Source of the DNA: Myxococcales bacterium
GTDB taxonomy: Bacteria; Myxococcota_A; Polyangia; Haliangiales; Haliangiaceae
DNA length: 64,000 bases
Reading direction: 5' to 3'
Assembly (NCBI GenBank): GCA_016707895.1
Contig: JADJGV010000002.1
Span: 463,695 to 527,694 of the forward strand
The notes beneath the pieces are model-generated. The model worked only from the letters and a program-made list of their open reading frames with translations. It did no database searches and had not been told where the DNA came from. The translations under genes were made by a program, and so were the position numbers. Shown here one piece after another: positions 1 to 64,000 of the stretch; positions within the stretch are counted from its first letter, which is position 1, and every line of letters begins with the position of its first letter.

Positions 1-301
1 GTGGCCTGCGGGTCGGTCGTGACGTTGACCGCGCTGCCGAACCCAGGCTCGACGTTCGCGGGGTGGACGGGGGCGTGCACCGGCGCCGGCGCCTGCACGC
101 TGACCGCCAACGGGCCGCTGACCCTGGCGCTCGCGCGGTTCCAGTGAATCGCCGAGGGATCCGGACCGGGCGATAATTGCCCGGAATAGTAGAAAGAATC
201 TCCAGGCGTCTGGTACGTTGGCCGCTGGCTGGGGCCAGGCGTCCGCCTCCCCGGCCACGTTCGACTGTACTCGACCAAAGGCCGGTAGGAGCCCAGGCGC
301 G

Positions 302-781
302 ATGTCCAACCAACTGGTGATGTACGAAGAGGAGCTAGCGCAGATCAGCAACATCTGCGACGTGCTCCAGCGCGACTCCAACGCGAAGGCTGTCCTCGTC
401 ATCGACAAGAACGGCCAGGCGATCGCGCAGTCGGGCGAGGTCGAGCAGCTCGACGTCACGTCGCTGTCGTCGCTCACCGCGGGCAACGTGGCGGCCACGG
501 GTGGCATCGCGTCCCTCCTCGCTGAGAAGGAGTTCGCGGGGCAGTTCCACGAGGGCGAGAAGACCAACGTCCACATCTCGATCGTCGGCGCCCGCGTGAT
601 CCTGCTGGTCCTGTTCGACGAGCGCTCGTCGCTCGGCCTGGTGCGCCTGCGCGTGCGCAAGGCCGCGGTCGAGCTGACTCACGTCCTCGAGGTCCTGGTC
701 AAGAAGAGCGAGTCGGGCAACCAGCCGTCGGTCTTCGCCGAGATCACCGACGACGACATCGACAACCTGTTCAACGACTAG
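302..781 (+). CDS. mglB: MglB, Roadblock/LC7-family GTPase-activating protein of MglA
   Basis: ORF 218..781; internal ATG at 302 with GGAG-like SD about 12 nt upstream. Translation (MSNQLVMYEEE...SLGLVRLR...DDDIDNLFND) is near-identical to recalled M. xanthus MglB. Confidence 0.9.
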   Translation: MSNQLVMYEEELAQISNICDVLQRDSNAKAVLVIDKNGQAIAQSGEVEQLDVTSLSSLTAGNVAATGGIASLLAEKEFAGQFHEGEKTNVHISIVGARVILLVLFDERSSLGLVRLRVRKAAVELTHVLEVLVKKSESGNQPSVFAEITDDDIDNLFND

Positions 782-793
782 GCGCGGGGACGT

Positions 794-1381
794 ATGAGCT
801 TCATCAACTACTCGTCGCGCGAGATCAACTGCAAGATCGTCTACTACGGGCCGGGTCTGTGCGGGAAGACCACCAACCTGCAGTACATCTACAACAAGAC
901 CAACCCCGAGGCGAAAGGGAAGATGATCTCCCTCGCCACGGAGACCGACCGCACGCTGTTCTTCGACTTCCTGCCGCTGTCGCTCGGTGAGATCCGCGGC
1001 TTCAAGACCCGCTTCCACCTGTACACGGTGCCGGGCCAGGTGTTCTACGACGCCAGCCGCAAGCTGATCTTGAAGGGCGTCGACGGCGTGGTGTTCGTCG
1101 GCGACTCGCAGCTCGAGCGCATGGAAGCCAACATCGAGTCGCTCGACAACCTGCGCACCAACCTGCAGGAGCAGGGCTACGACCTCGACAAGCTCCCCTA
1201 CGTCGTGCAGTTCAACAAGCGCGACCTGCCGAACTCGGCGCCGATGGAGGAGCTGCTCGAGGTGCTGAACCCGACCAAGGTCCCGCACTACGAGGCGGTC
1301 GCGACCAAGGGCGTCGGCGTGTTCGACACGCTCAAGGCGGTGGCCAAGCTGGTGCTGACCGAGCTGCGCAAGGCCGGCTGA
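794..1381 (+). CDS. mglA: MglA, Ras-like small GTPase (motility/polarity regulator)
   Basis: 195 aa. P-loop GPGLCGKTT; sequence ([33 protein letters not shown]...) nearly identical to M. xanthus MglA. Starts 12 nt after mglB. Confidence 0.95.
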
Positions 1382-3345
1382 TGGCCGGGATCGATTTCGG
1401 AGGAGCCATGACCGCGATCGCGCATCCGCGTTTCCGTACGGATCTGGTGGCCGAGCCCATCGACGACGGCGGCAAGCGCTTCATCGACGTCGTCGATCCC
1501 GACAGCGGCAACGGCTTCCGCTTCTTCGAGATCGAGTACTCGCTGGCGTGCGCCATGGACGGCGCGCGCGACATCGCCGGCATCCAGCGCTGGGCCCGCG
1601 AGGAGCTGGGCCTCGAGCCGTCCGCCGCCGAGGTGGCGACGGTGATCTCGACGCTCGGCGACCTCGGCTATCTCGAGGGCGCCGCGACGACCAGCATCGC
1701 CGCCGACGAGCCCGAGCTGGCCCCCGGCGTGGTGGCCGCGCGCCCGACCGCGGCGCCGATGAGCTTCGGCGACGTCGAGCTGGGCACCGCCGGCGCCGCG
1801 CCGCCGCGCGCGGTCGAGGACCTGCCCGCGGTCGACGACTTCGAGCTGGGCACCGCCGGTGGCGTCGCCCACCAGCCGAGCGCCCCGTCGATCACCGACG
1901 GCCCCGAGCTGGGCCCGTCGGGCGACGCCCGCATGATGGAGTTCGACGCCCCGACGCCGCCGCCCGCGGCGATGCCGACCGCGACGATGCGGCCGAGCTC
2001 GCGGCCCGACGCCGAGGACGACGGGCCGACCAACCTGCCCAAGCCGCAGTCGATCGCCGACGAGGACGAGGTGTCGGTCGACCTGGCCGATCACCTCGCG
2101 GTGTCGGCCTCCGACGTCAAGGAGGCGGTGCGCGCCTCCAAGGTCATGCAGGCGGTCGACATCCCCAAGGACGTGCTCGACCAGCTCGAGGCCAGCGAGC
2201 AGGCGGCCCGCGACACCGCCGAGCGCGAGGCTGCGGCCCGCGAGGCCGCGGCGCGTGAGCAGGCCGCGCGTGAGGCCGAGGCCCGTGAGGCCGCGGCGCG
2301 TGACGCCGCCGCCCGCGACGCCGCGGCGCGCGAGGCTGCGGCGCGTGAGGCCGCCGCGCGTGAGGCCGCCAGCCAGGCGGCGCGCGAGCAGGCCGGCCGG
2401 CCGGTGGCGGATCTGCCGCAGATCCCGGTCGGCGTGTCGAAGAAGAAGCCCGGCGTCGACGCGCCCAAGGACGACGACAAGGTCGCGACCCCGGTCGAGC
2501 CGCCCAAGGCCGGCACCAGCAAGGCGCTGGTGTTCGTGCTGGTGCTGGTGCTGCTCCTGGCCGGCGCCTTCGTGGTCTGGACCAAGGTCCTGAAGAAGCC
2601 GCTGCCGTGGGAGAAGTCGGACGAGGGCCAGACCGCCGCGCCGACCAAGCCGACCCAGCCGACGCCGCCCACGCCGCCGCCGCCCCCGCCGCCCCCGCCG
2701 GCGCCCACCGCGGCGCTGACCGAGAAGCCGGGCGACGTGTCGAACGTCGTCGCCGGTCAGGTCGGCGTGATCGCGTTCGTCGCCGCCGACGGCGCGCAGG
2801 TCGCGGTCGGTGACGAGCTGCTGCGCTTCAGCGCGAGCTCGGCCGACGAGAAGAAGCTGACCGGCCTCGACAACGATCTGACCGTCCGCTACCCGAAGCA
2901 GCTCAAGGACGCGACCGCGGCGCGCGACAAGGCGCAGGCCGCCGCCAACGCCGGCGCGCAGAAGGCGGCCGAGGCCAAGATGGCCGAGGTGCAGAAGAAG
3001 ATCGACGCCCGCACCGCCGAGCGCGACGCGCTGCGCGCCAAGCTCGACGGCCTGACCATCAAGGCGCCGATCGCCGGCGTGGTCAAGCTCGAGGGCAACA
3101 TCGCCAAGGGCGCGCGCACCACCGCCGACCAGGCGATCGCCACCGTCACCGGCCCGGCGTCGCTGATCGCGACCTTCACCATCCCGACCGGCGGCAAGAC
3201 GTACAGCCAGGACGCGTCGGTGATGGTGTCGGCCAAGGATCAGAAGGCCAACTGCACGGCGACCTCGGTCGACGGCCCCACGGTGGTCGTCACCTGTCCG
3301 CACGACGCCGGCATCGCCGCTGGCACGATGCTGACCCTCGAGTAG
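1381..3345 (+). CDS. Hypothetical bitopic membrane protein: N-terminal cytoplasmic domain, acidic/Pro-rich region, AAREA coiled-coil repeats, TM helix, PT-rich linker, C-terminal barrel-sandwich (HlyD/biotin-lipoyl-like) domain
   Basis: 654-aa ORF whose ATG overlaps the mglA stop (TGATG), indicating translational coupling. Hydrophobic stretch ALVFVLVLVLLLAGAFVVW, PTQPTPPTPPPPPPPPPAP linker, C-terminal beta-rich region. Function not recognised. Confidence 0.7.
   Translation: MAGIDFGGAMTAIAHPRFRTDLVAEPIDDGGKRFIDVVDPDSGNGFRFFEIEYSLACAMDGARDIAGIQRWAREELGLEPSAAEVATVISTLGDLGYLEGAATTSIAADEPELAPGVVAARPTAAPMSFGDVELGTAGAAPPRAVEDLPAVDDFELGTAGGVAHQPSAPSITDGPELGPSGDARMMEFDAPTPPPAAMPTATMRPSSRPDAEDDGPTNLPKPQSIADEDEVSVDLADHLAVSASDVKEAVRASKVMQAVDIPKDVLDQLEASEQAARDTAEREAAAREAAAREQAAREAEAREAAARDAAARDAAAREAAAREAAAREAASQAAREQAGRPVADLPQIPVGVSKKKPGVDAPKDDDKVATPVEPPKAGTSKALVFVLVLVLLLAGAFVVWTKVLKKPLPWEKSDEGQTAAPTKPTQPTPPTPPPPPPPPPAPTAALTEKPGDVSNVVAGQVGVIAFVAADGAQVAVGDELLRFSASSADEKKLTGLDNDLTVRYPKQLKDATAARDKAQAAANAGAQKAAEAKMAEVQKKIDARTAERDALRAKLDGLTIKAPIAGVVKLEGNIAKGARTTADQAIATVTGPASLIATFTIPTGGKTYSQDASVMVSAKDQKANCTATSVDGPTVVVTCPHDAGIAAGTMLTLE
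2215..2400 (+). repeat. In-frame tandem 15-nt (Ala-Ala-Arg-Glu/Asp-Ala)n coding repeat, about 12 units
   Basis: Nucleotide periodicity gcggcccgcgaggcc/gcggcgcgtgaggcc; encodes AAREAAAREQAAREAEAREAAARDAAARDAAAREAAAREAAAREAA. Confidence 0.8.
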
Positions 3346-3428
3346 CGCGCGTCGGTCGCGCCGGAGCGTGCCGGGGGCTGGGAACGTGATGGGCTGCCGC
3401 GCCGCGACTTTCGCGGTAGCCTCAGCCC

Positions 3429-3644
3429 ATGGCCAAGCTGACCGGTACGATCCAGAAGAGCGACCTCGAGGGAGGCCACTGGTTGCTCGTCACCGCCAAG
3501 GGCGAGCAGTACCAGCTCGTCGGCGCCAAGGGCGTCAAGGCCGGCCAGGAGGTCGTCGTCGAGGGCACCGTCGACCGCGGCGCGATGGGCATCGGCATGA
3601 CCGGCCCGACGTTCACGGTGAAGAAGATCTCGCCGAAGAAGTAG
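3429..3644 (+). CDS. Small conserved hypothetical protein (71 aa)
   Basis: ORF with strong GC3 bias; protein-like sequence MAKLTGTIQKSDLEGGHWLLVTAKGEQYQLVGAKG... No obvious SD. Confidence 0.45.
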   Translation: MAKLTGTIQKSDLEGGHWLLVTAKGEQYQLVGAKGVKAGQEVVVEGTVDRGAMGIGMTGPTFTVKKISPKK

Positions 3645-3651
3645 CCAGTAG

Positions 3652-3993
3652 CTACGGCCGCGCGGCGCCCGGTGGATGTGCCTGGCAGCGATCGGCCCAC
3701 GGCATCTCGAGCAACGACGCCGCGCCGAGATCGACGCCGCACACGTCGCAGCGGCCGTAGCGGTCGTCGTCGGCGTCGAGCCACCGGCGCCGCTGTTCGA
3801 CCTGCTCGAGCGCGGCGCGCAGGATCTCCTCGGGGCGAGCCCCCGGCTTGGCGTCGAGGCCGAGCGCGCGCAGCAGCCGATCGCCGTCGGTGCCGGCCAT
3901 CAGCTCGGCCAGCTTGGTCGCCAGGTCCTGGCCGCGGCGCATCAGGCCGCGGCGGAGCGTGACGCTGGTGGGGGGATCGAAGCGGTTGGTCAT
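3652..3993 (-). CDS. TraR/DksA-family C4 zinc-finger protein
   Basis: 113-aa C-terminal portion of ORF 3652..5391 beginning MTNRFDPP. CDVCGVDL...MPWADRC four-Cys motif. ATG (cat at 3991-3993) overlaps the stop of the upstream gene (ATGA). Confidence 0.7.
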   Translation of the reverse strand: MTNRFDPPTSVTLRRGLMRRGQDLATKLAELMAGTDGDRLLRALGLDAKPGARPEEILRAALEQVEQRRRWLDADDDRYGRCDVCGVDLGAASLLEMPWADRCQAHPPGAARP

Positions 3994-5042
3994 CGGGCCT
4001 CGGGCAGGGTGGACAGCAGCGCCTCGGCGGCGCGGGTGACGTCCGCCGGGCTGCCGCCCGAGGCCGGGAAGCGCTGCGCGACATGCCACAGCACGTGGCC
4101 GTCGCGATTGTCGACCATCGTCATCTCCAGGTACAGCGCCGAACGCCCGCGGCGTGGCGCGTCCGGGCGCTGGCTCCACTCGGTCGTCGGGCCCGCCTGC
4201 CAACCGGCCGGGCCGTAGGGATCGCGCGGGCCGACGTACAGCTCGATGCGCGGGTCGAGCATGTGCGGCACGACCCGGCCCGGGAACGTGCGCAGCAGGT
4301 GATCGGCGAGGTGCGCGCTGGTGCGCCCGACCTCGAACGCGACGTTGCCCGCGCGGGCCAGGCCGTGCACCGCGACCCGCCCGGTCGCGACGGCGGCGTC
4401 GGCCACCGCGTCGGCGGCGCGGGCCAGGCTGCCGCCGCCCTTGTGCTTGCTCTTGGCCAGCGCCACCGCGACGACGACCGCCACCACCACCACCGCGGCG
4501 ATCACCAGCACCTTGACCGCGGCGTTGTCGCCCGCGGGATCCTCGCCGACGTACGCCCAGCCGCCGACGTACAGCGTCGCCTCGGCGCCCGACGCGCCCA
4601 GCCGCGCCGGCAGCGGCGGCTGCGGCAAGCCGCCCAGCCGCGCGGCGGCGTCGTGGTAGCCGGCCAGCACGGTCTGCGTCGCCAGCAGCTGCTCGGGGGC
4701 CATCGCCCCGTGAGGCGCGCCGTCGTCGCCGATGAATGTGCCGTCCCACCGCAGCTGCGCGCCAGGCAGGTAGCCGCGCTGGTAGAGCGCCGTGGTGGCG
4801 GCGCCGGTCAGCGCGCTCTCCGCGGCCAGCCGCAACGCCTCGGGATCGCCGCGGCGGCCGTCGGTCCACACCGCCAGATCGATCGGCAGCACGTCGACCC
4901 GGGTGACGCCGGCGGCGTGGCCGGCGAGCCGATGATCGACCGTCGCCACCGGCCGCGGCCAGGAGGGTGAGCACGCCGCCACGAAGCTGGCGGCCGCGGC
5001 GAGGGCGACCGAGCGTCGGCGCAGGCCGGTCATGCTCAGCAT
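3990..5042 (-). CDS. Hypothetical membrane-anchored lipoprotein
   Basis: ORF 3990..5141; internal start MLSMTGLRRRSVALAAAASFVAACS (lipobox-like), one TM helix VLVIAAVVVVAVVVAVALA. Translationally coupled to the TraR-like gene. Confidence 0.6.
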   Translation of the reverse strand: MLSMTGLRRRSVALAAAASFVAACSPSWPRPVATVDHRLAGHAAGVTRVDVLPIDLAVWTDGRRGDPEALRLAAESALTGAATTALYQRGYLPGAQLRWDGTFIGDDGAPHGAMAPEQLLATQTVLAGYHDAAARLGGLPQPPLPARLGASGAEATLYVGGWAYVGEDPAGDNAAVKVLVIAAVVVVAVVVAVALAKSKHKGGGSLARAADAVADAAVATGRVAVHGLARAGNVAFEVGRTSAHLADHLLRTFPGRVVPHMLDPRIELYVGPRDPYGPAGWQAGPTTEWSQRPDAPRRGRSALYLEMTMVDNRDGHVLWHVAQRFPASGGSPADVTRAAEALLSTLPEAR

Positions 5043-5149
5043 GGTAGCAATCGCCGTTCCGCCGCCGATGTGGCCGATCCGCGCACGGCGCGCGCGTGCG
5101 CGGCCGACACCGTGGCGCCGCCGCCACACCGTGCGTATCATCGCGGCCC

Positions 5150-5428
5150 ATGCGCCTCGCTCTGGTCCCCGTGCTGGCCGCGCTCGCGCTGGCCGCCTGC
5201 ACCTCGCCCAAGAGCAAGACCTGCCGCGCGATCTGCGCCCGCGAGGCCGAGTGCAACGGCGCCAAGCCGTCGGAGGCGTCGAGCTTCGACGAGGGCGAGT
5301 GCATCGCGGCGTGCGCCGCGCTCGAGGTCGACAAGAACCCGTTCATCGCCGGCCAGGTGACCAAGCGCGCCGAGTGCCTGCGCTCGACCACCAGCTGCGG
5401 CGACTACCAGGCCTGCGCCGGCAAGTAG
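5150..5428 (+). CDS. Small Cys-rich secreted lipoprotein (paralog of 45249..45548)
   Basis: MRLALVPVLAALALAAC signal/lipobox; 8 Cys; C-terminal motif ECLRSTTSCGDYQACAGK resembles ...CAKSTSTCEAYKACIEK in the paralog. Confidence 0.65.
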   Translation: MRLALVPVLAALALAACTSPKSKTCRAICAREAECNGAKPSEASSFDEGECIAACAALEVDKNPFIAGQVTKRAECLRSTTSCGDYQACAGK

Positions 5429-5447
5429 CGGCGGCGCGCGCGGGCGC

Positions 5448-6308
5448 TCAGCGGGTCTGGGGATCGATCGCGTCGCGCAGGCCGTCACCCAGGAAGTTGA
5501 GCGCGAAGATCGTCAGGCCCATGGCCAGGCCGGGCCCGGCCAGCACCCACGGCGACACCGCCACCTGGGTCGAGCCCTCGGTGACCAGGGTGCCCCAGGA
5601 CGCCAGCGGCGCCTGCACGCCGAGGCCGATGAACGACAGGAAGGTCTCGGTCAGCATCGCCTGCGGGATCAGCACCGTCGCGTAGACCACGACGGTGCCG
5701 AGCGTGTTGGGGATGACGTGGTAGAGGACGATCCGCGCCGGGCTGGCGCCGATCGCGCGGGCGGCCTCGATGAACTCGCGCTGGCGCAAGGACAGCACCT
5801 GGCCGCGGACGATGCGCGCCATCGTCAGCCACGACACCGCGCCGATCAGCGCGAACAGCGACACCAGGCTGTGGGTGTCGAACACCGCGCGGATCACGAC
5901 GACGAAGACGATCGTCGGGAAGCCGTACATCACGTCGACGACGCGCATCATCACCGCGTCGACCCGGCCGCCGGCGTAGCCCGCGATCGCGCCCCAGGCC
6001 ACGCCGATCACCAGCGCCACCGCGGTCGCGGTCAGCCCGACGACGATCGCGATCCGGCCGCCGACCAGCACCCGCACCAGCAGGTCGCGGCCGAGGTTGT
6101 CGGTGCCCAGCGGGTGCGCGGCCGACGGCGGCGCCGCCAGCAGCTCGAGGTCGAGCGTCGTCGCGTCGAGCCCGAACCAGCCGCACACCACCGGGCCGAC
6201 GAAGCAGGCGAGCGCGATGACCGCGAAGCCGATCAGGCACGCGAACGCCATGCGGTTCTTGCGCAGCCGCCGCCACGCCTCGCGGCCGAGCGAACGCGGC
6301 GCGCTCAC
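5448..6308 (-). CDS. ABC transporter permease, OppC/DppC family
   Basis: C-terminal 286 aa of ORF 5448..7244. N-terminal WRRLRKNR motif, multiple TM segments, EAA-like loop. Inferred GTG start overlapping the oppB-like stop (GTGA). Confidence 0.8.
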   Translation of the reverse strand: MSAPRSLGREAWRRLRKNRMAFACLIGFAVIALACFVGPVVCGWFGLDATTLDLELLAAPPSAAHPLGTDNLGRDLLVRVLVGGRIAIVVGLTATAVALVIGVAWGAIAGYAGGRVDAVMMRVVDVMYGFPTIVFVVVIRAVFDTHSLVSLFALIGAVSWLTMARIVRGQVLSLRQREFIEAARAIGASPARIVLYHVIPNTLGTVVVYATVLIPQAMLTETFLSFIGLGVQAPLASWGTLVTEGSTQVAVSPWVLAGPGLAMGLTIFALNFLGDGLRDAIDPQTR

Positions 6309-7231
6309 GCGGCGCGCTCGCTGTGGCGGATGCGCGGGTCGATCCAGCCGTAGGCCAGGTCGACCAGCAGGTTGAACAGCACGAGGAAGCCGACGTAGAA
6401 GACCAGGAGGCCGGTCAAGACCGGGTAGTCGCGGCTGGTGACGCTGTCGACGAAGTAGAAGCCCAGCCCCGGGATCTGGAAGATCTTCTCGACGACGAAC
6501 GAGCCGCTGATGAGCCCCGCGGTGGCCGGCCCGAGGTAGCTCACCACCGGCAGGAGCCCGAGCCGCAGCCCGTGCCGCCACACGACGCCGCGCTCGCTCA
6601 CGCCCTTGGCCCGCGCGGTGCGGATGTAGTCGGCGCCCAGCGTCTCGATCATGCTGGCCCGCGCCAGCCGCGCGATCGTGCCGGCGTAGATCAGCCCCAG
6701 CACCGCCGCCGGCGCCAGGTAGCCGACGACGCCGTCGGCGCGCGCCGCCGGCACCCAGCCCAGCTCCAGCGCCAGGTAGCGGATCGCGATCGGGCCCAGC
6801 ACCAGCGACGGGATCGAGATGCCGATCAGCGCGACGCTCATCGCCGTGTAGTCGACCCAGGTGTTCTTGCGCGCCGCCGCCAGCACGCCGAGCAGCGTGC
6901 CGAACACCGCGGCGAACCCGATCGCCATCAGCCCCAGCGTCAGGCTGTACGGGAAGTGCCGCTTGATGATCGCGCCGACGGTCTCGGGCCGCTTCATCGA
7001 GTGGCCGAGGTCGCCGCGGGCCAGCCCGCTCATGTAGCGCCCGTACTGCTGCCACAGCGGATCGTGGAGGTGGTAGCGGTCCTCGATGTTGCGCTGCACC
7101 GCCGGCTGCAGCCGCCGCTCGCGCGAGAACGGCCCACCCGGCGCCGCGTGCAACAGCAGGAACGTGATCGTCGCGACCGCCGCCAGCACGGCGACGCCGC
7201 CGGCCAGGCGACTCACGATCAGGCGCAGCAC
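6305..7231 (-). CDS. ABC transporter permease, OppB/DppB family
   Basis: 308 aa; MLRLIVSRLAGGVAVLAAVATITFLL..., typical OppB topology and EAA loop (ETLGADYIRTARAKG). Confidence 0.85.
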   Translation of the reverse strand: MLRLIVSRLAGGVAVLAAVATITFLLLHAAPGGPFSRERRLQPAVQRNIEDRYHLHDPLWQQYGRYMSGLARGDLGHSMKRPETVGAIIKRHFPYSLTLGLMAIGFAAVFGTLLGVLAAARKNTWVDYTAMSVALIGISIPSLVLGPIAIRYLALELGWVPAARADGVVGYLAPAAVLGLIYAGTIARLARASMIETLGADYIRTARAKGVSERGVVWRHGLRLGLLPVVSYLGPATAGLISGSFVVEKIFQIPGLGFYFVDSVTSRDYPVLTGLLVFYVGFLVLFNLLVDLAYGWIDPRIRHSERAA

Positions 7232-7287
7232 GCGCGGCGATCATCGATCCGCGCGCGGCGGATGTCCATCGACGGCGGCGCGCGCGA

Positions 7288-7848
7288 TCAGAACGTGCCG
7301 ACCACGGCGACGCCGGCGCGGCCGGGCGCGAGCTGCGGCGCGAGCGTCACGCGGGTCGCGGCCGCGCGGTTCATCCGGGCGGCGCGGCCGGGCGCGGTCA
7401 GGATGTCGTCGATCGTCCCGGCGGCGTAGGCGGCGACGCCGAGGACCGCGATCGTCGGCCCCACTGGCGACTCCTCGCACGGCTGGGGCGCGAACAGCCC
7501 GCAATCGGAGAACGCGATCATCGCGCCGGTGAGGGTCGCCACTACGCCCAGGGTGCGCACGCCCAGGCCGCGGGTGAACAGCTCACCGGTATACAGGTGG
7601 CCGGCCGACGGTCCCACGTACGCCATCATCAGGCCCGCCGTCATCAGCACGTCGTTGTCGGGGCGGACGGCGACCGTGGCGACGCCGGCGGCGGTGACGC
7701 CGAGCGACAGCGCCAGCGCGGTCCCCTCGCTGTAGCGATCGCCGGTCGTCGGCGCCGGCTCGGCCGCCGGCGCGGACTGTGCGCGGGCGAGGGCGGGGAT
7801 GGCGAGGGTAGCCAGGGCGGCGACGACAGCGAGGCGAGTCATGCCCAC
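7288..7848 (-). CDS. Putative small outer-membrane beta-barrel protein
   Basis: 186 aa, signal peptide MTRLAVVAALATLAIPALARAQ, alternating hydrophobic strands, C-terminal ...VAVVGTF (aromatic terminal residue typical of OMP beta-signal). Lies inside the ABC operon. Confidence 0.5.
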   Translation of the reverse strand: MGMTRLAVVAALATLAIPALARAQSAPAAEPAPTTGDRYSEGTALALSLGVTAAGVATVAVRPDNDVLMTAGLMMAYVGPSAGHLYTGELFTRGLGVRTLGVVATLTGAMIAFSDCGLFAPQPCEESPVGPTIAVLGVAAYAAGTIDDILTAPGRAARMNRAAATRVTLAPQLAPGRAGVAVVGTF

Positions 7849-7967
7849 GGCATCTGCATCGGTCGGGCCAGTAAAGTTGCCCAGTGATTCAGCATGGTTG
7901 CCAGGGTGTACGTGTCAGCCGCTCGCCAGCGTCCGGTGATGTTTCGACGCCGCCCCGCGCTCACCCG

Positions 7968-10166
7968 TCAGCGCCGCTGCCGCCAGTCGGGATCGCGCCA
8001 GGCCCGCCACAGCGACGGCTGGGCGAACAGGTTCCCTGGTAGGCCGCGCACGTAGGGGCGCTGCAGGCGCTTCTGCGTGTAGACGAACATCGGGATGATC
8101 GGCGCCTCGTCGACCAGGATCGCCTCGGCGGCGCGGACCTTGGCCAGCCGCGCGGCCGGGTCGGTCATCTGGGCCGCCTCGTCGAGCAGCGCGTCGAACG
8201 CCGGGTTGCACCAGGCCGGGCGGTTGTTGGGGCTGCCACAGCGCCAGATGCGCACGAACTCGACCTCGGGATCGGGCGCGGTGCCGATCCAGCCGAGCCG
8301 CGCCACCTGGTACTCGAGCTGCCGGGTGTCGTTCAGGAACACCTGCCACTCCTGCTGCTCGAGCCGCACGCCGATGTGCAGCACGTCCTGCCACTGCGCC
8401 TGGATGTACTCGCTGATCAGCTTGTGGGCCTCGAAGCCGATGTTGAACTTGTAGACGATCTCCTTCGGGAAGCGATCGCCCATCTCGGCCTTGGCCTGGG
8501 CCAGCTCGGCCCGCGCGCGCGCCGGATCGAACTCGAGGCCGGGCGGCGGCACGTAGCAGAGCTTGCCGCGCTCGATCACCAGCGCGACGCCGGGCGTCGA
8601 CCGCGTGACGCCGCACGCGCGCAGATCCTCGTCGGACAGGCTGGCGATCGGGGTGCCCGGCGTGTAGCTCGCGACGCCGATCTCGCCGCCGCGCAGGAAG
8701 CCGGCGATGCGCGAGCGATCGAGCGCCAGCGTCAGCGCCCGCCGCAGGTGGACGTTGTCGAAGCGCTTGGTGTTGACCACCGCGAAGTAGGTGCCCAGGT
8801 ACGGCGCGACGGTGTAGTCGCGGTACGGCTTGCCGTGGTTGCCGGTCGACAGCGCCGCCAGGTACGACTGCGGGATGTTGTTGGCGGCCAGCGCGTCGCA
8901 CACGCCGGTGAAGTAGAGGTTGGCGCTGGCCGCCTGCTCGTCGATCGACAGCACGGTCAGGCGGTCGAGCTTGACCTCGGCGGGGTCGCGGTAGGTCGGC
9001 GAGCGCACCAGCGTCAGGTGATCGCGCGGCGCGTGCTCGGCCAGCCGCATCGGCCCCGATGACACGATCGTCGCCGGCGCGGTCCAGGTGCGCGGGTGGC
9101 GCGACACCGCGGCGCGCGGGGTCGGCCGCATCGCCCGCGACGCGCCGGTCGCGACGATCGACGGCGTCGGATCGCTGGCCTCGACCACCAGCGTCTGGGC
9201 GTCGAGGACGCGGACGCCGAGCACCTCCGGGAGCATCAGCAGGTCGGCGTTGGTGACCTCGACCTCGGCGCGCGGGCGCGCGGCGTCGGCCTGCAGGTCG
9301 GCCCACGCGCCGTCGCGGCCGGGCACGTGCTTGGCGGCCACCGGCGCCACGCGCACGCGGTGCTCGGCGGTGGGCGCGCCGTCGAGCTCGTCGGCCGGCA
9401 CCCAGCCGTAGACGCCGAGGCCGTGATCCCAGTGGACGTAGGCCCAGGTCCGGGCGTCGGGGTTGGGCAGCGTCGCGGGGCGGCCGCTCAGCTCGATGAT
9501 CGTGACCGCGGCGCGGGGCGGCACGGTGGCGTAGGCGGCGCCCGCGTCGGCGCCGAGATCGCGCAGCCGCAGCGGGCGGCTCGCGGTGCGCTGGTTGGGA
9601 TCGGGCGGCGCGGCGTCGCCCCAGTCGGCCAGCGGCTTGCCGTCGACCGCGACGACCTCGACGATCGTGCCGGCCGGCAGCCCGCCGGCGTCGCGCACCA
9701 GCACCCGCGCGCGGTTCTCGAGGTACGCGAGGTTGTTCTTCAGCCAGTCGAGCGAGTCGGCGTTGACCGACGCCGTCAGCGGGTGCAGCACGCGCACGAG
9801 CTGGTAGGCGACGTCGTAGGCCGTGAGCGGGCGGCCGTCGCTCCACCGCGCCTCGGGCCGCAGGTGGAACGTCACCCGGCGCTGATCGGGCGCGACCTCC
9901 CACCGGCTGGCCAGCCCCGCGACCGGCAGGCCGTCGTCGCCGAACACCAGCAGGCCATCGAACAGCGCGTACATGATCGGCGTGACCGTCGTCGACTGGC
10001 CCTCGGCCGGGTCGAGGCTGTCGGGCTCGCCGCTGTTGCACCAGGTCAGCGTGTGCGGGTCGTCGACCGCGGGCACCTTGCCGAAGTACTCGCTGTCGGG
10101 CAGGCCGCAGCCGATGGCGGCGGCCGTAGCGAGCGCGGCGAGCGTGGTAAGGTGGCGGCGCGTCAT
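7968..10166 (-). CDS. ABC transporter substrate-binding lipoprotein, family 5 (peptide/nickel, OppA/DppA-like) with a large insertion
   Basis: ORF 7968..10268; internal start MTRRHLTTLAALATAAAIGC (lipobox). SBP_bac_5-like N- and C-terminal regions (...PDSLDPA..., ...YTQKRLQRPYVRGL...) flank about 250 aa of extra sequence. Confidence 0.8.
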   Translation of the reverse strand: MTRRHLTTLAALATAAAIGCGLPDSEYFGKVPAVDDPHTLTWCNSGEPDSLDPAEGQSTTVTPIMYALFDGLLVFGDDGLPVAGLASRWEVAPDQRRVTFHLRPEARWSDGRPLTAYDVAYQLVRVLHPLTASVNADSLDWLKNNLAYLENRARVLVRDAGGLPAGTIVEVVAVDGKPLADWGDAAPPDPNQRTASRPLRLRDLGADAGAAYATVPPRAAVTIIELSGRPATLPNPDARTWAYVHWDHGLGVYGWVPADELDGAPTAEHRVRVAPVAAKHVPGRDGAWADLQADAARPRAEVEVTNADLLMLPEVLGVRVLDAQTLVVEASDPTPSIVATGASRAMRPTPRAAVSRHPRTWTAPATIVSSGPMRLAEHAPRDHLTLVRSPTYRDPAEVKLDRLTVLSIDEQAASANLYFTGVCDALAANNIPQSYLAALSTGNHGKPYRDYTVAPYLGTYFAVVNTKRFDNVHLRRALTLALDRSRIAGFLRGGEIGVASYTPGTPIASLSDEDLRACGVTRSTPGVALVIERGKLCYVPPPGLEFDPARARAELAQAKAEMGDRFPKEIVYKFNIGFEAHKLISEYIQAQWQDVLHIGVRLEQQEWQVFLNDTRQLEYQVARLGWIGTAPDPEVEFVRIWRCGSPNNRPAWCNPAFDALLDEAAQMTDPAARLAKVRAAEAILVDEAPIIPMFVYTQKRLQRPYVRGLPGNLFAQPSLWRAWRDPDWRQRR

Positions 10167-10386
10167 GGACGAGTTTCGTTGTCCCCGCTGCGGGAGCTTC
10201 GCCGCCGAGCGCTCGGAGTCGCGGTTCGCGGCCTTCACCATGGTCGAGATGAACTGCCGCGGATGCAAGCTCTACGAGGAGCGACGCAGCGACGCCGCCG
10301 ACTTCGCCGCGTTCAAGGACCGCTGGCGGGGCCGGCCGCAGATCCCGATCTACGACTACTACGACGACCTGGTCGACGTCGACTGA
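10165..10386 (+). CDS. Small zinc-ribbon protein (73 aa)
   Basis: M65 of ORF 9973..10386: MDEFRCPRCGSF...MNCRGCKLYEE, a CxxC...CxxC motif. Stop overlaps the start of the next gene (TGATG). Confidence 0.5.
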   Translation: MDEFRCPRCGSFAAERSESRFAAFTMVEMNCRGCKLYEERRSDAADFAAFKDRWRGRPQIPIYDYYDDLVDVD

Positions 10387-11243
10387 TGCCCGCCGGCGAG
10401 CGAGGCGGCCGCGCGCAGGCCGTGGCGACGCTGGTCGCGGTGGGCCTCCTGTGGTCGACCGCCGGCGCGCTGATCAAGTACGTCACCTGGCCGCCGGCGG
10501 CGATCTGGGGGCTGCGCTCGGCGATCGCCGCCGCGGCGCTGATCGCGATCTACCGGCCGTCGTGGCGCGGCCTGACCCGCACCGAGTGGCTGTCGGCGGT
10601 GGCGCTGGCGGCGACCACCGGGCTGTTCGTGCTGGCCAACAAGTGGACCACCGCCGCCAACGCGATCTTGATCCAGTACTCGGCGCCGGCCTGGGCCGCG
10701 CTGCTGTCGGCGGTGATCCTGCACGAGCGGGCGTCCCGCATCGACTGGGTGACGATCGGCCTGGCGCTGTGCGGCGTCGCGCTGTTCTTCGTCGACCAGC
10801 TGTCGCTCGCGCACGTGCGCGGCAACGTCGTGGCGCTGGCGGCCGGCGTGATGTTCGCGACCAACGTCGTGCTCCTGCGCAAGATCGCCCGCGACCCGGA
10901 GGGCCGGGGCAGCGCGCTCAGAGCGATGATCCTCGGCCACGTGCTGGCGGCGGTGGCCGGCCTGCCGTTCGCGCTGACCGCGCCGGCGCTGCCGGCCAGC
11001 GGGTGGGGCGCGATGGTGGCGCTGGGGCTCCTGCAGCAGACCGCGCCGACGATCCTCTACGCGTGGGCGATCCGTCGGGTCACCGCCGTCGAGGGCCTGC
11101 TGATCCCGATCGTCGAGCCGATCGTCTCGCCGCTGTGGGTGTGGATCCTGTTCGCCGAGCGCCCCGGGGCGTGGGCGCTGGTCGGCGGCGCGGTGGTGGT
11201 GGCGGCGGTGACGCTGCGCGGGCTGGCGCCGTCGCGGGGCTGA
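10386..11243 (+). CDS. EamA/DMT-family transporter
   Basis: 285 aa with about 10 TM helices and two EamA-like halves; only this portion of ORF 9096..11243 is protein-like (upstream part is antisense to the SBP gene). Confidence 0.8.
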   Translation: MPAGERGGRAQAVATLVAVGLLWSTAGALIKYVTWPPAAIWGLRSAIAAAALIAIYRPSWRGLTRTEWLSAVALAATTGLFVLANKWTTAANAILIQYSAPAWAALLSAVILHERASRIDWVTIGLALCGVALFFVDQLSLAHVRGNVVALAAGVMFATNVVLLRKIARDPEGRGSALRAMILGHVLAAVAGLPFALTAPALPASGWGAMVALGLLQQTAPTILYAWAIRRVTAVEGLLIPIVEPIVSPLWVWILFAERPGAWALVGGAVVVAAVTLRGLAPSRG

Positions 11244-11267
11244 CCGCGATCGGGCTACACTGCGGGC

Positions 11268-12590
11268 GTGCGCCGCCTGGGTAACGCCGTCCACATCGTG
11301 TGGGTCGGCATCGTCGTCTTCTGGTTCCTCGTCGCCTACGGGCTGGTGCGGCTGGGGCTGCTGATCGGCCTGTGCTGGAGCGGCGCGCGCCGCCGCCGGG
11401 TGGTGGCGCGGTGGAACGGCTGGGCGCTGCGCACGCTGCTGGAGCTGCTCGGCGCGTCGTTCATCAAGATGGGCCAGGTGATGAGCACCCGGCCCGATCT
11501 GTTCGCGGCCGAGACCATCGCGCAGCTCAAGCACCTGCAGGACCGGCTGCCGGCGTTCGCCTTCGCCAAGGTGCGGCGGATCGTCGAGGAGGACACCGGC
11601 AAGCCGCTCGAGGACACCTACGCCGAGTTCGATCAGCAGCCGGTGGCGGCGGCGTCGGTGGCGCAGGTCCACCGCGCCCGCCTGCGCGACGGCCGCGAGG
11701 TCGCGGTCAAGGTGCTGCGGCCCAACGTGCGGCGCCAGGTCGAGCGCGACGCGTCGCTCTTGATGCTGGGGGCCAAGGTCATCGCGCTGCACCCGCGGCT
11801 CAAGCGCAGCGATCCCGTCGGCCACACCAAGCACTTCGTCGACGCGATCCACGACCAGACCGACCTGCGCATCGAGGCCACGAACTACCGCCGCTTCCAC
11901 GACAACTTCGCCAGCTGGACCACGGTGAAGTTCCCCGAGGTGCTGGCGCCGTCGACCGAGCGGATCCTGACGATGGAGTTCATCCGCGGCACCAAGATCG
12001 ACGCCCAGCCCGAGGCGCGCAAGCTGCCGCTGGCCGAGGTGGTGCGGCGGTGCATGTTCCAGATGTGCTTCGACGACGGCTTCCTGCACGCCGACATGCA
12101 CCCCGGCAACATGCTGGTCGACGACGAGGGCCGGCTGGTGCTGTTCGACGTCGGCCTGGCCAAGCACCTGCACGAGGACGTGCTGATCCAGTTCATCGAC
12201 ATGGGCAAGTGCCTGACGATGGGTACGCCCGGCGATCTGGTCGGGCACCTGCGCCGGTTCCACACGTACATGGGCGACGTCGACTGGGACGCGCTGTCCA
12301 AGGACGTCGAGGTGTTCGCGACCAAGTTCCGCGGCCAGAACGCCGCCGAGCTCGACTACGGCACGCTGTTCAACGAGATGTTCGCGATCGGGCGCCGCTA
12401 CCACGTGCGCCCGGTGACCGACATGACGCTGGTGCTGGTGGCGATGGTGACGTCGCAGGGCATCGGCCAGATGCTCGACCCGCACGTCGACGTGTTCGCC
12501 CACGTCGCGCGCCACCTGGTGCCGATCTTGATGAAGCGCAACGAGCGGGTGCCCGAGACCGCCGCGGCGCGCGCCGCCGCGGGGCAGTGA
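11268..12590 (+). CDS. ABC1/UbiB-family atypical protein kinase
   Basis: 440 aa; N-terminal TM helix, ABC1/ADCK signature region (...AAASVAQVHRARLRDGREVAVKVLRPNV...LHADMHPGNMLV...). Confidence 0.85.
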   Translation: MRRLGNAVHIVWVGIVVFWFLVAYGLVRLGLLIGLCWSGARRRRVVARWNGWALRTLLELLGASFIKMGQVMSTRPDLFAAETIAQLKHLQDRLPAFAFAKVRRIVEEDTGKPLEDTYAEFDQQPVAAASVAQVHRARLRDGREVAVKVLRPNVRRQVERDASLLMLGAKVIALHPRLKRSDPVGHTKHFVDAIHDQTDLRIEATNYRRFHDNFASWTTVKFPEVLAPSTERILTMEFIRGTKIDAQPEARKLPLAEVVRRCMFQMCFDDGFLHADMHPGNMLVDDEGRLVLFDVGLAKHLHEDVLIQFIDMGKCLTMGTPGDLVGHLRRFHTYMGDVDWDALSKDVEVFATKFRGQNAAELDYGTLFNEMFAIGRRYHVRPVTDMTLVLVAMVTSQGIGQMLDPHVDVFAHVARHLVPILMKRNERVPETAAARAAAGQ

Positions 12591-12602
12591 TACCGTCGGC
12601 GG

Positions 12603-13217
12603 ATGCAGCCGCCTGGTCCGCCTGGTCCGCCCGCTGGTCCGCCGCCGCCGGGGTATCCGCCGCCGGGGTATCCGCCGCCGGGGTATCCGCCGCCGCCGCC
12701 GGGGTACGGCTATCCGCCGCCGCCGCGCAAGGCTTCCCTGCTGTGGCTCTGGATCCTGCTCGGCGTTCTCGGCGGGCTGATGGTGGTCGGCATCCTGGCC
12801 GCGATCGCGATCCCGTCGTTCATGAAGTACCAGCAGAAGTCGAAGCGTAGCGAGGCCGAGCTCAACCTCAACGCCATCGAGAAGGCGGCGAACATGGTCT
12901 ACGCCGAGACCGCCGCGTTCCCGCCCGGCACGGCGGGGCGGACGCCCGCGACGTCGTGCTGCGCCGACCCGACGCGGCGGTGCCAGCCCGATCCGATCGC
13001 GTGGCAGGGCGAGCCGTGGGCCACGCTCGACTTCGAGATGGTCTCGCCGCACTTCTTCCAGTATACGTACGCCGGCGCCGCCGACGGTCAGAGCTTCACG
13101 GCGACGGCGATCGGGGACCTCGACTGCGACGGCAACGAGGTCGTCTACACGCTGGTCGGGCGCGTCGTCGGGGGCAGCCCGTCGTTCGAGCTGGTGCCGC
13201 CCACCGGCCGGGACTGA
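12603..13217 (+). CDS. Pilin-like bitopic membrane protein with PPGY-rich N-terminal tail (paralog 1 of 3)
   Basis: N-terminus MQPPGPPGPP...GYPPPGYPPPGYPPPPPGYGYPPPPRK, TM LLWLWILLGVLGGLMVVGILAAIAIPSF, which matches the type IV pilin alpha1 core (ILAAIAIPxF) but lacks the G|F(T/S)LIE prepilin-peptidase site. Cys pairs CC..C and DLDCDG. Confidence 0.75.
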   Translation: MQPPGPPGPPAGPPPPGYPPPGYPPPGYPPPPPGYGYPPPPRKASLLWLWILLGVLGGLMVVGILAAIAIPSFMKYQQKSKRSEAELNLNAIEKAANMVYAETAAFPPGTAGRTPATSCCADPTRRCQPDPIAWQGEPWATLDFEMVSPHFFQYTYAGAADGQSFTATAIGDLDCDGNEVVYTLVGRVVGGSPSFELVPPTGRD

Positions 13218-13250
13218 GCCGCGCCGCGGGCGCGATGTTACGCTCGCGCG

Positions 13251-13853
13251 ATGCAGCCACCTCCTCCAGGCGCGCCGCCGGGCGGCTATCCACCGCCGGG
13301 CTATCCACCGCCGGGGTATCCGCCGCCGCCGGGCTACGGCTATCCGCCGCCGCCCCGGAAGCGGTCGCTCTTGTGGCTGTGGATCGTGCTCGGCGTGGTC
13401 GGCGCCGGCCTGGTGATGGTCGCGATCCTGGCGGCGGTCGTGGTGCCCAAGGCCGACGAGTACGTGGAGCGGTCCAAGCGCATCGAGGCCGAGCTCAACC
13501 TCCACGCGATCGGCAGGGGCGCGAAGGTCGGCTACGAGGAGACCGGCCGCTTCCCCGAGGGCGACGCCGCGTTGACGCCGGCCGCCTCGTGCTGCGAGGG
13601 GCCGAACCACAAGTGCGCGCCCGACCCGGCGCTGTGGCGCGGCGAGCCGTGGGAGTCGATGTACTTCGAGATGAACCGGCCGCACTACTTCCGGTACTCG
13701 TACCGCGCGTCGGCCGACGGCCAGAGCTTCACCGCCACCGCCGTGGGCGACCTCGACTGCGACGGCGAGGAGGTGGTGTTCACGGTCACCGGCACCGCCG
13801 TCGGCGGCAATCCGGAGCTGTCGGAGGTCGTGCGGCCGACCAACCGCGACTGA
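13251..13853 (+). CDS. Pilin-like bitopic membrane protein with PPGY-rich N-terminal tail (paralog 2 of 3)
   Basis: 200 aa with the same architecture (PPGYPPPGYPPPGYPPPPGYGYPPPP, LLWLWIVLGVVGAGLVMVAILAAVVVP, ASCCEGPNHKCAPDPALW, DLDCDGEE). Confidence 0.75.
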   Translation: MQPPPPGAPPGGYPPPGYPPPGYPPPPGYGYPPPPRKRSLLWLWIVLGVVGAGLVMVAILAAVVVPKADEYVERSKRIEAELNLHAIGRGAKVGYEETGRFPEGDAALTPAASCCEGPNHKCAPDPALWRGEPWESMYFEMNRPHYFRYSYRASADGQSFTATAVGDLDCDGEEVVFTVTGTAVGGNPELSEVVRPTNRD

Positions 13854-13885
13854 GCCGGCGGCGGGCCGCGTGGTAGCGTTCGCGC

Positions 13886-14464
13886 GTGCAGCCAGGGCCG
13901 CCACCGTCGCCGTCGGGGTATCCGCCACCGGGCTACTACCCGGGGTATCCGCCGCCCGGCGGTCCGCCGCGACGGTCGTCGCTGCTGTGGCTGTGGATCA
14001 CGCTGGGCGTCGTCGGCGCGGTGGCCGTGATCGGCGTGCTGGCCGCGATCGCGATCCCGTCGTTCGTCAACTACCAGCGCAAGGCCAAGGCCGTCGAGGC
14101 CGAGCTCGAGCTGCGGCGGATCGGCCACGCGGCGATCATGTACTTCGACGAGCACGGCCGGTTCCCCGCGGCCGCGGCCGGCCCGACGCCGGCGACGCCG
14201 TGCTGCGCCGGACCTGACCACAAGTGCGCGTCGGTCATCGACGACTGGGCCGCCGAGCCGTGGCGGACCCTCGGCGTCACGATGCTCGAGCCGCACCGCT
14301 ACCAGTACACGTTCACGCCGGGCGCCGATGGCAGCTCGTTCACGGCGACGGCGATCGGCGACCTCGACTGCGACGGCGACGCGTCGGTGTTCACGCTGAC
14401 CGGCACCGCGGTCGGCGGGGCGGCCCGGCTCGACGAGGTGGTCCGGCCCGCGCACATCGACTGA
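13886..14464 (+). CDS. Pilin-like bitopic membrane protein with PPGY-rich N-terminal tail (paralog 3 of 3)
   Basis: 192 aa; GTG start. PSGYPPPGYYPGYPPPGGPP, LLWLWITLGVVGAVAVIGVLAAIAIPSF, ATPCCAGPDHKCASVIDDW, DLDCDGDASV. Confidence 0.75.
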   Translation: MQPGPPPSPSGYPPPGYYPGYPPPGGPPRRSSLLWLWITLGVVGAVAVIGVLAAIAIPSFVNYQRKAKAVEAELELRRIGHAAIMYFDEHGRFPAAAAGPTPATPCCAGPDHKCASVIDDWAAEPWRTLGVTMLEPHRYQYTFTPGADGSSFTATAIGDLDCDGDASVFTLTGTAVGGAARLDEVVRPAHID

Positions 14465-14530
14465 GCGCGACAGGTGCGACCGGCCGCGACGGCTTGACGC
14501 CGACCCGGCCGGGCCGCTAAGCCCGACGGC

Positions 14531-16594
<2,064 letters not shown>

Positions 16595-16620
16595 TATCGC
16601 TCGCGAATTCGCTCGCCGTG

Positions 16621-16640
16621 CGTCGCAGGAAGGGACACTT
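16621..16640. repeat. REP-like inverted repeat copy 1 (ggAAGGGACACTTTCCcacg)
   Basis: Reverse complement of the copy at 17414-17433; lies just outside the tnpA_REP stop. Confidence 0.7.
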
Positions 16641-16663
16641 TCCCACGCCGTAGCGCGGCGAAA

Positions 16664-17338
16664 CTACTCCGCTTTTGGGAGCCAAAGCGGCTCCCCGTCC
16701 CGCGCGGAGGTCCCGTCCGGCCGCTCCACGCGAAGCCGATAGCGCGGGGCTCGAGCGGAGCCTGGCTCCGTGCTGCTCGCTCGCACGTGCGCGGCGACCG
16801 TTTCGCAGTAGCGCGTCGCGCGCTCAGCGGTCGTCGCGCCCAGCGCGAGGTACCACGCGCTCGGGGTCCACAGGTCGCGCGGGACCATCGACGTGCGCCC
16901 GGCGTGCAGCGGTCCCGTGGACCAGAGGTGGCCGAGCGGGTCGGTGACGACGCCAGCACGATACGCGTTGACGTCGTTGTAGATGGTCGCCGTCGCCAGG
17001 TAGGCGTCGTCGAGGATCGGCTTGGAGTGAAACCGCTCCTCGAACAACTTGCCGGTGGCGTCGCGCGCGTGGTTGCGGACCTGAGCGTAGCGAAGGCAGG
17101 TCCGATGGATCAATACGCGCAACGCATCGGGGCCGGGCGGGACCGCGATCATGTGCACGTGGTTCTCCATCAGCGTGAGCTGATGCAGGCGGCTCGCGCT
17201 CGTCTCCAGGCCACGTGCCAGGCATCCGATGAAGCGCGTGCGATCGGCGTTCGTCGAGAACAGGCGACGACGGTTGTTGCCGCGCAGGTAGATGTGATGA
17301 GGGACGTTGGGGATCACCAGGCGCGCTTGTCGGGGCAT
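16664..17338 (-). CDS. REP-associated tyrosine transposase (RAYT; IS200/IS605-like Y1 HUH transposase)
   Basis: Internal start M39 of ORF 16664..17452 (MPRQARLVIPNVPHHIYLRGNNRRRLF...), HUH motif HVHMIAV, catalytic Tyr region ATIYNDVNAYRAG. Confidence 0.75.
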   Translation of the reverse strand: MPRQARLVIPNVPHHIYLRGNNRRRLFSTNADRTRFIGCLARGLETSASRLHQLTLMENHVHMIAVPPGPDALRVLIHRTCLRYAQVRNHARDATGKLFEERFHSKPILDDAYLATATIYNDVNAYRAGVVTDPLGHLWSTGPLHAGRTSMVPRDLWTPSAWYLALGATTAERATRYCETVAAHVRASSTEPGSARAPRYRLRVERPDGTSARDGEPLWLPKAE

Positions 17339-17413
17339 GACGCGGGTTTCGGCCGCTTGCATCTGCGGTTGCCATTCGCGCGAGAAGCTCTGGAACCCAG
17401 TGATCTTAGGAGC

Positions 17414-17433
17414 TTGGCTGGATGGAAAGTGTC
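17414..17433. repeat. REP-like inverted repeat copy 2 (gatGGAAAGTGTCCCTTTtc)
   Basis: 14-nt core is the exact reverse complement of 16623-16636; lies upstream of the tnpA_REP start. Confidence 0.7.
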
Positions 17434-17480
17434 CCTTTTCGGAACGCAACACGCCAAAAAAACGTAGCGATCGTCTGATC

Positions 17481-18344
17481 TTAGGAGGGGGGATCCTGTC
17501 CCAACACGGGCAGGGCCTTGGCGTGGCGGGGGCGGGGGGCGGGGGCGACGGAGGGGCGCAGGTCGGGGGCGCGCTCGGCCCAGGCGCGGGCGACGTCGGG
17601 GTCGAGGAGGTGGGAGGGGCGGACGTTGCGGAGGGCGTTGGCCATGATGGCGCGGACGTGGGGGTTGGTCTGCTCGAGCTGGGCGAGCAGGGCGGTCATG
17701 GCGTCGCGCTGGAGGCCGTCTTGGCTGCCGCACAGGTTGCACGGGATGATCGGGAAGGCGAGCTCGGCGGCGAGGGTGGCGATGTCGCGCTCGGGGCACT
17801 CGATCAGCGGGCGGATGACGTCGAAGCGATCGTCGTCGGTGCGGTAGCGGGCGGGCATGGCTTGCAGCTTGCCGCTGTAGAAGAGGTTCAGCAGGAACGT
17901 CTCGAGCGAGTCGTCGCGGTGGTGGCCGAGCGCGATCTTGTTGCAGCCGAGGCGCTCGGCGGCGGTGTACAGGATGCCGCGGCGCAGGCGCGAGCACAGC
18001 GAGCAGTAGGTCTGCGAGGCGTCGAGGCGATCGGTGACGACCGAGTAGGTGTCCTCGCGCAGGATCTCGAAGCGCTGGCCGCTGGCCTCGAGGAACGCGC
18101 GCAGCGGGGCGCCGTCGTAGCCGGGCTGCACCTGGTCGAGGTGCACCGCGACGAGCTCGATCGCGAACGGCAGCCGCGGCGCCAGCTTGGTCAGCAGGTG
18201 GAACATCACGTAGCTGTCCTTGCCGCCGGACATCGCGACCATGATGCGATCGCCTGGCGCGAGCAGCTGGTAGCCCTCGCAGGTGCCCTTGACCTGGCGG
18301 TAGAGCAGCTTCTCGAGGCGGCGGAGCTCGGACATCGGCGGCAT
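17481..18344 (-). CDS. ttcA: tRNA 2-thiocytidine(32) synthetase TtcA
   Basis: 287 aa; PP-loop SGGKDS and CxxC motifs (CSLCSRLRRG, CNLCGSQ). C-terminal 7 codons are encoded by the right terminal IR of the RAYT element. Confidence 0.85.
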   Translation of the reverse strand: MPPMSELRRLEKLLYRQVKGTCEGYQLLAPGDRIMVAMSGGKDSYVMFHLLTKLAPRLPFAIELVAVHLDQVQPGYDGAPLRAFLEASGQRFEILREDTYSVVTDRLDASQTYCSLCSRLRRGILYTAAERLGCNKIALGHHRDDSLETFLLNLFYSGKLQAMPARYRTDDDRFDVIRPLIECPERDIATLAAELAFPIIPCNLCGSQDGLQRDAMTALLAQLEQTNPHVRAIMANALRNVRPSHLLDPDVARAWAERAPDLRPSVAPAPRPRHAKALPVLGQDPPS

Positions 18345-18457
18345 CCTACGGAGCGGTCGTCCCGACGCAAGGCCGATCGTGACCGGCGCACGAAATCGCG
18401 GCCTTCCCGGCCTTCGCGGTTGCGGCGCGGCGAGCCCCCCGCGTACGCTGCTCCGTC

Positions 18458-19267
18458 ATGGGTATCCGCGCGGCGTCTGTGGTGGTGATCCTCGGATCGC
18501 TGGCTGGTTGTCCTCACCAGGACGAGGATCCGATCATCGACGCGCCGCTCACCTGCGACCCGGTCGACGACCAGAACCCGTGCACCCTCGACGAGTGCGA
18601 CGGCCCGACGCCGATCCACACGCCGCGCACCGGCGCGAGCTGCACCGGCGGCACCTGCACCGCGCAGGGCACCTGCACCGGCGACACCTGCGGCGACGGC
18701 GACGTCACCGGCGTCGAGCAGTGCGACGATCAGAACACCACGCCGGCCGACGGCTGCAACGCGCAGTGCCGCACCGAGCCGAGCGAGCGCGAGCCCAACG
18801 ACGACGGCACGCCGAACGAAGGCATGGGCTCGGTCGACCCCGGCGGCAACGACTTCGACGCGACCGCGGTCACCAACGCCAACGCGCAGGCCGCGCAGGT
18901 GCCGCTCGACGTCGCCAGCGGCGCGCTGCTGAGCGTGCTGGCCGCGATGAGGCCGCCCGGCGACGAGGACGTGTTCGCGGTGACCAACAGCGGCGCCGCG
19001 CCGCGCGCGGTGAAGTTCGACGTCTGGCTGCGCCTGGCGACGTTCGGCTACGGCCGCTCGTGCGGCATCACGATGGACGCCAGCCTGACCATCCGCGACG
19101 CCGCCGGCGCGATCCTCGCGCAGAACGACGACCGCAACCCGAGCAGCGACCGCTGCCCCGGCCTGACCTACACCGTCGGCGCCGGCCAGACCGTCTACGC
19201 CCAGGTCGTCGAGTACGGCGACAACACGCTCGTGAACTCGTACGCGATCACGTTCGAGCCGATGTAG
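18458..19267 (+). CDS. Secreted lipoprotein with myxobacterial Cys-rich repeat (DUF4215-like) and a pre-peptidase-C-terminal-like domain
   Basis: Lipobox ILGSLAGC; repeat TCGDGDVTGVEQCDDQNTTPADGCNAQC; C-terminal beta-rich domain. Confidence 0.7.
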   Translation: MGIRAASVVVILGSLAGCPHQDEDPIIDAPLTCDPVDDQNPCTLDECDGPTPIHTPRTGASCTGGTCTAQGTCTGDTCGDGDVTGVEQCDDQNTTPADGCNAQCRTEPSEREPNDDGTPNEGMGSVDPGGNDFDATAVTNANAQAAQVPLDVASGALLSVLAAMRPPGDEDVFAVTNSGAAPRAVKFDVWLRLATFGYGRSCGITMDASLTIRDAAGAILAQNDDRNPSSDRCPGLTYTVGAGQTVYAQVVEYGDNTLVNSYAITFEPM

Positions 19268-19280
19268 CCGCCGCGCGCGG

Positions 19281-21176
19281 CTACGGCTTCACGAAGATGC
19301 ACGAGCGCAGCGTCGGCACGGTGCCGCCGCTGCAGTTGCCCAGCCCGTCGACGTAGCCGGCCGGCGGCGACCAGCTCTTGGGGTTGTCGCGGTTGATCGC
19401 GACGAAGACCTCGTCGCTGCCGTCGCTGACCTTGTAGACCCAGTACCAGTCCTCGACGACGACGTTGGTGCGCACGCCGCGCCGCAGCGCCGGGTGCTGG
19501 GCGCGCAGCGTGCCGGCCTTGCGGGCGTGGGCCAGGGTCGCCAGCTCGTCGGCCGACAGCCCGTCGAAGCGCTGCATCTTGCGGTTGTCGGGGTCCGGGC
19601 CGCCCTCGGTCCCGATGTCGTCGCCCTGGTACAGCATCGGGATGTTGCCCGGCGACGTGAACAGGAACGTCAGCGCCAGCCGCAGCCGCTCGTGGCCGCC
19701 GCCGTTGCTCCGGGCCTCGGTCAGCGCGCGCACCTGATCGTGGTTGCCGAAGAAGTTGCCCATGATCGCGCCCGGGTACCCGCCGCGGCCGCCCATCGTG
19801 TCCTGCGGCGTGAGGTACGCGGTGTCGTTGCCGATCGCGAAGTCGGCCAGGTTGCGCATGCTGGCGCCGAAGGTGAGCAGCGACGCCTTGGTCTGGTTGT
19901 AGTAGCCCTCGTCGACCTGGCCCTGCACCATGTCGGGCCGCACGTGGTAGCGGGCCCAGCCGCCGAGCGACTCGCCGACCATGTAGAACACCGTCGGCTC
20001 CTCGGACAGCTCGTGGTGCTGCACCGTGGTCTCGATCTCGGCGACCACCGCCGCCTTGAGCGCGCGCACGAACACGTCGTCCATGTGCTTGAGCGCGTCG
20101 GCGCGGAACCCGTCGAGGTCGAACTCCTGGATCATCCACAGCGCGTGATCGACCACCGCGCGCACCGCGTCGGGGTGGCCGCCGTAGTCGAAGTCGGGCA
20201 TGTCGGTGGTGAACCAGCAGCCGATCCGCGCCACGTCCCAGCGGTTGTCGCAGGCGTTGTAGCCGAAGAACCAGCCGGGGTGATCGGCGTACAGCCGCGC
20301 CTCCTTGTGGACGTGGTTGACGACGAAGTCGGGGATGACCCGCATGCCGCGCAGGTGGGCCTCGCGCACCAGCTCGTGCAGCTCGGCGGCGGTGCCGAAC
20401 GCCGGCTCGATCGGCGTCGCGTAGCCGAGGTCGTCGCGGTCGGTGTAGCCGGTCGCGATCGGGTGGTACGAGTGGTAGCTGGCGAACCGCCGCGGATCGC
20501 TCAGCCCCACCGACGGCTGCGAGTTGTGCGAGTTGATGATCGGCGAGCTGATCCACAGCGTGTTCACGCCGAGCGCGTCGAAGTAGCCCTCGCGGAGCTT
20601 GGCGGTGATGCCGGCGAAGTCGCCGCCCTGCCAGCGGCTGCGCGGGTCGTCGACGCGGCCCAGGTCGCCGGCCCCGTTGTCGAGGTTGTTGCGGCTGTCG
20701 CCGTCAGCGAAGCGGTCGGTGAGGATCTGGTAGAGGATCGCGTCCCGCCAGCCGAAGTCGGCGTAGCCGCCCGGGCCGATCCACAGCGGCGCGAACAGCG
20801 CGCGCGGGCGCTCGCCGGTGGTCGTGCGCGCGCGCACCAGCACGCTGTACTTGCCGGGCGCCAGGTCGTGGGCGGTCAGCGTCCAGGTCGAGGTCGCGGC
20901 GTCGAAGCCCTGGCTGGCCGGCACGTCGTCACCGGCGATCCGCAGCTCGGTCTGGTCGACGTCGATGGTCCCGGCGCCCGTGTAGCGCGCCACGACCGAG
21001 TAGCCGGTGTCGGTGGTCGCGGTGCACAGCTCGAAGTCGCCGACCGGGCGGAACTGGTCGCAGGTCCGCGGGCAGGCCGGGTCGCCCGGCAGGCACGGAT
21101 CGTCGATCGTCGGCTCGTTGCTCGCGGGGCACGCGGCGGTGTACAGCAGGCCGAGGGTCGCGAGGACGGAGCGCAT
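19281..21176 (-). CDS. Alpha-amylase-family glycoside hydrolase (GH13) lipoprotein
   Basis: C-terminal 631 aa of ORF 19281..22664 starting MRSVLATLGLLYTAAC. GH13 motifs DFVVNHV, GFRADALKHM, FGNHD; upstream part of the ORF is antisense to the sigma-54 activator. Confidence 0.8.
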   Translation of the reverse strand: MRSVLATLGLLYTAACPASNEPTIDDPCLPGDPACPRTCDQFRPVGDFELCTATTDTGYSVVARYTGAGTIDVDQTELRIAGDDVPASQGFDAATSTWTLTAHDLAPGKYSVLVRARTTTGERPRALFAPLWIGPGGYADFGWRDAILYQILTDRFADGDSRNNLDNGAGDLGRVDDPRSRWQGGDFAGITAKLREGYFDALGVNTLWISSPIINSHNSQPSVGLSDPRRFASYHSYHPIATGYTDRDDLGYATPIEPAFGTAAELHELVREAHLRGMRVIPDFVVNHVHKEARLYADHPGWFFGYNACDNRWDVARIGCWFTTDMPDFDYGGHPDAVRAVVDHALWMIQEFDLDGFRADALKHMDDVFVRALKAAVVAEIETTVQHHELSEEPTVFYMVGESLGGWARYHVRPDMVQGQVDEGYYNQTKASLLTFGASMRNLADFAIGNDTAYLTPQDTMGGRGGYPGAIMGNFFGNHDQVRALTEARSNGGGHERLRLALTFLFTSPGNIPMLYQGDDIGTEGGPDPDNRKMQRFDGLSADELATLAHARKAGTLRAQHPALRRGVRTNVVVEDWYWVYKVSDGSDEVFVAINRDNPKSWSPPAGYVDGLGNCSGGTVPTLRSCIFVKP

Positions 21177-21305
21177 GCGGGTCCCCCAAGCATAAGCCGT
21201 GCTCGCGCCGCGCGGATCCGCCGAAGTGAGTCCGCCTACTTGCGCTGGGGCCAGGGTCAAGGGGCGTTGCCGATCGCAACGGCGCCCCCGTGGTAGCGTC
21301 GCCGG

Positions 21306-22775
21306 GTGACCGTCGCCGACCTCGAGCAGGCGCTGGCCGAGGCGCGGCCCGAGGCCATCGAGCGCGCGGTGGTGGCGGCCGCGCTGGCCGCCACCGGGGC
21401 CACGATCGGGGCGCTGTTCGTGTGGGACAAGAAGGCGCGGGGCCTGGTGCTGTCGCACCACCTGGTCGAGGGGCTGGTGGTCACGCTGCCGGACCGGGTC
21501 ATCCGCACCGACGACCGCCCGGGCATCGCCGGCTGGGCCTTCGAGCACGACGCGCCGTACCTGTGCCGCGACAGCGCCAGCGATCCGCACTACACCCGCT
21601 ACCTGCTCGACGTGCGCGCGATCGCCGCGGCGCCGGTGCGCTGGCAGCAGAAGCCGATCGGCGTGATCACCGTGGCCAGCCGCGCCGAGCCGCTGGCCAA
21701 GGACGTGCTGAAGACGCTGGGCGACCTGGCCACGGCCGCCGCGCGGTTCGTGCGCCGGGCCCAGGCCGATCGCCAGAGCCGCGAGGAGACCGGGCGGCCG
21801 TTCTTGATCGGCGGGCTGTCGCCGGAGTGGCGCGAGGTCGAGCGCCGCATCGAGCTGGCGTCGCCGACCCGCGCGCCGATCTTGTTGCGCGGCGAGAGCG
21901 GCACCGGCAAGGACCTCGTCGCGCGGGCGATCCACGGCGCCAGCCGCCGCGCCGATCGGCCGTTCGTGACGGTCAACTGCGCGGCGATCCCCGAGACGTT
22001 GCTCGAGAGCATCTTGTTCGGCCACGTCCGCGGCGCGTTCACCGGCGCGACCAACGAGAAGGTCGGCGAGTTCCAGAAGGCCGACGGTGGCACGCTGTTC
22101 CTCGACGAGGTCGGCGAGCTGCCGGTGGCGCTGCAGGCCAAGGTGCTGCGCGCGGTCGAGCAGGGCGAGGTGCAGCCGCTGGGCTCGAACGCGGCGCCGC
22201 AGCGGGTCGACGTGCGCCTGGTCGCGGCGACCAACCGCGACCTCGAGGCGATGGTGGCCGACGGCCGGTTCCGCGACGACCTGTACTACCGGCTCGGCGT
22301 GATGACGCTCGAGCTGCCGCCGCTGCGCCGCTACAAGGAGCAGCTCGAGGTGATGGCGTCGGTGTTCGTCGAGGAGGCCGCGCTGCGCCACGGCAAGCTC
22401 GCGCCGCGCCTGACCCCGGCGGCGATGGCGCGGCTGGCGGCCTACGACTTCCCCGGCAACGTCCGCGAGCTGCGCAACGCCGTCGAGCACGCGGTGATCC
22501 TGGCGACCGGGCCCGAGATCAGCCCCGACGATCTGCCGCGGCCGTTCCAGGTGGCGGCCCCGCGCAAGCCGGCGCGACCGGCGCGGCCGAAGCTGGCGGC
22601 GCTGCGCGAACAGTGGCTGGCGCCGCTCGAGCGCCGCTACCTGATCGAGCTGCTGGCCGAGCACCGCGGGAGCGTCCGCGCGGCCGCGACGGCGGCCGGC
22701 GTCGATCCGGTGACGCTGTACCGGCTCTTGCGCAAGCGCGGCGTGGCGCTGCGGCGCGTCGCCGACGACGAGTGA
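21306..22775 (+). CDS. Sigma-54-dependent transcriptional activator (GAF, AAA+ sigma-54 interaction domain, Fis-type HTH)
   Basis: GTG start. Walker [15 protein letters not shown] motif, ESILFGH, C-terminal HTH ([21 protein letters not shown]). Confidence 0.9.
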
Positions 22776-22862
22776 GCGACCGCGGAGCCGGTGTCGGGAG
22801 AGGGAGACCGGACCGGCGGCGAGGCCCCCCTCGCGCCTCGCCGCCAGCCGGTGGAGATCGGG

Positions 22863-23030
22863 TCAGCGACCGTCGGGCGTCGGCGGGGTCGCGATGCGCG
22901 CGCCGTCCTGGCCGAGCAGGGCCGGGACGCTGTCGCCGCGGGTGCGCGGCTGCATGCGGCGCTGGTGGAGCGGCTCGAGGGCCGGGGTGTCGCGGCGGGT
23001 GGGGCCGTCGGAGCGGACGATGATCGACAT
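22863..23030 (-). CDS. Possible small ORF (55 aa), uncertain
   Basis: Strong GC3 bias and a GAGG 8 nt upstream, 13 nt after the YegP-repeat gene stop. Arg/Pro-rich composition makes a spurious ORF plausible. Confidence 0.25.
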   Translation of the reverse strand: MSIIVRSDGPTRRDTPALEPLHQRRMQPRTRGDSVPALLGQDGARIATPPTPDGR

Positions 23031-23044
23031 GGTGGGCCTCGCGA

Positions 23045-23824
23045 TCAGAGGAGGACGACGGTGGGGATGAGCGCGATCAGCGAGTCGCGCGCGCGCTCGG
23101 CGTTGGCCTTGCTCGCGTAGACCTCGCTGGTGCCGATGACCTGGCCGTTGGTCGCGGTCAGGTTGAGGTACGCGCCGCCGTTGCTCGAGGCGAGCACCTG
23201 GTAGCGGGCGGCGCTGGCGCCGTTGTCGAGGACCGCGAACGCGCCGTTGAGCGCGGCGGCCTCGCTGTCGTAGCGCTCCGAGCGCAGCACGATCGCGCCG
23301 TTGCCGGCGTGGAGGTTCCAGTAGTGCTTGCCGCCGGCGTCGAGGTGGATCGCGAAGCGGCGCCCGGTCGCGGTGGCCCACGCGGTGCGGTAGGTGCTGA
23401 CCGCGCCGACCGTGGCGGTCAGCGTCGCCTGCGCGGCGGCGGCGGTCGCCTGGACGCCGCTGGTGCCGATGAGCTCGCCGTTGACCGCCTTGAGGGTCAC
23501 CAGCGCGCGACCGTCGGTGGTCGGCTTGACCTCGTACCGCGCGGCGGTGGCGCCGTTGCTCAGCACCGACAGCAGGCCGGTCAGCGCGGCGGTGCGGCTC
23601 GAGTAGCCCTCGGAGGTGAGCAGCAGCGCGCCCTTGGCGTCGACCAGGCGGAACCGGAACTGCGCGTCGCTGCTCTTCCACAGCGCGAACGACGGGCGGC
23701 TGGAGGTGTCGGCCCAGGTCAGGGCCTCGGAGGTGTCGGCGGTGTCGACGGTCGACTCGTCCACGCAGCCGGCGGCGGCGGTGGCGAGCATCAGGGCGGT
23801 GAGGGCGGTCAGCAGGCGGCGCAT
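23045..23824 (-). CDS. Lipoprotein with four tandem YegP/DUF1508 (UPF0339) repeats
   Basis: Internal start M53 of ORF 23045..23980 (MRRLLTALTALMLATAAAGC). Four repeats of the form FxxxLxxxNGxxxxxSExYxSxxAAxxGxxxV. Confidence 0.75.
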   Translation of the reverse strand: MRRLLTALTALMLATAAAGCVDESTVDTADTSEALTWADTSSRPSFALWKSSDAQFRFRLVDAKGALLLTSEGYSSRTAALTGLLSVLSNGATAARYEVKPTTDGRALVTLKAVNGELIGTSGVQATAAAAQATLTATVGAVSTYRTAWATATGRRFAIHLDAGGKHYWNLHAGNGAIVLRSERYDSEAAALNGAFAVLDNGASAARYQVLASSNGGAYLNLTATNGQVIGTSEVYASKANAERARDSLIALIPTVVLL

Positions 23825-23841
23825 GGTTGCGTCGCCATTCA

Positions 23842-23857
23842 GCAAGGTCGGGGCCAG
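23842..23857 (-). promoter_or_regulatory. Candidate sigma-54 (-24/-12) promoter for the YegP-repeat lipoprotein gene
   Basis: Minus-strand sequence cTGGCCCCGACCTTGCTgaatggcgacgcaaccATG matches TGGCAC-N5-TTGCW spacing (GG and GC correctly placed). The start codon is only about 17 nt after the -12 element, so the leader would be very short. Confidence 0.35.
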
Positions 23858-24053
23858 CTGGAAGATGCTGTAAGTACCTGCAACTCCTTCATGCTTGAGG
23901 CCTCGTTTGTTGCTGCATCGACGCGACAATAGAGTCCATGCAACATGTGTTGCATCGGCGCACCAAGTGGAATTCCGCACGCGCGGCGCGGTGGGGCGTC
24001 GCGGGTCGGCGCCCTGAGTCGCCCGTGTTGCTCAGGGCGAGTACGATGCGGCA

Positions 24054-27000
24054 ATGCGGGCTCGCTGGCTGTGTCCTACCGTGGCGCTCTGGGTGGCGGC
24101 GTGCGGTCCGTCCGACGGGCCCAACCGGCCGCCGACGGTGGCCGGCAGCCCGGCGACCACCGCGGAGGACGCGCCGGTGACGATCGCGGTCACCGCCGCC
24201 GATCCCGACGGCGACACGCTCGAGTACCGCTACGCGACGCCGGCCCACGGCACCGTGACCGGCAGCGGCGCGTCGTTCATCTACACGCCCGTGGCCGACT
24301 ACCACGGCACCGACGCGGTGACGGTGACGGTGCTCGACGGCGAGGCCCAGGCGACCGCGACGATCTCGATCACGGTGACGCCGGTGAACGACGCCCCGGC
24401 GGTCGCCCCCGATACGCTGGTCGCGCTCGAGCACACCGCGCTCGACACCCCGCTGACCACGCTGCTGAGCAACGACGTCGACGTCGACGGCGACCCGCTC
24501 GCGGTCACCGCGGTGGCCACCGCCTCGACCGGCACCGCCGTCATCGTCGGCGATCAGGTCCGCTACACGCCGCCGGCGGGCTTCCTGGGCGCCGCGACCT
24601 TCGACTACACGGTGTCGGACGGCCAGGCCACGGGCACCGGCACGGTCACGGTCAACGTCACCGCCGTCGACGATCCCCCGGTCGCCGGCGACGACGCCGC
24701 GACCACCGTCGAGGACACCGCGCTGCCGCTGACCGCCGCGTCGCTCTTGGCCAACGACACCGATCCCGAGGGCGGGGCGCTGTCGCTCACCGCGGTCGGC
24801 AACGCCACCAACGGCACCGTCGCGCTCGCCGGCACGACGGTCACGTTCACGCCGGCCGGCGACTTCAACGGCAGCGCGAGCTTCGAGTACACCGTCTCCG
24901 ACGGCGTCGGCGCCGACACGGCCACCGTGACCGTGACGATCACCGGCGCACCCGACGCCCCGGTCGCCATCGACGACGCGATCACCGCGACCGAGGACCA
25001 GCCGGCGACGCTCATCGCTGCGACGCTGGCGGCCAACGACACCGACGCCGACGGCGACGCGCTGACGGTGACCGCCGTCGGTGCGCCGAGCGGCGGCGCG
25101 GTGGCGCTGGTCGGCGGCACGATCACCTTCACGCCGGCGCCCAACCTCACCGGCACCGCCGGCTTCGACTACACCGTGTCCGACGGCGCCCGCACCGACG
25201 TCGGCCACGTCACGGTCACGGTGGGCGCGGTCCCCGACGCCCCGGTCGCCGGCGACGACACCGCCACGGCCGCCGAGGACACGCCGCTGGCCATCACCGG
25301 CGCGACGCTGACCGCCAACGACGTCGACGTCGACGGCCCGGCGCTGACGGTGACCGCGGTCGCCGGCGCGGTCCACGGCGCCGTGGTGCTGACCGGCGCG
25401 ACGATCACCTTCACGCCCGACGCCGACTACGTCGGCCCCGCCGGCTTCGACTACACGGTCTCGGACGGCGCGCTCAGCGACGTCGGCCACGTCGCGATCA
25501 CCGTGACGCCGGTGAACGATCCGCCGGTGGCGGTCGACGATGTCGCGACCACCGCCGAGGACACCCCGCTGGCCCTGGCCGGGGCGACGCTGGCGGCCAA
25601 CGACACCGACGTCGACGGTCCGGGCCGCACGGTGGTCGCGGTCGCCGCGCCGCAACACGGCACCGTGGCGCTCGCCGGCGGCACCGTGACGTTCACGCCC
25701 GAGGCCAACTACGTCGGCCCGGCGGCGTTCGACTACACCGTGTCCGACGGCAGCTTGGTCGACGTCGGCACCGTCGCCGTCACGGTCACGCCGGTCAACG
25801 ACGCGCCGGTGGCGGTCGCCGGTAGCGCCACGACCAACGAGGCGACGCCGGTGGTGATCACGCTGACCGCCACCGACCTCGACTCACCGAGCGTCACGTT
25901 CACGCCGGCGGCGCCGTCGGTGGGCGCGCTCGGCGCGGTCACGCCGGCGGGGCCGTTCAGCGCCACGGTCACCTTCACGCCGCCGCTCGGCTTCGACGGC
26001 ACCGCGACGTTCGCCTTCACCGCGTCGGATGGCGCGCTGACGTCGGCGCCAGCGACGATGGCGATCACCGTCGTCAACGTGCCGGTGTGCAACGACGGCC
26101 TGGTCGAGGGCAGCGAGGGCTGCGACGATCAGGGCAACGCCGCCGGCGACGGCTGCTCGCCGACGTGCGCGGTCGAGGTCGGCTGGACCTGCGCCGGCGC
26201 CCCCAGCGCGTGCGACGAGATCTGCGGCGACGGCATGATGGTCGGCGCCGAGGCCTGCGACGACAACAACCTGATCAGCACCGACGGCTGCACCGCGCAG
26301 TGCGTGCTCGCGCCGCCGTGCGACGGCGCCCGCTTCCCGGGCGGCGACCGCTTCGCCACCAACCCGACCACCGGCGCGTGCTACGTCGGCTTCGACGACG
26401 ACCTCGACAGCCAGGCCGCCGCGCAGGCCGCTTGCGTGGCGGGCGCCGGCCACCTGGCGACGATCACCAGCGCCTTCGAGCAGGGCCTGGTGACTGCGGC
26501 CGCCAGCGACGCCCAGAATCCGTGGATCGGCGCCACCGACGACGCCAACGACACCGACGCGGTCTTCGCGTGGGTGACCGGCGAGCCGTGGGGCTTCGCC
26601 AACTTCGCGCCGGGCCAGCCCGACGACGACGTCGGGGTCGGCGGCAACGGCGAGTGCCTGCACCTGCTCAACGCCGCCGGCCAATGGAACGACACCAACT
26701 GCGCCGCCACCGGCTTCGTGGTCGGCCGGGTGTGCGAGTACGAGCCGCGCTGCGGCGACGGGGTGATCCAGCCGGCGCAGAGCGAGACCTGCGACGACGG
26801 CAACAGCGTCAGCTTCGACGGGTGCTCGGCCACCTGCCGGGTCGAGACGCTGTTCTTCAGCGAGTACGTCGAGGGCTCCGGCGGCACCAACAAGGCGGTC
26901 GAGATCGCCAACCCGTCGCTGACCCCCCGCAACCTGACCGGTTGCTCGCTGCGGCTGTACACCAACGGCTCGCCGACCCCGAGCAACACCGTCGCGCTCA

Positions 27001-27353
27001 CCCAGACGATCGCCGGCGGCGACGTGCTGGTGGTGTGCAACCCGTCGTCGGTCGCCGCGATCCTGGGCCAGTGTGACCTGCAGAGCAACGCGGTGGCCAA
27101 CTGGAACGGCGACGACGCGATCGAGCTGTTCTGCGGTAGCGCCAGCGTCGACGTGGTCGGGCGAGCTCCGGCGTCGATCCGGGCGCGCTGGGGCACCGCG
27201 CCGACCTCGACGCTCGATCAGACGCTGCGTCGCAAGTGCTCGGTGAGCGTCGGCGACGCCAACGGCACCAACGCGTTCAACCCGGCGACGGAGTGGACCA
27301 GCCTCGGCACCAACGTGTTCACCGACCTCGGCGTCCGCTCGTGCAGCCCCTAA
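24054..27353 (+). CDS. Large surface lipoprotein: about seven tandem 95-aa cadherin-like/Ig-like repeats, Cys-rich repeats, C-type lectin domain, C-terminal lamin-tail domain (LTD)
   Basis: 1099 aa; lipobox ALWVAACG. Repeat consensus ...ATTxEDTPLxxxxAxLLANDTDxDGDxLTVTAV...GTVAL.GGTVTFTP...FDYTVSDG...VTVTVTPVNDAPVA. CTLD signature (WIGATD...WVTGEPW...GECLHL...WNDTNC). LTD-like C-terminus (ETLFFSEYVEGSGGTNKAVEIANPS...). Confidence 0.85.
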   Translation: MRARWLCPTVALWVAACGPSDGPNRPPTVAGSPATTAEDAPVTIAVTAADPDGDTLEYRYATPAHGTVTGSGASFIYTPVADYHGTDAVTVTVLDGEAQATATISITVTPVNDAPAVAPDTLVALEHTALDTPLTTLLSNDVDVDGDPLAVTAVATASTGTAVIVGDQVRYTPPAGFLGAATFDYTVSDGQATGTGTVTVNVTAVDDPPVAGDDAATTVEDTALPLTAASLLANDTDPEGGALSLTAVGNATNGTVALAGTTVTFTPAGDFNGSASFEYTVSDGVGADTATVTVTITGAPDAPVAIDDAITATEDQPATLIAATLAANDTDADGDALTVTAVGAPSGGAVALVGGTITFTPAPNLTGTAGFDYTVSDGARTDVGHVTVTVGAVPDAPVAGDDTATAAEDTPLAITGATLTANDVDVDGPALTVTAVAGAVHGAVVLTGATITFTPDADYVGPAGFDYTVSDGALSDVGHVAITVTPVNDPPVAVDDVATTAEDTPLALAGATLAANDTDVDGPGRTVVAVAAPQHGTVALAGGTVTFTPEANYVGPAAFDYTVSDGSLVDVGTVAVTVTPVNDAPVAVAGSATTNEATPVVITLTATDLDSPSVTFTPAAPSVGALGAVTPAGPFSATVTFTPPLGFDGTATFAFTASDGALTSAPATMAITVVNVPVCNDGLVEGSEGCDDQGNAAGDGCSPTCAVEVGWTCAGAPSACDEICGDGMMVGAEACDDNNLISTDGCTAQCVLAPPCDGARFPGGDRFATNPTTGACYVGFDDDLDSQAAAQAACVAGAGHLATITSAFEQGLVTAAASDAQNPWIGATDDANDTDAVFAWVTGEPWGFANFAPGQPDDDVGVGGNGECLHLLNAAGQWNDTNCAATGFVVGRVCEYEPRCGDGVIQPAQSETCDDGNSVSFDGCSATCRVETLFFSEYVEGSGGTNKAVEIANPSLTPRNLTGCSLRLYTNGSPTPSNTVALTQTIAGGDVLVVCNPSSVAAILGQCDLQSNAVANWNGDDAIELFCGSASVDVVGRAPASIRARWGTAPTSTLDQTLRRKCSVSVGDANGTNAFNPATEWTSLGTNVFTDLGVRSCSP
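24130..26010 (+). repeat. Tandem coding repeats of about 285 nt (95-aa domain), about seven units, inside the adhesin gene
   Basis: Periodic protein repeats visible in the translation; generate long shadow ORFs on both strands. Confidence 0.8.
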
Positions 27354-27369
27354 CCCGTCGGGCCTCGCG

Positions 27370-28251
27370 CTACTGCAGGTCGGCGGCCGTGCGCGGCAGC
27401 AGCTGGAAGTTCATCCGCTGCGCGTAGACGCCGGTGATCGACGCGAACGCCTGGCCTGCGGTGGCCGGCACGGGGCCGGCGTTGGGGTAGACGAACGCGC
27501 GGATCGCGAGGCTTCCGGCGCCGCCGGCGGTCTTGACCACCCGGAACTCGCCGGTGGTGCCGTCGGTCGCGGCGGGCGCGGTGACGTTGGTGACCCGCAT
27601 CAGCACGCCCTCGTAGATCTCGGCGGACGCGCCGGGCTGATCGCCCGCGGTCACGTCGTCGGTGTCGGTGGCCAGCGCGTCGAAGGTGAGCGCGCCGGTC
27701 GGGATCACCAGCGGCGTCGGCGCGGTGCCGCAGCTGCCCGCGGGCTCGAGCGTGAACGCGGTCGGCGTGACCAGCTCGGTGTCGTCCTGGAACTCGAGCG
27801 TGTTGCCGGTCAGCGTGATGCAGTCGCCGATCTGGATCGCCTCCAGGCCAGGGAACTGCGCGACCTCGGCGGTCGAGATGAACAGCTGCACGCCCGCGTA
27901 CTGCGGGTAGGTGTGGCCGCCGGTGGTGACGCCGTCGGGCTCTTGCACGAAGGCCAGCAGGTTGCCGGGTGGGGTGATGCGCAGCGCGGTGACGAACACC
28001 TTGTCGATCGTCGCCGCGGCGCCGGTCGGCACCGTGCCGTCCTGCAGCTCCTGGATGCTGCGGACCGCGACCGGCGGCGCGTCGATCGCGAGCGGCGCGT
28101 CGATCGCGGCCGCGTCGATCGCGGGCGGCGCGTCGATCCGCACCGCGGCGTCGATCGCGACCGCGTCGTCGCCGCCGCACGCGGCCAGCCCGAGGGCTGC
28201 CACGATCGTGCCCGCCCGCAACCAGGTCGAGTGCTCGCCGTTCTGCGTCAT
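27370..28251 (-). CDS. Hypothetical secreted lipoprotein
   Basis: Internal start M27 of ORF 27370..28329 (MTQNGEHSTWLRAGTIVAALGLAAC); AxDA-rich linker then beta-rich domain. Confidence 0.6.
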   Translation of the reverse strand: MTQNGEHSTWLRAGTIVAALGLAACGGDDAVAIDAAVRIDAPPAIDAAAIDAPLAIDAPPVAVRSIQELQDGTVPTGAAATIDKVFVTALRITPPGNLLAFVQEPDGVTTGGHTYPQYAGVQLFISTAEVAQFPGLEAIQIGDCITLTGNTLEFQDDTELVTPTAFTLEPAGSCGTAPTPLVIPTGALTFDALATDTDDVTAGDQPGASAEIYEGVLMRVTNVTAPAATDGTTGEFRVVKTAGGAGSLAIRAFVYPNAGPVPATAGQAFASITGVYAQRMNFQLLPRTAADLQ

Positions 28252-28316
28252 GCCTGTCTCCTCCGCAACTGCAACCACGAATCGCCCGACGCGGCGCGCG
28301 TCGGATCCCCCGTCCG

Positions 28317-29494
28317 GTGACGGTATCATGCCGGTGGCGGCGTCGAGCGTCGATAGACGGCGGCACGCGGCGCGGGGTCCCGGGAGTCCCGGGCCTGGTG
28401 GGGGCGGGCGCGACCAGCGCCCAGTCGGCGTCCCCGACGCTGCCGGTGTGGCCGGGGCACGTCGAAGGTGGGCCCGTGCAGGTCGACGCGCTGGACGTCG
28501 ACGCCGACCTGCTGCGCTCGGCGCTCGCGCCAGCGGGCGCCAGCTACGTGACGGCGCCGTCCGGGAAGGCGATCACCGGCCGGGTCCAGGTCGCGAAGCG
28601 CGCCGACGCCATGGCCGCGCTGGTCGCGCACGAGCCGTCGCTGGCGATCACGCCGCGGCCGATGCGCGGCGGCGGTCCCACGGTCGACCTCGACTTCCAC
28701 GCGGCGTCGACGCGCGATGTGTACCAGATGCTGGCCGACGTCCTGCGCACCAACATCGTGGTGGTGGTGCCGCGACCGACCTGACGCCGGGCAGCGCAAG
28801 CGGCTGCGGCGTGCCGCCGAGGTCGCGCGCGCCACGGGCGGCGACGACAACCAGCCCGCGGGTGGGGTGGGGGCGAGCGCCCCGCCGCGGCCGGCCACCG
28901 GCGAGCGGCTCGCCGCGCGAGACGTGGGCGGCAGTGGCGAGCCGCCGCGCGCTCGCGGCCCGCTCGCCGGCCGACGCTGCGCGACGCGTCGGTGATGTGC
29001 GGCGCCGGCCGCCGGTCGTGCTGAGCGAACGAGGTCGCCACCAAACGGCGCTCGCCACGCGCATGACCGGCGGCGTCGGGGCGCGGGCGCGCGCGCGCGC
29101 GGGGGGGGGGGGGGGGCCGCTGGCGCGTCGACGCCGGACGGGTGCGGGCCCCGCGCGCGCGGTCGCACGCGGCCCGCGGCGGCGGCCGGCCGCGCGTACT
29201 GCCGCCGGCGGCGCGGGGAGGCGGCGACGGCTGGACGCACGCGGCCCAGCGAGGGCGGCAGGCGGATCGAGGGACGGACGGCAGGCGCGGGCGTGGCCGG
29301 GGCGTCGGGCGCCGGTGCGCCGCGGCGACGGCCGACGGCGCGCGCGCCTGACGCACGACGGGGTTCCGGGTCTGGACCCAGGGGCGGCCGGTGGTCACCG
29401 ATGACGGCGAGCGGCTCGACGTCATCGTCGCGCCCGGCGAGGTCCAGGTCCGCGGCGGCACGACGCTGCGGCTGGCGCCGCGCGCTCCGTAGCG
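28317..29494 (+). pseudogene. Disrupted gene: STN (secretin/TonB N-terminal)-like fragment followed by low-complexity (CG)n/G16 sequence and a short terminal ORF fragment
   Basis: ORF 28317..28784 encodes ...TVDLDFHAASTRDVYQMLADVLRTNIVVVVP (STN-like) then stops. 28790-29380 has no codon periodicity, (cg)n and a G16 run at about 29101-29116. Frame +2 ends ...VTDDGERLDVIVAPGEVQVRGGTTLRLAPRAP* at 29494. Confidence 0.4.
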
Positions 29495-29515
29495 CCGCGC
29501 GCGGGCAGCCCCGCC

Positions 29516-30418
29516 TCAGCCCGGGTAGCGGACGATCGCGCGCAGCTCGCTCGGGGCCGGCAGGTCGGCGTCGCGGAAGGCGCGGGCCATCGCGACCGGG
29601 CTGCCGTAGCCGACGCGGTCGGCGACCTCGGCAACCGACGCGTCGGGCGCGCTCAGCAGGAGCAGCGCGGCGCGCAGCCGCAGGATGCGGGTGATCTGCC
29701 GGAAGTCGCCGCCGAACAGATCGAACTCCTTGGCCATCGCCTTCAGCTCGCGCCGCACCTGCCGGCTCGAGCGGCCGCTGGTCGCGGCCACCTGATCGAT
29801 CGTGATCGCGGTGGCGTAGGCGTCGTAGGCCGGCGTGATGGCCTGCCACAGCCGGGTCAGCGCCGGCGGCTCGTCGAGCGTCAGCGTGGGCGGCGCGGCC
29901 AGCACGCCGTCGGCGACCAGCCCGGCCAGCGCGGCCTGCACCGGCGGCAGCGGCGCCACGCCCGCCGCGGGGGTGCCGGCCAGCGCGATCAGCGCGTCGA
30001 CGGCGGCCCAGGTCGTCGGGGCCAGCGGCCGCGGCCCGGCCGCGAGGCCGATCGGCCCCTTCACCAGCGCGCGCGCCAGCCGCAGCTCGACCGCGACCGA
30101 GCGCTCGCCCCAGCTGCGGAACCAGTGCGCGCCGCGGGTCGGGCGCTCGAGCTCGGTCTCGGCCATCACCCACAGGCCGCGCGTGGCGACGGTGACCTCG
30201 CCGGTCGTGAGCATGCCCGCCGCGAGCGCGTAGACCGTCACCACGTCGCGCACCACCGGGCTCGGCGGCGCGAACCGCGAGTCGAACAACAGCCGCCGCT
30301 TGTCCATGACGTGCATGCGCACGGTGCGGTCGAAGAACAGCGCCGAGCGGACCTGGGCGCCGGCGAAGTCGGTCTGGCTGGCGGCGAACAGCATCGACGA
30401 CGGCGAGGGTCGTAGCAC
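29516..30418 (-). CDS. AraC-family transcriptional regulator
   Basis: C-terminal AraC HTH pair (ITIDQVAATSGRSSRQVRRELKAMAKEF ... VAEVADRVGYGSPVAMARAFRDA); start may be an internal Met. Confidence 0.75.
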   Translation of the reverse strand: MLRPSPSSMLFAASQTDFAGAQVRSALFFDRTVRMHVMDKRRLLFDSRFAPPSPVVRDVVTVYALAAGMLTTGEVTVATRGLWVMAETELERPTRGAHWFRSWGERSVAVELRLARALVKGPIGLAAGPRPLAPTTWAAVDALIALAGTPAAGVAPLPPVQAALAGLVADGVLAAPPTLTLDEPPALTRLWQAITPAYDAYATAITIDQVAATSGRSSRQVRRELKAMAKEFDLFGGDFRQITRILRLRAALLLLSAPDASVAEVADRVGYGSPVAMARAFRDADLPAPSELRAIVRYPG

Positions 30419-30456
30419 GCGGGGCCGCGCCCGAGCGCGCGTGCTACGGTCGACGC

Positions 30457-31091
30457 ATGGCGAAGCTGCGCGTGTCCTACAACGCCCCGGTGGTGCTCAC
30501 CTTCGCGCTGGCGGCGGTGATCGTGCAGCTGTTGCCCGACCGCACCCAGGCCTACTTCGTCGCGCACCCCACGCTCGACGGCTGGCGCGCGTACCCGGGA
30601 CGTTCACGCACATCCTCGGCCACGCGGGCTGGGATCACCTGCTGGCCAACTTCTCGATCATCCTGATCATCGGCCCGATCCTCGAGGAGCGGCACGGCTC
30701 GGCGTCGCTGCTGGCGATGATCGCCGTGACGGCGCTGATCACCGGCTTGGTCAACGCGGCGTTCTTCAACCAGTACCTGGTGGCGCCAGCGGCATCGCGT
30801 CTGGCGATGGTCATCCTGGGCTCGGTGGCCAACATCAAGGGCCGGCGAGATCCCGCTGACCTTCATCGCGGTGGCCGCGCTGTTCGCGGGCCGCGAGGTC
30901 GTCGCCGCGTTCAAGGACGATCAGGTCCGCAGGGCGCGCACCTGATCGGCGGCACGGTCGGCGGTGCGTTTGGATTCTCGGCGCTGGCCCAAGCGCTGCG
31001 CGGCGGCACCTGCGCTGCGACGCCGGCGCCGGCGCCGCGGCCGGTGGGCGCGTCCGGGCGGCAAGCCGCCGGCGTGACGCCGCGATCGTAG
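30457..31091 (+). pseudogene. Rhomboid-family intramembrane serine protease, multiply frameshifted
   Basis: MAKLRVSYNAPVVLTFALAAVIV... (30457 frame), then GHAGWDHLLANFSIILIIGPILEERHG (rhomboid HxxxN motif) in the 30300 frame; the GGASG Ser motif and C-terminal TM lie in other frames (at least 3 indels). Confidence 0.55.
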
Positions 31092-31105
31092 TAAGGTGCG
31101 CGCCC

Positions 31106-32122
31106 ATGAAGCGCACCATCGGACTCGCACTCGCGTTGACCGCCGCCGTCGCCGGCGGCTGCAAGAAGAAGGACAAGGACGCCGGCGCTGGCGCTGGCAC
31201 CGCGGCCGGCACCGCCGCGGGCACCGGCTCCGCCGCGGGCACTGGCACGGGCACCGGCGCGGGCACCGGCACCGCCGCGCCGGCGATCGACGCTGCGGCC
31301 GCCCCGGCGACGCTGCCCCACTACATGGACGGCCTGGCCACGCCGGAGTCGGTGCTGTACGACGCCGCCAACGATCGCTACCTGGTGTCGAACATCAACG
31401 GCACGCCGTTCGCGGCCGACGACAACGGCTTCATCTCCGAGCTGAGCCCCGACGGCCAGACCAAGAAGCTGAAGTTCATCGACGGCGCCGCCGCCGACGT
31501 GACGCTGAACGCGCCCAAGGGCATGGCGATCGTCGGCGGCACGCTGTACGTCGCCGACATCAGCGTGGTGCGGCAGTTCGACCTGGCGACCGGCGCCGCC
31601 AAGGGCGAGATCAAGGTCGACGGCGCGGCGTTCCTCAACGACGTCGCGGCGACCGCCGACGGCGGCGTGGTCGTGACCGACACCTCGGTCGACGAGAAGT
31701 TCGCGTCGCTCGGCAACGACGCGATCTACAAGATCGGCGCCGACGGCAAGGTCAGCACGGTCATCAAGGACAAGGCGCTGGGCGGCCCCAACGGCGTCTC
31801 GGTCGCCGCCGACGGCACGCTGTGGGTGGTGAGCTTCAGCTCGGGCGAGATCGCCGCGGTCGACGCCAAGGGCGTCAAGCAGCCGGGGCAGAAGCTGCCC
31901 AAGGGCCAGCTCGACGGCATCGAGGCGCTGGCCGGCGGCGACTACCTGGTGTCGAGCTGGGAGGGCGGCGCGGTCTACCGCGGCAAGCCCGGCGGCGAGT
32001 GGAAGCCGGTGGCCGAGAACCTGAAGGCGCCGGCCGACATCGGCGTCGACAGCAAGCGCGGCTGGCTGCTGATCCCGCTGTTCACCGAGAACATGGTGCA
32101 CTCGGCCGCGATCGCGCCGTGA
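31106..32122 (+). CDS. SMP-30/gluconolactonase/LRE-like beta-propeller lipoprotein
   Basis: Lipobox LTAAVAGGC, Gly/Ala/Thr-rich linker, repeated blade-like segments (...LYVADISVVRQFD..., ...GTLWVVSFSSGEIAAVD...). Confidence 0.7.
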   Translation: MKRTIGLALALTAAVAGGCKKKDKDAGAGAGTAAGTAAGTGSAAGTGTGTGAGTGTAAPAIDAAAAPATLPHYMDGLATPESVLYDAANDRYLVSNINGTPFAADDNGFISELSPDGQTKKLKFIDGAAADVTLNAPKGMAIVGGTLYVADISVVRQFDLATGAAKGEIKVDGAAFLNDVAATADGGVVVTDTSVDEKFASLGNDAIYKIGADGKVSTVIKDKALGGPNGVSVAADGTLWVVSFSSGEIAAVDAKGVKQPGQKLPKGQLDGIEALAGGDYLVSSWEGGAVYRGKPGGEWKPVAENLKAPADIGVDSKRGWLLIPLFTENMVHSAAIAP

Positions 32123-32133
32123 GCGCGGCCTGA

Positions 32134-33567
32134 TCAGCCGTCGTCGGACGCGGGCGGCGTGGCCGTGACGATGCGGTTGCGCCCGCTGCGCTTGGCCGCG
32201 TAGAGCCGCTCGTCGGCGCGGGCCAGCAGCGTCGCCGGGTCGCCGCCGTCGTCGGGGAACTGGGCGACCCCGCACGAGTACGTGTAGCGCGGCAGCTCGG
32301 GCGTCCCTGGGCGCTCGGCCAGCTTGGCCCGCAGCCCGTCCAGCACGCCGGCGGCCTGCTCGGCGGTGGCGCGGCGCATGACGACGACGAACTCCTCGCC
32401 GCCGTAGCGGCCGACCAGGTCGTTGCCGCGCAGGCGCTCGGCCAGCACCTTGGCGATGTCGCGCAGCACGGCGTCGCCGACCAGGTGGCCGTGCTGGTCG
32501 TTGACCTGCTTGAAGTAGTCGACGTCGAGCAGCGCCACCGCGACGCGCTCGCCCGCCGCCGCGCCGTAGGCCAGCGCCGCCGCCAGCTGCTCGAGCGCGA
32601 ACCGCCGGTTGAAGATGCCGGTCAGCCCGTCGCGGATCGCCAGGTCGCGCAGGTGGGCCTCGCTGGCGCGCAGCGCCGCCTCGGCCCGCCGCTGCAGCGT
32701 CACGTCGCGGAAGCTCCACACCCGACCGACGATGTCGCCGCGCAGCCGCTGCGGGCGGCCGGTGCGCTCGAACACCCGGCCGTCGAGCAGCTGGATCACG
32801 TCGACGGTGTCGGCGTCGGGCGTGGCCAGGATGTCGGTGGCGCCGGCCAGGAACCGGTCGAGCTGGTTGGTCCGCTGCGCCATGTGGACCTGCATCAGGT
32901 CGACGTCGCGCGGCGGCGTCTCCAGGCCCCACATCTCGAGGAAGCGGCGGTTGAACGCCACCACCTTCTGGCCGTCGATCGCGACGATGCCCTCGCCGGT
33001 CGACTCGAGCGTCGCGGCCAGCAGCGCCTCGCGCCGCGCCCGCTGCGCCAGCTCGAGCGCCAGCGAGGTCAGGCTGGCGAGGAACGCCGCGTCGCGCTGC
33101 TCGGAGGTGGTCCACGCGCGCGCGCCGCCGACGTGCTCGTTGCACACCACGCCGACCAGCGCGCCGCCGGTGCGCAGCGGCGCGTCGAGCAGCGCGCCGA
33201 TCGTCAGCGGCGTCAGGTAGCCGGCCGAGAACTCGCTGGTGCGCGGATCGGCGTGAGCGTCGATCGCCGCGATCGGCTCCTCGCTGGTCAGCGCCGCGAA
33301 GTAGCGCGGGTAGTCGGTGGCGGCCAGCACGACGCCGCTGGCGTGGACGCCGCGGTCGCGCTCGTACAGGTCGGCGCAGCGCAGGCTCTGGCGATCGTCG
33401 CTCAGCAGCCCACGCTGCAGCGGGCCACGCCGATGGCGGTGCACCCGGTCTCGGTGATCGCGCGGATCGCGCCGTCGGGATCCCCCTCGTAGCGGCGCCA
33501 GACCCGCGCCAGCTCCGACAGCGCGTCGGCCGACGTCGGCGGCGTGGGCTCGGCGTGATCGGGCGGG
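32134..33567 (-). pseudogene. GAF-PAS-GGDEF diguanylate cyclase with an N-terminal frameshift
   Basis: ORF 32134..33444 has a GAF fragment, PAS and GGDEF (RYGGEEF). The first 40 aa of the GAF domain (VRLSPPDHAEP...AIRAITETGCTAIGVAR) are in the +1 frame just upstream and terminate at TGA; single-nt indel near 33440 (ggg run). Confidence 0.6.
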
Positions 33568-33609
33568 GACAACCTCACCAGTGTAGCCGAAGACGCGCCG
33601 GGCCGGCGC

Positions 33610-34340
33610 TCAGCGGGGCAGCCGGTTGATGCGGACGGTCCGGCTGCGCGGCTCGATCTCCGACGGCCAGCGCACCGGCGGCAGCGGCGTCGCCGGCCGG
33701 GCCAAGAGGTAGCCCTGCCCGTAGCGGGCGCCGGCGGCGATGACCGACTCCAGCTCGGTCTCGGTCTCGATGCCCTCGGCCACCACCTTCGCGCCGAGGT
33801 CGGTGCACAGCTGGATCACGCTGGCCACCAGCTTGAACATGCGCGAGCCCAGGCTCAGGCCGGCCACCAGTGCACGCCGCGGCCGCGCACCTCGTTGAGC
33901 ATGTTCTGGCACTGCGCGAAGTGCGACAGCGGCACGTCCTCGGTGATCTCCAGGTAGACGTCCTCGCAGTGCTGGAAGATCGGGTCGTCGGGCTGGACCA
34001 GCCAGCCCTCGTTGAGCTCGGCCGGGTTGAGGTTCAGGAACAGCGGCGTGTCGGGGCAGCCGTCGACCGCCAGCTTGCGCAGCTTGCGCCCGAGCTGGCC
34101 CGTGACGCCGTGCTTGGTGGCCGCGGCGAACAGGCTGATCGGCCCATCGAACTCGGGCGCGGTGGTGCGGGCCAGCGCCTCGTAGGCGAAGGCGCGCCGG
34201 GTGCGCAGGTCGACCACCGGCTGGTAGACGACGAACAGCTCGTCGGAGGTGAGCACGCGGTGGATCGGCTCGCGGTACGGCTCGCGCGGCGGTGGACTCC
34301 GGGTCTCGCGCAGCGGAGGGCTCTTGGTCGGGCGCGCCAC
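33610..34340 (-). pseudogene. EAL-domain c-di-GMP phosphodiesterase, frameshifted
   Basis: N-terminal part in ORF 33855..34340 (ELFVVYQPVVDLRTRRAFAYEALAR = EAL signature); C-terminal part (...ASVIQLCTDLGAKVVAEGIETETELESVIAAGARYGQGYLLARP) in the frame of ORF 33610..35352; shift near 33860-33880. Confidence 0.6.
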
Positions 34341-34379
34341 GTCTCCCAGCGTAACAGACCGCGCGGCGCGGCTCGCGGC

Positions 34380-35788
34380 TTACTCGCCGTTGTCGATCAT
34401 GCCGGCGCACACCGACAGCGTCGCCGGCTGGGTGTCGACGACCGACACCGGCGTGCCGGTGAGCCACGCGGTGATCGCGCCCCGCCACGTGAGCGGCTGC
34501 CCGCCGGGCGGCGTCACCGTCGTGATCTGGAAGTAGTCCTTGCTGGTGAGCGCGACGTGCTGGTTGCAGTTCGGCGCGTAGATCCCGGGCTGCGTGGTGA
34601 TCGCGGCGCGCTCCTCGGCGGTGCTCTGGATGCCGGGCAGCGCCAGCGCGGTGGCGCGGTACCAGGTGGCCAGGGTCGGCATCGGCACGCCGAGGTCGGT
34701 GTAGTTGCCGCCGATCACCGGGTCGCGCAGGTCCTGGCGCGCGATGAACGGGGTCGTGATGTGGTTCATGACGACGTGGGTGTTGTCGCCGCACATCCAC
34801 TGGTCGGCCGGGGCGTGCATGGCCAGGCACGACTGGTCCGTGTACATGCCCCAGTTGGCGGTCTGGACCACCGGCCAGCCCATGGTCTGGGCCTGGCCGT
34901 CGATCTGCGCGGCGATCGCAGGGTCGATGTCGCTCGAGCGCGGCGGCAGGTTGGCGTCGAACACGCCGCGCACCTGGGTGCCGTTGGGCGCCAGCCGCCC
35001 GGCGACGTAGTCGAGGTTGTACTCGGCGCCGGCGCCGCCGGCCGACGTGCCGCTCCACACCACCAGGCTGGCGGCGGTCAGCCGCGGCAGCGTCACCGCG
35101 CCGTCGTCGGAGGTGACCGGGCCGGCCAGCAGCTGATCCAGCGCCGCCTGCACGATCGTGTGGCCGCGGAAGTGGATGCGGTAGCGCTGGGTGGGGTCGT
35201 TCGGGTTCTCGAGGATCGTGTCGCTCTTGGTGCCGCTCCAGCTGTCCGAGCTGCAGTAGTACATGAGCACGCCGTTGGCCTCGCCGAACGGGTTGATCCC
35301 GTCGCGGTCGAACAGCCCCTGGTTGTCGGTGTTGGCCACCATCGGCGTCCACCGCGTGCTCATCTTGGCCTTGTGTACTTCTGGGCGCCGCAGTAGCGGA
35401 TCGCGCAGCTCCCGGCGGTGCCGCAGCCGCCGCCGCCCTGCTGGTAGAACCCAGCGACCGGCGTTGGTGCCGCCGGTCGAGGCGCGATGTAGATCACCGC
35501 GCGGGTGCCGTCGTTGCACACCGCGTCGGGGTTGGTCAGCGTGACCTTGCGCAGGTCGTCGCCGGCGCCGACGCCGGACGCCGGCGTGTACGCGCCGCAT
35601 TGGGCCGCGAGGACCTCATCGATCATCGGCACCAGGTTGCCGGCGTCAGGCGCGGCGTCGATGGCGGGGGCCGCGTCCGCCGCGGCGTCGGGCGCGCCGG
35701 GCGGGGCGTCCGTGGTCGGGTGCTCGTCGACCGAGCCGCAGGCAGCGGCGAACAGCAGCAGCGCGACCACGCGTGGAGCGATAGGCAT
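34380..35788 (-). pseudogene. Pectin acetylesterase/NOTUM-family (PAE) secreted esterase, frameshifted
   Basis: N-terminal 140 aa with lipoprotein signal ([17 protein letters not shown]...AVCNDGTRAVIYI...FYQQGGGGC) in ORF 35360..35806; remainder (YYCSSDSWSG, SGTSAGGAGA) in ORF 34380..35600; shift near 35365-35385. Confidence 0.6.
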
Positions 35789-35896
35789 GCGTGCCCGTCG
35801 TTGCACGCCACAGGCCGCCGCAACCTCTCGAAACGACGGTCCCGGCGGGACCTCGCGGTCCCGCTGTCGCCGCTGCTCCGGATCCGGAGATACCGC

Positions 35897-38191
35897 TCAG
35901 GCGTTCAGCGCCAGCTGGGTCGCCCGCGCCAGGTTGCGCTCGAGCTGGAGCTTGCCGGCGTCGTACTGCACCGGCCACGGCACGTCGGTGACGCCCTGCT
36001 CGGCCGCGGCGTGCAGCGTCCAGTACGGATCGGCCAGGTGCGGCCGCGCCAGCGCGCACAGATCGGCGCGGCCAGCGGCGATGATCGTGTTGACGTGGTC
36101 GGCCTCGAAGATGTTGCCGACGGCGATGGTGGGCACGTGCAGCGCGTTGCGGATCTGATCCGACAGCGGGACCTGGAACATCCGGCCGTAGACCGGGCGC
36201 TCGTGCTTGACCACCTGCCCTGACGACACGTGGACGATGTCGACGCCGGCGGCCTGGAACCGGCGGGCGATCTCGACCGCCTCGTCGCCGGTGTTGCCGT
36301 CGGGTGCCCAGTCGTGGGCGCTGAGCCGCACCGACATCAGGCGCTCGGTCGGCCACGCCGCGCGCATCGCCGCGAACACCTCGAGCGGGAACTTGCAGCG
36401 GGCGTCGATGCTGCCGCCGTAGCGCGTCGGCGCGCCGGTTGGTCAGCGGCGACAGGAACGACGACAGCAGGTAGCCGTGGGCGCAGTGCAGCTCGAGCAG
36501 ATCGAACCCGCAGCGCGCGGCGCGCTTGGTCGCGGCGACGTGGGCGGCCAGCACCGCGTCCATGTCGGCGCGGGTCATCGTGCGGGGCACCTGCGACGTC
36601 CCCGGCAGGTACGGCAGCGGCGACGGCGCGATCAGCTCCCAGCCGCCGGCGGGCAGCGGCTGATCGGCGCCCTCCCACGCCAGCTTGGGTGGCGCCCTTG
36701 CGGCCGGCGTGGCCAAGCTGCAAGGCGATCTTGGTCGATCCGGCGCGGTGGACGAAGCCGACGACGCGCTTCCACGCGGCTTCCTGGACGTCGTTCCACA
36801 GGCCGGTGCAGCCCGGCGTGATGCGCGCCTCGGGCCCGACGCACGTCATCTCGGTGAACATCAGGCCGGCGCCGCCGCCGGCGCGCGCTGCCGTAGTGCA
36901 CGAGGTGGAAGTCGTCGGGCGTGCCGTCCTGGGCCGAGTACATGCACATCGGCGACACCGCGACCCGGTTGGGGATCGTCAGGTGCCGCAGCCGGAACGG
37001 CGTGAACATCGGCGGCACCGCGCGGTCGGGCACGCCGCTCTGGGCGGCGATCGCGCGATCGACGCCGGCGATGTAGGCCGGGTCGCGCAGCCGCTGGTTG
37101 GCGTGGCCGACCCGCTGGCTGCCGGTGAGCAGCGAGAACACGAACTGCTGCGGCGGCAGGTCGACGTAGCGGTCGACGTGCTCGAACCAGGTCATCCGGT
37201 TGCGCGCCGCGCTCTGCAGCTTGAGCGCCTCGACCTCGCGCTCGGCCTGGTAGCGGGCCAGCCGGGTCGGGACGTCGCCGTCGGTCGACTGCAGCACCGC
37301 GGCCAGCGCGATCGCGTCCTCCATGGCCAGCTTGGTGCCCGAGCCGATCGAGAAGTGCGCGGTGTGGGCGGCGTCGCCGAGCAGGACGATGTTGTCCTTG
37401 TACCAGCGCTCGCACAGCACGCGGTTGAAGCGCAGCCACACCGCCGAGCCGCGCAGGTGGCGGGCGTTGGAGATCAGGCGGTGACCGTCGAGCAGGTCGG
37501 CGAACAGCTCCTCGCACAGCGCGATCGACTGGTCGGCGGTCATCGCGTGCAGGCCGGCGGCGCGCCAGACGTGCTCGGGGGTCTCGACGATGAACGTCGA
37601 CATCTCGTCGTCGAACCGGTACGCGTGCAGGTTGAACCAGCCGTGCGCGGTCTGGCGGAACGCGAACGTGAACGCGTCGAGCTTCTTCTTGGTGCCGAGC
37701 CAGATGAACCGGCAGTCGCCGACCTGGATCCGCGGGTTGAAGTGCGCCTCGTGCTTCTTGCGGGTCACCGAGTGCACGCCGTCGGCGCCGATCACCAGGT
37801 CGTACTGCTTGGCGTAGACGTCGGGGTCGGTGAACTCGGTCTCGTACTGGATCGTCACCCCCAGCGCGCGGGCGCGGCCCTGGAGGATCTGCAGCAGCTT
37901 CATCCGGGCGATGCCGCAGAAGCCGTGGCCGCTCGACGTGATCTTCTCGCCCTTGAAGTAGGTGTCGATGTCGTCCCAGTGGCGGAACGCGCCCTCGATC
38001 TGCTCGACCACCTCGGGCGCCTGGGCCCGGAAGCCGTCCATGGTCTTGTCAGAGAACACCACGCCCCAGCCGAAGGTGTCCTCGGCCTTGTTGCGCTCGT
38101 AGACGGTGACCTCGTGGCGGGGGTCCGCCTGCTTCATCAGGATCGCGAAGAACAGGCCGGCGGGGCCGCCGCCGAGACAGAGGATGCGCAT
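35897..38191 (-). pseudogene. Salicylyl-CoA 5-hydroxylase / 2-aminobenzoyl-CoA monooxygenase-reductase-like bifunctional flavoprotein (FAD monooxygenase plus Old-Yellow-Enzyme domain); OYE half split over three frames
   Basis: Begins at M391 of ORF 36632..39361 (MRILCLGGGPAGLFFAILMK..., GDAAH). OYE N-terminus (MFTPFRLRHLTIPNRVAVSPMCMYS) in that frame, continues in ORF 36337..36861 ([22 protein letters not shown]...) and ORF 35897..36379 (OYE C-terminus): at least 2 frameshifts. Confidence 0.6.
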
Positions 38192-39325
<1,134 letters not shown>

Positions 39326-39495
39326 CGGCCGGAGTGTCGTCAGATCGCCCCCGCGGCACAAGCGCGGCCCGCTGGTCTGGGCCTTGCGTCAGGGTGGCGC
39401 ACAGCGCGATGCCGCGGTGCGGCAGGGTGATCAGATCCGATCAGCGGGGTAGGGCCGCCCGCGGGCGCGCGCCGCCCGCGTGGTATCCCCGAGCG

Positions 39496-40287
39496 ATGCG
39501 AACCGCGTTGCTGTCGCTGGTGCTGATCGGGTGTGGTGGCGCGCCGGCGCCGACCGCCAGCCCCGCGTCCCCCGCGCCGGCCACGATCGCGGCGCCGGCC
39601 CCGCTTCGGCTCACGGCGGTGCCGCGCGCGGTCGGCGATCGCTTCGACGAGACGTCGTACGACCACTACGACGTGATGGTCGACGGCGTGCACATCGTCG
39701 AGCTGGAGGAGTTCCGATGCAGCCGCGAGGTGCGGGCGGTGGCTGACGGCGCGGTGACCGAGCAGGTCACGCGGTACCACCAGTTCCACGTCGAGCAGCG
39801 CCGCGACGGCCGGCTGGCGATCGGGCCCGACCTGGCTGGCCACACCTACCGGGTCGCGGTCGACGGCGCCGAGCTCGCGATCACCCGCGACGACGGCGCC
39901 GCGCTCGACCCCGCGGAGCGTGAGGCGGTCGCCCGCGACCACAACGACCTCGGGAGCCCGATGGCGTCGTCGGCGCTCGTCGGGACCGCCTGGGTGCCCG
40001 GGGTCGAGGTCGGGCTCGACCCCGCGGCGCAGCTGCGGTTCTTCGGCGAGGAGGCCAGCGGCACGGCGACGATGACGTTGATGGCGGCCACCGCCGACAC
40101 GGTCACCTTCGCCGGCGGCAACCACCGCACCTTCGGCGACGGCGTCGAGGTGACCGCGACCGGCACGTTCGTCTACGACCGCGCCACGCTCCGGCTGCGC
40201 CACCGCGAGGGCACCGCCACGCTCGCTGGCGCCTGGGTCGGCCGCTCCGAGCGCCGCACCGACATCACCGACGTCGCGGCGCGCTGA
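39496..40287 (+). CDS. Hypothetical lipoprotein
   Basis: M55 of ORF 39334..40287: MRTALLSLVLIGCGG lipobox. Confidence 0.6.
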   Translation: MRTALLSLVLIGCGGAPAPTASPASPAPATIAAPAPLRLTAVPRAVGDRFDETSYDHYDVMVDGVHIVELEEFRCSREVRAVADGAVTEQVTRYHQFHVEQRRDGRLAIGPDLAGHTYRVAVDGAELAITRDDGAALDPAEREAVARDHNDLGSPMASSALVGTAWVPGVEVGLDPAAQLRFFGEEASGTATMTLMAATADTVTFAGGNHRTFGDGVEVTATGTFVYDRATLRLRHREGTATLAGAWVGRSERRTDITDVAAR

Positions 40288-40290
40288 GCG

Positions 40291-40728
40291 CTACGCCGTC
40301 TGGGCCCAGCGGCGGAACGCCTCGACGGTCCGCTGGGCGGTGTCGCTGGCGAGCGCGGCCTGGGCCCAGCGCGGCACGGTGCGGCCGGCCCAGGCGCGGA
40401 GCTGGTAGTGCAGGATGCAGCGGTCGGGCGCGACCGCCTCGATGCGGGCGGCGCCCTCGAGGCCGCGGGCGTCGTCGGTGGTGGCCGGCGACCAGCCCAG
40501 CGTGCGGGTGTCGTCGTCGTAGGTGTAGCGCAGCGTGTAGGTCAGGCTGCCGGTCGACGGCATCGAGGTGAACTGCACCACGCTCGGGCGGTGCGGCGCG
40601 CCGTCGATGACCCGGGCCTCGGCGATGCCGGGCACCCAGTCGGGCGTCGCGCCGATGTCGGCGAGCAGCTGCCAGGCGCGATCGGCGGAGCACACAACCT
40701 CGATCGATGCCTCGAGCACGGCCGCCAC
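40291..40728 (-). CDS. SRPBCC-family protein (polyketide cyclase/dehydrase/START-like)
   Basis: 145 aa; helix-grip-like profile (MAAVLEASIEVVCSADRAWQLLADIGATPDWVPGIAEARVID...). Confidence 0.6.
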   Translation of the reverse strand: MAAVLEASIEVVCSADRAWQLLADIGATPDWVPGIAEARVIDGAPHRPSVVQFTSMPSTGSLTYTLRYTYDDDTRTLGWSPATTDDARGLEGAARIEAVAPDRCILHYQLRAWAGRTVPRWAQAALASDTAQRTVEAFRRWAQTA

Positions 40729-40741
40729 CGCCGCGTGGCGC

Positions 40742-41679
<938 letters not shown>

Positions 41680-41683
<4 letters not shown>

Positions 41684-42675
41684 ACGACTTCTCCGAGGAC
41701 CTTGACCTCGAGCTCGAGGGTGAGCCCGTGCACCTCGCGCACGCGGTCGCGCACGCGCTCGATCAACGTCAGCATGTCGGCGCAGGTGGCGCGCCCGGTG
41801 GACACCAGCCAGTTGGCGTGGACCGGCGAGCACACCGCGTCGCCGACCTGCCAGCCCTTGCAGCCGGCGCTCTCGATCAGCCGCCCGGCGAACTGGCCCG
41901 GCGGGTTCTTGAAGGTCGAGCCGTTGGACGCGACCTTCTTGGGCTCGCGCGCGGCGCGGCGGGCGCGCAGCTCGCGGATCTCGGCGTCGGCCTCGGCCCG
42001 GGGCCGCGGCCGCAACGTCAGCCCGGCGCGCACGACGAGCTCGTCGTGCGGCAGGTCGCTGGCGCGGTAGCGGAAGCCGCACGCGGCGTGGTCGCGGCGC
42101 ACCGTGGTGGCGTCGGCCAGCCGCACGCTCTCGACCCAGGTGACGACGCTGGTGAACTCGCCGAGGTAGGTGCCGGCGTTCATGATCAGCCCGCCGCCGA
42201 CCGAGCCGGGCACGCCGCCCAGGAACTCGAGGCCGCCGAGGTCGTGCTTGAGCGCGAGCTGCAGCAGCTTCGAGGTCGGCGTGCCGGCCTCGACCTCGAT
42301 GGTGGTCGGCGAGGTCAGCGTCAGGCCGCGCAGGCGGCCGGTGTTGAGCACGACGCCGCGGACGCCGGCGTCGCGCACCAGCAGGTTGGAGCCGCCGCCG
42401 ACGACGGTGACCGGCGCGCCGCGGGCGGCGCACCAGGCCAAGAGCGCCGCGAGGCGCGCGTGGGTCGACGGCCGCGCGAACGCGTCGGCTGGGCCGCCGA
42501 TGCGCGCGGTGGTGTGGCGGCGCATCGGCTCGTCGAAGCCGACGTCGTCGCCCAGCACCTCGATCAGCGCCGCGCGGGCGGCGCCGTCGAAGATCGATCG
42601 CGGGTTTGGCTCCGCGGTGGCGAGCCGGTCGTCCGGCTCGTCGTCGCCGATCAGCAGCTCGTCGTCACCGGCCAT
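41680..42675 (-). CDS. murB: UDP-N-acetylenolpyruvoylglucosamine reductase
   Basis: FAD-binding N-terminal region (...ARIGGPADAF...VVGGGSNLLV...) and MurB C-terminal domain. N-terminal about 45 aa acidic extension; true start may be internal. Confidence 0.8.
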
Positions 42676-42714
42676 CGCGAGCCCCCTCGTTGATGGCCGG
42701 GGACGCGGCGCCGA

Positions 42715-43062
42715 CTAGCGGGCCTGCATCGCGGTGCCGGGGGCACCGCCGCGAGCCGCGACCTCGTTGAACGCGGCCTGCTGGAGGTACGCGCCGACCG
42801 GCAAGATGAAGAGCATCAGGATGAAGCCGAGGCCCTGCGAGTACTTGCCGTGCACCTTGGCCGCGCCGCCGGCGTACGACCAGTGGAAGATCAGGAACCC
42901 GATGAACGGGACCAGACAGATCCAGCCGGTGATGATGCCCGCGTTGTACTTCGCGTTCATCTCGCGCTTGGTCGGCAGGTACCAGGTGAAGAACCAGACC
43001 AAGATGCCGACGATCGGAATGAGCCAGATGAGTGCCGCGTACAGTGGATTGCGTTGCTGCAT
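42715..43062 (-). CDS. Small hypothetical membrane protein (2-3 TM helices)
   Basis: 115 aa, MQQRNPLYAALIWLIPIVGILVWFFTWYL..., between murC and murB. Confidence 0.55.
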   Translation of the reverse strand: MQQRNPLYAALIWLIPIVGILVWFFTWYLPTKREMNAKYNAGIITGWICLVPFIGFLIFHWSYAGGAAKVHGKYSQGLGFILMLFILPVGAYLQQAAFNEVAARGGAPGTAMQAR

Positions 43063-43173
43063 TGAAGAAATCCCCCCTTGGATTGAAGGGAGAATGTTCG
43101 AGCCGCACCGCCGCTTCGGTCAAGCGTCGCACCGGCAAACCCCACGCCTCGCCGTCGATTGTCGAATCCGCGT

Positions 43174-44592
<1,419 letters not shown>

Positions 44593-44715
44593 GGTGACCT
44601 CGGCGACGAGCGGGCGGGGGTGGCGCACGGAGATGCAACGCGTGGTCGCGTCGGTTTGTGCCGTGCGGGGCCGTACATACCAGAACCCGGCGGATCCGGC
44701 GCGGCCGAGGCTGGG

Positions 44716-45207
44716 TCAGGGCGTCGCGCGGCGGCGCAGGCGCAGCTGCGGCAGGCCGTCCTCGACCTTGCGGGCGCCGTCGAGGGCGAAGCCGCCGCCG
44801 CGGTAGAACCCGAGCGCGCGGTCGTTGCCCTCGAGCACCCACAAGAGCACGTCGGACAGGCCGCGCCGGGCCAGCGCGACCAGCGCGTCGGCGAACAGCG
44901 CGCTGCCGACGCCGCGGCCCCACGCGGTCGGATCCACGTACAGCGCCCACAGCTCGCCCCAGCCGGCCAGGTCGCGGCTGGGCCCGACCGAGGCGAAGCC
45001 GCGCACGCCGGCGGGGCCGTCGAACACCGCGGTGCGGACCGCGGAGCCAGGCCGCAGGTTGCGCTGCCAGGCCGCGGTGCGCGCCGGCACGGTGAACGTC
45101 GCCAGCCGTCCGGCGGGGATCAGCGCGCGGTACGCCGCGTGCCAGCTGGCGACGTGCACCCGGGCGATCGCCGCGGCGTCCTCGAGCCTCGCCTCGCGCA
45201 CCATGGG
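44716..45207 (-). CDS. GNAT-family N-acetyltransferase
   Basis: M92 of ORF 44716..45480: MVREARLEDAAAIARVHVASW...; acetyl-CoA motif-like RGVGSALF. Confidence 0.7.
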   Translation of the reverse strand, partial: PMVREARLEDAAAIARVHVASWHAAYRALIPAGRLATFTVPARTAAWQRNLRPGSAVRTAVFDGPAGVRGFASVGPSRDLAGWGELWALYVDPTAWGRGVGSALFADALVALARRGLSDVLLWVLEGNDRALGFYRGGGFALDGARKVEDGLPQLRLRRRATP

Positions 45208-45248
45208 CGCAGTGTGGCACCTGGCGCGGCGCTGGGAAGCGTCGTCGA

Positions 45249-45548
45249 TCAACGCGGCGGCGCGGCGGCCTCGGCCTTCTCGATGCAGGCCTTGTACGCC
45301 TCGCAGGTCGACGTCGACTTGGCGCAGCCGGGGCCGGCCTTGATGCCGGTCAGCATGTCGAGCTCCTTGTTGCCGCTCTTGATCTCGCGGCAGAAGCCCT
45401 CGGCGAGCTTGAGCGTGATCGCCTTCTCGCTCTGCGGGTATCCGCCGCACTCGAAGTCGCGCTTGGCGTAGGTGGCGCACTCGTCGGGGGCGCCGCTGCC
45501 GCAGGCGGCGAGGGCGAGGCTGGTCAGGACCGCGAACGGACGCAACAT
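45249..45548 (-). CDS. Small Cys-rich lipoprotein (paralog of 5150..5428)
   Basis: M93 of ORF 45249..45824: MLRPFAVLTSLALAACGSG... with 8 Cys and shared C-terminal motif. Confidence 0.65.
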   Translation of the reverse strand: MLRPFAVLTSLALAACGSGAPDECATYAKRDFECGGYPQSEKAITLKLAEGFCREIKSGNKELDMLTGIKAGPGCAKSTSTCEAYKACIEKAEAAAPPR

Positions 45549-45571
45549 CGGCGGCAGCCTACCGCAACCGG

Positions 45572-47794
45572 TCAGGGCGCGGACACGGCGACCAGCGCCG
45601 CGAGCAACGCGTCGCGATCGGCGTCGAGCTCCGCAGTGGTTCGGCCGATCGCGTACTGGGTGATGTCGATGCGGGCGCCGGCCGCGCGGTCGCACGCCGT
45701 GTTGTACGGCGCGCACTCGACGCGGGCGCGGACGACCGCGCACGCCGTGGCCAGCGTCGGATCGCTCGGCGGCGTGGCGCAGTCGACGTCGCGCGCCTTG
45801 AGCGCGTGCCGCAGCGTCGCCCACAGCCGTACGTCGTCGAGGCCCTCGCGCACCGCCTGGCCCTGCCGGGTCGGGACCGGCAGGTCGTGATCATCGTCGA
45901 CGACCATCGTGAAGCCGTGGATGGCCTGGGGCCCCGCGTAGGCGTAGACGAACATGCCCTGGTAGCCCAGCGCGCGCGGGTAGGTCCCGGCGAACACGCG
46001 CGTGACCAGCGGATCGACGCCCGGCAACGCGAAGTAGTAGTACGCCGGCTTGCCGGCGGCGTGGACCTGATCGACCGCCGCGGGATAGCCGTGCCCGGTG
46101 ATCACCAGCAGCGGGAGGTCGACGTGGGGCAGGAGCCTGGTGAGCCAGCCGGGGTGGACCGTGACCATGCTTTGGTGGACGAAGCCGGGCGGACAGCGCG
46201 GGCTGGCTGGCTGGCCGTCGCACGCGTGGCGGTGCGCCTCGCTGTTGGCGATGGCGGTCGCCACCTGCGTCTCGTCATGCGGCTCGTCGGCGATCGCCGC
46301 CGCCCAGCCGCCGATGCCGACCCGACCGGGCGCCGCGGCGTCGTACCAGGGCAGAAGTCCCTGATCGCCCGCGTTTGCCGCCGCCAGCAGCGCGAGGCGA
46401 TCGAGGCCGGCGCTGGCCGCGAGCTCGACCAGGCGCGGGCTGGTGGTGGGGAGCCGCAGGCCCTCGAGGGCCCAGATCGAGTCGAGGCCGTGCACGTGCA
46501 TGTCCCAGAGGTGCCGCTGCATCCGCGGGGTGTCGACTTCGAGCTGGTAGTCGTCGTCACAGGCGCTGCCGTCGCGGCAACCGAAGTAGTAGGCGCCGTT
46601 GACGCCGGGCGCCGGCTCGAGCGCGATCGGGTCGACCACCACCTCGACGGGCACGGTGATCGCGTCGCCGGTGAAGCCGTCGACCACCACCCGCAGCGCG
46701 CCGGTGTAGCGCGTCGACGCGGTGAAGCCGCCGCTGGGCAGCTGGACGGTCACCCAGAACTGGCGCTGATCGCCCGGGGCCAGGACGCCGCGCGCGCGGC
46801 CGCCGCCGAACGGCCCCTGCACGCCGGCGGGCACCGAGGGGCCCGCGGTGATCACGTCGCGGGCGCAGAACGCCTCGTCCTTGACCAGCAGCTGGCCGGT
46901 GGGCCGCGTCTTGGTCGCGATCTCCTGGAACGCCGCCACCCGCGTGTCCTGCACCGACAGCGCGCGCACGTCGATCAGCCCGGCCGGTAGGGTCGGGGCG
47001 CCGGCCGCGGTCAGCTCGTCGAGCGACACCTCGACCGACGCCGGGATCGCGAACATCGCCGGGTTGGTGGCGACGCCGATCGCCAGCGAGACGCGCTGGC
47101 CGAGCGTCCCGCGCACCGTGATCGGCGCGGCGGTGCCGCCCGGCATCGTGGTCGGCGACCACGCGGTGGGATCGTCGGCGTAGCGATCGGCGGGCGCGAC
47201 CGCGAACCGCGCGGCGGCGAACGGCAGGGCCCGCATGCGATACGCGCGCGGCCCGTACACCGGTGGATCGGTCACCGCGGCGCTGACCGCGGTGACGTCG
47301 GCGAGCGGCGCGGTCGCCAGCACGATCTTGTCGAACTCGGCGGCGCCGGCGAGCTGGATGTCGAGGTGATGCTCGCCGGTGGGTATCTCGAGGGCGTAGC
47401 CGAGCCACCCGGCGCCGGCCGGGGGCGCGGTCATCGCGGTGTCGTCGATCCGCAGCGTGATCGGGTTGTCGTTGGCCGAGTGCACCCACGCGTACAGCTT
47501 CCCGCTCGTGGGCACGACGATCCGCCAGGTGATCTGCGCGTCGCTCCCGAACGCCCGCACGCCGGCGCCGACGGCCACCAGCCCCGCCGCCGGCAAGAAC
47601 GCCGTGGCCGCCGCGTTGACGCCATCTGGCGGCACCGCCGTCGCCGGCGCCAGGACCGGCGCGCAGGTCGAGGCGAGCCGCGGATCCGGCGCGGGGTCGC
47701 CCTTGGTCGCGCCCTCGTCGAGCGCGGCGGTGGTGGCGGCGGGCTCGACGCAGGCGGCAGTGGTGAGCGCGAAGGCGAGCACGAGGTGGCGCAT
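45572..47794 (-). CDS. Large hypothetical secreted lipoprotein (740 aa)
   Basis: C-terminal portion of ORF 45572..49912 starting MRHLVLAFALTTAAC; consistent protein-like composition. Family not recognised. Confidence 0.6.
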   Translation of the reverse strand: MRHLVLAFALTTAACVEPAATTAALDEGATKGDPAPDPRLASTCAPVLAPATAVPPDGVNAAATAFLPAAGLVAVGAGVRAFGSDAQITWRIVVPTSGKLYAWVHSANDNPITLRIDDTAMTAPPAGAGWLGYALEIPTGEHHLDIQLAGAAEFDKIVLATAPLADVTAVSAAVTDPPVYGPRAYRMRALPFAAARFAVAPADRYADDPTAWSPTTMPGGTAAPITVRGTLGQRVSLAIGVATNPAMFAIPASVEVSLDELTAAGAPTLPAGLIDVRALSVQDTRVAAFQEIATKTRPTGQLLVKDEAFCARDVITAGPSVPAGVQGPFGGGRARGVLAPGDQRQFWVTVQLPSGGFTASTRYTGALRVVVDGFTGDAITVPVEVVVDPIALEPAPGVNGAYYFGCRDGSACDDDYQLEVDTPRMQRHLWDMHVHGLDSIWALEGLRLPTTSPRLVELAASAGLDRLALLAAANAGDQGLLPWYDAAAPGRVGIGGWAAAIADEPHDETQVATAIANSEAHRHACDGQPASPRCPPGFVHQSMVTVHPGWLTRLLPHVDLPLLVITGHGYPAAVDQVHAAGKPAYYYFALPGVDPLVTRVFAGTYPRALGYQGMFVYAYAGPQAIHGFTMVVDDDHDLPVPTRQGQAVREGLDDVRLWATLRHALKARDVDCATPPSDPTLATACAVVRARVECAPYNTACDRAAGARIDITQYAIGRTTAELDADRDALLAALVAVSAP

Positions 47795-47853
47795 CACCGA
47801 TGACGTCAGCAAGCGTCGTGCCGTCGCTGCCAGCGCGCGCCGGTGCGGGCCTG

Positions 47854-50247
<2,394 letters not shown>

Positions 50248-50284
50248 CCCGCGTACATACGCACGCAGGGGTGAATCTTCCAGC

Positions 50285-51379
<1,095 letters not shown>

Positions 51380-51477
51380 GGCGGCCACGCTAGCGCACGC
51401 GGATCCGCCGCGCCAATTCCCTCCCGGCGTCTCGAGATGGCGCAGCCTGGCGCGGTGTCAGGTGGTAGCCTGATGAC

Positions 51478-51696
51478 GTGGCTCAAGCGAACAAGGTCCT
51501 GGAGGAGGCGCTCGCGCTGTCGGCGACCGAGCGGGCGCGAGTCGCAGCCAGGTTGATCGAGAGTCTCGACGACGAGAGCCAAGACGACACCGAAGAGGCC
51601 TGGCGCGTCGAAGTGGCCCGGCGGGTCCGCGATCTGGACGACGGGGCGGTGGTCGCGATCGACTGGCTCGAGGCCCGGCGTCAGATCCTGGGGTGA
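51478..51696 (+). CDS. Putative addiction-module antitoxin component (ParD/RelB-like partner, 72 aa)
   Basis: MAQANKVLEEALALSATERARVAARLIESLDDES... followed in-phase (GTGA overlap) by a RelE/ParE toxin remnant. Confidence 0.55.
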   Translation: MAQANKVLEEALALSATERARVAARLIESLDDESQDDTEEAWRVEVARRVRDLDDGAVVAIDWLEARRQILG

Positions 51697-51836
51697 GCCG
51701 TGGTGCGCGTCAGGCCCGGCGCTTCTTGTTCAAGCGCTTCCCCTACTACCTGATCTACCGCGAGCGCGACGGCATGGTCGAAGTCGTCGCGGTCATGCAC
51801 GCGCGGCGCCATCCCGGCTACTGGCGCCACCGCTGA
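51693..51836 (+). pseudogene. Truncated RelE/ParE-family toxin remnant (47 aa)
   Basis: ...FLFKRFPYYLIYRERDGMVEVVAVMHARRHPGYWRHR* matches the C-terminal half of ParE/RelE toxins; N-terminal about 50 aa absent. Confidence 0.5.
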
Positions 51837-51878
51837 CGCCGCGCCAATTCCCGGGCGCCGCTGTGGCAAGGTCGGCGG

Positions 51879-52853
51879 ATGCACGTGCTCGTGATCGGCG
51901 GCAATCGCTTCATGGGGGTGTCGCTGGTGTGGCGGCTCCTGTTCGCGGGGCACCGGGTGACGGTGTGCAATCGCGGCAACCTGGCCGACCCGTTCGGCGA
52001 TCGGGTCGAGCGGGTGCGGGCCGATCGATCGACCGACGCGTTCGATGCGGCGCTGGCCGGGCGCGCGTTCGATCGCGTCATCGACATGGCCGGCTTCACC
52101 GGCGGCGACGTGGCGCGGGCCCTGCGGGTCCTGGGCGACCGGGTCGGCCACTACCTGTTCGTGTCGACCGGCCAGGTGTACCTGGTGCGCGAGGGCTGCC
52201 CGCGGCCGGCGCGCGAGGACGACTACGCTGGGCCGGTGATGGCGGCGGCGCCGAGCCCGGCCGATCACGAGGACTGGGCCTACGGCGTGGGCAAGCGCGC
52301 CGCCGAGGACGCGCTGGCCGCGGCGGCGGTGCCGTCGACCCGCGTCCGCATCCCGATGGTCAACGGCGAGCGCGATCCCAAGCGCCGGCTCGAGAGCTAC
52401 CTGTGGCGGATGCTCGACGGCGGGCCGCTGCTGGTGCCGGGCGCCGACGCGATCGCGCGCCACGTCTACCGCGGCGCGGTGGTCGACGCGCTGGCGCGCA
52501 TGGTCGACGCGCCGCCGCCGGGGCCGGTCTACAACCTGGCGCAGGCCGAGCAGCCGACGGTGCGCGAGCTGCTCGAGCGGCTGGGCGCGCAGGTCGGCGT
52601 GCGGCCGCGGATCGTCGACGTGTCGGCCGCGGAGATCGCGGCGGCCGGGCTGGCGGTGCGCGAGGTGTCGCCGCTGTCGACGACGTGGATGTCGCACGTC
52701 GATCCCGCGCGCGCGGTGGCCGAGCTGGGCTTCGCGCACCCGCCGCTCGACGCGTACCTGGGCTCGATCGTCGCCGAGCTGCTGACCGGCTGGCGCGCCG
52801 AACCGCCCGCGGGCTACGCGCGGCGCGACGTCGAGCGCGCGCTGGCGGCGTGA
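51879..52853 (+). CDS. NAD(P)-dependent epimerase/dehydratase (SDR-family)
   Basis: N-terminal Rossmann motif MHVLVIGGNRFMGVSLVWRLL; YxxxK-like active-site region (YGVGKRAAE). Confidence 0.75.
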   Translation: MHVLVIGGNRFMGVSLVWRLLFAGHRVTVCNRGNLADPFGDRVERVRADRSTDAFDAALAGRAFDRVIDMAGFTGGDVARALRVLGDRVGHYLFVSTGQVYLVREGCPRPAREDDYAGPVMAAAPSPADHEDWAYGVGKRAAEDALAAAAVPSTRVRIPMVNGERDPKRRLESYLWRMLDGGPLLVPGADAIARHVYRGAVVDALARMVDAPPPGPVYNLAQAEQPTVRELLERLGAQVGVRPRIVDVSAAEIAAAGLAVREVSPLSTTWMSHVDPARAVAELGFAHPPLDAYLGSIVAELLTGWRAEPPAGYARRDVERALAA

Positions 52854-52854
52854 C

Positions 52855-53814
52855 TCAGGCCTTCATCGCCGCGGTCAGCCGCGCGAGCGCGCGCGCCGCG
52901 CCGGGGCTGTCGTCGAACGACAGCGCGACGAAGCAGCTCACCAGCAGGTCGCGGGCGTTGCGCTGGGTCGCGTAGACGAGGGGATCGAACGGGTCGGGCC
53001 AGCCCGCAACCAGCGGCGCCGCGACCGCGGCCAGCCAGGCGTCCAGCGCGGCGTCGTCGAGCAGATCGCGGCGGGCGACGGCGCGCACCGCGGCGGCCAT
53101 GCGCTCGTCCTCGCCGTGGCTGAACCGGGCGCCGTGCGCGCGCGCGGCCAGCGCGGTGATCGCGCCGAGCAGCCGCGTCGCTTGAGCGCGCGTGAGCGCC
53201 GGGTGCCGGGCCAGGAACTTCACCCAGTCGGCGGTGTGCGCGGCGGCGTGGGCCCAGCCGGCGGCGCCGGTGTAGCCGCGCAGGTCGGTCTCGCGGCCGG
53301 CGTAGGCCACCGCGGCGGCGATCTGCGCGTCGAGCTCGGCCGCGCTCCACGCCGGGTGCGCGACCTCGCGCGCGGCCACCACCGACAACACGAGCGCCGC
53401 GAACGATCGCGCGAACACCGCGTCGCCGGCGACGATCGGCGCGGCGGTGCGCGCCACCAGCCGATCGCGCAGCCCGCGGGCGGCGGCGTCGTCGAGGATC
53501 GCCGGCGCTTGCAGCCACGCGGCCAGGACCTCGTAGCCGAGGCCGTCGCGCACCGTCGGGTCGGTGGCCGCGAGCATGGCCTCGAGCTCAGGCAGCAGCG
53601 TCGCGGCCGCGGTGCCAGCTGGCGGGGCCTTGGCGGCGCGGACCGACTCCCACCACGCGCGGCGCTCGGCGGTGAGCGGCGAGGTCGGGGCCGCAGGGGC
53701 GATCGCGGCGGGCGCGGCGGCGGCGGGCGCACCCGGCGGACAGCGCGGCGCCGGCGGACGGCACGCGGCGGCGACGATCGACAACGACAGCGACAGCGAG
53801 AGCGCGAGGCGCAT
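52855..53814 (-). CDS. DUF2785-like lipoprotein
   Basis: M30 of ORF 52855..53901: MRLALSLSLSLSIVAAAC. Family assignment from memory, low certainty. Confidence 0.5.
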   Translation of the reverse strand: MRLALSLSLSLSIVAAACRPPAPRCPPGAPAAAAPAAIAPAAPTSPLTAERRAWWESVRAAKAPPAGTAAATLLPELEAMLAATDPTVRDGLGYEVLAAWLQAPAILDDAAARGLRDRLVARTAAPIVAGDAVFARSFAALVLSVVAAREVAHPAWSAAELDAQIAAAVAYAGRETDLRGYTGAAGWAHAAAHTADWVKFLARHPALTRAQATRLLGAITALAARAHGARFSHGEDERMAAAVRAVARRDLLDDAALDAWLAAVAAPLVAGWPDPFDPLVYATQRNARDLLVSCFVALSFDDSPGAARALARLTAAMKA

Positions 53815-53903
53815 GCCAGCAGCATGGCGAACCGCGCCGGTGGTGCGCAACCCTGCGACCGGGTGCGATCCGTGCGACAGGCTCTCGCGTACCATGCGCA
53901 TCG

Positions 53904-54317
53904 ATGCAGGCTCCCTATGCGATCCGCGTGCTGGTCCTCGGCGGCGTCCTCAACCTGGTGCTGTCGTTCGTCCTCGGCTGGGTGCTGTCGCTCAAGCGCA
54001 TGAAGGAGCCGATGACCAAGCACCACTGGCTGCTGGTCGCGCACACGGTGTCGCTGCAGGAGGGCCTGATGCTCCTGGGCCTGGGCTTCGCGATGTCGTT
54101 CGCGGTGCTCGGCAAGACGATGGCGGCGACCGGCGCCTGGCTGCTGGTCCTGGCCTCGGCCTTCCAGGACTTCTCCGGCGTGGTCAACTGGCTCAAGGGC
54201 ACCGGCGATCAGTTCGCCGAGAAGTCGACCGGCTGGCTGCTCGCCTCGATCAACGCGGTGCTCAACACCGCCGGCCTGGCGATCATCGCCTACGGCGTGC
54301 TGCGCGGCGTGCTGTAG
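53904..54317 (+). CDS. Hypothetical integral membrane protein (4 TM)
   Basis: 137 aa with four hydrophobic helices. Confidence 0.55.
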   Translation: MQAPYAIRVLVLGGVLNLVLSFVLGWVLSLKRMKEPMTKHHWLLVAHTVSLQEGLMLLGLGFAMSFAVLGKTMAATGAWLLVLASAFQDFSGVVNWLKGTGDQFAEKSTGWLLASINAVLNTAGLAIIAYGVLRGVL

Positions 54318-54318
54318 C

Positions 54319-54900
54319 TCACCCCGCGGTGGCCTCGCGGATCGCGCGCGCGAGCAGATCCGCGACACCGAGGTCGCTGGCCCAACGCTCGAGGTACGCG
54401 CGATCGAGCGTCGCCCCCTGGACCCGGAACACGCCGAGGACGTCCTGCCACTGCCGCTCGGACACGCCGCCCCCGAGCCGATACCACTCGAGCTTGTGCA
54501 GGACGATGTCTTCTGCGGTGGTCAACGGATAGACCCGGCGTTGGTGCTCGTCGAGGGTCGACGCCGTCGACCGCGCGAAGGCTGCCTGGTCGAACGCGCG
54601 ATCCTTGAGGATGAACACGTCGACCTTCATCATCGTCGCGAGGTGGATCACGTTGAAGGACGAGCGCCGTCGGATCGCGTCGCGGATCATGTCACCGTCG
54701 ACGTAGTAGGCCTCGCCGAGCCGCTCGACCAGGGCATCGACGTGCCGTCCTGCGAGGTCGGCGACGAGGTCGATATCGAACGTCGACCGGCCGACGCCGA
54801 GCGCCGAGCTCGCGACCGAGCCGCCGACGCGGTAAGCCACGCCGAGCGCATCGAGCGCGTCGGCCACCGGCGCCAGCGCTTCGGCGAGATCCGCGGTCAT
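54319..54900 (-). CDS. Nucleotidyltransferase-fold protein (Pol-beta/MNT/AbiEii-like)
   Basis: M23 of ORF 54319..54966: MTADLAEALAPVADALDALGVAYRVGGSVASSALGVGRSTFDIDLVADL (G-S...[DE]xD motif). Confidence 0.55.
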   Translation of the reverse strand: MTADLAEALAPVADALDALGVAYRVGGSVASSALGVGRSTFDIDLVADLAGRHVDALVERLGEAYYVDGDMIRDAIRRRSSFNVIHLATMMKVDVFILKDRAFDQAAFARSTASTLDEHQRRVYPLTTAEDIVLHKLEWYRLGGGVSERQWQDVLGVFRVQGATLDRAYLERWASDLGVADLLARAIREATAG

Positions 54901-55145
54901 CGGCGTGCCGCGAGATGCTGGCGGAGCCGATCGGCCAGGTCCCGGCCGTAGTGATGCTCGACCCACAGCAGCCGAACACCCTCTTCGTCGAGTTCCGGAT
55001 GCAGGCGTGCGATCGTGCGCCGCGACGAGTCGACCAACGCCGCGGAGAGTCGGAGGGCGAGCCCGGCACGGCGGGCCGGCCCCGCCGCCCGGAGCAGCTC
55101 GAGCTGCTTGGCGGCCATGGCCGGGCTAGTGTCGGACGGCTGCAC
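54897..55145 (-). CDS. Small hypothetical protein (82 aa), overlapping partner of the nucleotidyltransferase gene
   Basis: Stop overlaps the NTase start by 4 nt (ATGA). Confidence 0.4.
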   Translation of the reverse strand: MQPSDTSPAMAAKQLELLRAAGPARRAGLALRLSAALVDSSRRTIARLHPELDEEGVRLLWVEHHYGRDLADRLRQHLAARR

Positions 55146-55173
55146 CCCGGCAGGATAGCAGGCGCGCCGCCCG

Positions 55174-56844
55174 TCACGGCAGGCGGCACAGGGCCGGGTA
55201 GCCGGCGTCGCAGCTGGTGTCGCGCCAGCCGCCGGCGGTGCCGGTGTCGAGCACGGCGCAGTTCTCCGACGTGCCGCCGGTGGGCTCGCGGCCGGTGAAG
55301 CCGAGGTACGGGGCCGGCGCGCCGCTGGCGTCGACCCAGGTGTCCTCGACGGCGGCGTCGGTGAGCCCGAGCCAGACGTCGGCCGAGCCGAGCTCGCGCC
55401 GTACCACCCGCGCCAGCACCGCCGCCGCCGCCGCGCTGGCCGGCACGATCAGCGCGCCGCCACCCGCCGCGCACGCCGCCGCGGCGCTGGCCTGATCGAT
55501 CGCCGCGGGGCACAGCCGCCAGGTGGCGCCGCCGTCGGCGGCGGTGGCGGTGATCGTCCGGCACTCGGGGCGGCAGGTCGCGTCGCAGCCGTCGCCATCG
55601 GCGGTGCCGCCGTCGTCGCACTGCTCGGTGGCGTGGACCACGCCGTCGCCGCAGCGCGGGGCCGCGGCCGCGCCGCGCAACAGCGCCGCGCGCCACGCCA
55701 GCTGCGCCTTCACCACCGGCGCCTCGCGGGTCAAGGTCGCGATGTCGCCGACGGTGAAGTCGTCGTCGACCGCCAGCCCGCGCACCAGCGCGACCACGCC
55801 GTCGACGTGGGCGGCCAGCGCCGCGTCGTCGAGCGCGCCGCCGGGCGCCGCCGCCGCGGCCAGCTGCTGATCGAGCGCGGCCGACAGCGCCGGGATCGCG
55901 CGGACGCGCGCGGCCAGCCGGGCCGCCGGCGGGTAGTCGGGCTCCAGCGCCGGGTTGCCGAGGATGACGTCCTGGCCGTGGGGCAGGAGCACGAAGCGAT
56001 CGGTGTCGGGCCGGTGGTACAGGTAGTAGTTGTTGCGGCCGAGCACGAAGCCGTCCTCGGCGGCCAGCGCCAGCTCGGCGGCGATGAAGCGCGTCGCCTG
56101 GTCGAGATCGATGAGCGCGCCGACCGTCGTCGCGAACTCGGTGTCGCTCGCGCCGACCACCGCCGCCGCCGCCGCCGCGAGATCGGCGCGGCTGCGCCCG
56201 GCCGGATCCTTGAGGTCCATGCCGTCGGGGTCGACCGCGAAGTCGGCCGACAGCGACTCGTAGAGGTTGCCGCCGCCGTTGGCCGCGCCGTAGCGCGCCC
56301 GCAGGAACTCCTTGTCGACCGGCTCGGCCGCGACGTACAGCCCGCGCGGCTCGCCGTTGAAGATCAGCCGCGCCATCGCGGTGCGGTGGGCCGGGACGCC
56401 GGCGCGGCGGAACACCTCGTACGCGACGTGCTCGTGCAGCAGGCTGGGATCCTGCAACGCGTTGTCGAGCGCCATCTTGTCGAACGGCCCGAGCGTCTGG
56501 CCGGCCACCAGCTCGTCGAACTTGATCGAGAACGCCGGCTTGCCCACCACCGCGTCGACCGAGCCGCCGCTGCCCTTCTTGCGGCACGCCGACCGCGCCA
56601 GCAGCGCGCCGTCCCAGCGCACGTCGCACGGCACCCGCGTGGTCTGATCGCCGTCGAACGACGCGAGATCGGCGGCGGCGATGTCGATCGCGACGACGTG
56701 CAGCACCGCCGGGTCGAGGGGATCCGCGGCGATCGCGCCGTCGGGGCCGGCGTCGATCGCGCCGCCGTCGGGGGTGCCGCCGCCGTCGCCGCCGCACGCC
56801 GCGACCGCTGCGAGCACACCGACCAGGGCGCACCGGGTCCGCAC
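55174..56844 (-). CDS. CotH-kinase-like domain lipoprotein with Cys-rich repeat and C-terminal C-type lectin domain
   Basis: Lipobox LAAVAACG; CotH-like core (...RNNYYLYHRPDTDRF...); CGDGVVHATEQCDDGGTADGDGCDATC repeat; CTLD (WLGLTD...W..SGAP...ENCAVL...W.DTSC...ALCRL). Confidence 0.75.
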   Translation of the reverse strand: MRTRCALVGVLAAVAACGGDGGGTPDGGAIDAGPDGAIAADPLDPAVLHVVAIDIAAADLASFDGDQTTRVPCDVRWDGALLARSACRKKGSGGSVDAVVGKPAFSIKFDELVAGQTLGPFDKMALDNALQDPSLLHEHVAYEVFRRAGVPAHRTAMARLIFNGEPRGLYVAAEPVDKEFLRARYGAANGGGNLYESLSADFAVDPDGMDLKDPAGRSRADLAAAAAAVVGASDTEFATTVGALIDLDQATRFIAAELALAAEDGFVLGRNNYYLYHRPDTDRFVLLPHGQDVILGNPALEPDYPPAARLAARVRAIPALSAALDQQLAAAAAPGGALDDAALAAHVDGVVALVRGLAVDDDFTVGDIATLTREAPVVKAQLAWRAALLRGAAAAPRCGDGVVHATEQCDDGGTADGDGCDATCRPECRTITATAADGGATWRLCPAAIDQASAAAACAAGGGALIVPASAAAAAVLARVVRRELGSADVWLGLTDAAVEDTWVDASGAPAPYLGFTGREPTGGTSENCAVLDTGTAGGWRDTSCDAGYPALCRLP

Positions 56845-56939
56845 GCCCGCAGTCTACCGCGCGCTGGCGCGACGCTTGCTGTCCAGGCTGGGACACGCTG
56901 CCGCGCCGGTGCGCGGCGGCCACCCGAAAGGAACCGACC

Positions 56940-57077
56940 ATGCTCGTCCGCCTCGTCTTCGCTACCGTCGCTGCTGCACTTCTCGCGGGTTGCGTCGTCC
57001 GCGCGCGGCCCGCCCGGCGCGCCGTGTACCACTGCCACGCAGGTATCCCCAAGGTCTGCCACGTGGCCGCGCACTGA
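56940..57077 (+). CDS. Small SD-led Cys/His-rich lipopeptide candidate (45 aa)
   Basis: acccGAAAGGAAccgaccATG gives AAGGA SD 7 nt upstream. MLVRLVFATVAAALLAGCVVRARPARRAVYHCHAGIPKVCHVAAH with lipobox LLAGC and YHCH...CH motif. Confidence 0.4.
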   Translation: MLVRLVFATVAAALLAGCVVRARPARRAVYHCHAGIPKVCHVAAH

Positions 57078-57156
57078 CGCCGAGACCTCGAGGGCCCGGG
57101 GCGTCAGGCTCGATCGGGACCCGCGGGTCCCTCCGACGGTCGGGCATACTCGCGGC

Positions 57157-57795
57157 ATGGCCCACCGCCTCACCGCCGCCACCATCGACGACGAGGCCGC
57201 GCTGCGCGCGCTCCTGGGCGAGCCGTCGCCGCTGGTGTGCGCCAAGCTCGCCGACCGGCTGGTCGCCGAGACCCGGCCGTTCATCGAGCGCGCGCCGTTC
57301 GTGCTGCTCGCCACCAGCGATCGCGCCGGCCGCTGCGACGTCAGCCCGCGCGGCGATCCGCCGGGCTTCGTGCGCATCCTCGACGATCGCACGCTGCTCG
57401 TGCCCGAGCGGCCGGGCAACCGCCTGGCCGACTCGCTGCGCAACATCGTCGCCAACCCCCACGTCGGCCTCTTGTTCGTGGTGCCCGGCGTCGGCGACAC
57501 CTTCCGCGTCAACGGCCGCGCGACGCTGACCACCGACCGCGACCTGCTCGCGCCGAGCGCGGTCGAGGGCAAGCCGCCCGCCCTCGGCATCCTGGTCGAC
57601 GTCGAGGAGGCCTACACCCAGTGCAGCAAGGCGTTCCTGCGCTCGCAGCTGTGGGATCCGGCGCGCTTCGTCGACCGCGCGGCGCTGCCGTCGAGCGGCG
57701 CGATCCTGCGCGCGCTGCAGGGCGACGGCTTCGACGCCGACGGCTACGACGCGGCCCGCGCCGAGCGCTACGCCCGCCGCGACGGCTTCTACTGA
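57157..57795 (+). CDS. PPOX-class (pyridoxamine 5'-phosphate oxidase-like) FMN-binding flavoprotein
   Basis: Internal start of ORF 55633..57795: MAHRLTAATIDDEAALRALL...CDVSPRGDPPGFVRILDDRTLLVPERPGNRLADSLRNIVANPHVGLLFVVPG... Confidence 0.7.
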   Translation: MAHRLTAATIDDEAALRALLGEPSPLVCAKLADRLVAETRPFIERAPFVLLATSDRAGRCDVSPRGDPPGFVRILDDRTLLVPERPGNRLADSLRNIVANPHVGLLFVVPGVGDTFRVNGRATLTTDRDLLAPSAVEGKPPALGILVDVEEAYTQCSKAFLRSQLWDPARFVDRAALPSSGAILRALQGDGFDADGYDAARAERYARRDGFY

Positions 57796-57802
57796 AGCCC
57801 GG

Positions 57803-58411
57803 CTACGCGCGCTTGATCAGGCCCTCGGCCGCCATCGCCGCCTGCACCGCCGGGCGCGCCGCGACCCGGGCCTGGAACGCCAGCAGGTTGGGGAAGTCGG
57901 CGAGGTCGAGCTTCACCAGCCGGGCCCAGTTGGTGACCGTGAACAGGTACGCGTCGGCCACCGTGAACTGATCGCCGAACAGGTAGGCCTTGCCGGCCAG
58001 CGTCTGCTCGATGAACCCGTAGCGCTTGCGCAGGTACTCGATCCGCTCCTCGCGGGTCTCGGCCGGGGTCTTGGGGGTGAACAGCGGGCTGTACGACTTG
58101 TGCAGCTCGGAGTTGATGTAGCCGAGCATCTCCTGCAGGCGGTAGCGCGCCAGCGTGCCGTTCGGCGGCGCCAGCCCGGCCTCGGGCTTCTGATCGGCCA
58201 GGTACTGCACGATCGCGGTGCCCTCGGTCAGCACCTCGCCGTCGTCGAGCTCGAGCACCGGCACGTAGCCCTTGGGGTTGATCTGCCAGAAGTCGCGGTC
58301 GTCCGAGGTGCGCTTGTTGCTGATCTTGTCGATCGTCAGCGGCAGGCCCAGCTCGTGGGCGACGATGTGCGGGGACAGCGAGCAGGCGCCGGGCGAGAAG
58401 TAGAGCTTCAT
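57803..58411 (-). CDS. Glutathione S-transferase
   Basis: M4 (MKLYFSPGACSLSPHIVAHELGLPL...), thioredoxin-like N-domain and GST C-domain. Confidence 0.85.
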   Translation of the reverse strand: MKLYFSPGACSLSPHIVAHELGLPLTIDKISNKRTSDDRDFWQINPKGYVPVLELDDGEVLTEGTAIVQYLADQKPEAGLAPPNGTLARYRLQEMLGYINSELHKSYSPLFTPKTPAETREERIEYLRKRYGFIEQTLAGKAYLFGDQFTVADAYLFTVTNWARLVKLDLADFPNLLAFQARVAARPAVQAAMAAEGLIKRA

Positions 58412-58462
58412 GGCCGGCAACCTAGCGCGTCGGCCGCGGTTGGACAGCGCTGGCGGCGCGTC

Positions 58463-58960
58463 TCAGCGGGCCGGCGCGCCGTCGCCGACGACGACGTACG
58501 CGCAGGGGCCAGCGTCGTCGGGCGCGCCGGTCGGGCCCCAGAACATCACCGCCCCGCCGGTCTCGATCAGCTGGTAGGTCAACGTCGCGCCGGGCTCGGC
58601 CCGCGGCACGCCGGTGACCAGGAGGCGCAGCTTGGTCGGGTCCTCCCAGCGGACCTCGGTGCGCCCGCCGTCGGGTAGCGCCAGCGCCGTCGTGGCGCCC
58701 GCGGCCAGTGGCAGCGAGACCTCGGTGGCCGCGCGGACCGCTGGGCACGCGGCGAACACGTCATCTAGCGGCGCGAACCGCGGCAACCCTGGTGGCCGCG
58801 TCGGCTCGCCAGCGAAGCCGGCGAAGATCGTGAGCGTGATGCCCGGCTCGCTGGCCGCGGGTGCGGCGGGCGTCGGCGCCGCCGGCGGGCGTGTGGACGT
58901 GCAGCCGGGGGCCAGCAGCGCGGCGAGCGCGAGCGGGGCCAGCCAACGGGTCGGTGCCAT
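58463..58960 (-). CDS. Hypothetical lipoprotein
   Basis: M6: MAPTRWLAPLALAALLAPGC. Confidence 0.5.
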   Translation of the reverse strand: MAPTRWLAPLALAALLAPGCTSTRPPAAPTPAAPAASEPGITLTIFAGFAGEPTRPPGLPRFAPLDDVFAACPAVRAATEVSLPLAAGATTALALPDGGRTEVRWEDPTKLRLLVTGVPRAEPGATLTYQLIETGGAVMFWGPTGAPDDAGPCAYVVVGDGAPAR

Positions 58961-59050
58961 GGGAGTCGAGGTCACGGGCGTGCTCCGGAACGCGGATCGG
59001 GCGTCGATGCCCGTCGGCGCAGCCCGACGCCCGGGACGCCACGCCTATTC

Positions 59051-60283
59051 CTACGCGACGACGATCTTGACCCGCTGCGGGCGCCGCTTGGCGTACTCGG
59101 CGTTGACCAGCTCGCGCTTGGGCACCGGCGGCGGGCGGCGGCGCCCGACGTTCAAGATCAGGCCGGCCAGGAACATCGTCAGGATCAGCGAGGTGCCGCC
59201 GTAGCTGACCAGCGGCAGGGTGATGCCCTTGTTGGGCACCACGCCGAACACCACGCCGGCGTTGAGCAGGGCCTGCAGGCCGAACATCGCGGTGATGCCG
59301 AACGCCAGGTAGCCGCCGAAGGTGTCGCGGGCGCCGAGCGCCGCCCGCATGCCGCGCCAAACCAGCAGCACGAACAGCCCCAGCACCAGCGCCACGCCGA
59401 TGAAGCCGAGCTCCTCGCCGATCGGCGCCAGGATGAAGTCGTTGTGGCCCTCGGGCATGTAGCCCAGCGACTGCCGCGAGTTGCCCAGGCCCAGGCCGGT
59501 GAGGCCGCCCGAGCCGAGCGACACGTGGGCCTGCACCATCTGGTAGGCCTCCCGATCGCTGAACGCCTCGGGGTTGAAGTACGCCATGAACCGGCGCATG
59601 CGCCACGGCGTGCCGACGATCAGCTGGTACGCCACCGGCATGGCCGCCAGGATCGCGAGCACGATGTAGGACACCCGCGCCCCGGCCATGAACAGCATCA
59701 TCAGCGTCGTGGTGCCGAGGATGATCGACGAGCCCAGGTCGGGCTGCAGCAGCAAGAGGCCCATCATCAGCGCGCACACCACCAGGTGCGGCACGAAGCC
59801 GATGGTGAAGGTCTTCACCTTGTCGGCCTTCTTCTGCAGGCTGTGCGCGAGGTAGACGATCAGCGCCAGCTTGGCCAGCTCGACCGGCTGGAACGACAGC
59901 GGCCCGATCAACAGCCAGCGGCGCGCGCCGTTGAGCGACGGCATCGCCAGGGTGGCGCCCAGCGCGAGCAGGCTGCACGCCAGGAGCGAGTACGCACGGT
60001 TGCGCAGCCGGCGGTAGTCGATGTGGGCCGCGGCGAACATCGCGAACGCGCCCAGCGCCAGGAACACGATCTGGCGCTTCAAGAAGAACGCCGGGTCGCC
60101 CTTGGTCGCCATCGCCTCGGCCGCGGTCGCGGCGTAGATCTCGACGGTCCCGATGCCCAGGAGCCCGAGGATCGTGCCGATCAGCACGACGTCGTAGGGG
60201 CGCTCGCTGACGTCCTCGACGGCCGCCTGCGCGGCGAGCGGCGGCGGCGCGGGAGCGTCGGCGGTGAGCGAGCTGGGCAGCAC
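59051..60283 (-). CDS. ftsW: SEDS-family peptidoglycan glycosyltransferase FtsW (or RodA)
   Basis: About 410 aa from an inferred GTG start (SD GAGAGG), 10 TM, SEDS motifs (...NPEAFSDREAYQMVQAHVSLGSGGLTG..., ...GITLPLVSYGGTSL...). Lies 8 kb from murG. Confidence 0.8.
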   Translation of the reverse strand: MLPSSLTADAPAPPPLAAQAAVEDVSERPYDVVLIGTILGLLGIGTVEIYAATAAEAMATKGDPAFFLKRQIVFLALGAFAMFAAAHIDYRRLRNRAYSLLACSLLALGATLAMPSLNGARRWLLIGPLSFQPVELAKLALIVYLAHSLQKKADKVKTFTIGFVPHLVVCALMMGLLLLQPDLGSSIILGTTTLMMLFMAGARVSYIVLAILAAMPVAYQLIVGTPWRMRRFMAYFNPEAFSDREAYQMVQAHVSLGSGGLTGLGLGNSRQSLGYMPEGHNDFILAPIGEELGFIGVALVLGLFVLLVWRGMRAALGARDTFGGYLAFGITAMFGLQALLNAGVVFGVVPNKGITLPLVSYGGTSLILTMFLAGLILNVGRRRPPPVPKRELVNAEYAKRRPQRVKIVVA

Positions 60284-60410
60284 GGACCTCTCGCCATCCT
60301 GCCGACTCGGGGCCGCCGGGCAACTTTTCGGTGCCCGGCCGCCACGATCCTCGCAGCGATTGCGCCCCGAACCGGAAAAAATAGGAGCGCGCCGCAACCG
60401 ATGCGTGGGG

Positions 60411-60434
60411 GCGACTTGACGATCGTCAAGTCGC
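60411..60434. promoter_or_regulatory. Perfect 24-bp palindrome GCGACTTGACGATCGTCAAGTCGC in the divergent ftsW / histidine-kinase intergenic region
   Basis: Exact reverse-complement symmetry; candidate dimeric-regulator operator (or bidirectional hairpin). Confidence 0.5.
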
Positions 60435-60546
60435 TCACCCGCGGCTCGTGGTCTCGTCCGGGCCTTGCGCGATCGGACTCTCTCGAACTCACCCCGGCGG
60501 GGTGAGCGCCCCGCCCTGGCATAGGCCGTGCTCACGGGATCGCAGC

Positions 60547-61611
60547 ATGGGAGCTGCCGTGGGGCCGGTCGAGCAAGGCGCTGTCGACGAGTCGACGGTG
60601 CTGGAGTCGCTCCCGACGGCGATGCTGGTCATCGACGCGGACGGCGTGATCGTGCGCGCCAACCGCCGGGCCCGCGAGATCCTCGACCGCCCCACCCTGG
60701 TCGGCACTCCGGCCGGCGAGATCCTCGGGCCGTGGCCGATGCCGCGGACCAACGACGTCGCGCGCTCCGAGCGCACGCTGCCCCGGCGCGATGGCACCGC
60801 GATCACGCTCGGGTTCTCGATGTCGTCGTTGCCCGACGGCGCGACGACGATCGTGTTCCAGGACATCACGCCGTGGCAGCGGCTGCGCGAGGAGCGCGAC
60901 CGCCTGATGCAGCTGGCGATGGTCGGCGAGGCGCTGCCCTCGATCCTCCACGAGCTCAAGAACCCGCTGGCCGCCCTCAACGCGGCGGTGGAGATCCTGA
61001 TCGAGGAGACCGCGCCGGGGCCGGTCCAGGACCAGCTCCACGCCGTGTTGCAGGAGGCGCGCCGGCTGCGCCTGGGCTTCGACGGCGTCGGGGCGGTCGG
61101 GCGGGCGCTGCGCTCGCGGCGCCACCAGGCGGTCGATCAGGCCTGCCGCGACTCGTTCCGGGTGCTGGAGATCCCGGCGCGGGCGGCCGGCATCAACACC
61201 CGCTGCGACGTGGTCGACCTGCCGCTGTTGCCGCTCGATCCGGCGGTGGTGCGGGCGATCGTCTTCAACCTCGTCACCAACGCGATCCACGCCTGCAGCC
61301 CGGGCGACGCGATCAACCTGCACGTCCGGCTGGTCGCCAACGGCCTGGCCCTGGCGCTCACCGTCGCCGACACCGGCACCGGCATGACCCACGACGTCTA
61401 CACCCGCTGCACGGAGCTGTTCTTCACCACCAAGCGCAACGGCTCGGGCATCGGCCTGGCGCTGGTGCGACAGGCGGTGACCGAGGCCGGCGGCGAGCTC
61501 GAGATCGAGTCGGTGCCGGGGTTCGGCACCTGCATCACCGCGCTGGTCCCGGTGATCGCCGCGCCGCGCGTCTCTACCCCCGAGGAGGGAACTCATGTCT
61601 CGCGTCGATGA
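60547..61611 (+). CDS. Cytoplasmic PAS-domain sensor histidine kinase
   Basis: M34 of ORF 60448..61611. PAS-like N-terminus, H-box HELKNPLAAL, N/G boxes (NLVTNAIHA, DTGTGM, GSGIGL). Confidence 0.85.
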   Translation: MGAAVGPVEQGAVDESTVLESLPTAMLVIDADGVIVRANRRAREILDRPTLVGTPAGEILGPWPMPRTNDVARSERTLPRRDGTAITLGFSMSSLPDGATTIVFQDITPWQRLREERDRLMQLAMVGEALPSILHELKNPLAALNAAVEILIEETAPGPVQDQLHAVLQEARRLRLGFDGVGAVGRALRSRRHQAVDQACRDSFRVLEIPARAAGINTRCDVVDLPLLPLDPAVVRAIVFNLVTNAIHACSPGDAINLHVRLVANGLALALTVADTGTGMTHDVYTRCTELFFTTKRNGSGIGLALVRQAVTEAGGELEIESVPGFGTCITALVPVIAAPRVSTPEEGTHVSRR

Positions 61612-61960
61612 CCTGAACCGTATCCTCCGGACGCTGCAGTCCGGCACGCCCGACATCGAGGCCAGCGCGCTGGTCTCCGAGGACGGCCTCATGATCGCCA
61701 GCGCGCTGCCGCAGCACGTGCAGGAGGTGCGGATCGCCGGCATGAGCTCGACGCTGTTGTCGCTCGGCATGCGCGCCGCCACCGAGCTGGGCCGCGGCAA
61801 CCTCGAGCAGGTGCTGATCCGCGGCACCAACGGCTACGTCGTGATGGTCAAGGCCAAGTCCGGGACCATGCTGCTCACCCTCACCACCAAGGAGGCCAAG
61901 CTGGGCCTCATCTTCCTCGACATGTCCCGGGCGGTCGAGGACATCGACCGGATCCTCTGA
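61595..61960 (+). CDS. Roadblock/LC7-domain protein (MglB paralog)
   Basis: 121 aa; ...IEASALVSEDGLMIASALPQ... typical Roadblock/LC7 alpha-beta-beta-alpha-beta-beta core. Overlaps the HK stop by 17 nt. Confidence 0.75.
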   Translation: MSRVDDLNRILRTLQSGTPDIEASALVSEDGLMIASALPQHVQEVRIAGMSSTLLSLGMRAATELGRGNLEQVLIRGTNGYVVMVKAKSGTMLLTLTTKEAKLGLIFLDMSRAVEDIDRIL

Positions 61961-61971
61961 AGGAGCACGTC

Positions 61972-62733
61972 ATGGCCTCGATCAACCTGTTCGACACCGG
62001 CAACCACAAGAACGTGCTGCTGGAGGACTTCTCGGGTGGCCTCGCGGTGCAGGCCAACCAGCACCTGATCATCCACGGCGCCAACGCGATGCTGCTCGAT
62101 CCAGGCGGCCACAAGGTCTACAACCGCGTGCTGTCGGAGACGCTCAGCTTGCTCGGCCCGCACGCCAAGCTGCGCTACCTGTTCCTGTCGCACCAGGACC
62201 CGGACATCGTCGCCGCCGTCAACGGCTGGCTGATGACCACCGACGCCGAGGCCTACGCGTCGAAGCTGTGGATCCGCTTCATCCCGCACTTCGGGCTCGA
62301 TCGCCTGGTCGAGGAGCGGCTGCGGCCGATCCCCGATCAGGGCATGGACCTCGATCTCGGCGGCTGCCTGCTGAAGATCCTGCCGGCCCACTTCCTCCAC
62401 TCGCCGGGCAACTTCCAGGTCTACGACCCGGTGGCCAAGATCCTGTACTCGGGCGACCTCGGCGCATCGCTGGGCACCGAGGGTCGGATCGTCGAGGACT
62501 TCGACGCCCACGTCCCCTTCATGGAGGGCTTCCACCGCCGGTACATGGCGTCCAACCGGGCGATGCGCGCCTGGGGCGCGATGGTGCGGCGCCTCGACAT
62601 CGAGACCATCGCGCCGCAGCACGGCGCGATGTTCCAGGGCCGCGCGATGTGCGAGCGCTTCATCGCCTGGTGCGAGGCGCTGCCGTGCGGCGTCGACCTG
62701 ATCGACGACCTGTATCCACAGGCCGCCGGGTGA
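61972..62733 (+). CDS. MBL-fold metallo-hydrolase (ODP/flavodiiron-type beta-lactamase-like domain)
   Basis: 253 aa with SHQDPD (HxHxDH-like) motif and additional His/Asp ligands. Confidence 0.65.
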   Translation: MASINLFDTGNHKNVLLEDFSGGLAVQANQHLIIHGANAMLLDPGGHKVYNRVLSETLSLLGPHAKLRYLFLSHQDPDIVAAVNGWLMTTDAEAYASKLWIRFIPHFGLDRLVEERLRPIPDQGMDLDLGGCLLKILPAHFLHSPGNFQVYDPVAKILYSGDLGASLGTEGRIVEDFDAHVPFMEGFHRRYMASNRAMRAWGAMVRRLDIETIAPQHGAMFQGRAMCERFIAWCEALPCGVDLIDDLYPQAAG

Positions 62734-62740
62734 GCCGGCC

Positions 62741-63805
62741 ATGCCCCGCGTGCTGATCCTCGAAGACGAGACCGTGCTGCGCGCGTCGATGGCCCGCGGC
62801 CTGGCGAAGCTCCCGGCCGAGGTCGACGAGGCCGGCACGCTGGCCGAGGCGATCGCCGCGCTCGATCGCGCGCTGCCCGACGTGATCGTCTCCGATCTCG
62901 ACCTGCCGGACGGCTCGGGCATCGAGCTGATCGGCGAGCTGGGGCGGCGCAAGGCGCGGGTGCCGGTGGTGTTCGTGTCGGCGTACCTGCGGGCGTTCCG
63001 CGCGCAGATCCCGCCCCACGCCGACGTCGAGGTGCGCGAGAAGCCGATCGCCCTCGAGGAGCTGCGCGCGCTGGTGCGCGAGCGGATCGGCGGCCGCGAC
63101 GAGGCGGTGGCGCCGTTCGCGGTGGTCGACTACCTGCAGCTCGCGTGCCTCGGCAAGCACTCGGTGGCGATCGACGTCGCCAGCCGCGATCGTCGCCGCG
63201 GGCGCATCGAGGTCGTGCGCGGCGACATCTGGCACGCGGTCGACGATCACGGCGCCGGCCCGCCCGCGTTCAAGCGGCTGGCGTTCGGCACCGCCGCCGA
63301 GGTCACCTGCCGCACGCTGCACGGGTCGCCAGGCCCGCGCACCATCGAGGGCCGGTGGGAGGCGTTGTTGATGGACTCGGCCCGCGAGCACGACGAGGAG
63401 AGCTACAGCGGGGCGGCGCAGGACGCCGAGCTCGACCTCGCCATCCACGAGTTCGAGGACGAGCAGATCGCGTGGCCACCGGCCGGCGGCCTGGTGGCCG
63501 CCGAGGCCGCGCTGGCCCCCCGCCCCGCGCCGCCGCCGACGGCGCCGCCCGCGCCGACGCCGCTGGCCACCGGCAGCGAGGCCTCGGTGGCGCGGGTCGT
63601 CGCCGACGAGTTCACCGTGACCCGCGACCGCGCGGTCGACGCGCTGCTGGTGCGCGACTACGCCACCGCCGCGCAGCTGTTCGCGGTCGCCCACGCGCTG
63701 CGCCCCGAGGACGGCGCGGTCGCAGCCAACCTGGAACGCCTGGCCGCCCTCGGGTTCGCCAGCGCACCCGAGCAACCGGAGCAACCGGAGGACCACGATG
63801 CCTAG
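62741..63805 (+). CDS. Response regulator: receiver (REC) domain fused to PATAN/DUF4388 domain and acidic Pro-rich tail
   Basis: REC ([10 protein letters not shown]...[14 protein letters not shown]...); PATAN-like segment ([44 protein letters not shown]). Confidence 0.75.
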
Positions 63806-63999
63806 ACGGATCGCGATCGTCAGTCAAAAGGGCGGGGTCGGGAAGACCACCGTCTGCCTCAACCTCGCGCTCGCCCTGGCCGAGCGCGGCCGACGCACGC
63901 TGCTGGTCGACCTCGACCCGCAGGGCGGCGTCGGTCACTCGCTGGCCAAGGGCGACGGCGAGCTGATCGGCCTGGCCGACGTGCTGGCGGGCCAGGCCA
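63798..63999 (+). CDS. ParA/MinD-family ATPase (5' partial, runs off window)
   Basis: [31 protein letters not shown] deviant Walker A; overlaps the RR stop. Confidence 0.75.
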
Positions 64000-64000
64000 G

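Follow-up and report, generated by a model that had tools for sequence, protein, structure and literature searches.

A conserved gene following mglA in the Haliangiales and related Polyangia encodes a candidate envelope partner of the polarity GTPase

In myxobacterial motility the master polarity switch is the GTPase MglA. In the Haliangiales (Kofleriaceae/Haliangium) and a sister group of uncultured Polyangia we find that mglB and mglA are followed by a third gene, here called gene 3, and that the operon-like linkage of the three is real and conserved. We propose that gene 3 is a third, lineage-specific member of the mglBA operon, that its product is made together with MglA, and that this protein serves the polarity GTPase as an anchor or effector in the envelope, a reading to which we assign a probability of about 0.45. 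The locus analysed lies at the start of a 64-kb stretch of DNA, referred to below as the window, and all positions are those of the window.

Organization of the mglB-mglA-gene 3 locus

The three genes lie head to tail and tightly packed on the forward strand; the earlier note on this DNA had described mglBA with a translationally coupled third gene. The first encodes MglB (159 aa), the Roadblock/LC7 GAP of MglA; mglA (794-1381) encodes the 195-aa Ras-like polarity GTPase; and gene 3 (1381-3345) encodes a predicted bitopic protein of the inner membrane, in which an RRE-like domain and a linker are followed by one transmembrane (TM) helix and a periplasmic-adaptor-like domain. Only 12 nt separate mglB from mglA, and GC3 is 0.93, 0.98 and 0.96 for mglB, mglA and gene 3 respectively.

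MglA is 83.1% identical to its M. xanthus counterpart (6hjh_A) over all 195 residues (phmmer E 2.3e-108), and it is a group 1 Ras-like GTPase, a single G domain that carries the diagnostic residues: the P-loop GPGLCGKT is at residues 19-26, and R53, T54, T78 and Q82 are kept, the translation reading T78-V-P-G-Q82. We take the hallmarks of MglA to be Thr78 in place of the usual DxxG Asp, Gln82, the intrinsic Arg53 and a P-loop of the form GxxxxGKT. MglB contains the Pfam Robl_LC7 domain (PF03259, E 9.8e-12) and is encoded directly upstream of mglA; it scores 75.7 against a cutoff of 200 with the NCBIfam MglB model, a Thermus-type equivalog. At 58.9% identity to M. xanthus MglB (6h5b_B) it is less close than had been stated, the term 'near-identical' being apt for MglA and overstated for MglB. 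The mglB start also requires revision, for the TTG at 218 merely gives the longest open reading frame; because MglB homologues in related loci are 159-160 aa long and an AGGAG at 287-291 ends 10 nt upstream of the ATG at 302, we place mglB at 302-781.

At the junction between mglA and gene 3 the sequence TGATG contains both the mglA stop codon (TGA, 1379-1381) and an in-frame ATG at 1381, which share the A. The overlap previously noted is thus present, but the start of gene 3 is ambiguous, since a second in-frame ATG at 1408 has a GGAGGA ending 3 nt upstream and is the start called in public protein P0001, which is 99% identical to the gene 3 product; other members of the P0001 cluster are called at 654 aa. 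The gene 3 product accordingly has 654 aa if translation begins at ATG 1381 and 645 aa if it begins at ATG 1408, and both candidate starts lie within 26 nt of the mglA stop. The arrangement recurs across the family: of 21 loci examined closely, 10 have an in-frame stop/start overlap, and a simple check that ignores reading frame finds an overlap-type junction in 64 of 91, against approximately 5% expected for the 1-nt type by our own estimate from base composition. The remaining gaps are 3-60 nt. Such a junction favours coupled translation, and no terminator-like site was found on the forward strand between 1 and 4200, although terminator and promoter scans are weak for high-GC myxobacteria; we infer that the three genes are co-transcribed.

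High-GC DNA readily yields long spurious open reading frames, of which the 671-aa antisense frame at 1288-3303 is an example, raising the question as to whether gene 3 is itself a chance open frame. This has next to no probability and we regard it as refuted, for gene 3 combines its high GC3 with a GC2 of 0.53, two of its domains have confidently predicted folds, and it has hundreds of full-length homologues: the 320 identified are all approximately 560-740 aa long, with identities down to about 30%. The public copies that we have seen are unannotated or carry generic names.

Linkage to mglA and synteny of the neighbourhood

Comparison of gene neighbourhoods had been named in advance as the decisive test, and it supports the linkage. 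Of the 80 mglA loci from reference genomes, 15 have a gene 3 homologue directly after mglA and in the same orientation, and none has one anywhere else; look-ups begun from gene 3 find mglA directly upstream in 7 of 7 cases, and gene 3 is right after mglA in all 76 metagenome loci with upstream sequence. Among some 98 informative loci there is thus none in which gene 3 is unlinked from mglA. The linkage spans two subfamilies that are only about 40% identical in their shared N-terminal domain, and much less in the C-terminal domain. Gene 3 is missing after mglA in Cystobacter, Corallococcus, Sorangium, Nannocystis, Minicystis and Anaeromyxobacter; the two-gene mglBA operon of M. xanthus described in the note agrees with the M. 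xanthus-type loci sampled (Cystobacter and Corallococcus), which hold just mglBA at this position.

Adjacency alone is nonetheless weaker evidence than it appears, because the whole neighbourhood is syntenic across the clade (recR-mglB-mglA-gene 3, followed by DUF5818 and SLT genes) and the recR-mglB adjacency is equally old; indeed the latter is ancient and conserved far more widely, and is not known to be functional. The mglA-gene 3 linkage could therefore be partly a matter of inheritance. Taken to its conclusion, this argument would make gene 3 a general envelope protein, possibly acting with DUF5818 and a TPR-SLT lytic transglycosylase, that came to lie next to mglA in the clade ancestor and has no functional tie to the GTPase. 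The downstream genes lend this some weight, since 40 of 43 loci have DUF5818 after gene 3, in most cases on the opposite strand and next to an SLT gene, and an SLT gene was detected nearby in most loci with enough downstream sequence. So does MglA itself, which has no residue specific to the gene 3 clade.

We nevertheless consider simple inheritance unlikely. Whereas recR and mglB are separated by 71-250 nt, mglA and gene 3 overlap or lie a few nucleotides apart in most loci, the signature of one translational unit, and the DUF5818 and SLT genes are mostly on the opposite strand. Losses are also unevenly distributed, recR having been lost upstream in 3 of 57 loci and DUF5818 downstream in 3 of 43, whereas the mglA-gene 3 junction has been lost in none. 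The window provides a further example: there is no recR, dnaX or SLT gene anywhere within its 64 kb, and mglB, mglA, gene 3 and a DUF5818-like gene (3429-3644, forward strand, 71 aa; Pfam DUF5818 E 2e-5, 24.5 bits against a cutoff of 27) remain together. The flanks have been lost in this lineage, and the rearrangements spare the mglB-mglA-gene 3 block. Here the DUF5818-like gene is co-directional with gene 3, unlike its usual orientation, and may belong to the block as its fourth member.

Cytoplasmic modules of the gene 3 protein

The N-terminal domain (residues 14-100; 1420-1680), previously left unassigned, can now be assigned a PqqD-like RRE fold, with the winged-helix order of three strands followed by three helices. 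Its sequence falls outside the Pfam PqqD family (PF05402; best E 0.12, with matches in 3 of 19 sequences), and a PDB profile search with the domain returned centrin matches alone, none of them significant. The invariant or near-invariant residues are in strand 3 (F46, R47, F48) and helix 3 (V88, I89, T91, L92, L95, G96), and in co-crystal structures of RREs with leader peptides it is the strand 3/helix 3 surface that binds the leader. The gene 3 domain differs from the RRE and PqqD-like systems with which we compared it (TfuB1, TbiB1, PqqD and the N-terminal domains of NisB, LynD, MibB and TigE) in being fused to a membrane protein and encoded in a GTPase operon, with no RiPP enzyme or precursor gene nearby in the loci inspected.

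The acidic, Pro-rich linker that follows (residues 101-227; 1681-2061) is disordered, with pLDDT below 50, and contains a DGPTNLP motif and three conserved D/G-x-ELG-x-x-G motifs (residues 131-135, 153-157 and 175-178), in which L134, G135, L156, G157 and G178 are invariant or nearly so among 32 sequences. Between two and four ELG-like motifs are present in 101 of 120 homologues; the structure model shows no docking of a linker motif on the RRE. To the right of the linker is a cytoplasmic helix motif (residues 228-262; 2062-2166) of the form ...VSVDLxDHLxxxxxDVKEAVRASKVMxAVDxP, with twelve invariant positions: S232, L235, D245, V246, E248, A249, V250, R251, S253, M256, V259 and P262.

The next segment (residues 263-337; 2167-2391) is modelled as one long single helix with pLDDT of about 90, and contains approximately 12 A-A-R-E/D-A units, the number previously reported; at the nucleotide level TRF identifies a 15-nt period with 9.8 copies at 2223-2369. 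It had been described as a coiled coil, but because the AAREA period is five residues a single alpha-helix fits better than a heptad coiled coil, and the repeats are found in close relatives only, so that the segment is better viewed as a poorly conserved spacer helix. It gives weak low-complexity matches to HC2 and to TolA, the TolA profile matching at residues 270-335. Like single alpha-helix spacers and TolA domain II it is rich in Ala, Glu and Arg and runs as an uninterrupted helix for about 75 residues, with acid-base pairs spaced i to i+4; unlike TolA domain II it precedes the TM helix and is placed in the cytoplasm, and neither its sequence nor its length is conserved in homologues.

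These modules evolve at different rates. The RRE and the helix motif have mean pairwise identities of 0.68 and 0.69, as compared to 0.26 for the AAREA helix and 0.34 for the periplasmic domain, so that conservation in the first two is roughly double that in the periplasmic domain. Such slow cytoplasmic evolution fits a very conserved cytoplasmic partner, and MglA is 87-99% identical across gene 3 loci.

The periplasmic domain and its relationship to efflux adaptors

The single TM helix, the PT-rich linker and the HlyD-like barrel-sandwich domain had all been read correctly from the translation. The TM helix (residues 381-402; 2521-2586), also a helix in the model, is the sole hydrophobic segment (mean hydropathy 3.04 in a 19-residue Kyte-Doolittle window). 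The Pro/Thr-rich linker after it (residues 403-440; 2587-2700) has low pLDDT, is predicted to be periplasmic and is P-rich in all homologues. The remainder (residues 441-654; 2701-3342) is modelled with pLDDT of 85-96 as a periplasmic adaptor fold consisting of a lipoyl/barrel-sandwich domain, an alpha-hairpin (34 + 33 residues) and, at the C-terminus, a short beta domain in which two cysteines, C625 and C639, are invariant. Foldseek searches of the PDB match it to TMexC, AcrA, MexA, MacA and EmrA (E 1e-12 to 1e-8, probability 1.0).

AcrA, MexA, MacA, EmrA and HlyD share with gene 3 a lipoyl domain split by an alpha-hairpin, a beta domain after it, and one N-terminal TM anchor. Gene 3 of the window, which is of type I, differs from them in having no membrane-proximal domain or complete beta-barrel, the model ending after four short strands (613-653), and in lacking neighbouring genes for a pump or channel. 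Its product also carries a cytoplasmic region of 380 residues, which begins with the RRE domain, and the two periplasmic cysteines; the corresponding region is absent in AcrA and about 60 residues long in HlyD. Curated adaptor models score it below their thresholds (TIGR01730 RND_mfp, 31.8 against 94.9 bits; Pfam HlyD_3, 20.6 against 22.2). Type II relatives match TIGR01730 over the full length of the profile (E 2e-21), carry PF25967, PF25989 and PF25975, and have neither the ELG motifs nor, by the 'helix' profile, the helix motif. Because type II has the make-up of a complete, ordinary-looking RND/ABC-type adaptor, the ancestral role of the family may have been transport.

Alternatively, gene 3 could supply the periplasmic adaptor for a tripartite exporter, with the genes for the ABC, RND or MFS pump and for the outer-membrane channel located at other sites; the RRE would capture the leader of a secreted peptide, much as the cytoplasmic N-terminus of HlyD senses HlyA, and gene 3 would follow mglA through common expression or history rather than through a direct interaction with MglA. 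The shared fold, the end-to-end RND_mfp matches of the type II proteins together with their pump-docking C-terminal domains, the nearly exclusive role of solved RREs as leader-peptide binders, and the HlyD or RND adaptor names of several public copies all point this way, and of the readings other than our own we think this one the most probable, although it is on the unlikely side. Adaptors are normally encoded with their pump, and while the partners may be encoded elsewhere, there is no transporter, outer-membrane channel, peptidase or precursor-peptide gene beside gene 3 in the loci inspected (4-6 kb flanks); specifically, ABC, RND, MFS and TolC-like genes are absent within 4-6 kb in L001-L003, L011 and L085-L087, and beside gene 3 in the window. 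Furthermore, the type I protein has no membrane-proximal domain with which to dock a pump, its sequence scores are below the family cutoffs, and an exporter role leaves both the invariant, often overlapping mglA junction and the twofold higher conservation of the cytoplasmic part unexplained.

A possible role in MglA signalling

The role that we favour, as an anchor or effector of MglA, can be set out as follows. The gene 3 protein would be co-produced with MglA and span the inner membrane once, N-in/C-out, and its slowly evolving cytoplasmic parts would be the interface to the MglA/MglB switch: the RRE-type peptide-binding domain, the DVKEAVRASKVM helix and the short motifs of the linker. An extended peptide would be clamped by the RRE, whether one of the protein's own ELG motifs or the tail of a partner such as MglB. 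The nearest parallel is GltJ of the M. xanthus Agl-Glt gliding machine, which is likewise bitopic, with a small N-terminal peptide-binding domain, a disordered motif-bearing linker, a TM helix and a periplasmic domain. The likeness is architectural only. The ZnR and GYF domains of GltJ are unrelated to the RRE and Pfam finds neither in gene 3; moreover the GltJ periplasmic domain is of TonB type rather than an adaptor fold, and GltJ is encoded outside the mglBA operon. In GltJ, MglA-GTP and the N-terminal ZnR compete for a motif in the linker, and the ZnR then recruits MglB (PMC11135422). [quoted passage not shown] By such a relay, from the cytoplasmic modules through the membrane to the adaptor domain, the protein would serve as anchor or effector.

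A more specific version can be envisaged, in which an RRE recruited to small-GTPase signalling holds one of the protein's own ELG motifs or the acidic C-terminal tail of MglB until MglA-GTP displaces it in a GltJ-like competitive switch, and the change passes to a stripped-down adaptor domain that assembles or gates a polar trans-envelope structure. This would define a new class of MglA effector within the mglBA operon, but in such detail it is speculative and we think it improbable.

The RRE has so far been a hallmark of peptide natural-product biosynthesis. Its combination with a periplasmic-adaptor fold suggests either substrate-sensing adaptors or reuse of the RRE beyond RiPP pathways, and the gene 3 family could mislead genome miners who use RRE folds as RiPP markers; a literature search found no description of an RRE-adaptor fusion or of a link between MglA and an adaptor. 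The MglA effectors listed in a 2026 paper (PMC13408092), SgmX, GltJ, AglZ, MreB and RomRX, were all found in M. xanthus, and a 2014 survey described group 1 mglA neighbourhoods as ones that 'vary widely' (PMC4316618). Here a three-gene mglBA locus, its third gene often putatively translationally coupled, extends across a whole order-level clade. Its protein combines a fold for peptide recognition in the cytoplasm with an efflux-adaptor fold in the periplasm, which makes gene 3 a new candidate envelope partner of MglA, and a concrete candidate for the wiring of the GTPase to the envelope outside the model species.

Organization of the mglB-mglA-gene 3 locus

The open reading frames of mglB, mglA and gene 3, the 654-aa candidate envelope partner of MglA and MglB, are arranged head to tail on the + strand of the window. 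The earlier note had begun mglB at position 218, where a TTG does open the longest frame, but because the homologues are 159-160 aa long and AGGAG precedes the ATG at 302, we place the gene at 302-781. After a gap of 12 nt comes mglA (794-1381, +), and gene 3 (1381-3345, +) follows, its first ATG sharing one base with the mglA stop codon as TGATG. The GC3 values of 0.93 (mglB), 0.98 (mglA) and 0.96 (gene 3) match those of real genes of this genome, a 671-aa antisense ORF being a high-GC artefact; no terminator-like site was found on the + strand across 1-4200, in a scan that is weak for myxobacteria. The products had been called near-identical to the M. xanthus pair, which is fair for MglA and too strong for MglB: MglA is 83.1% identical to M. 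xanthus MglA (6hjh_A) over the full 195 residues and retains R53, T54, T78 and Q82, and MglB is 58.9% identical to its counterpart.

An in-frame ATG at 1408, with GGAGGA ending 3 nt before it, is a second candidate start for gene 3. The 99%-identical public protein P0001 is called from the equivalent ATG, and in a close relative (L088) the overlapping ATG is missing and GGAGGA-N3-ATG is retained. Set beside these are the other members of the 90% cluster of P0001, called at 654 aa, the length from the overlapping start; on this basis the downstream type of start is no less likely than the overlapping one in this sub-lineage. Whichever ATG is used, gene 3 begins at most 26 nt from the mglA stop. 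Among 21 loci examined closely, the stop and start overlap in frame at 10 and the non-overlapping junctions have gaps of 3-60 nt; a simple check that ignores frame finds an overlap-type junction at 64 of 91 loci; our own estimate from base composition of the expectation for the 1-nt overlap type is ∼5%.

Domain architecture of gene 3

An alignment of 32 homologues and an AlphaFold2 model together give the layout of the protein. Residues 14-100 form a compact domain of three strands followed by three helices, here called the RRE after its PqqD-like RiPP recognition element fold; a fold search was needed because Pfam and PDB profile searches gave insignificant matches only. When this domain was used as a profile against 1.84 billion representatives, 626 matches came back, and the 150 listed among them all belong to the gene 3 family. 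A disordered region (residues 101-227) with three conserved x-ELG-xxG motifs and DGPTNLP leads to a helix motif with twelve invariant positions (…DVKEAVRASKVM…; residues 228-262), and then to a single uninterrupted helix of AAREA-type repeats (residues 263-337), to which a DNA array with 9.8 copies of a 15-nt period corresponds. The repeats had been taken for a coiled coil; they are present, but their period of five residues suits a single alpha-helix more than a coiled coil, and in other homologues a different low-complexity sequence replaces this region. Beyond the only TM helix (residues 381-402) and a Pro/Thr-rich linker (residues 403-440), residues 441-654 comprise a lipoyl domain, a hairpin of 34 and 33 residues and a short beta domain with two invariant Cys. 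With sequence models the HlyD/RND_mfp matches of gene 3 are all sub-threshold and the rest low-complexity noise; the structure of the C-terminal domain matches TMexC, AcrA, MexA, MacA and EmrA (Foldseek E 1e-12 to 1e-8, probability 1.0). It has no membrane-proximal domain.

Our preferred reading, to which we give a probability of roughly 0.45, is that the product of gene 3 spans the envelope, is co-expressed with the MglA/MglB switch and acts as its partner. The RRE and the linker motifs would form the cytoplasmic interface to MglA/MglB, and the adaptor-like domain would extend into the periplasm. The nearest functional precedent is GltJ, an M. xanthus effector in which MglA-GTP and the protein's own ZnR domain compete for a motif in the linker; the ZnR domain then goes on to recruit MglB (PMC11135422). 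Because the domains of GltJ are unrelated to those of gene 3, the likeness is one of analogy and not of membership.

Linkage of gene 3 to mglA

With each species represented by a single genome, a scan gave 80 mglA loci, 15 of which contain a homologue according to the gene 3 profile (given as L005-L016 and L019); it is always the next gene after mglA and on the same strand, and the profile found no homologue at any other position in the 80 loci. The positive loci are from Kofleriaceae, 'Polyangia' and 'Myxococcales' MAGs, with MglA at least 87% identical to that of the window, and in loci of Cystobacter, Corallococcus, Sorangium, Minicystis, Nannocystis, Anaeromyxobacter, Labilithrix and Sandaracinaceae mglA is followed by other genes. 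Six look-ups starting from gene 3 found the order mglB-mglA-gene 3 in 7/7 loci, and mglA lies directly upstream of gene 3 in 76/76 metagenome contigs with upstream room, the scan leaving out three contigs without such room and one without the N-domain. The earlier note had named unlinked orthologues as what would speak against the association; adjacency held in the reference loci, the look-ups and the contigs alike.

The public homologue P0260 (898 aa, on a 4.05-Mb contig) carries Robl_LC7 and adaptor domains and was considered as a natural MglB-MglA-gene 3 fusion. Out-of-frame stretches between its three parts indicate that it is a frameshifted miscall of a long-read assembly, merging MglB, MglA and a type II gene 3; it therefore confirms adjacency only, and could pass wrongly for a Rosetta-stone fusion.

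In two Cystobacter loci (L051 and L076) a gene for a ∼149-aa protein, by eye cyclic-nucleotide-binding-like, lies 108-109 nt past mglA, and may be another lineage-specific mglA neighbour.

Two subfamilies and their conservation

The homologues fall into two subfamilies, both directly after mglA. Type I (the window, Kofleriaceae and Haliangium; about 600-700 aa) has the RRE, ELG motifs, helix motif and spacer helix in its cytoplasmic part, and an adaptor fold minus the membrane-proximal domain in its periplasmic part. Type II (uncultured Polyangia; about 480-550 aa) has the RRE and a shorter disordered linker without the ELG or helix motifs, followed by a complete adaptor that covers the whole TIGR01730 profile (E 2e-21) and also matches PF25967, PF25989 and PF25975. 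Because type II is a complete adaptor in the same position, the ancestor was probably an RRE-TM-adaptor protein already behind mglA, and type I probably later trimmed its periplasmic part and elaborated its cytoplasmic one.

The main rival reading, in which gene 3 would be an adaptor that senses the substrate of a peptide exporter whose genes lie elsewhere, is favoured by these folds and by the type II form; against it stand the missing docking domain of type I, the invariant junction with mglA and the lack of an adjacent pump (no motility-machine or pump genes were found near the locus when the rest of the window was examined). We consider it less probable than the preferred reading.

For the preferred reading, a partner of the MglA/MglB switch, the distribution of conservation is informative. 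Within type I the mean pairwise identity is 0.68 for the RRE and 0.69 for the helix motif, against 0.37 for the first disordered linker, 0.34 for the periplasmic domain and 0.26 for the spacer helix. The invariant residues of the RRE are mostly in strand 3 and helix 3, the surface on which RREs bind their peptide. As a pattern of sequence conservation this fits a very conserved cytoplasmic partner, and MglA is 87-99% identical across the gene 3 loci. A search for MglA residues that mark out the genomes with gene 3 yielded nothing; in MglB, seven positions differ between genomes with and without it, most simply as a matter of phylogeny.

Synteny and rearrangement

Within this clade the whole neighbourhood is conserved. 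In related loci recR lies upstream of mglB in 54/57, most having dnaX-ybaB-recR before mglB, and gene 3 has a DUF5818 gene on its downstream side in 40/43, usually convergent and adjoining a TPR-SLT lytic transglycosylase. The recR-mglB adjacency also occurs in about half of the myxobacterial loci without gene 3 and reaches many other Myxococcota, so that an adjacency that is merely old need not imply function. The position of gene 3 behind mglA could likewise be inherited synteny with no functional tie, which we regard as slightly less probable still than an exporter adaptor. Two features set gene 3 apart from its syntenic neighbours. The first is the tight junction, an overlap or a few bases as opposed to 71-250 nt between recR and mglB. 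The second is that rearrangements have spared it: two M16 peptidase genes are inserted between recR and mglB in L086, a different gene lies downstream of gene 3 in L002, and the 64-kb window contains no recR, dnaX or SLT gene but retains mglB-mglA-gene 3-DUF5818. At its beginning (1-146) is coding sequence for the C-terminal end of an unrelated protein (...GWTGACTGAGACTLTANGPLTLALARFQ), and the four-gene block seems to have relocated in one piece.

The DUF5818-like gene (71 aa; 3429-3644, +) begins 83 nt past gene 3 on the same strand, and has stayed beside it despite the loss of SLT; the + orientation is shared by L090, L012, L116, L125, L136, L140 and L147. Its product has no informative PDB or NCBIfam match, and as a member of a Pfam family of unknown function usually encoded on the opposite strand beside SLT, it was judged unlikely to be an RRE ligand or RiPP precursor.

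Other genes in the window

An Opp/Dpp-type peptide ABC importer (5448-10268, −), recognized by eye from translations of two permease genes and a family-5 solute-binding protein gene, is not conserved in related loci and, being an importer, is no candidate partner for the adaptor-like domain. Three tandem ORFs of ∼200 aa (12603-13217, 13251-13853 and 13886-14464, +), 11-13 kb downstream of mglA, have pilin/pseudopilin-type N-termini and NCBIfam matches to PilA_Myxo and GspG, all below cutoff; they may be pilin paralogues, and none were seen in the related loci inspected. A 1099-aa protein (24054-27353, +) has seven Big_9/cadherin-like repeats, a C-type lectin domain, DUF4215 repeats and a lamin-tail domain, and with a second DUF4215 protein nearby (18458-19267, +) is probably a surface adhesin, as is the latter. 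A 311-aa protein (23045-23980, −) has three DUF1508 repeats (E 2e-41).

Relation to known MglA partners

Among the public copies of gene 3 that we examined, all the named ones are annotated as 'hypothetical protein', 'biotin carboxyl carrier protein' or a generic HlyD/RND adaptor. A 2014 survey of prokaryotic Ras-like GTPases noted wide variation in what surrounds group 1 MglA genes and named no such gene (PMC4316618), and the MglA effectors listed in a 2026 paper are SgmX, GltJ, AglZ, MreB and RomRX (PMC13408092). Our literature search found neither an RRE-adaptor fusion nor a link between MglA and an adaptor. We rate gene 3 as a member of the periplasmic-adaptor family that bears an RRE head and is a fixed part of the mglBA operon in one clade of myxobacteria.

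What the first reader, a model, noticed from the sequence alone, without database searches (positions are those of the whole stretch)
10165..14464. Operon ending in three tandem pilin-like membrane proteins with PPxY-rich cytoplasmic tails (non-cleavable pseudo-pilins)
Zn-ribbon, EamA transporter and UbiB/ABC1 kinase genes are separated by 0, 24 and 12 nt. Three paralogs of 190-204 aa follow at 33- and 32-nt spacing. Each has (i) an N-terminal Pro/Gly/Tyr tail with repeated PPGY (PPxY WW-ligand-like) motifs, (ii) a positive-inside RK/RR, (iii) a TM helix ending in ILAAIAIPSF, the hallmark type IV pilin alpha1 core, but without the G|F(T)LIE leader and prepilin-peptidase site, and (iv) a periplasmic domain with pilin-like Cys pairs (CC...C, DLDCDG). 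They look like membrane-anchored pilin-fold proteins that cannot be processed into a fibre. Triplication plus coupling to an atypical kinase is unusual and to my knowledge undescribed.
Basis: partly seen in the sequence, partly recalled or inferred. Interest (0 to 1): 0.7.

Follow-up and report, generated by a model that had tools for sequence, protein, structure and literature searches.

The report
Membrane-anchored pilin heads that cannot polymerise
Three tandem genes in an uncultured myxobacterium encode proteins derived from the major type IV pilin: they keep its outer half but replace the processing signal with a proline-rich cytoplasmic tail and a new membrane anchor, so they probably sit in the inner membrane and do not build a fibre.

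Summary
Three co-oriented paralogs (204, 200 and 192 aa; 60-65% identical) follow Zn-ribbon, EamA and UbiB genes at the stated spacings. Each has a Pro/Gly/Tyr tail, an RK/RR pair, one long hydrophobic helix and a four-Cys domain with a DLDCDG loop.

The pilin reading is supported:
- The region from pilin position G14 to the C-terminus is 45-50% identical (E about 1e-36 to 1e-40) to canonical prepilins (RG|[14 protein letters not shown]...) from related Kofleriaceae/Haliangiales MAGs.
- Gly-1, Phe+1 and Glu+5 are all absent.

These are PilA-derived chimeras, not prepilins.

The UbiB link is lineage synteny: one relative has Zn-EamA-pilin-like with no UbiB, and another sits in an unrelated context. 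The PPxY/WW idea has no support.

The same head also occurs behind DUF4190, Zn-ribbon-TM and lipoprotein anchors, and in a ~640-aa fusion family. It therefore looks like a re-used periplasmic module.

The three genes evolve 6-20 times faster than their neighbours, mostly in the head, while the tail is conserved. Function is inferred, not shown. Verdict: new variant of a known kind, moderately interesting.

The parts
12603..13217 (+). Paralog A (204 aa): a PilA-derived chimeric protein
12603..12731 (+). A: Pro/Gly/Tyr-rich N-terminal tail (aa 1-43, four PPGY), ending in R42-K43; predicted cytoplasmic
   Evidence: Sequence. Tail dN/dS is 0-0.29 against orthologs. The model gives no regular secondary structure and pLDDT 59-75. 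The cytoplasmic location is inferred from the positive-inside rule.
12642..12695 (+). Perfect 15-bp tandem repeat CCGCCGCCGGGGTAT x3.6, encoding PPPGY units of the tail of A
   Evidence: TRF reports 100% matches. Tail GC3 is 0.76, against 0.96-0.99 in the rest of the gene.
12732..12821 (+). A: single hydrophobic helix (aa ~44-73). The first half (SLLWLWILLGVLGGLMVV) replaces the pilin leader and alpha1-N. The second half (GILAAIAIPSF) corresponds to pilin G14-P22 onward.
   Evidence: One hydropathy peak at 43-76. Position-by-position register against RG|[22 protein letters not shown]. Helix 47-103 in the model.
12822..13214 (+). A: amphipathic alpha1-C (KYQQKSKRSEAELNLNAIEKA...) plus a beta-sheet head with C119, C120, C127, C175 and the DLDCDG loop (aa 172-177, nt 13116-13133)
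   Evidence: Invariant columns. Strands 109-114, 153-158, 164-171, 180-189 and 192-198 in the model. A PDB profile hit to M. xanthus PilA alpha1, E 6e-16.
13251..13853 (+). Paralog B (200 aa): same architecture, but the AIAIPSF motif has degraded to AVVVPKA; the fastest-evolving of the three
   Evidence: It is 72% aa identical to its L003 ortholog, where the neighbouring genes are 97-99% identical. B-type orthologs carry AFLAGS or AYMAGD at this position.
13284..13328 (+). 15-bp tandem repeat GGCTATCCACCGCCG x3.0 in the tail of B
   Evidence: TRF reports 93% matches.
13886..14464 (+). Paralog C (192 aa, GTG start): same architecture, with VLAAIAIPSF
   Evidence: C-type orthologs are P0025, P0027, P0028, L003_9267 and L008_8591.
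10165..10386 (+). Four-Cys Zn-ribbon protein (73 aa), first gene of the co-oriented run
   Evidence: CPRC...CRGC in the sequence. Only sub-threshold Zn-ribbon hits. Conserved at this position in L001, L003, L005, L008, L014, L090 and L092.
10386..11243 (+). EamA-family (DMT) transporter
   Evidence: Pfam PF00892, E 4.7e-25. The start overlaps the Zn-ribbon stop as TGATG.
11268..12590 (+). UbiB/ABC1 atypical kinase-like protein; a neighbour, not an obligatory partner
   Evidence: Pfam PF03109, E 5.5e-62. TIGR01982 scores 300.7 bits, below its cut-off of 487.55. Absent from the otherwise syntenic locus L092.

Best explanation
The three genes encode chimeric descendants of this lineage's major type IVa pilin (PilA family).

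What is shown:
- The part from pilin position G14 onward is retained. That is the second half of the alpha1 helix, the amphipathic alpha1-C and the beta-sheet head with four Cys and a DxDxDG-type loop.
- It is clearly homologous to bona fide prepilins.
- The class III leader and alpha1-N (Gly-1, Phe+1, Glu+5) have been replaced. In their place are a 30-43-residue Pro/Gly/Tyr tail, a basic pair and a different, highly conserved hydrophobic segment (SLLWLWILLGV.G).

What is inferred from topology rules and from established requirements for pilin processing:
- Each protein inserts as a bitopic, N-in/C-out inner-membrane protein, with the tail in the cytoplasm.
- The disulfide-bonded, probably Ca2+-binding pilin head faces the periplasm.
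- It cannot be cleaved or methylated by PilD, and it cannot be pulled out of the membrane into a fibre.

What is inferred from family architecture and rates:
- The head is an autonomous binding module. This clade re-uses it behind many different anchors.
- In the triplet the head is tethered to the inner membrane. There it most likely binds a variable periplasmic or envelope partner: the cell's own pilins or pilus machine, or a glycan, as the M. xanthus PilA head binds exopolysaccharide.
- The conserved proline-rich tail offers a docking site or spacer for a cytoplasmic partner.

The three copies arose by tandem duplication after the N-terminal swap, and they turn over between genomes. The adjacent Zn-ribbon, EamA and UbiB genes are probably co-transcribed neighbours, not mechanistic partners.
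For: Homology to prepilins:
- Canonical prepilins carrying PF07963 and RG|[22 protein letters not shown] are 45-50% identical over about 75% of A, at E 1e-36 to 1e-40.
- One of them (P0062) lies directly downstream of a PilR-like sigma54 response regulator, as a pilA gene does.
- NCBIfam gives sub-threshold PilA_Myxo and GspG hits starting at profile position about 20.
- A PDB profile search gives M. xanthus PilA alpha1 as best hit, E 6e-16.

Fold:
- The AF2 model has pLDDT 89.8, with helix 47-103 packed on a beta-sheet.

No processing site:
- No G[FM]xxxE anywhere in the three proteins.
- Position +5 is a near-invariant Gly and position +1 a near-invariant Trp.

Topology:
- One hydropathy peak, preceded by RK/RR.
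- Four invariant Cys residues on the C-terminal side.

Real, translated, constrained genes:
- GC3 is 0.96-0.99 in the TM and head.
- dN/dS is below 1 throughout and 0-0.29 in the tail.
- The MQP start and the tail are conserved across about 35 clusters.

The head as a re-used module:
- It sits behind DUF4190 anchors, Zn-ribbon-TM anchors and small lipoprotein domains that lack any hydrophobic helix.
- It ends a ~640-aa lipoprotein-type family.
- It occurs as four tandem copies in a 1099-aa protein.

Fast head evolution:
- Against L003, dN is 0.074-0.209 for the three genes and 0.007-0.013 for EamA, UbiB and S9.
- The changes are concentrated in the head.

Precedents from the literature:
- FlaF is a monotopic membrane protein with an archaellin domain that lacks the class III signal (PMC4425475).
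- Geobacter GSU1497 is a pilin head with its own signal peptide (PMC5174107).
- The M. xanthus PilA head binds EPS glucosamine (PMC12691611).
- The GltJ GYF domain binds a cytoplasmic proline-rich sequence (PMC11135422).
Against: - No experiment and no expression data exist; everything comes from uncultured MAGs.
- Topology, disulfides and Ca2+ binding are inferred from sequence only. No dedicated signal-peptide or topology predictor was available.
- dN/dS of 0.3-0.7 in the head could reflect relaxed constraint instead of partner-driven change.
- NG86 is crude at 99% GC3.
- The low dN in the tail may partly reflect repeat homogenisation (perfect 15-bp repeats).
- No ligand, cytoplasmic partner or link to a type IV pilus machine was found. 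No pil genes lie in the syntenic +/-8 kb, and there is no canonical pilin in the 64-kb window.
Confidence: 0.68

Rival explanations
1. The hydrophobic helix acts as a long Sec signal peptide. Signal peptidase I cuts after the A-I-A of ILAAIA|IP and releases a soluble periplasmic pilin head. The PGY tail would then be only an unusually long n-region.
For: - A and C carry an AxA motif (A67-I68-A69 in A) at the periplasmic end of the helix.
- Relatives exist in which the same head works without any membrane helix, as small lipoproteins. A free or lipid-tethered head is therefore viable.
Against: - The hydrophobic stretch is about 28 residues, far longer than a typical h-region.
- Canonical prepilins carry the same AIAIP and are not known signal peptidase I substrates (established knowledge).
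- B and B-type orthologs lack the AxA (AVVVPKA, AFLAGS).
- The 30-43-residue tail and the SLLWLWILLGV segment are strongly conserved, with tail dN/dS of 0-0.29. That is not expected for a discarded leader.
Confidence: 0.1
2. The pilin-like proteins are functional components of a Zn-ribbon/EamA/UbiB module. For example, they might act as periplasmic adaptors of an export or lipid/quinone-handling system regulated by the ABC1 kinase.
For: - Tight co-oriented spacing of -1, 24 and 12 nt.
- The order Zn-EamA-UbiB-pilin-like recurs in L001, L003, L005-L008, L013, L014 and L090. In L090 the downstream genes differ.
Against: - All those loci belong to one clade (UbiB 80-97% identical) in which the divergent Opp genes are also syntenic. 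The link is therefore not independent evidence.
- L092 has Zn-EamA-pilin-like-S9 without UbiB.
- L091 (P0051) lies among HEAT-repeat and MoxR genes.
- The roughly 70 more distant family members have neither UbiB nor EamA nearby.
Confidence: 0.08
3. They are true prepilins with an exceptionally long leader. PilD or another peptidase processes them at a non-canonical site, and they are incorporated as minor or terminal subunits of a type IV filament.
For: - The head and alpha1-C are close to fibre-forming relatives.
- Tandem arrays of 2-3 genes are also typical of the canonical pilins of this family, as in L036, L039, L044 and L058.
- M. xanthus has a second PilA with an extended N-terminus upstream of a PilD site (PMC6060248).
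Against: - No Gly-Phe/Met junction and no acidic residue anywhere in the helix.
- Glu5, needed for assembly in studied systems (established knowledge), is replaced by a near-invariant Gly.
- The leader would be 45-50 residues long, and it is conserved.
Confidence: 0.05
4. They are decaying duplicates of a pilin gene: non-functional remnants on the way to pseudogenisation.
For: - High dN and dN/dS of 0.3-0.7.
- Degraded alpha1 motif in B.
- Copy-number turnover between genomes.
Against: - Intact ORFs of constant length in dozens of independent assemblies.
- Near-invariant Cys, Trp and GDLDCDG columns.
- GC3 of 0.96-0.99, like the housekeeping neighbours.
- The A-, B- and C-type lineages are each kept across several genomes.
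- dN/dS is below 1 in every segment for ortholog comparisons.
Confidence: 0.04

Closest known systems
Type IVa major pilin PilA. Closest sequences are the canonical Kofleriaceae/Haliangiales prepilins P0043-P0070; the closest solved structure is M. xanthus PilA, PDB 8tj2.
   Same: - Homologous from pilin position G14 to the C-terminus, at 45-50% identity to the canonical relatives.
- Same GILAA(I/V)AIP(S/A)F...KRSEAELNLNAI helix, the same four Cys and the same GDLDCDG loop.
- Predicted alpha-beta-roll pilin fold.
- The genes occur in tandem arrays.
   Different: - No class III signal peptide: Gly-1, Phe+1 and Glu+5 are all missing.
- Alpha1-N is replaced by SLLWLWILLGV.G, preceded by a 30-43-residue Pro/Gly/Tyr tail.
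- Not next to pilR/pilS or other pil genes.
- Below the curated cut-off of every pilin model.
Archaeal FlaF/FlaG (ArlF/ArlG)
   Same: The concept is the same. A filament-subunit-like domain has lost the class III signal. It keeps an uncleaved N-terminal membrane helix and works as a monotopic membrane protein outside the filament (PMC4425475).
   Different: - Different fold (a beta-sandwich archaellin domain) and no sequence relationship.
- FlaF/FlaG are encoded inside the archaellum operon and are essential for assembly. The triplet is not in a pilus operon.
- FlaF has no proline-rich cytoplasmic tail.
Geobacter PilA-C (GSU1497), the head half of a split pilin
   Same: It is a pilin globular domain detached from the class III signal and alpha1-N, and it is exported with a different signal (PMC5174107). 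This shows that a pilin head can exist as a separate periplasmic protein.
   Different: - GSU1497 arose by gene fission. It stays next to, and works with, the alpha1-only pilin GSU1496.
- Here the head keeps alpha1-C and half of the membrane helix, gains a new N-terminal module, and has no adjacent alpha1-only partner.
Modular type IV pilins (for example S. sanguinis PilB, PMC8179133)
   Same: They show that pilins are evolutionarily modular and that the pilin scaffold can be combined with other modules.
   Different: In modular pilins the extra module is grafted onto the C-terminus, the class III signal is kept, and the protein is still polymerised. Here the N-terminus is the part that was exchanged, which removes the ability to polymerise.
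T2SS major pseudopilin GspG (TIGR01710)
   Same: A weak alignment covers both helix and head: A residues 52-171 against profile positions 5-116 of 134. JGI annotates relatives as PulG.
   Different: The score is 32.5 bits against a cut-off of 88.85, there is no prepilin site, and no T2SS genes are nearby.

Membership tests
Type IV pilin / prepilin (class III signal peptide; PF07963, TIGR02532-type) | Short basic leader ending in Gly(-1), followed by Phe/Met(+1), which is the PilD cleavage and methylation site | tested here: not met
   No G[FMLIVWY][TSA]xxE motif in A, B or C, nor anywhere coding in the window. In pilin register, position -1 is Leu and +1 is Trp.
Type IV pilin / prepilin (class III signal peptide; PF07963, TIGR02532-type) | Glu at mature position 5 | tested here: not met
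   The equivalent position is G54, which is Gly in 31 of 34 PGY-type sequences. The helix contains no acidic residue.
Type IV pilin / prepilin (class III signal peptide; PF07963, TIGR02532-type) | Match to curated pilin models above their cut-off | tested here: not met
   Pfam gives only ComP_DUS at 19 bits against a cut-off of 27.3. NCBIfam gives PilA_Myxo at 39.7 against 400 and GspG at 32.5 against 88.85.
Type IV pilin / prepilin (class III signal peptide; PF07963, TIGR02532-type) | Long N-terminal alpha1 helix with the G14...P22 segment, followed by an amphipathic alpha1-C | tested here: met
   GILAAIAIPSF...KRSEAELNLNAIEKA aligns to PilA alpha1 positions about 14-58. The model has one helix spanning 47-103. 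In B the P22 context has degraded.
Type IV pilin / prepilin (class III signal peptide; PF07963, TIGR02532-type) | Alpha-beta-roll head: an antiparallel beta-sheet packed on alpha1-C, stabilised by disulfide(s) | tested here: met
Type IV pilin / prepilin (class III signal peptide; PF07963, TIGR02532-type) | Sequence homology to proteins that do carry the class III signal | tested here: met
   45-50% identity and E 1e-36 to 1e-40 to PF07963-bearing prepilins P0043-P0070.
Type IV pilin / prepilin (class III signal peptide; PF07963, TIGR02532-type) | Processing by PilD and incorporation into a filament | not testable with these tools
   This needs biochemistry. The sequence predicts neither.
Type IV pilin / prepilin (class III signal peptide; PF07963, TIGR02532-type) | Encoded with pilus machinery or regulators | tested here: not met
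   No pil genes lie in the syntenic +/-8 kb and there is no canonical pilin in the window. The rest of the genome was not available.
FlaF/FlaG-like 'signal-less, membrane-anchored filament-subunit homolog' (a functional analogy, not homology) | Subunit-derived domain lacking the class III signal, with an uncleaved N-terminal membrane helix | tested here: met
   The definition comes from PMC4425475.
FlaF/FlaG-like 'signal-less, membrane-anchored filament-subunit homolog' (a functional analogy, not homology) | Encoded in the filament operon and required for filament assembly or anchoring | tested here: not met
   The genomic context is Zn-ribbon/EamA/UbiB/S9 peptidase, not a pilus operon. Whether it is required cannot be tested here.
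   PPGY occurs 4, 3 and 1 times in A, B and C. Cytoplasmic exposure is inferred from the RK/RR pair before the helix.
   Only 64 kb of the genome was available. The only bacterial precedent retrieved is the GYF domain of GltJ binding the AglZ proline-rich sequence (PMC11135422).
DxDxDG calcium-binding loop | D-x-D-x-D-G in a loop between secondary-structure elements | tested here: met
   D172-L-D-C-D-G177 lies between strands 164-171 and 180-189. It is nearly invariant across 85 family members, canonical pilins included. Ca2+ binding itself cannot be tested here.

The most novel reading that the evidence does not exclude
In Haliangiales/Kofleriaceae the PilA head may have been domesticated into a general periplasmic or surface recognition domain. 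It is deployed behind at least six kinds of anchor. On this reading, the PGY-tailed triplet would be a new kind of single-pass trans-membrane adaptor. Its hypervariable pilin head would recognise the cell's own retracted pilins, pilus base or exopolysaccharide in the periplasm. Its conserved poly-PPGY tail would pass that state to cytoplasmic readers of proline-rich sequences (bacterial GYF-type domains), linking pilus or matrix status to intracellular signalling.
Probability: 0.12. Interest if true: 0.8.

Novelty: new variant of a known kind. Interest (0 to 1): 0.55.

Why it matters
Type IV pilins are defined by their N-terminus. The class III signal and alpha1-N are the invariant parts, and the head is the variable cargo. 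Here the rule is inverted: the head and alpha1-C are kept while the defining N-terminus is exchanged, repeatedly and for different anchors. If this is confirmed, three things follow:
- A pilin head can have a life of its own as a periplasmic or envelope binding domain.
- There would be a natural set of 'non-polymerisable pilins'. These are useful for separating membrane-pool functions of pilins (sensing, regulation, ligand binding) from fibre functions.
- Pilin-finding tools keyed to the N-terminal motif miss a sizeable family. The profile search found 292 representatives of 50%-identity clusters at E<=1e-30, and most of the best-scoring ones lack the class III signal.

Tried and rejected
- Pfam and NCBIfam gave nothing above cut-off for A, B or C.
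- A search with the N-terminal 63 residues alone (tail plus first half of the helix) found no hit at E<=0.001. The idea that the tail and TM half form a mobile module shared with other ectodomains therefore rests only on the weak tail-driven hits P0109-P0120 (tRNA_anti-like and Mycobact_memb ectodomains).
- The promoter/terminator scan of 9800-16800 found nothing useful between the genes: 0 promoter-like sites, and 2 terminator-like sites inside EamA, at chance level.
- UbiB coupling is rejected as a general feature.
- The WW/PPxY reading has no support and was not pursued beyond the literature.
- The long antisense ORFs over the locus (for example 10359-13928 on the minus strand, 1189 aa) were dismissed as high-GC artefacts, because the plus-strand frames have GC3 of 0.96-0.99.

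Full report
**Observation**

The window is about 72% G+C. Paralog A is identical to a hypothetical protein of a Myxococcales MAG (P0001, 790-kb contig).

- Zn-ribbon, 10165-10386.
- EamA, 10386-11243 (TGATG, a 1-nt overlap).
- UbiB/ABC1, 11268-12590 (24-nt gap).
- A, 12603-13217 (204 aa, 12-nt gap).
- B, 13251-13853 (200 aa, 33-nt gap).
- C, 13886-14464 (192 aa, GTG start, 32-nt gap).

Pfam confirms EamA and ABC1.

A, B and C are 60-65% identical. They share:
- a Pro/Gly/Tyr tail, with PPGY 4, 3 and 1 times;
- RK/RR;
- an invariant SLLWLWI.LGV segment;
- four Cys residues;
- GDLDCDG.

The ILAAIAIPSF motif is intact in A and C but degraded in B (ILAAVVVPKA).

**What the proteins are**

No curated model reaches its cut-off. 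The best sub-threshold NCBIfam hits are myxobacterial PilA (profile positions about 20-70) and GspG.

The homology search is decisive:
- Among 143 relatives are canonical prepilins of 166-171 aa that carry PF07963 and the textbook RG|[24 protein letters not shown] N-terminus.
- They are 45-50% identical to A over the helix C-half and the whole head, at E 1e-36 to 1e-40.
- One of them (P0062) sits directly after a PilR-like sigma54 response regulator, with a second pilin gene and an ABC transporter nearby. That is a pilA-type locus.

A profile of the family hits M. xanthus PilA alpha1 best among solved structures, at E 6e-16.

**What has changed**

I put A in pilin register from P22 backwards:
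- The retained part begins at about G14.
- Position +5 is a near-invariant Gly (31 of 34 sequences), +1 a near-invariant Trp and -1 Leu.
- The hydrophobic stretch starts five residues earlier than a mature pilin, directly after RK.
- No G-F/M-x-x-x-E motif exists in these proteins or in any coding frame of the window.

Hydropathy gives a single peak of about 30 residues. With the basic pair on the N-terminal side and four conserved Cys on the C-terminal side, the expected topology is N-in/C-out. That is an inference from the positive-inside rule and from the need for an oxidising compartment.

Gly-1 is required for PilD cleavage and Glu5 for assembly in studied systems (established knowledge). 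A 45-residue cytoplasmic tail would also have to cross the membrane for extraction. I therefore conclude that these proteins are not fibre subunits.

**Are they real, constrained genes?**

- GC3 of the TM-plus-head parts is 0.96-0.99, like EamA, UbiB and S9.
- Nei-Gojobori dN/dS against orthologs in L003, L008, L001, L005 and L013 is below 1 in all segments. It is 0-0.29 in the tail, 0.4-0.8 in the helix and 0.2-0.7 in the head.
- The tails contain perfect or near-perfect in-frame 15-bp repeats (CCGCCGCCGGGGTAT x3.6 in A). They use TAT for Tyr, which lowers GC3 to about 0.75. Tail length therefore varies by slippage, and part of the low dN may be homogenisation.
- The conserved MQP start and the conservation of tail composition across about 35 clusters argue that the tail is translated and matters.

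**Rates**

Between the window and L003, EamA, UbiB and S9 are 97-99% identical (dN 0.007-0.013, dN/dS 0.05-0.15). A, B and C are 88, 72 and 88% identical (dN 0.074-0.209, dN/dS 0.31-0.68), with dS 2-3 times higher.

The triplet is thus a fast-evolving island between conserved genes. The changes are concentrated in the head, around an invariant scaffold of Cys, Trp and GDLDCDG. This pattern is typical of pilins and other proteins engaged with variable partners. It is also compatible with partly relaxed constraint.

**Context and the UbiB question**

The order SBP/OppBC (minus strand), then Zn-ribbon, EamA, UbiB, pilin-like (1-3 copies) and S9 peptidase recurs in L001, L003, L005-L008 and L012-L014. 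In all of these the flanks are syntenic and UbiB is 80-97% identical, so this is one lineage.

Other loci break the pattern:
- L090 keeps Zn-EamA-UbiB-pilin-like with different downstream genes.
- L092 has Zn-EamA-pilin-like-S9 with no UbiB.
- P0051 lies among HEAT-repeat and MoxR genes.
- About 70 more distant family loci have neither UbiB nor EamA nearby.

Co-transcription with the upstream genes is plausible from the 12-nt gap. A mechanistic link to the kinase is not supported.

Copy number is 1 in L001, L005, L014, L090 and L092, and 3 in the window, L003 and L008. L008 carries two B-type copies and no A-type. A rough NJ tree shows A-, B- and C-type clades, each with orthologs in several assemblies. 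This points to one N-terminal swap followed by tandem duplication and turnover.

**The wider family**

A scan of GTDB genomes with AxGDLDCD[GN] found at least 332 relatives. All 78 loci kept come from Myxococcota-type MAGs, mostly labelled Kofleriaceae, Haliangiales or Myxococcales, with a few labelled only Deltaproteobacteria or Proteobacteria.

A profile search of 1.84 billion cluster representatives found 292 at E<=1e-30 and 2623 at E<=1e-10.

The same head is joined to several kinds of N-terminus:
- canonical class III signals, often in tandem arrays of 2-3;
- the PGY tail plus TM described here;
- DUF4190 plus TM;
- Zn-ribbon plus TM;
- small lipoprotein domains with no hydrophobic helix at all;
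- a conserved ~640-aa lipoprotein-type family;
- four tandem copies in a 1099-aa protein.

By a regex classification, only 15 of the 142 best new representatives have a class III signal. Single MAGs carry several architectures at once, for example JADJJK01 (L029 and L038) and CAZRSQ01 (L026, L032 and L073).

The head therefore behaves as an autonomous module. That is the main basis for proposing a binding function independent of the fibre.

**Mechanism proposed**

- Shown: chimeric PilA derivatives without a processing site.
- Inferred: bitopic inner-membrane proteins presenting a disulfide-bonded pilin head, with a DxDxDG loop, to the periplasm and a proline-rich tail to the cytoplasm.
- More speculative: the head binds a variable periplasmic or envelope partner. 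Candidates are the cell's own pilins or pilus machine, or a glycan. The M. xanthus PilA head binds EPS glucosamine through an aromatic residue (PMC12691611), and the family here has two invariant Trp residues.
- Also speculative: the tail is read by a cytoplasmic domain that binds proline-rich sequences. In M. xanthus the GltJ GYF domain binds the AglZ proline-rich sequence (PMC11135422).

Conceptual precedents for 'signal-less' filament-subunit domains are archaeal FlaF (PMC4425475) and Geobacter GSU1497/PilA-C (PMC5174107).

**Rivals**

- Signal peptidase I cleavage after AIA would release a soluble head. This is possible for A and C. It is disfavoured by the 28-residue hydrophobic stretch, the lack of AxA in B, and the conservation of the tail and first helix half.
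- A functional Zn/EamA/UbiB module is disfavoured by L091, L092 and the distant loci.
- Atypical prepilins are disfavoured by the absence of any Gly-Phe junction or acidic residue.
- Pseudogenes are disfavoured by intact ORFs, GC3, invariant columns and dN/dS below 1.

**Novelty**

I found no description of these proteins.
- The myxobacterial T4P survey removed PilA homologs 'with the extended N-terminal' before analysis (PMC6060248).
- JGI pipelines label relatives PulG/PilA by COG, while NCBI calls them hypothetical.

They belong to the pilin superfamily by descent but fail the defining N-terminal features of a prepilin. I rate this a new variant of a known kind. Interest is moderate. The architecture and its radiation would interest pilus biologists. 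Function is unknown, and the organisms are uncultured.

Noticed in passing
   Followed up: partly
P0353, P0347, P0352, P0363, P0367, P0355, P0368, P0350: Head-less versions of the ~640-aa family (505-565 aa). They end just after the pilin-derived ..[14 protein letters not shown] segment, followed by a short Pro-rich or charged tail. A remnant of pilin alpha1 seems to serve as a C-terminal membrane segment.
   Followed up: no
L084:7743-8393, L086:6916-7578, L052:8939-9616, P0157, P0216: Small lipoproteins in which an ~85-residue four-Cys helical domain replaces the whole hydrophobic helix in front of the pilin head. Also a 1099-aa protein with four tandem pilin-head domains and a C-terminal sorting-signal-like helix (IPTLGEWALILLALALVAIAVRRLRAG).
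   Followed up: no
window 12603-12731, 13251-13364, 13886-13975: The tail-coding segments have GC3 of only 0.73-0.76 in a genome where GC3 is 0.96-0.99. The cause is TAT (not TAC) Tyr codons and some CCA Pro codons inside perfect 15-bp repeats. This suggests recent slippage expansion or foreign origin of the tail.
   Followed up: partly
window 12603-14464 compared with L003 and L008: The three genes form a hypervariable island. They are 72-88% aa identical between assemblies whose flanking EamA, UbiB and S9 genes are 97-99% identical, and dS is also 2-3 times higher. This may indicate recombination or allele replacement at the locus.
   Followed up: partly
L008:7369-9166: In this close relative the first of the three copies is a second B-type gene (..ILAYMAGDAVSEY..) and not an A-type. 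This is gene turnover within the array.
   Followed up: no
window 13230-13250 and 13866-13885: The short spacers before B and C end in similar sequences (GTTACGCTCGCGCG|ATG and GTAGCGTTCGCGC|GTG). Neither has a recognisable Shine-Dalgarno sequence. This may be a duplicated translation-initiation context or simply part of the duplication unit.
   Followed up: no
window 16664-17452 (-): An ORF of 262 aa downstream of the S9 peptidase resembles the Y1 (IS200/REP-associated) transposase-like gene seen at the same place in L001 (PF01797, weak). In L003 and L008 this position holds genes of 217 and 239 aa with no Pfam hit on record.
   Followed up: no
window 10359-13928 (-), 13685-16558 (-), 9096-11243 (+): Very long antisense or out-of-frame ORFs (up to 1189 aa) overlap the real genes. 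These are the usual artefact of 72% G+C DNA and are not genes.
   Followed up: yes
window 14531-16594 (+): The downstream gene is a secreted S9 peptidase with Tricorn-like and PD40 beta-propeller N-domains (signal peptide MSIFRFAPLALLLAAAPAVAG). It is syntenic with the triplet in most close relatives but absent in L090. No functional link is evident.
   Followed up: partly

Follow-up and report, generated by a model that had tools for sequence, protein, structure and literature searches.

Only one mechanism has been characterised for the Y1 HUH fold, the single-strand chemistry called "peel and paste", and the RAYT-like genes that encode such proteins are as a rule viewed as non-mobile genes that pass on by vertical descent. 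The closest described systems are the TIRtrons and their TIR-associated tyrosine transposases, or TIRYTs (Di Nocera, De Gregorio & Rocco 2013, BMC Genomics 14:522; PMC3733652). A GGGGWSAS motif is common to the terminal inverted repeats (TIRs) of several, not all, TIRtrons, and away from the gene some genomes have TIR copies, as dimers or in clusters, while others have none (PMC3733652). REPtrons and REPIN-RAYT systems have been described by Nunvar 2010 (PMC2817692), Bertels & Rainey 2011 (PMC3116915) and Bertels 2017 (PMC5581495), and Nunvar reported duplication of the 3′ end of the gene together with its downstream repeat (PMC2817692). Repeats can also enter coding sequence: in an analysis of intragenic REPs, slightly more than 10% of the counted GTAG and CGTC repeats lay at the ends of coding regions (PMC3733652).

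Here we analysed a 64-kb stretch of myxococcal DNA (the window). A 938-bp segment at positions 16565–17502 forms an element between the convergent genes for an S9 peptidase and TtcA, and both of these neighbours stop within its outer repeats (Table 1). The segment is probably a TIRtron, in which a RAYT-like Y1 (HUH) transposase of the TIRYT clade is encoded by a single-copy gene between its cognate long terminal inverted repeats. The element type is known already, and the present locus is a well-documented further example rather than a new system. As in the published TIRtrons, a RAYT-like Y1 gene lies between long TIRs, not REPs, which keep a fixed distance to the coding sequence, and the core found here, GGGGACAG, fits GGGGWSAS (PMC3733652). 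The locus differs from them in several respects: no Myxococcota are included in PMC3733652; the subfamily in the window is shorter, without the long domain that most of the listed TIRYTs have at the C-terminus; each arm is a tandem pair of units, and the two neighbouring coding sequences have their 3′ ends formed by the outer units; and the cassette at this locus shows strain-level exchange.

Table 1. Positions of the element, its repeat units and the flanking genes in the window.
Feature	Position	Strand	Evidence and remarks
S9 family (Dpp5-like) peptidase gene	14531–16594	+	Pfam Peptidase_S9, 6.7e-61; NCBIfam Dpp5, 540 bits (cutoff 900)
Outer-left TIR unit	16564–16629	+	Core GGGGACAGGATC, 16564–16575; nhmmer profile match 16564–16616, E 2e-11; conserved in L149, L155, L156
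Inner-left TIR unit	16619–16701	+	Core AAGGGACACTTTCC, 16630–16643; inverted-repeat arm 16619–16643; profile match 16642–16689, E 0.022
TIRYT-type Y1 (HUH) tyrosine transposase gene, 224 aa	16664–17338	-	Pfam Y1_Tnp, 23.8 bits (cutoff 23)
Inner-right TIR unit	17358–17448	-	Core 17424–17437; profile match 17426–17367, E 0.053
Direct-repeat copy 1, TGATCTTAGGAG (element strand: CTCCTAAGATCA)	17401–17412	+	11 nt past inner core
Outer-right TIR unit	17436–17502	-	Core GGGACAGGATC, 17492–17502; profile match 17502–17445, E 2e-8; conserved in L149, L155
Direct-repeat copy 2	17476–17487	+	4 nt past outer core; contains ttcA stop codon
ttcA (tRNA 2-thiocytidine synthetase)	17481–18344	-	NCBIfam TtcA, 337 bits (cutoff 272); match ends at residue 252 of 287

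The inner inverted repeat is a perfect 14-mer, which reaches 25 nt at 80% complementarity when extended. With up to 2 mismatches allowed it has just two sites in the 64 kb, and two matches were obtained in 0 of 100 shuffled sequences. The outer inverted repeat (16565–16575 on the plus strand, 17492–17502 on the minus strand) extends to 16 nt at 88%. Taken alone, the outer pair is at chance level, with at least two matches (up to 1 mismatch) in 41 of 100 shuffles. We accepted it because the distance from outer to inner core is exactly 65 nt on the left as on the right, because the outer repeat is kept in the orthologous loci L149, L155, L011 and L156, and because a profile built from 52 repeat units of related loci matches both outer units (E values in Table 1). 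With this profile the window yields four units and no more, all of them flanking the gene, and exact and mismatch searches of the 64 kb with three motifs returned only the flanking copies. The initial annotation of this DNA had listed a transposase gene, called a RAYT, with its HUH motif and catalytic Tyr, bracketed by inner 14-bp repeats and imperfect outer repeats, and a direct repeat present twice at the right end; every one of these sequence features was located in the window.

Comparison of the units shows that the nested repeats are two head-to-tail TIR units of about 65–67 nt in each arm, in which the inner pair corresponds to the canonical TIRs of the family and the outer pair to a second tandem copy. 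Each unit starts with a core GGG(G)ACA(G/C), consistent with the published motif; the variants are GGGGACAG (outer-left), tGGGACAG (outer-right) and aGGGACAC (inner). Two tandem units per arm also account for the 12-nt direct repeat, which was matched in 0 of 100 shuffles, as a part common to the units: most of the 57 listed units have a CTCC(W)A..GATC block behind their core. A target-site duplication was considered for the 12-nt repeat and rejected, since each of the two tandem units, like many other units, has the block behind its core. The spacing between outer and inner cores is 67 nt in L011 and 68 nt in L149, L155 and L156. The inner-left core ends 32 nt past the transposase stop, within the family range of +10 to +150, and its unit overlaps the last transposase codons; the inner-right core begins 97 nt upstream of the ATG.

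The arms are about 79 nt long in the window, and 79 nt at 84% complementarity in L011. We rejected the reading of the two 79-nt arms in the window as one long inverted repeat, because the stretch between the cores scored −2 against −8.5 ± 3.8 in shuffles, a marginal difference. Hairpins suggested by GGGG..CCCC, GGGAC..GTCCC and GATC..GATC gave no folding signal in single units (z about 0), and none of the single units and arms was significantly stable relative to shuffles (z −0.4 to +2.1). A scan of positions 16000–18000 for sigma-70 promoters and intrinsic terminators found neither, and an Rfam search of the same interval, at E up to 1, gave no match.

We surveyed the family at 65 related metagenomic loci (37–100% identity). 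The motif GGG[AT]CA is present between −200 and −80 at 63 of these loci, with a peak at −97 to −118, an inverted core follows at +10 to +150 past the stop at 60, and the best upstream/downstream inverted repeats are typically 60–90 nt long. The survey shows an architecture of TIR, gene and TIR that is fixed at 60 of 65 loci, with the same core about 100 nt 5′ of the ATG and, inverted, 3′ of the stop. Units also occur away from the gene. Inverted doublets of 140–180 nt that lack a transposase were found at L031, L035, L041, L056, L083, L099, L116 and L144, and L156 carries two elements of 2+2 units without a transposase. Among the matches listed, the motif lies on at least seven contigs of one MAG and at least three of another. 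Inverted doublets fold stably (z −8 and −9), and a GTAG-headed hairpin with a 7-bp stem, GTAGATC-GGGGACAG-GATCTAC, was seen in one other MAG only. A scan of GTDB genomes with GGGGACAGGMTCN{0,1}TACC returned at least 119 stretches, most of which are chance singletons from unrelated phyla; these figures are lower bounds, and the scan did not reach the source species. A literature search with the core strings retrieved only unrelated primers. The element may be inactive in its source genome, the window showing the four flanking units alone.

The outer repeats supply the last codons of both neighbouring genes, as can be read directly. The S9 gene ends in CTG CTG GGG ACA GGA TCT ACC CCT CGA ACC CGC TGA, so that its last 10 codons (LGTGSTPRTR) and its stop (16592–16594) fall within the outer-left unit. 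On the minus strand, ttcA ends in GTG TTG GGA CAG GAT CCC CCC TCC TAA, its last 7 codons (LGQDPPS) and its stop (17481–17483) being encoded by the outer-right unit. In at least 15 orthologs TtcA has an ancestral tail, ALP[IV]ARGG[RK]LHLPVVD(S) followed by the stop, whereas the tail in the window clade is [LW]GQDP[PT][ST], the core read in frame. S9 orthologs outside the window clade have short basic tails, W[LI]DR[YW]..K(K) and then the stop, against LGTGSTP[RA]TR within it. (L095, suspected from its GTGSTP tail to be an S9 ortholog, proved to be unrelated.) L153, which is without the element, has a TtcA tail of the ancestral type, and in L011 the element is present with both native stops retained. 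The comparison shows that in this lineage the ancestral C-terminal tails and stops of both neighbours have been replaced by repeat-encoded ones. The initial annotation had proposed that both C-termini were remodelled by repeats that provide their last codons and stops, and had asked whether orthologs lacking the element end identically; the ortholog tails compared here differ from those of the window clade, and the proposal stands. In this lineage S9 and ttcA were each fused by deletion, at the 3′ end, to the outermost TIR unit on their side. Intragenic REPs and the palindromic elements of Rickettsia are likewise repeat units read in frame within host proteins (PMC3733652); the present element differs in that it caps both convergent neighbours of a transposase gene and in that the ancestral tails can be reconstructed. 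The history by which repeats replaced the native tails and stops of two housekeeping genes is thereby open to reconstruction.

Identical transposase proteins are encoded on 12 contigs, without exception in one context, and the proteins P0014 and P0017 likewise have a single context each. The order ttcA, transposase, S9 is also found in L011, where ttcA and S9 differ by 17–30% at four-fold sites. Judged from these comparisons the locus is old and syntenic. The suggestion of a REPIN-like unit caught in a coding context needs correction in so far as the capture is not a fresh one: the gene is single-copy, has one context and is syntenic in so divergent a locus. Transposases were also looked for beside ttcA in L154 and L151/L152, and none was present.

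The cassette itself has a different history from its flanks. Between the window and L149, four-fold sites of ttcA and S9 diverge by 0.08, those of the transposase gene by 0.51. The flanks are 95–100% identical at the nucleotide level among related strains (about 96%), and transposase alleles under near-identical flanks are only 64–66% identical. A third allele is found in L155; the three are mutually 64–78% identical and no closer to one another than to family members at other loci. Identity falls right after the stop of ttcA and, on the other side, some 6 nt beyond that of S9, both points lying within the outer TIR units, and boundaries in the outer units were obtained in two independent strain comparisons. 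The breakpoints are resolved to about 10–30 nt, the one on the S9 side being some 25 nt inward of the outer core. Since the flanks are near-identical, the transposase alleles divergent and the drop located at the outer units, the comparison shows an exchange, among closely related strains, of the cassette between the outer-core regions. The breakpoint data are compatible as well with ordinary homologous recombination in conserved TIRs or coding tails.

Homologous recombination would also generate the alleles if the gene were domesticated and immobile, with the TIRs acting as cis elements, namely its own promoter or operator and the 3′-end and stop signals of its neighbours. We consider this unlikely, though it fits several observations. 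The fixed distance from TIR core to ATG over the full identity range of the family suggests an embedded expression signal; the gene keeps its place and occurs once per genome; distant family members have neighbour genes in common; the window holds no further copies; and the break on the S9 side does not coincide exactly with the core. Against domestication, the catalytic residues of the HUH motif and the tyrosine are invariant in 27 of 27 family members, doublets without a transposase have spread in relatives, including L156 of the same clade, and the exchange boundaries lie within outer TIR units on both sides in both strain comparisons. In addition, L011 carries a 183-nt duplication of the 3′ end of the gene and its arm, of a type linked to RAYT activity. 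A TIRtron remains the reading that we prefer.

The predicted protein of 224 aa starts at the ATG at 17338 (gene callers choose the ATG at 17362, which gives 232 aa). Its HUH motif (N59-H60-V-H62) and Tyr120 are the residues found to be invariant in the alignment of 27 family members. Members of the subfamily are about 224–235 aa long and conserve a C-terminal motif, R-x-E-R-P-D-G-x-x-A-R-E. An AF2 model of the transposase has a pLDDT of 88, and its best match in a fold search of the PDB is TnpA-REP of E. coli (4ER8, E 3e-7), followed by the TnpA structures of IS608 and ISDra2. In BLASTP comparisons with sequences from Additional file 5 of Di Nocera 2013, the published TIRYTs aba 2776, pfs 148A, sml 1152, pca 3049 and sml 4509 are 32–35% identical to the transposase (E 3e-31 to 4e-22); of the true RAYTs, pfs 3939 matches at E 5e-4 and E. 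coli RayT gives no match. By sequence similarity the transposase groups with the TIRYT clade, not with the RAYTs.

This grouping bears on the initial description of the locus as a classical REP/RAYT element, or REPtron, in which the repeats would be REP palindromes or REPINs spread by the RAYT in high copy through the genome. There is much in common with such systems: a single-copy, RAYT-like HUH/Tyr transposase gene with inverted cognate repeats at a mostly stable, conserved chromosomal position; non-autonomous, REPIN-like inverted doublets in related genomes that fold as long hairpins; the GTAG-headed hairpin unit of one MAG; the duplication in L011 of the 3′ end with its downstream repeat, as Nunvar describes; and the best structural match itself. 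Moreover, the NCBIfam RAYT equivalog (NF047646) matches all 27 family members and outscores the IS200 model for each of them. Every one of these matches is, however, below cutoff, that of the window protein reaching 33.7 bits where 80 are required, and in sequence the protein is much nearer to TIRYTs than to RAYTs. The repeats are TIR units of 65–90 nt rather than palindromes of 20–40 nt. The units in the window have neither GTAG head nor stable hairpin (z −0.03 to +0.9), units and arms folding like shuffles (z −0.42, +0.89, −0.03), and no additional copy exists within the 64 kb. A classical REP/RAYT element is therefore improbable, and the description does not hold in that form.

More improbable still is an autonomous insertion sequence of the IS200/IS605 type, newly inserted in the convergent gap. 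Such elements share with the present one the Y1 HUH fold and its catalytic residues, the compact 938 bp with terminal repeats looks IS-like, and the GC3 of the transposase gene (0.86) is below that of its neighbours (0.97). IS200/IS605 elements, however, have subterminal hairpins, no TIRs, multiple identical copies and often tnpB, none of which applies here: TIRs are present, tnpB is absent, the identical protein keeps one context on all 12 contigs, and the position is syntenic with L011 despite the divergence there. The NCBIfam transpos_IS200 model gave no match to the window protein. Chance matching in GC-rich DNA, as the source of the inverted and direct repeats, can be practically dismissed: the outer 11-mer alone is not significant and many other inverted repeats of 12–16 nt and like quality occur within the same 1.3 kb, but the inner 14-mer and the direct repeat did not arise in 100 shuffles, the 65-nt spacing is exact and symmetric, and the features are kept across orthologous and paralogous loci.

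For the TIRtron reading, a mechanism can be proposed by analogy with IS200/IS605 and TnpA-REP. The enzyme would bind and cleave single-stranded DNA at the TIR units and, in trans, would mobilise the inverted doublets of TIR units that lack a transposase. To our knowledge the characterised Y1 transposases all recognise hairpins, which counts against this reading, since single TIR units form no stable hairpin. More tentatively, and with rather less than even confidence, we suggest that the transposase itself could swap the whole cassette among near-identical strains at GGGGACAGG cores. The locus would then be a site-specific "allele swap" hotspot, and the TIR units would serve as portable ends that offer a stop codon in whichever of the three frames is read, and perhaps a start codon too, repeatedly capping neighbouring genes and marking rearrangement breakpoints in high-GC genomes of this kind.

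The locus extends a little-studied class, the TIRtrons and their TIRYTs, to the Myxococcota with a clean comparative data set. Three alleles this divergent, in flanks this similar, bear on the question raised for REPIN/RAYT systems of whether such genes are vertical passengers or are themselves mobile. For annotation, odd short C-terminal tails in high-GC genomes, such as GTGSTP.., GQDPP.. and GDRI, can be repeat-encoded; one and the same core is read by different genes in all three frames, as GTGS.., as GQDP.. and as GDRI followed by a stop.

Reading of region 16300-17800 and a repeat finder recovered every sequence feature named in the initial annotation: the inner and outer inverted repeats, the direct repeat and both stop codons. 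The inner 14-mer and the 12-nt direct repeat each occur only at their two sites in the 64 kb, and neither was matched in any shuffle. The outer 11-mer alone is not significant, as two matches with at most one mismatch were obtained in 41 of 100 shuffles. Nonetheless, each outer core is placed exactly 65 nt outward of the inner one, left and right alike, and this symmetric spacing, together with the comparisons below, validates them as genuine. Scans of the element region for promoter-like and terminator-like sites and for Rfam families gave no match.

Coordinates of the repeats and genes in the window, and of the transposase-less elements in the related locus L156
Feature	Position	Strand	Remark
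Inner inverted repeat, AAGGGACACTTTCC	16630-16643 and 17424-17437		perfect 14-mer, extends to 25 nt at 80%; repeat finder
Outer inverted repeat, core GGGACAGGATC	16565-16575 and 17492-17502		16 nt at 88%; repeat finder
Direct repeat, TGATCTTAGGAG	17401-17412 and 17476-17487		12 nt
S9 peptidase gene (Dpp5-like)	14531-16594	+	ends ...LLGTGSTPRTR, stop 16592-16594
ttcA	17481-18344	-	ends ...VLGQDPPS, stop 17481-17483
Transposase ORF	16664-17338	-	224 aa from family-typical MPR start
L156, transposase-less elements with 2+2 TIR units	4421-4728 and 6816-7180		bracket CoA-ligase-type gene

The nested repeats are tandem terminal inverted repeat (TIR) units. Outer and inner cores are spaced by 65 nt (window), 67 nt (related locus L011) or 68 nt (loci L149, L155 and L156), approximately the length of one unit. 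Searched with a profile built from 52 units (71 nt each), the 64 kb yield exactly four units (outer-left, E 2e-11; outer-right, 2e-8; inner-left, 0.022; inner-right, 0.053) and no further copy apart from a marginal match (E 0.15). The latter, at 7849-7914 on the minus strand, lies where two co-directional ORFs are separated by 66 nt of lower GC content (...ACCCTGGCAACCATGCTGAATCACTGGG...) and may be a decayed solo unit. The sequence after the core reads (T)ACCCC-TCC-AAC/TAA...GA(G/A)ATC across the 57 distinct units collected. The direct repeat, CTCCTAAGATCA, is this post-core block, present once each in the outer and inner unit of the upstream arm, and its interpretation as a target-site duplication was rejected for that reason. 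The two inner cores show three deviations from the common core, identical in both (GGGACAGGATCC to GGGACACTTTCC), and the two arms of one element therefore stay matched; GGGACACTCTCC-like cores also occur in more distant family members.

The central ORF barely reaches Pfam Y1_Tnp (23.8 bits, cutoff 23) and scores 33.7 bits against the NCBIfam RAYT equivalog, well under its cutoff of 80. Across 27 aligned homologs, its HUH motif (N59-H60-x-H62) and Tyr120 do not vary. E. coli TnpA-REP (4ER8) ranks first in a PDB profile search and is also the top match to the AlphaFold model (pLDDT 88; E 3e-7, target TM 0.71), followed by IS608 and ISDra2 TnpA. On these scores, residues and model matches, the product is a Y1 HUH transposase of RAYT-like kind. 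Residues 190-224 (window 16664-16768) carry a subfamily motif, Y-x-R-R-[LIV]-E-R-P-D-G-x-x-A-R-E, in which R203, R206, P207 and A212 are invariant; confidence in this segment of the model is low (pLDDT about 50). Published TIRYTs lack the motif.

Di Nocera et al. (2013; PMC3733652) set RAYTs, which are flanked by REP palindromes, apart from TIRYTs, which together with their long terminal inverted repeats form TIRtrons. Several TIRtron TIRs share the motif GGGGWSAS, which the window core GGGGACAG matches, and some TIR families occur in moderate copy number, frequently as dimers (PMC3733652). By BLASTP against the sequences printed in Additional file 5 of that paper, the window protein is 32-35% identical to TIRYTs aba 2776, pfs 148A, sml 1152, pca 3049, sml 4509, tkm 1558 and gsu 2396 (E 3e-31 to 4e-22); RAYT pfs 3939 gave E 5e-4 and E. 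coli RayT no match. Single units and whole arms in the window fold no better than shuffles (z -0.42, +0.89 and -0.03), and are therefore TIRs rather than REP palindromes. The REP/RAYT assignment in the initial annotation thus survives in part: a RAYT-like Y1 HUH gene is bracketed by inverted repeats, but TIRYTs are its closer BLASTP relatives, the RAYT model score is far below cutoff and hairpins are absent. We conclude that the element is a TIRtron. The kind is known, while this Myxococcota subfamily has not been described before. Myxococcota are absent from PMC3733652, and a literature search for the core strings returned only unrelated primers. Its capture of gene ends and strain-level exchange of cassettes merit specialist attention.

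Homologs are 225-235-aa "transposases" from MAGs and metagenomes of Myxococcales, Kofleriaceae and Haliangiales; every related sequence used here comes from a MAG or a metagenome contig. At 50% identity, no more than 59 clusters pass E 1e-30, compared with 12,301 for the wider superfamily at E 1e-3. The core flanked the gene on both sides, in inverted orientation, in all of the loci fetched first. A metagenome scan added 80 loci, 65 with enough flank for TIR counts. GGG[AT]CA lies at -200 to -80 of the start in 63 of these 65, with a sharp peak at -97 to -118, and an inverted core 10-150 nt past the stop codon in 60; the best inverted repeats between upstream and downstream flank usually span 60-90 nt. 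Since the inner pair in the window lies at -97 and +32, it is the canonical family TIR; the outer pair (-164 and +99) forms an additional layer outside it. In distant members (40-50% identical), downstream neighbours are constant across many metagenomes, with tails ...RKTIWVPNKILNLIV (L177, L185, L191, L192, L201) and ...FWHPTYLPFVRGQL (L193, L205, L212, L225, L230), which indicates long-term positional stability of their transposase genes.

The S9 and ttcA stops both fall within outer units, and translation must run into these units because neither gene has an earlier in-frame stop. TtcA orthologs in the clade share the tail ...HAAALP[IV]ARGG[RK]LHLPVVD(S), whereas the window protein and its closest relatives (≥95% identical) end in ...ALP[VL][LW]GQDP[PT][ST], an in-frame reading of TGGGACAGGATCC. 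S9 orthologs end with W[LI]DR[YW] and 3-10 mostly basic residues; those of the window clade (≥88% identical) end in LLGTGSTPRTR or TLGTGSTPATR, the core in another frame. These differences bear out the proposal that both C-termini were remodelled, and the outer units would now serve as functional 3′ ends of the two genes. Locus L153 (ttcA, a trypsin-like gene, S9) lacks element and core motif and has an ancestral-type TtcA tail. In L011 the element is present, with the ttcA stop 54 nt ahead of the outer unit and the S9 stop abutting it; this restricts capture to the window lineage, where on the ttcA side it requires loss of about 13 codons plus spacer.

Gene-end capture recurs within the family. 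The CoA-ligase-type gene of L156 ends in GDRI, the third frame of the core, a neighbour gene in L021 ends in EGTGSGVVGARN, and an unrelated 642-aa ORF in L095 ends in GTGSTPLTP, the repeat-encoded peptide of the window S9. In the metagenomic loci, the stop of a coding-like ORF falls within the outermost unit for 10 of 58 upstream and 19 of 53 downstream sides (approximate counts, ORFs filtered by GC3). The L095 ORF ends at a solo arm (6613-6700) of two tandem units, with neither inverted partner nor transposase. The L156 stop, TAG, lies inside a core (GGG GAC AGG ATC TAG), and at the second L156 element the two divergent genes have their called ATG starts directly at its ends (CAT/GGGG...CCCC/ATG). 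P0257, a 694-aa S9 homolog, switches frame in its last third and passes a TIR unit in another frame (...GDRIHPSNPLILQSNF), probably through a frameshift or assembly error.

The identical transposase occurs on 12 contigs and in each of them lies between ttcA and S9; the other homologs examined have one context each. L011 (Myxococcales MAG GCA_016717005.1) retains the order ttcA-transposase-S9, with a 61% identical transposase, despite four-fold-site divergence from the window of 0.31 in ttcA and 0.17 in S9, so the locus is old. L149 is far closer in its flanks (TtcA 95%, S9 97% identical; four-fold divergence 0.08), yet its transposase is only 66% identical, with a saturated four-fold divergence of 0.51, and L155 (TtcA 96%) carries a third allele (64%). 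Sliding identity, 95-100% in the flanks, drops to 27-80% from ~16,600 to ~17,490; alignments put one break directly behind the ttcA stop and the other about 6 nt beyond that of S9, each within an outer unit. Chimeric assembly is argued against by independent assemblies (L159, L160) with the same alleles in the same context. In-situ divergence is ruled out by flank versus allele identity: alleles at the locus are 61-78% identical among themselves and no closer to each other than to P0014, a homolog from another locus and genome (62-66%), so the whole two-plus-two-unit cassette was replaced. The exchange may have been catalysed by the transposase at the cores, or may reflect homologous recombination within the conserved outer units.

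A scan of one genome per GTDB species returned at least 119 stretches, mostly chance singletons. Among the matches listed, those in Myxococcota include non-autonomous copies, inverted doublets (140-180 nt) whose arms enclose no gene (L031, L035, L041, L056, L083, L099, L116, L144) and which fold as long hairpins (L099, z -9.3). At least 7 contigs of MAG JANNBP01 carry the motif, one beside a family transposase (L115), and so do, among the matches listed, at least 3 of a Haliangiales MAG, one with a transposase (L139). In MAG GCA_039809545.1, whose S9 is 88% identical to that of the window, a single gene lies between two elements that lack a transposase (308 and 365 bp), the first of which folds with z -8.1. 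Here ttcA and S9 are on separate contigs (L152 3848-3863; L156 4421-4450) with new neighbours and no transposase, but keep the core-derived tails VWGQDA and TLGTGSTPATR, which suggests rearrangement or loss at the element. By analogy with the IS200/IS605 and TnpA-REP paradigm, the enzyme would recognise TIR units on single-stranded DNA, cleave through Tyr120 and could mobilise doublets in trans.

L011 also contains a 183-nt tandem duplication (3600-3973) of the last ~75 nt of the transposase gene and the whole downstream two-unit arm; Nunvar et al. (2010; PMC2817692) described the same kind of 3′-end duplication for rayt genes absorbed into BIMEs. JANNBP01 units (L056, L097, L099, L115, L116, L144, L146) are preceded by (G)TAGATC and so form a perfect 7-bp stem, GTAGATC-GGGGACAG-GATCTAC, whose GTAG head recalls GTAG-tagged REPs; conservation of the stem does not extend to other genomes. 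Two adjacent paralogous ORFs on the plus strand (13251-13853 and 13886-14464; 200 and 192 aa), with proline/tyrosine-rich N-termini (PPGYPPPGY...) followed by a hydrophobic segment and conserved cysteines, lie beside S9 in the window and in related loci too.

Follow-up and report, generated by a model that had tools for sequence, protein, structure and literature searches.

Seven broken genes were found between 28.8 and 38.3 kb of the window, the whole stretch of 64 kb analysed here, and this run of broken genes is very probably the product of localized consensus or assembly error. This assessment was made by comparison with related assemblies. Since seven independent assemblies showed the intact state wherever they covered a lesion, poor consensus was considered the most likely cause, rather than a decaying island. 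The initial annotation had offered relaxed selection on an island, phase-variable homopolymers and local assembly or consensus error as causes and had chosen none of them; only the last is favoured by the present comparison.

Distribution of the window-private lesions

Seven comparators assembled independently from different samples were used: a MAG (L001), three Logan contigs (L002, L003, and L005), GCA_020050275.1 (L004) and a JGI contig (L093), all 98–99% identical to the window, and a relative showing 94% identity (L006) that served as outgroup. All seven stem from wastewater myxobacteria that are either identical to the source of the window or close relatives of it. Besides, two Kofleriaceae MAGs (L007 and L008) were included as family-level relatives, and a further JGI contig near-identical to the window (L092) covered part of the flank. 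Breaks were located by phase changes in the GC content of third codon positions (GC3) that did not fall at stop codons and by gaps relative to the near-identical contigs, and indels were polarised against these contigs and the outgroup. L006 was the only assembly spanning all sites, and the site of the G16 homopolymer was covered by L001 and L006 only.

In total, 17 private indel events were detected (eight in the rhomboid gene, three each in the PAE gene and the OYE half of the hydroxylase gene, and one each in the GAF-PAS-GGDEF, EAL and TDO genes). All were located within 30596–38244, corresponding to 13% of the compared sequence, which under a uniform distribution has a probability of approximately 8e-16; the earlier view that such clustering is not expected by chance was borne out. 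Approximately 590 bp of scrambled sequence at 28.8–29.4 kb were counted apart from these events. Across the approximately 46 kb of flanking window compared, no private frameshifting indel was found. At each of the 17 events, every covering comparator (L001–L005, L093, and L006) showed the intact state, and comparison of the orthologous loci revealed no other assembly carrying any of the lesions. A frameshift suspected at 5197–5456 from Viterbi segmentation of GC3 was rejected: L092 was ungapped there and calls a 92-aa gene on the plus strand, and the flag was therefore attributed to strand mis-assignment by the simple GC3 model.

Lesions in the individual genes

The remnant of a secreted-protein gene (28317–29492, plus strand) was traced by tblastn with the L006 protein, a three-way MAFFT alignment and translation. 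Its intact orthologue in L006 encodes 412 aa, of which approximately 140 N-terminal and 45 C-terminal codons were readable in the window, with a scrambled middle part and an uncertain exact start. The label STN given to this gene previously was not supported, as neither the window fragment nor the intact orthologue matched STN/secretin-N or any other Pfam family at E ≤ 1. The gene was missing from L002, L007, and L008, so that the tract is bordered by a presence/absence polymorphism.

Two scrambled patches private to the window were found in this gene. The smaller one (28773–28815) contained several 1–2 bp deletions at which L001 and L006 agreed with each other. The main one (28950–29365) differed from L001 by 42 deletion and six insertion events and had a GC content of 84.9%, compared to 77.5% in L001 and 78.4% in L006, and is thus both deletion-biased and A/T-depleted. 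It includes a (CG)7 repeat (29087–29100) directly followed by G16 (29101–29116), in agreement with the earlier placement of this homopolymer beside a (CG)n repeat. G16 was the only homopolymer of at least 8 bases in the 64 kb, a length far beyond chance (approximately 0.02 such runs expected). Some of the indels were also placed in dinucleotide repeats, (TC)n and (AC)n, or in runs of GG or GGG, and both observations would be in line with phase variation, in which G16 and the short runs are contingency tracts switched on and off by slipped-strand mispairing. However, the G16 site reads GCGCGC-TGCCGCC in both L001 and L006, without any G tract, and G16 sits centrally in a scrambled patch of 400 bp, a place that is neither a promoter nor the 5′ end of a coding region. 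In addition, approximately half of the 17 indels were found outside homopolymers and other repeats, the runs involved were only 2–3 bases long, and no length variation was seen among the assemblies covering each site (for G16, L001 and L006 only). The suggestion of phase-variable homopolymers was consequently rejected, and we give it practically no chance of being correct.

Downstream of this remnant, an AraC-family regulator gene (HTH_18; 29519–30394, minus strand; 292 aa) was intact and its protein was 100% identical to that of L001. The same was found for an SGL/SMP-30-like lipoprotein gene (31106–32122, plus strand; 338 aa), the identical product of which occurs on five other contigs. The rhomboid protease gene between them (30457–31077, plus strand; 207 aa when intact) carried eight private indels, at 30596 (-1), 30782 (-1), 30801 (+1), 30839 (+1), 30928 (-1), 30977 (-1), 30990 (-2), and 31046 (+1), so that the former count of at least three was correct as a minimum, though too low. 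Scrambled bases were present at 30803–5, 30886–7, and 30990–2, and local scrambles had turned TTCATG into TCTGGCG and CTGGGC into CCAA. A methylation motif was considered as a source of the errors, with CATG and CCTCGG each occurring twice in the rhomboid patch; this was not maintained, since no motif is common to the remaining sites and errors of that kind would not be local.

The GAF-PAS-GGDEF diguanylate cyclase gene (32134–33578, minus strand; 481 aa when intact) was broken by a 1-bp deletion at 33411, the single indel noted before. The gene for a stand-alone EAL phosphodiesterase (33610–34340, minus strand; approximately 257 aa when intact) was likewise broken by one lesion, as annotated, but the lesion turned out to be the loss of 88 bp at 33870/33871 and not a small indel. 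No direct repeats flanking the deletion were found, and its junction was absent from the JGI metagenome contigs searched. The gene for a secreted esterase of the pectin-acetylesterase (PAE) family (34380–35788, minus strand; 470 aa when intact), described earlier as disrupted by one indel, was indeed disrupted, by three deletions at 35373 (-1), 35449 (-2), and 35486 (-1).

A gene of the bifunctional salicylyl-CoA 5-hydroxylase/oxidoreductase type (FAD_binding_3 and OYE; 35897–38191, minus strand; 763 aa when intact) contained 1-bp insertions at 36422, 36687, and 36886 in its OYE half, for which at least two indels had been reported. The L001 orthologue scored 1260.8 bits against NCBIfam NF006101 (cut-off 1078), covering 1–763 of 768, and the window copy matched full-length only once the three insertions were removed. 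The adjacent gene of the tryptophan 2,3-dioxygenase (TDO) family (38208–39325, minus strand; 371 aa when intact) carried a 2-bp TC insertion at 38243–38244, which shifts the last approximately 11 codons and removes the stop codon, so that the reading frame continues into the hydroxylase gene and mimics a fusion. In L001 the two were called as separate genes of 371 and 763 aa, and L006 likewise lacked the insertion. Look-ups of the fused product, which is specific to the window, and of the adhesin gave no match, while exact-protein look-ups of two intact genes and of 12603–13217 yielded other assemblies only (L092 in the last case). The fused TDO plus FAD domain, which the initial annotation had listed as intact together with AraC and SMP-30, is thus a product of this insertion, whereas the latter two genes are intact as stated. 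All six genes named as broken were disrupted at the positions given and the flanks were clean; with the stop codon of the TDO gene lost, the number of broken genes is therefore seven.

Consensus error compared to real lesions

Undoing the 17 events resulted in six uninterrupted proteins (rhomboid, GGDEF, EAL, PAE, FAD/OYE, and TDO) that were 97.6–100% identical to those of L001 over their full length and showed no further stops or gaps; the secreted-protein gene was left uncorrected. Correction of the indels thus restores full-length ORFs in these six cases. Pfam models were matched over their whole length by the comparator proteins, but only partially by the window fragments.

If the lesions were real, one strain would very recently have lost contiguous genes for c-di-GMP turnover, a rhomboid, an esterase and aromatic oxidation through a burst of indels, possibly by error-prone repair synthesis across the approximately 10-kb tract followed by relaxed selection. 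The tight clustering in seven neighbouring genes is consistent with this, the neighbourhood is variable, as seen from the secreted-protein gene missing from three of the assemblies, and confinement of the lesions to one assembly is also expected of a strain-specific event. Natural variation and pseudogenes in bacteria are dominated by substitutions, however. At 30.0–38.3 kb, the 17 private indel events stood against approximately 8–10 private substitution events, several of which adjoined indels, giving an indel-to-substitution ratio of approximately 2:1, and more than 60 indels were present when the G16 patch was counted. In the flanks, the counts of substitutions and gaps were 108:4 and 56:1, the single gap in the latter being in frame. 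Substitutions were not raised in the tract, where pairwise divergence was 0.34–0.44%, compared to 0.27–0.5% in the flanks. Moreover, one small gene had taken up eight indels in 450 bp and another three in 465 bp, which exceeds what inactivation needs, the AraC and SGL genes were intact between broken genes, and none of the lesions was common to any other assembly. Equivalent garbled sequence (poly-G/poly-C runs and frame wobble) was found at other positions of the MAG L001, where the window matched the outgroup, and such patches therefore belong to these assemblies and not to one lineage. Taken together, we regard real lesions as unlikely. Even less probable is a genuine localized, indel-dominated mutational burst over approximately 10 kb in one wastewater strain, e.g., by error-prone repair synthesis, which would have knocked out the diguanylate cyclase, EAL, rhomboid, secreted esterase and TDO/hydroxylase pair simultaneously.

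The proposed decaying island was not supported either. The tract was collinear with L006, L007, and L008, and no atypical composition or lost synteny was found in it. The GC content of the window was 73% and that of the tract 72–74%, similar to the flanks, except at 28–30 kb. Neither raised substitutions nor nonsense mutations were present in the tract as signs of relaxed selection, with no in-frame stops after indel correction. Synteny with L007 and L008, GC content and divergence similar to those of the flanks, and the lack of the lesions in every other assembly all speak against decay under relaxed selection.

A strain chimaera, in which a metagenome graph or long-read consensus collapsed co-existing strains, would place the cause in micro-diversity instead of low read quality. 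Several strains were evident across samples, with contigs 98–99.7% identical to each other, and a presence/absence polymorphism adjoins the tract. Besides, short-read contigs ended at or near patches (29515, 30493, 30847, 30914, 33966, and 36845), which suggests assembly-graph trouble there. This enrichment of contig ends was weak, though, with six of 10 within approximately 150 bp of a patch compared to approximately 3.4 expected (not significant), and almost no polymorphism was seen among the comparators at the patches. A chimaera, which would be a sub-type of the artefact explanation and not a biological rival, is considered highly improbable.

According to the favoured explanation, consensus error, nothing would be unusual about the tract: it would have been inherited vertically in a wastewater myxobacterium, Kofleriaceae-like to judge by its closest relatives (L006–L008), in which the genes are intact. 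Seven short patches at about 28.8–38.3 kb would carry consensus errors that break the reading frames: indels of 1–2 bases, small scrambles, the drop-out of 88 bp and G16 as a spurious run. These patches may go back to reads that were poor or very few, e.g., where long-read sequence left unpolished or a filled gap connects accurate stretches assembled from short reads. Gap filling or hybrid bridging would account for the alternation of bad patches with perfect sequence (AraC, SGL, and most of GGDEF). Frameshifting residual indels are well documented in long-read (meta)genome assemblies (10.1101/2021.08.23.457338, PMC9262707, PMC8812927), and regions escaping short-read polishing are described as keeping errors (PMC8812927, PMC9262707). 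Some observations count against an artefact: confinement of the patches to approximately 10 kb of 64 kb needs the extra assumption of a locally thin or bridged region, and truly strain-specific mutations would equally be private to one assembly. Extreme GC, the reason given earlier, applies to 28.8–29.4 kb only, where GC is unusually high; the other patches have the ordinary genome GC of 72–74%, and high GC was therefore rejected as a general cause of the errors.

Implications and comparison with known systems

These results call for caution, since annotators would report seven pseudogenes, a false TDO-hydroxylase fusion and a "phase-variable" G16, although the organism itself probably has none of these. 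They also offer a usable way to separate consensus error from gene decay without reads: indels are polarised against an outgroup and public contigs that are near-identical, and the ratio of private indels to private substitutions is then set against the ratio in the flanks. Should the lesions nevertheless be real, they would represent an unusual localized burst of indels in a natural population.

Pseudogene clusters known from reductive evolution are similar in that neighbouring genes with accessory functions are frameshifted. The tract differs from these in having neither a substitution excess nor nonsense mutations, in lesions private to one assembly, in interleaved intact genes and in redundant indels within one short gene. 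Poly-G/poly-C contingency loci likewise have a long G homopolymer inside a coding region, whereas G16 of the window is present in no relative, lies amid scrambled sequence and is not placed as a switch. Compared to the residual indels of long-read or hybrid assemblies, the errors in the window occur in patches within approximately 10 kb and not contig-wide, and also include an 88-bp drop-out and the spurious G16. In both, indels of 1–2 bases, partly in short homopolymers, split conserved ORFs and are not seen when the organism is assembled from short reads. Guided correction restores the genes in both, the purpose that proovframe serves (10.1101/2021.08.23.457338).

Frame breaks and private indels in the tract

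The G+C content of the window was ~73% throughout, and the third codon position of real genes was 93-100% G+C, so that the reading frame was legible from GC3 periodicity alone. Frames were analyzed from position-specific GC with a seven-state Viterbi segmentation, and from stop-to-stop translations. Within the tract (~28.3-38.3 kb), same-strand frame changes away from stop codons were found at ~30595, 30839 and 30920 in the plus-strand rhomboid gene. On the minus strand, changes without a coincident stop codon were found at 33409 in the GAF-PAS-GGDEF gene, at 33869 in the EAL gene, at 35374 in the PAE (pectin-acetylesterase-family) gene, and at 36420, 36685 and 36865 in the OYE half of the FAD/OYE hydroxylase. 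No frame was recognisable in a 750-bp stretch with G+C >80% (28770-29524). The sole doubtful case outside 28.3-38.3 kb (5197-5456) was explained, on later comparison, as a small plus-strand gene.

An exact-sequence look-up of the intact SMP-30-like lipoprotein gene (SGL; 31106-32122) identified five other contigs from different samples: L001, a 73-kb MAG contig (GCA_964269055.1), L002, L003 and L005, which are Logan assemblies from three sequencing runs, and L004 from GCA_020050275.1. A scan of GTDB species representatives added L006, a MEGAHIT 'Myxococcales bacterium' MAG (~94% DNA identity), and the Kofleriaceae MAGs L007 and L008 (76-86%), and L093 (spanning 30914-36845) was picked up among JGI metagenomes by a pattern scan. 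Flank comparators were L086-L091 (41.9-62.9 kb) and the JGI contig L092 (3.9-22.2 kb). One ENA record among the comparators is labelled wastewater metagenome. L006 contains ~3 kb of extra DNA between window positions 39445 and 39467 (L006 reverse complement 12554-15615).

A blastn comparison with low gap costs showed 17 indel events for which every covering comparator, including the outgroup L006 (94%), agreed against the window. These were located in the rhomboid gene at 30596 (-1), 30782 (-1), 30801 (+1), 30839 (+1), 30928 (-1), 30977 (-1), 30990 (-2) and 31046 (+1); in GAF-PAS-GGDEF at 33411 (-1); in EAL as an 88-bp deletion at 33870/33871, lacking a flanking direct repeat; in PAE at 35373 (-1), 35449 (-2) and 35486 (-1); in the OYE half at 36422, 36687 and 36886 (+1 each); and in the tryptophan 2,3-dioxygenase-family (TDO) gene at 38243 (+2, TC). 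About half of the indels lay outside any repeat, and small scrambles were also seen (TTCATG to TCTGGCG; CTGGGC to CCAA). The initial annotation had reported six broken genes; this is confirmed and extended to seven, one of them broken by scrambled patches, and the gene absent from the initial list is TDO. The single GGDEF indel and the minimum counts given initially for the rhomboid and OYE genes held, PAE carried three indels instead of one, and the EAL indel proved to be one 88-bp deletion. The 'TDO plus FAD domain' gene described as intact is itself an indel product: the TC insertion abolishes the TDO stop codon, and TDO reads into the hydroxylase.

All genes of the rhomboid-to-TDO set were called intact in L001: rhomboid (207 aa), GAF-PAS-GGDEF (481 aa), EAL (257 aa), PAE (470 aa), FAD_binding_3 plus Oxidored_FMN (763 aa) and a separate Trp_dioxygenase gene (371 aa). 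In tblastn, each L001 protein was split into two to four pieces in differing frames on the uncorrected window. Undoing the indels, as had been proposed as a check, restored full-length ORFs: the 17 edits alone gave uninterrupted ORFs that matched the L001 proteins end to end and without gaps (97.6-100% identity), except for the last 21 residues of EAL, where the mismatch stems from an L001-private 1-bp deletion at window 33704 (L002 agrees with the window). The intact versions covered the Pfam models completely, and the window fragments only partially (Rhomboid 7-72 of 143, GAF 56-133 of 133, EAL 6-148 of 236, PAE 91-244 of 355). Over its full length, the FAD/OYE protein belongs to NCBIfam NF006101 (bifunctional salicylyl-CoA 5-hydroxylase/oxidoreductase; 1260.8 bits, cut-off 1078).

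The TDO gene adjoins this salicylyl-CoA-5-hydroxylase-type gene at 35897-39325 (loci L009-L031 and L045-L050). The best relatives of the hydroxylase outside Kofleriaceae were from betaproteobacterial MAGs (70-75% amino acid identity), closer than those from other Myxococcota (Polyangiaceae, Labilithrix; just 47-51%), which suggests horizontal transfer.

Comparison with the flanks

No window-private frameshifting indels were found in the compared flanks. The window differed from L092 by 56 substitutions and one gap in 18 kb, a 6-bp in-frame indel (GACCTC at 9255) that exemplifies natural indel variation here. Compared with L086 and L087, it showed 108 and 29 substitutions and four and two gaps, respectively; no gap was common to both where both cover, and those at 60414 and 62718-62720 lie beyond L087 and so are not polarisable. 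Between 21.1 and 26.9 kb, no gap at all was found relative to L001. All 17 polarised events fell inside 13% of the compared length (P ~8e-16 under uniformity), bearing out the earlier suspicion that the clustering of broken genes is not due to chance.

The substitution:gap ratio was ~27:1 and 56:1 in the flanks, whereas 30.0-38.3 kb contained the 17 private indel events and roughly 8-10 private substitution events, some directly beside indels (30803-5, 30886-7, 30990-2, 36878-9). An indel-heavy spectrum is wrong for evolution, natural flank differences being mostly substitutions, which favors consensus error; a real strain-specific burst of indels is improbable. Pairwise substitution divergence of the tract (0.34-0.44%) equalled that of the flanks. 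A decaying island, one of the causes proposed initially, was not supported: the tract matches its flanks in composition and is collinear with family-level relatives.

The secreted-protein gene and the G16 patch

The gene broken by scrambled patches encodes a secreted protein (28.3-29.5 kb) and was found intact only in L006 (412 aa). In a three-way alignment of the window, L001 and L006, two patches (28773-28815 and 28950-29365) were scrambled in the window only. The larger patch, biased to deletion and depleted in A/T, contained 48 indel events on top of the 17 polarised ones: 42 deletions (A or T making up 56% of lost bases) and six insertions (G for 16 of 19 added bases). Its G+C content was 84.9% in the window compared to 77.5% in L001 and 78.4% in L006. 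The G16 homopolymer noted initially was located at 29101-29116, immediately 3′ of (CG)7, and is the only homopolymer of at least 8 bases in the 64-kb window. L001 and L006 read GCGCGC-TGCCGCC at this site; phase variation through such a homopolymer was rejected because relatives lack the G tract.

The window, L001 and L006 all have the gene (28334-29514, ~1.18 kb, ~78-80% GC). It is wholly missing from L002, where its flanks are joined with just 6 unrelated bases (L002 900-945), and also from L007 and L008. It looks like a presence/absence polymorphism adjoining the error tract.

Probable cause of the broken genes

Localized assembly or consensus error is, judged from sequence comparison, very probably the cause of the broken genes, and as the most probable cause it would mean that their run is not a biological feature. 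Besides the indel-heavy spectrum, this is favored by the absence of the lesions from seven other assemblies of different samples, by miscall-like contexts (non-repeat indels, scrambles, the repeat-less 88-bp deletion and the G16 patch), and by redundant lesions (eight in the 620-bp rhomboid gene, three within 465 bp of another gene) beside AraC and SGL genes that, as first reported, are intact, their proteins being 100% identical to those of L001. Perfect stretches alternate with bad patches across approximately the length of one long read, which would be consistent with bridging or gap filling of the region, or alternatively with locally thin coverage. The 'extreme-GC stretch' proposed earlier accounts for the 28.8-29.4 kb patch, but not for the remaining patches.

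Ends of the independent short-read contigs L003, L004, L005 and L093 were found in or near window patches at 29515, 30493, 30847, 30914, 33966 and 36845. This co-location (6 of 10 ends, ~3.4 expected) is only suggestive of assembly trouble, and hints that these sites may pose assembly difficulties across several data sets.

The adhesin-like lipoprotein at 24054-27353 (1099 aa; Cadherin-like and Big_9 repeats by Pfam matches on the L001 orthologue; internal repeats of ~73% DNA identity) is whole in the window and carries a C-terminal frameshift in L001. The patches of this public MAG contig (CAXWNE010000018.1) break the adhesin C-terminus and a 317-aa gene. L001 shows the same kind of damage as the tract at positions where the window has a clean frame or matches L006: frame wobble and garbage translation at window 26918-27360 (L001 5900-6400), poly-G and poly-C runs at 28341-28490 and 28824-28950 (within L001 7250-7800), 1-bp deletions at 28533 and 28589, and damage at 39561-39788 (L001 18500-18750). 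This equivalent damage elsewhere further favors consensus error, and indicates that patchy indel garbage is a property of these assemblies. Frameshifting indels that persist in long-read and hybrid (meta)genome assemblies, and in regions that polishing does not reach, are a documented weakness (10.1101/2021.08.23.457338, PMC9262707, PMC8812927).
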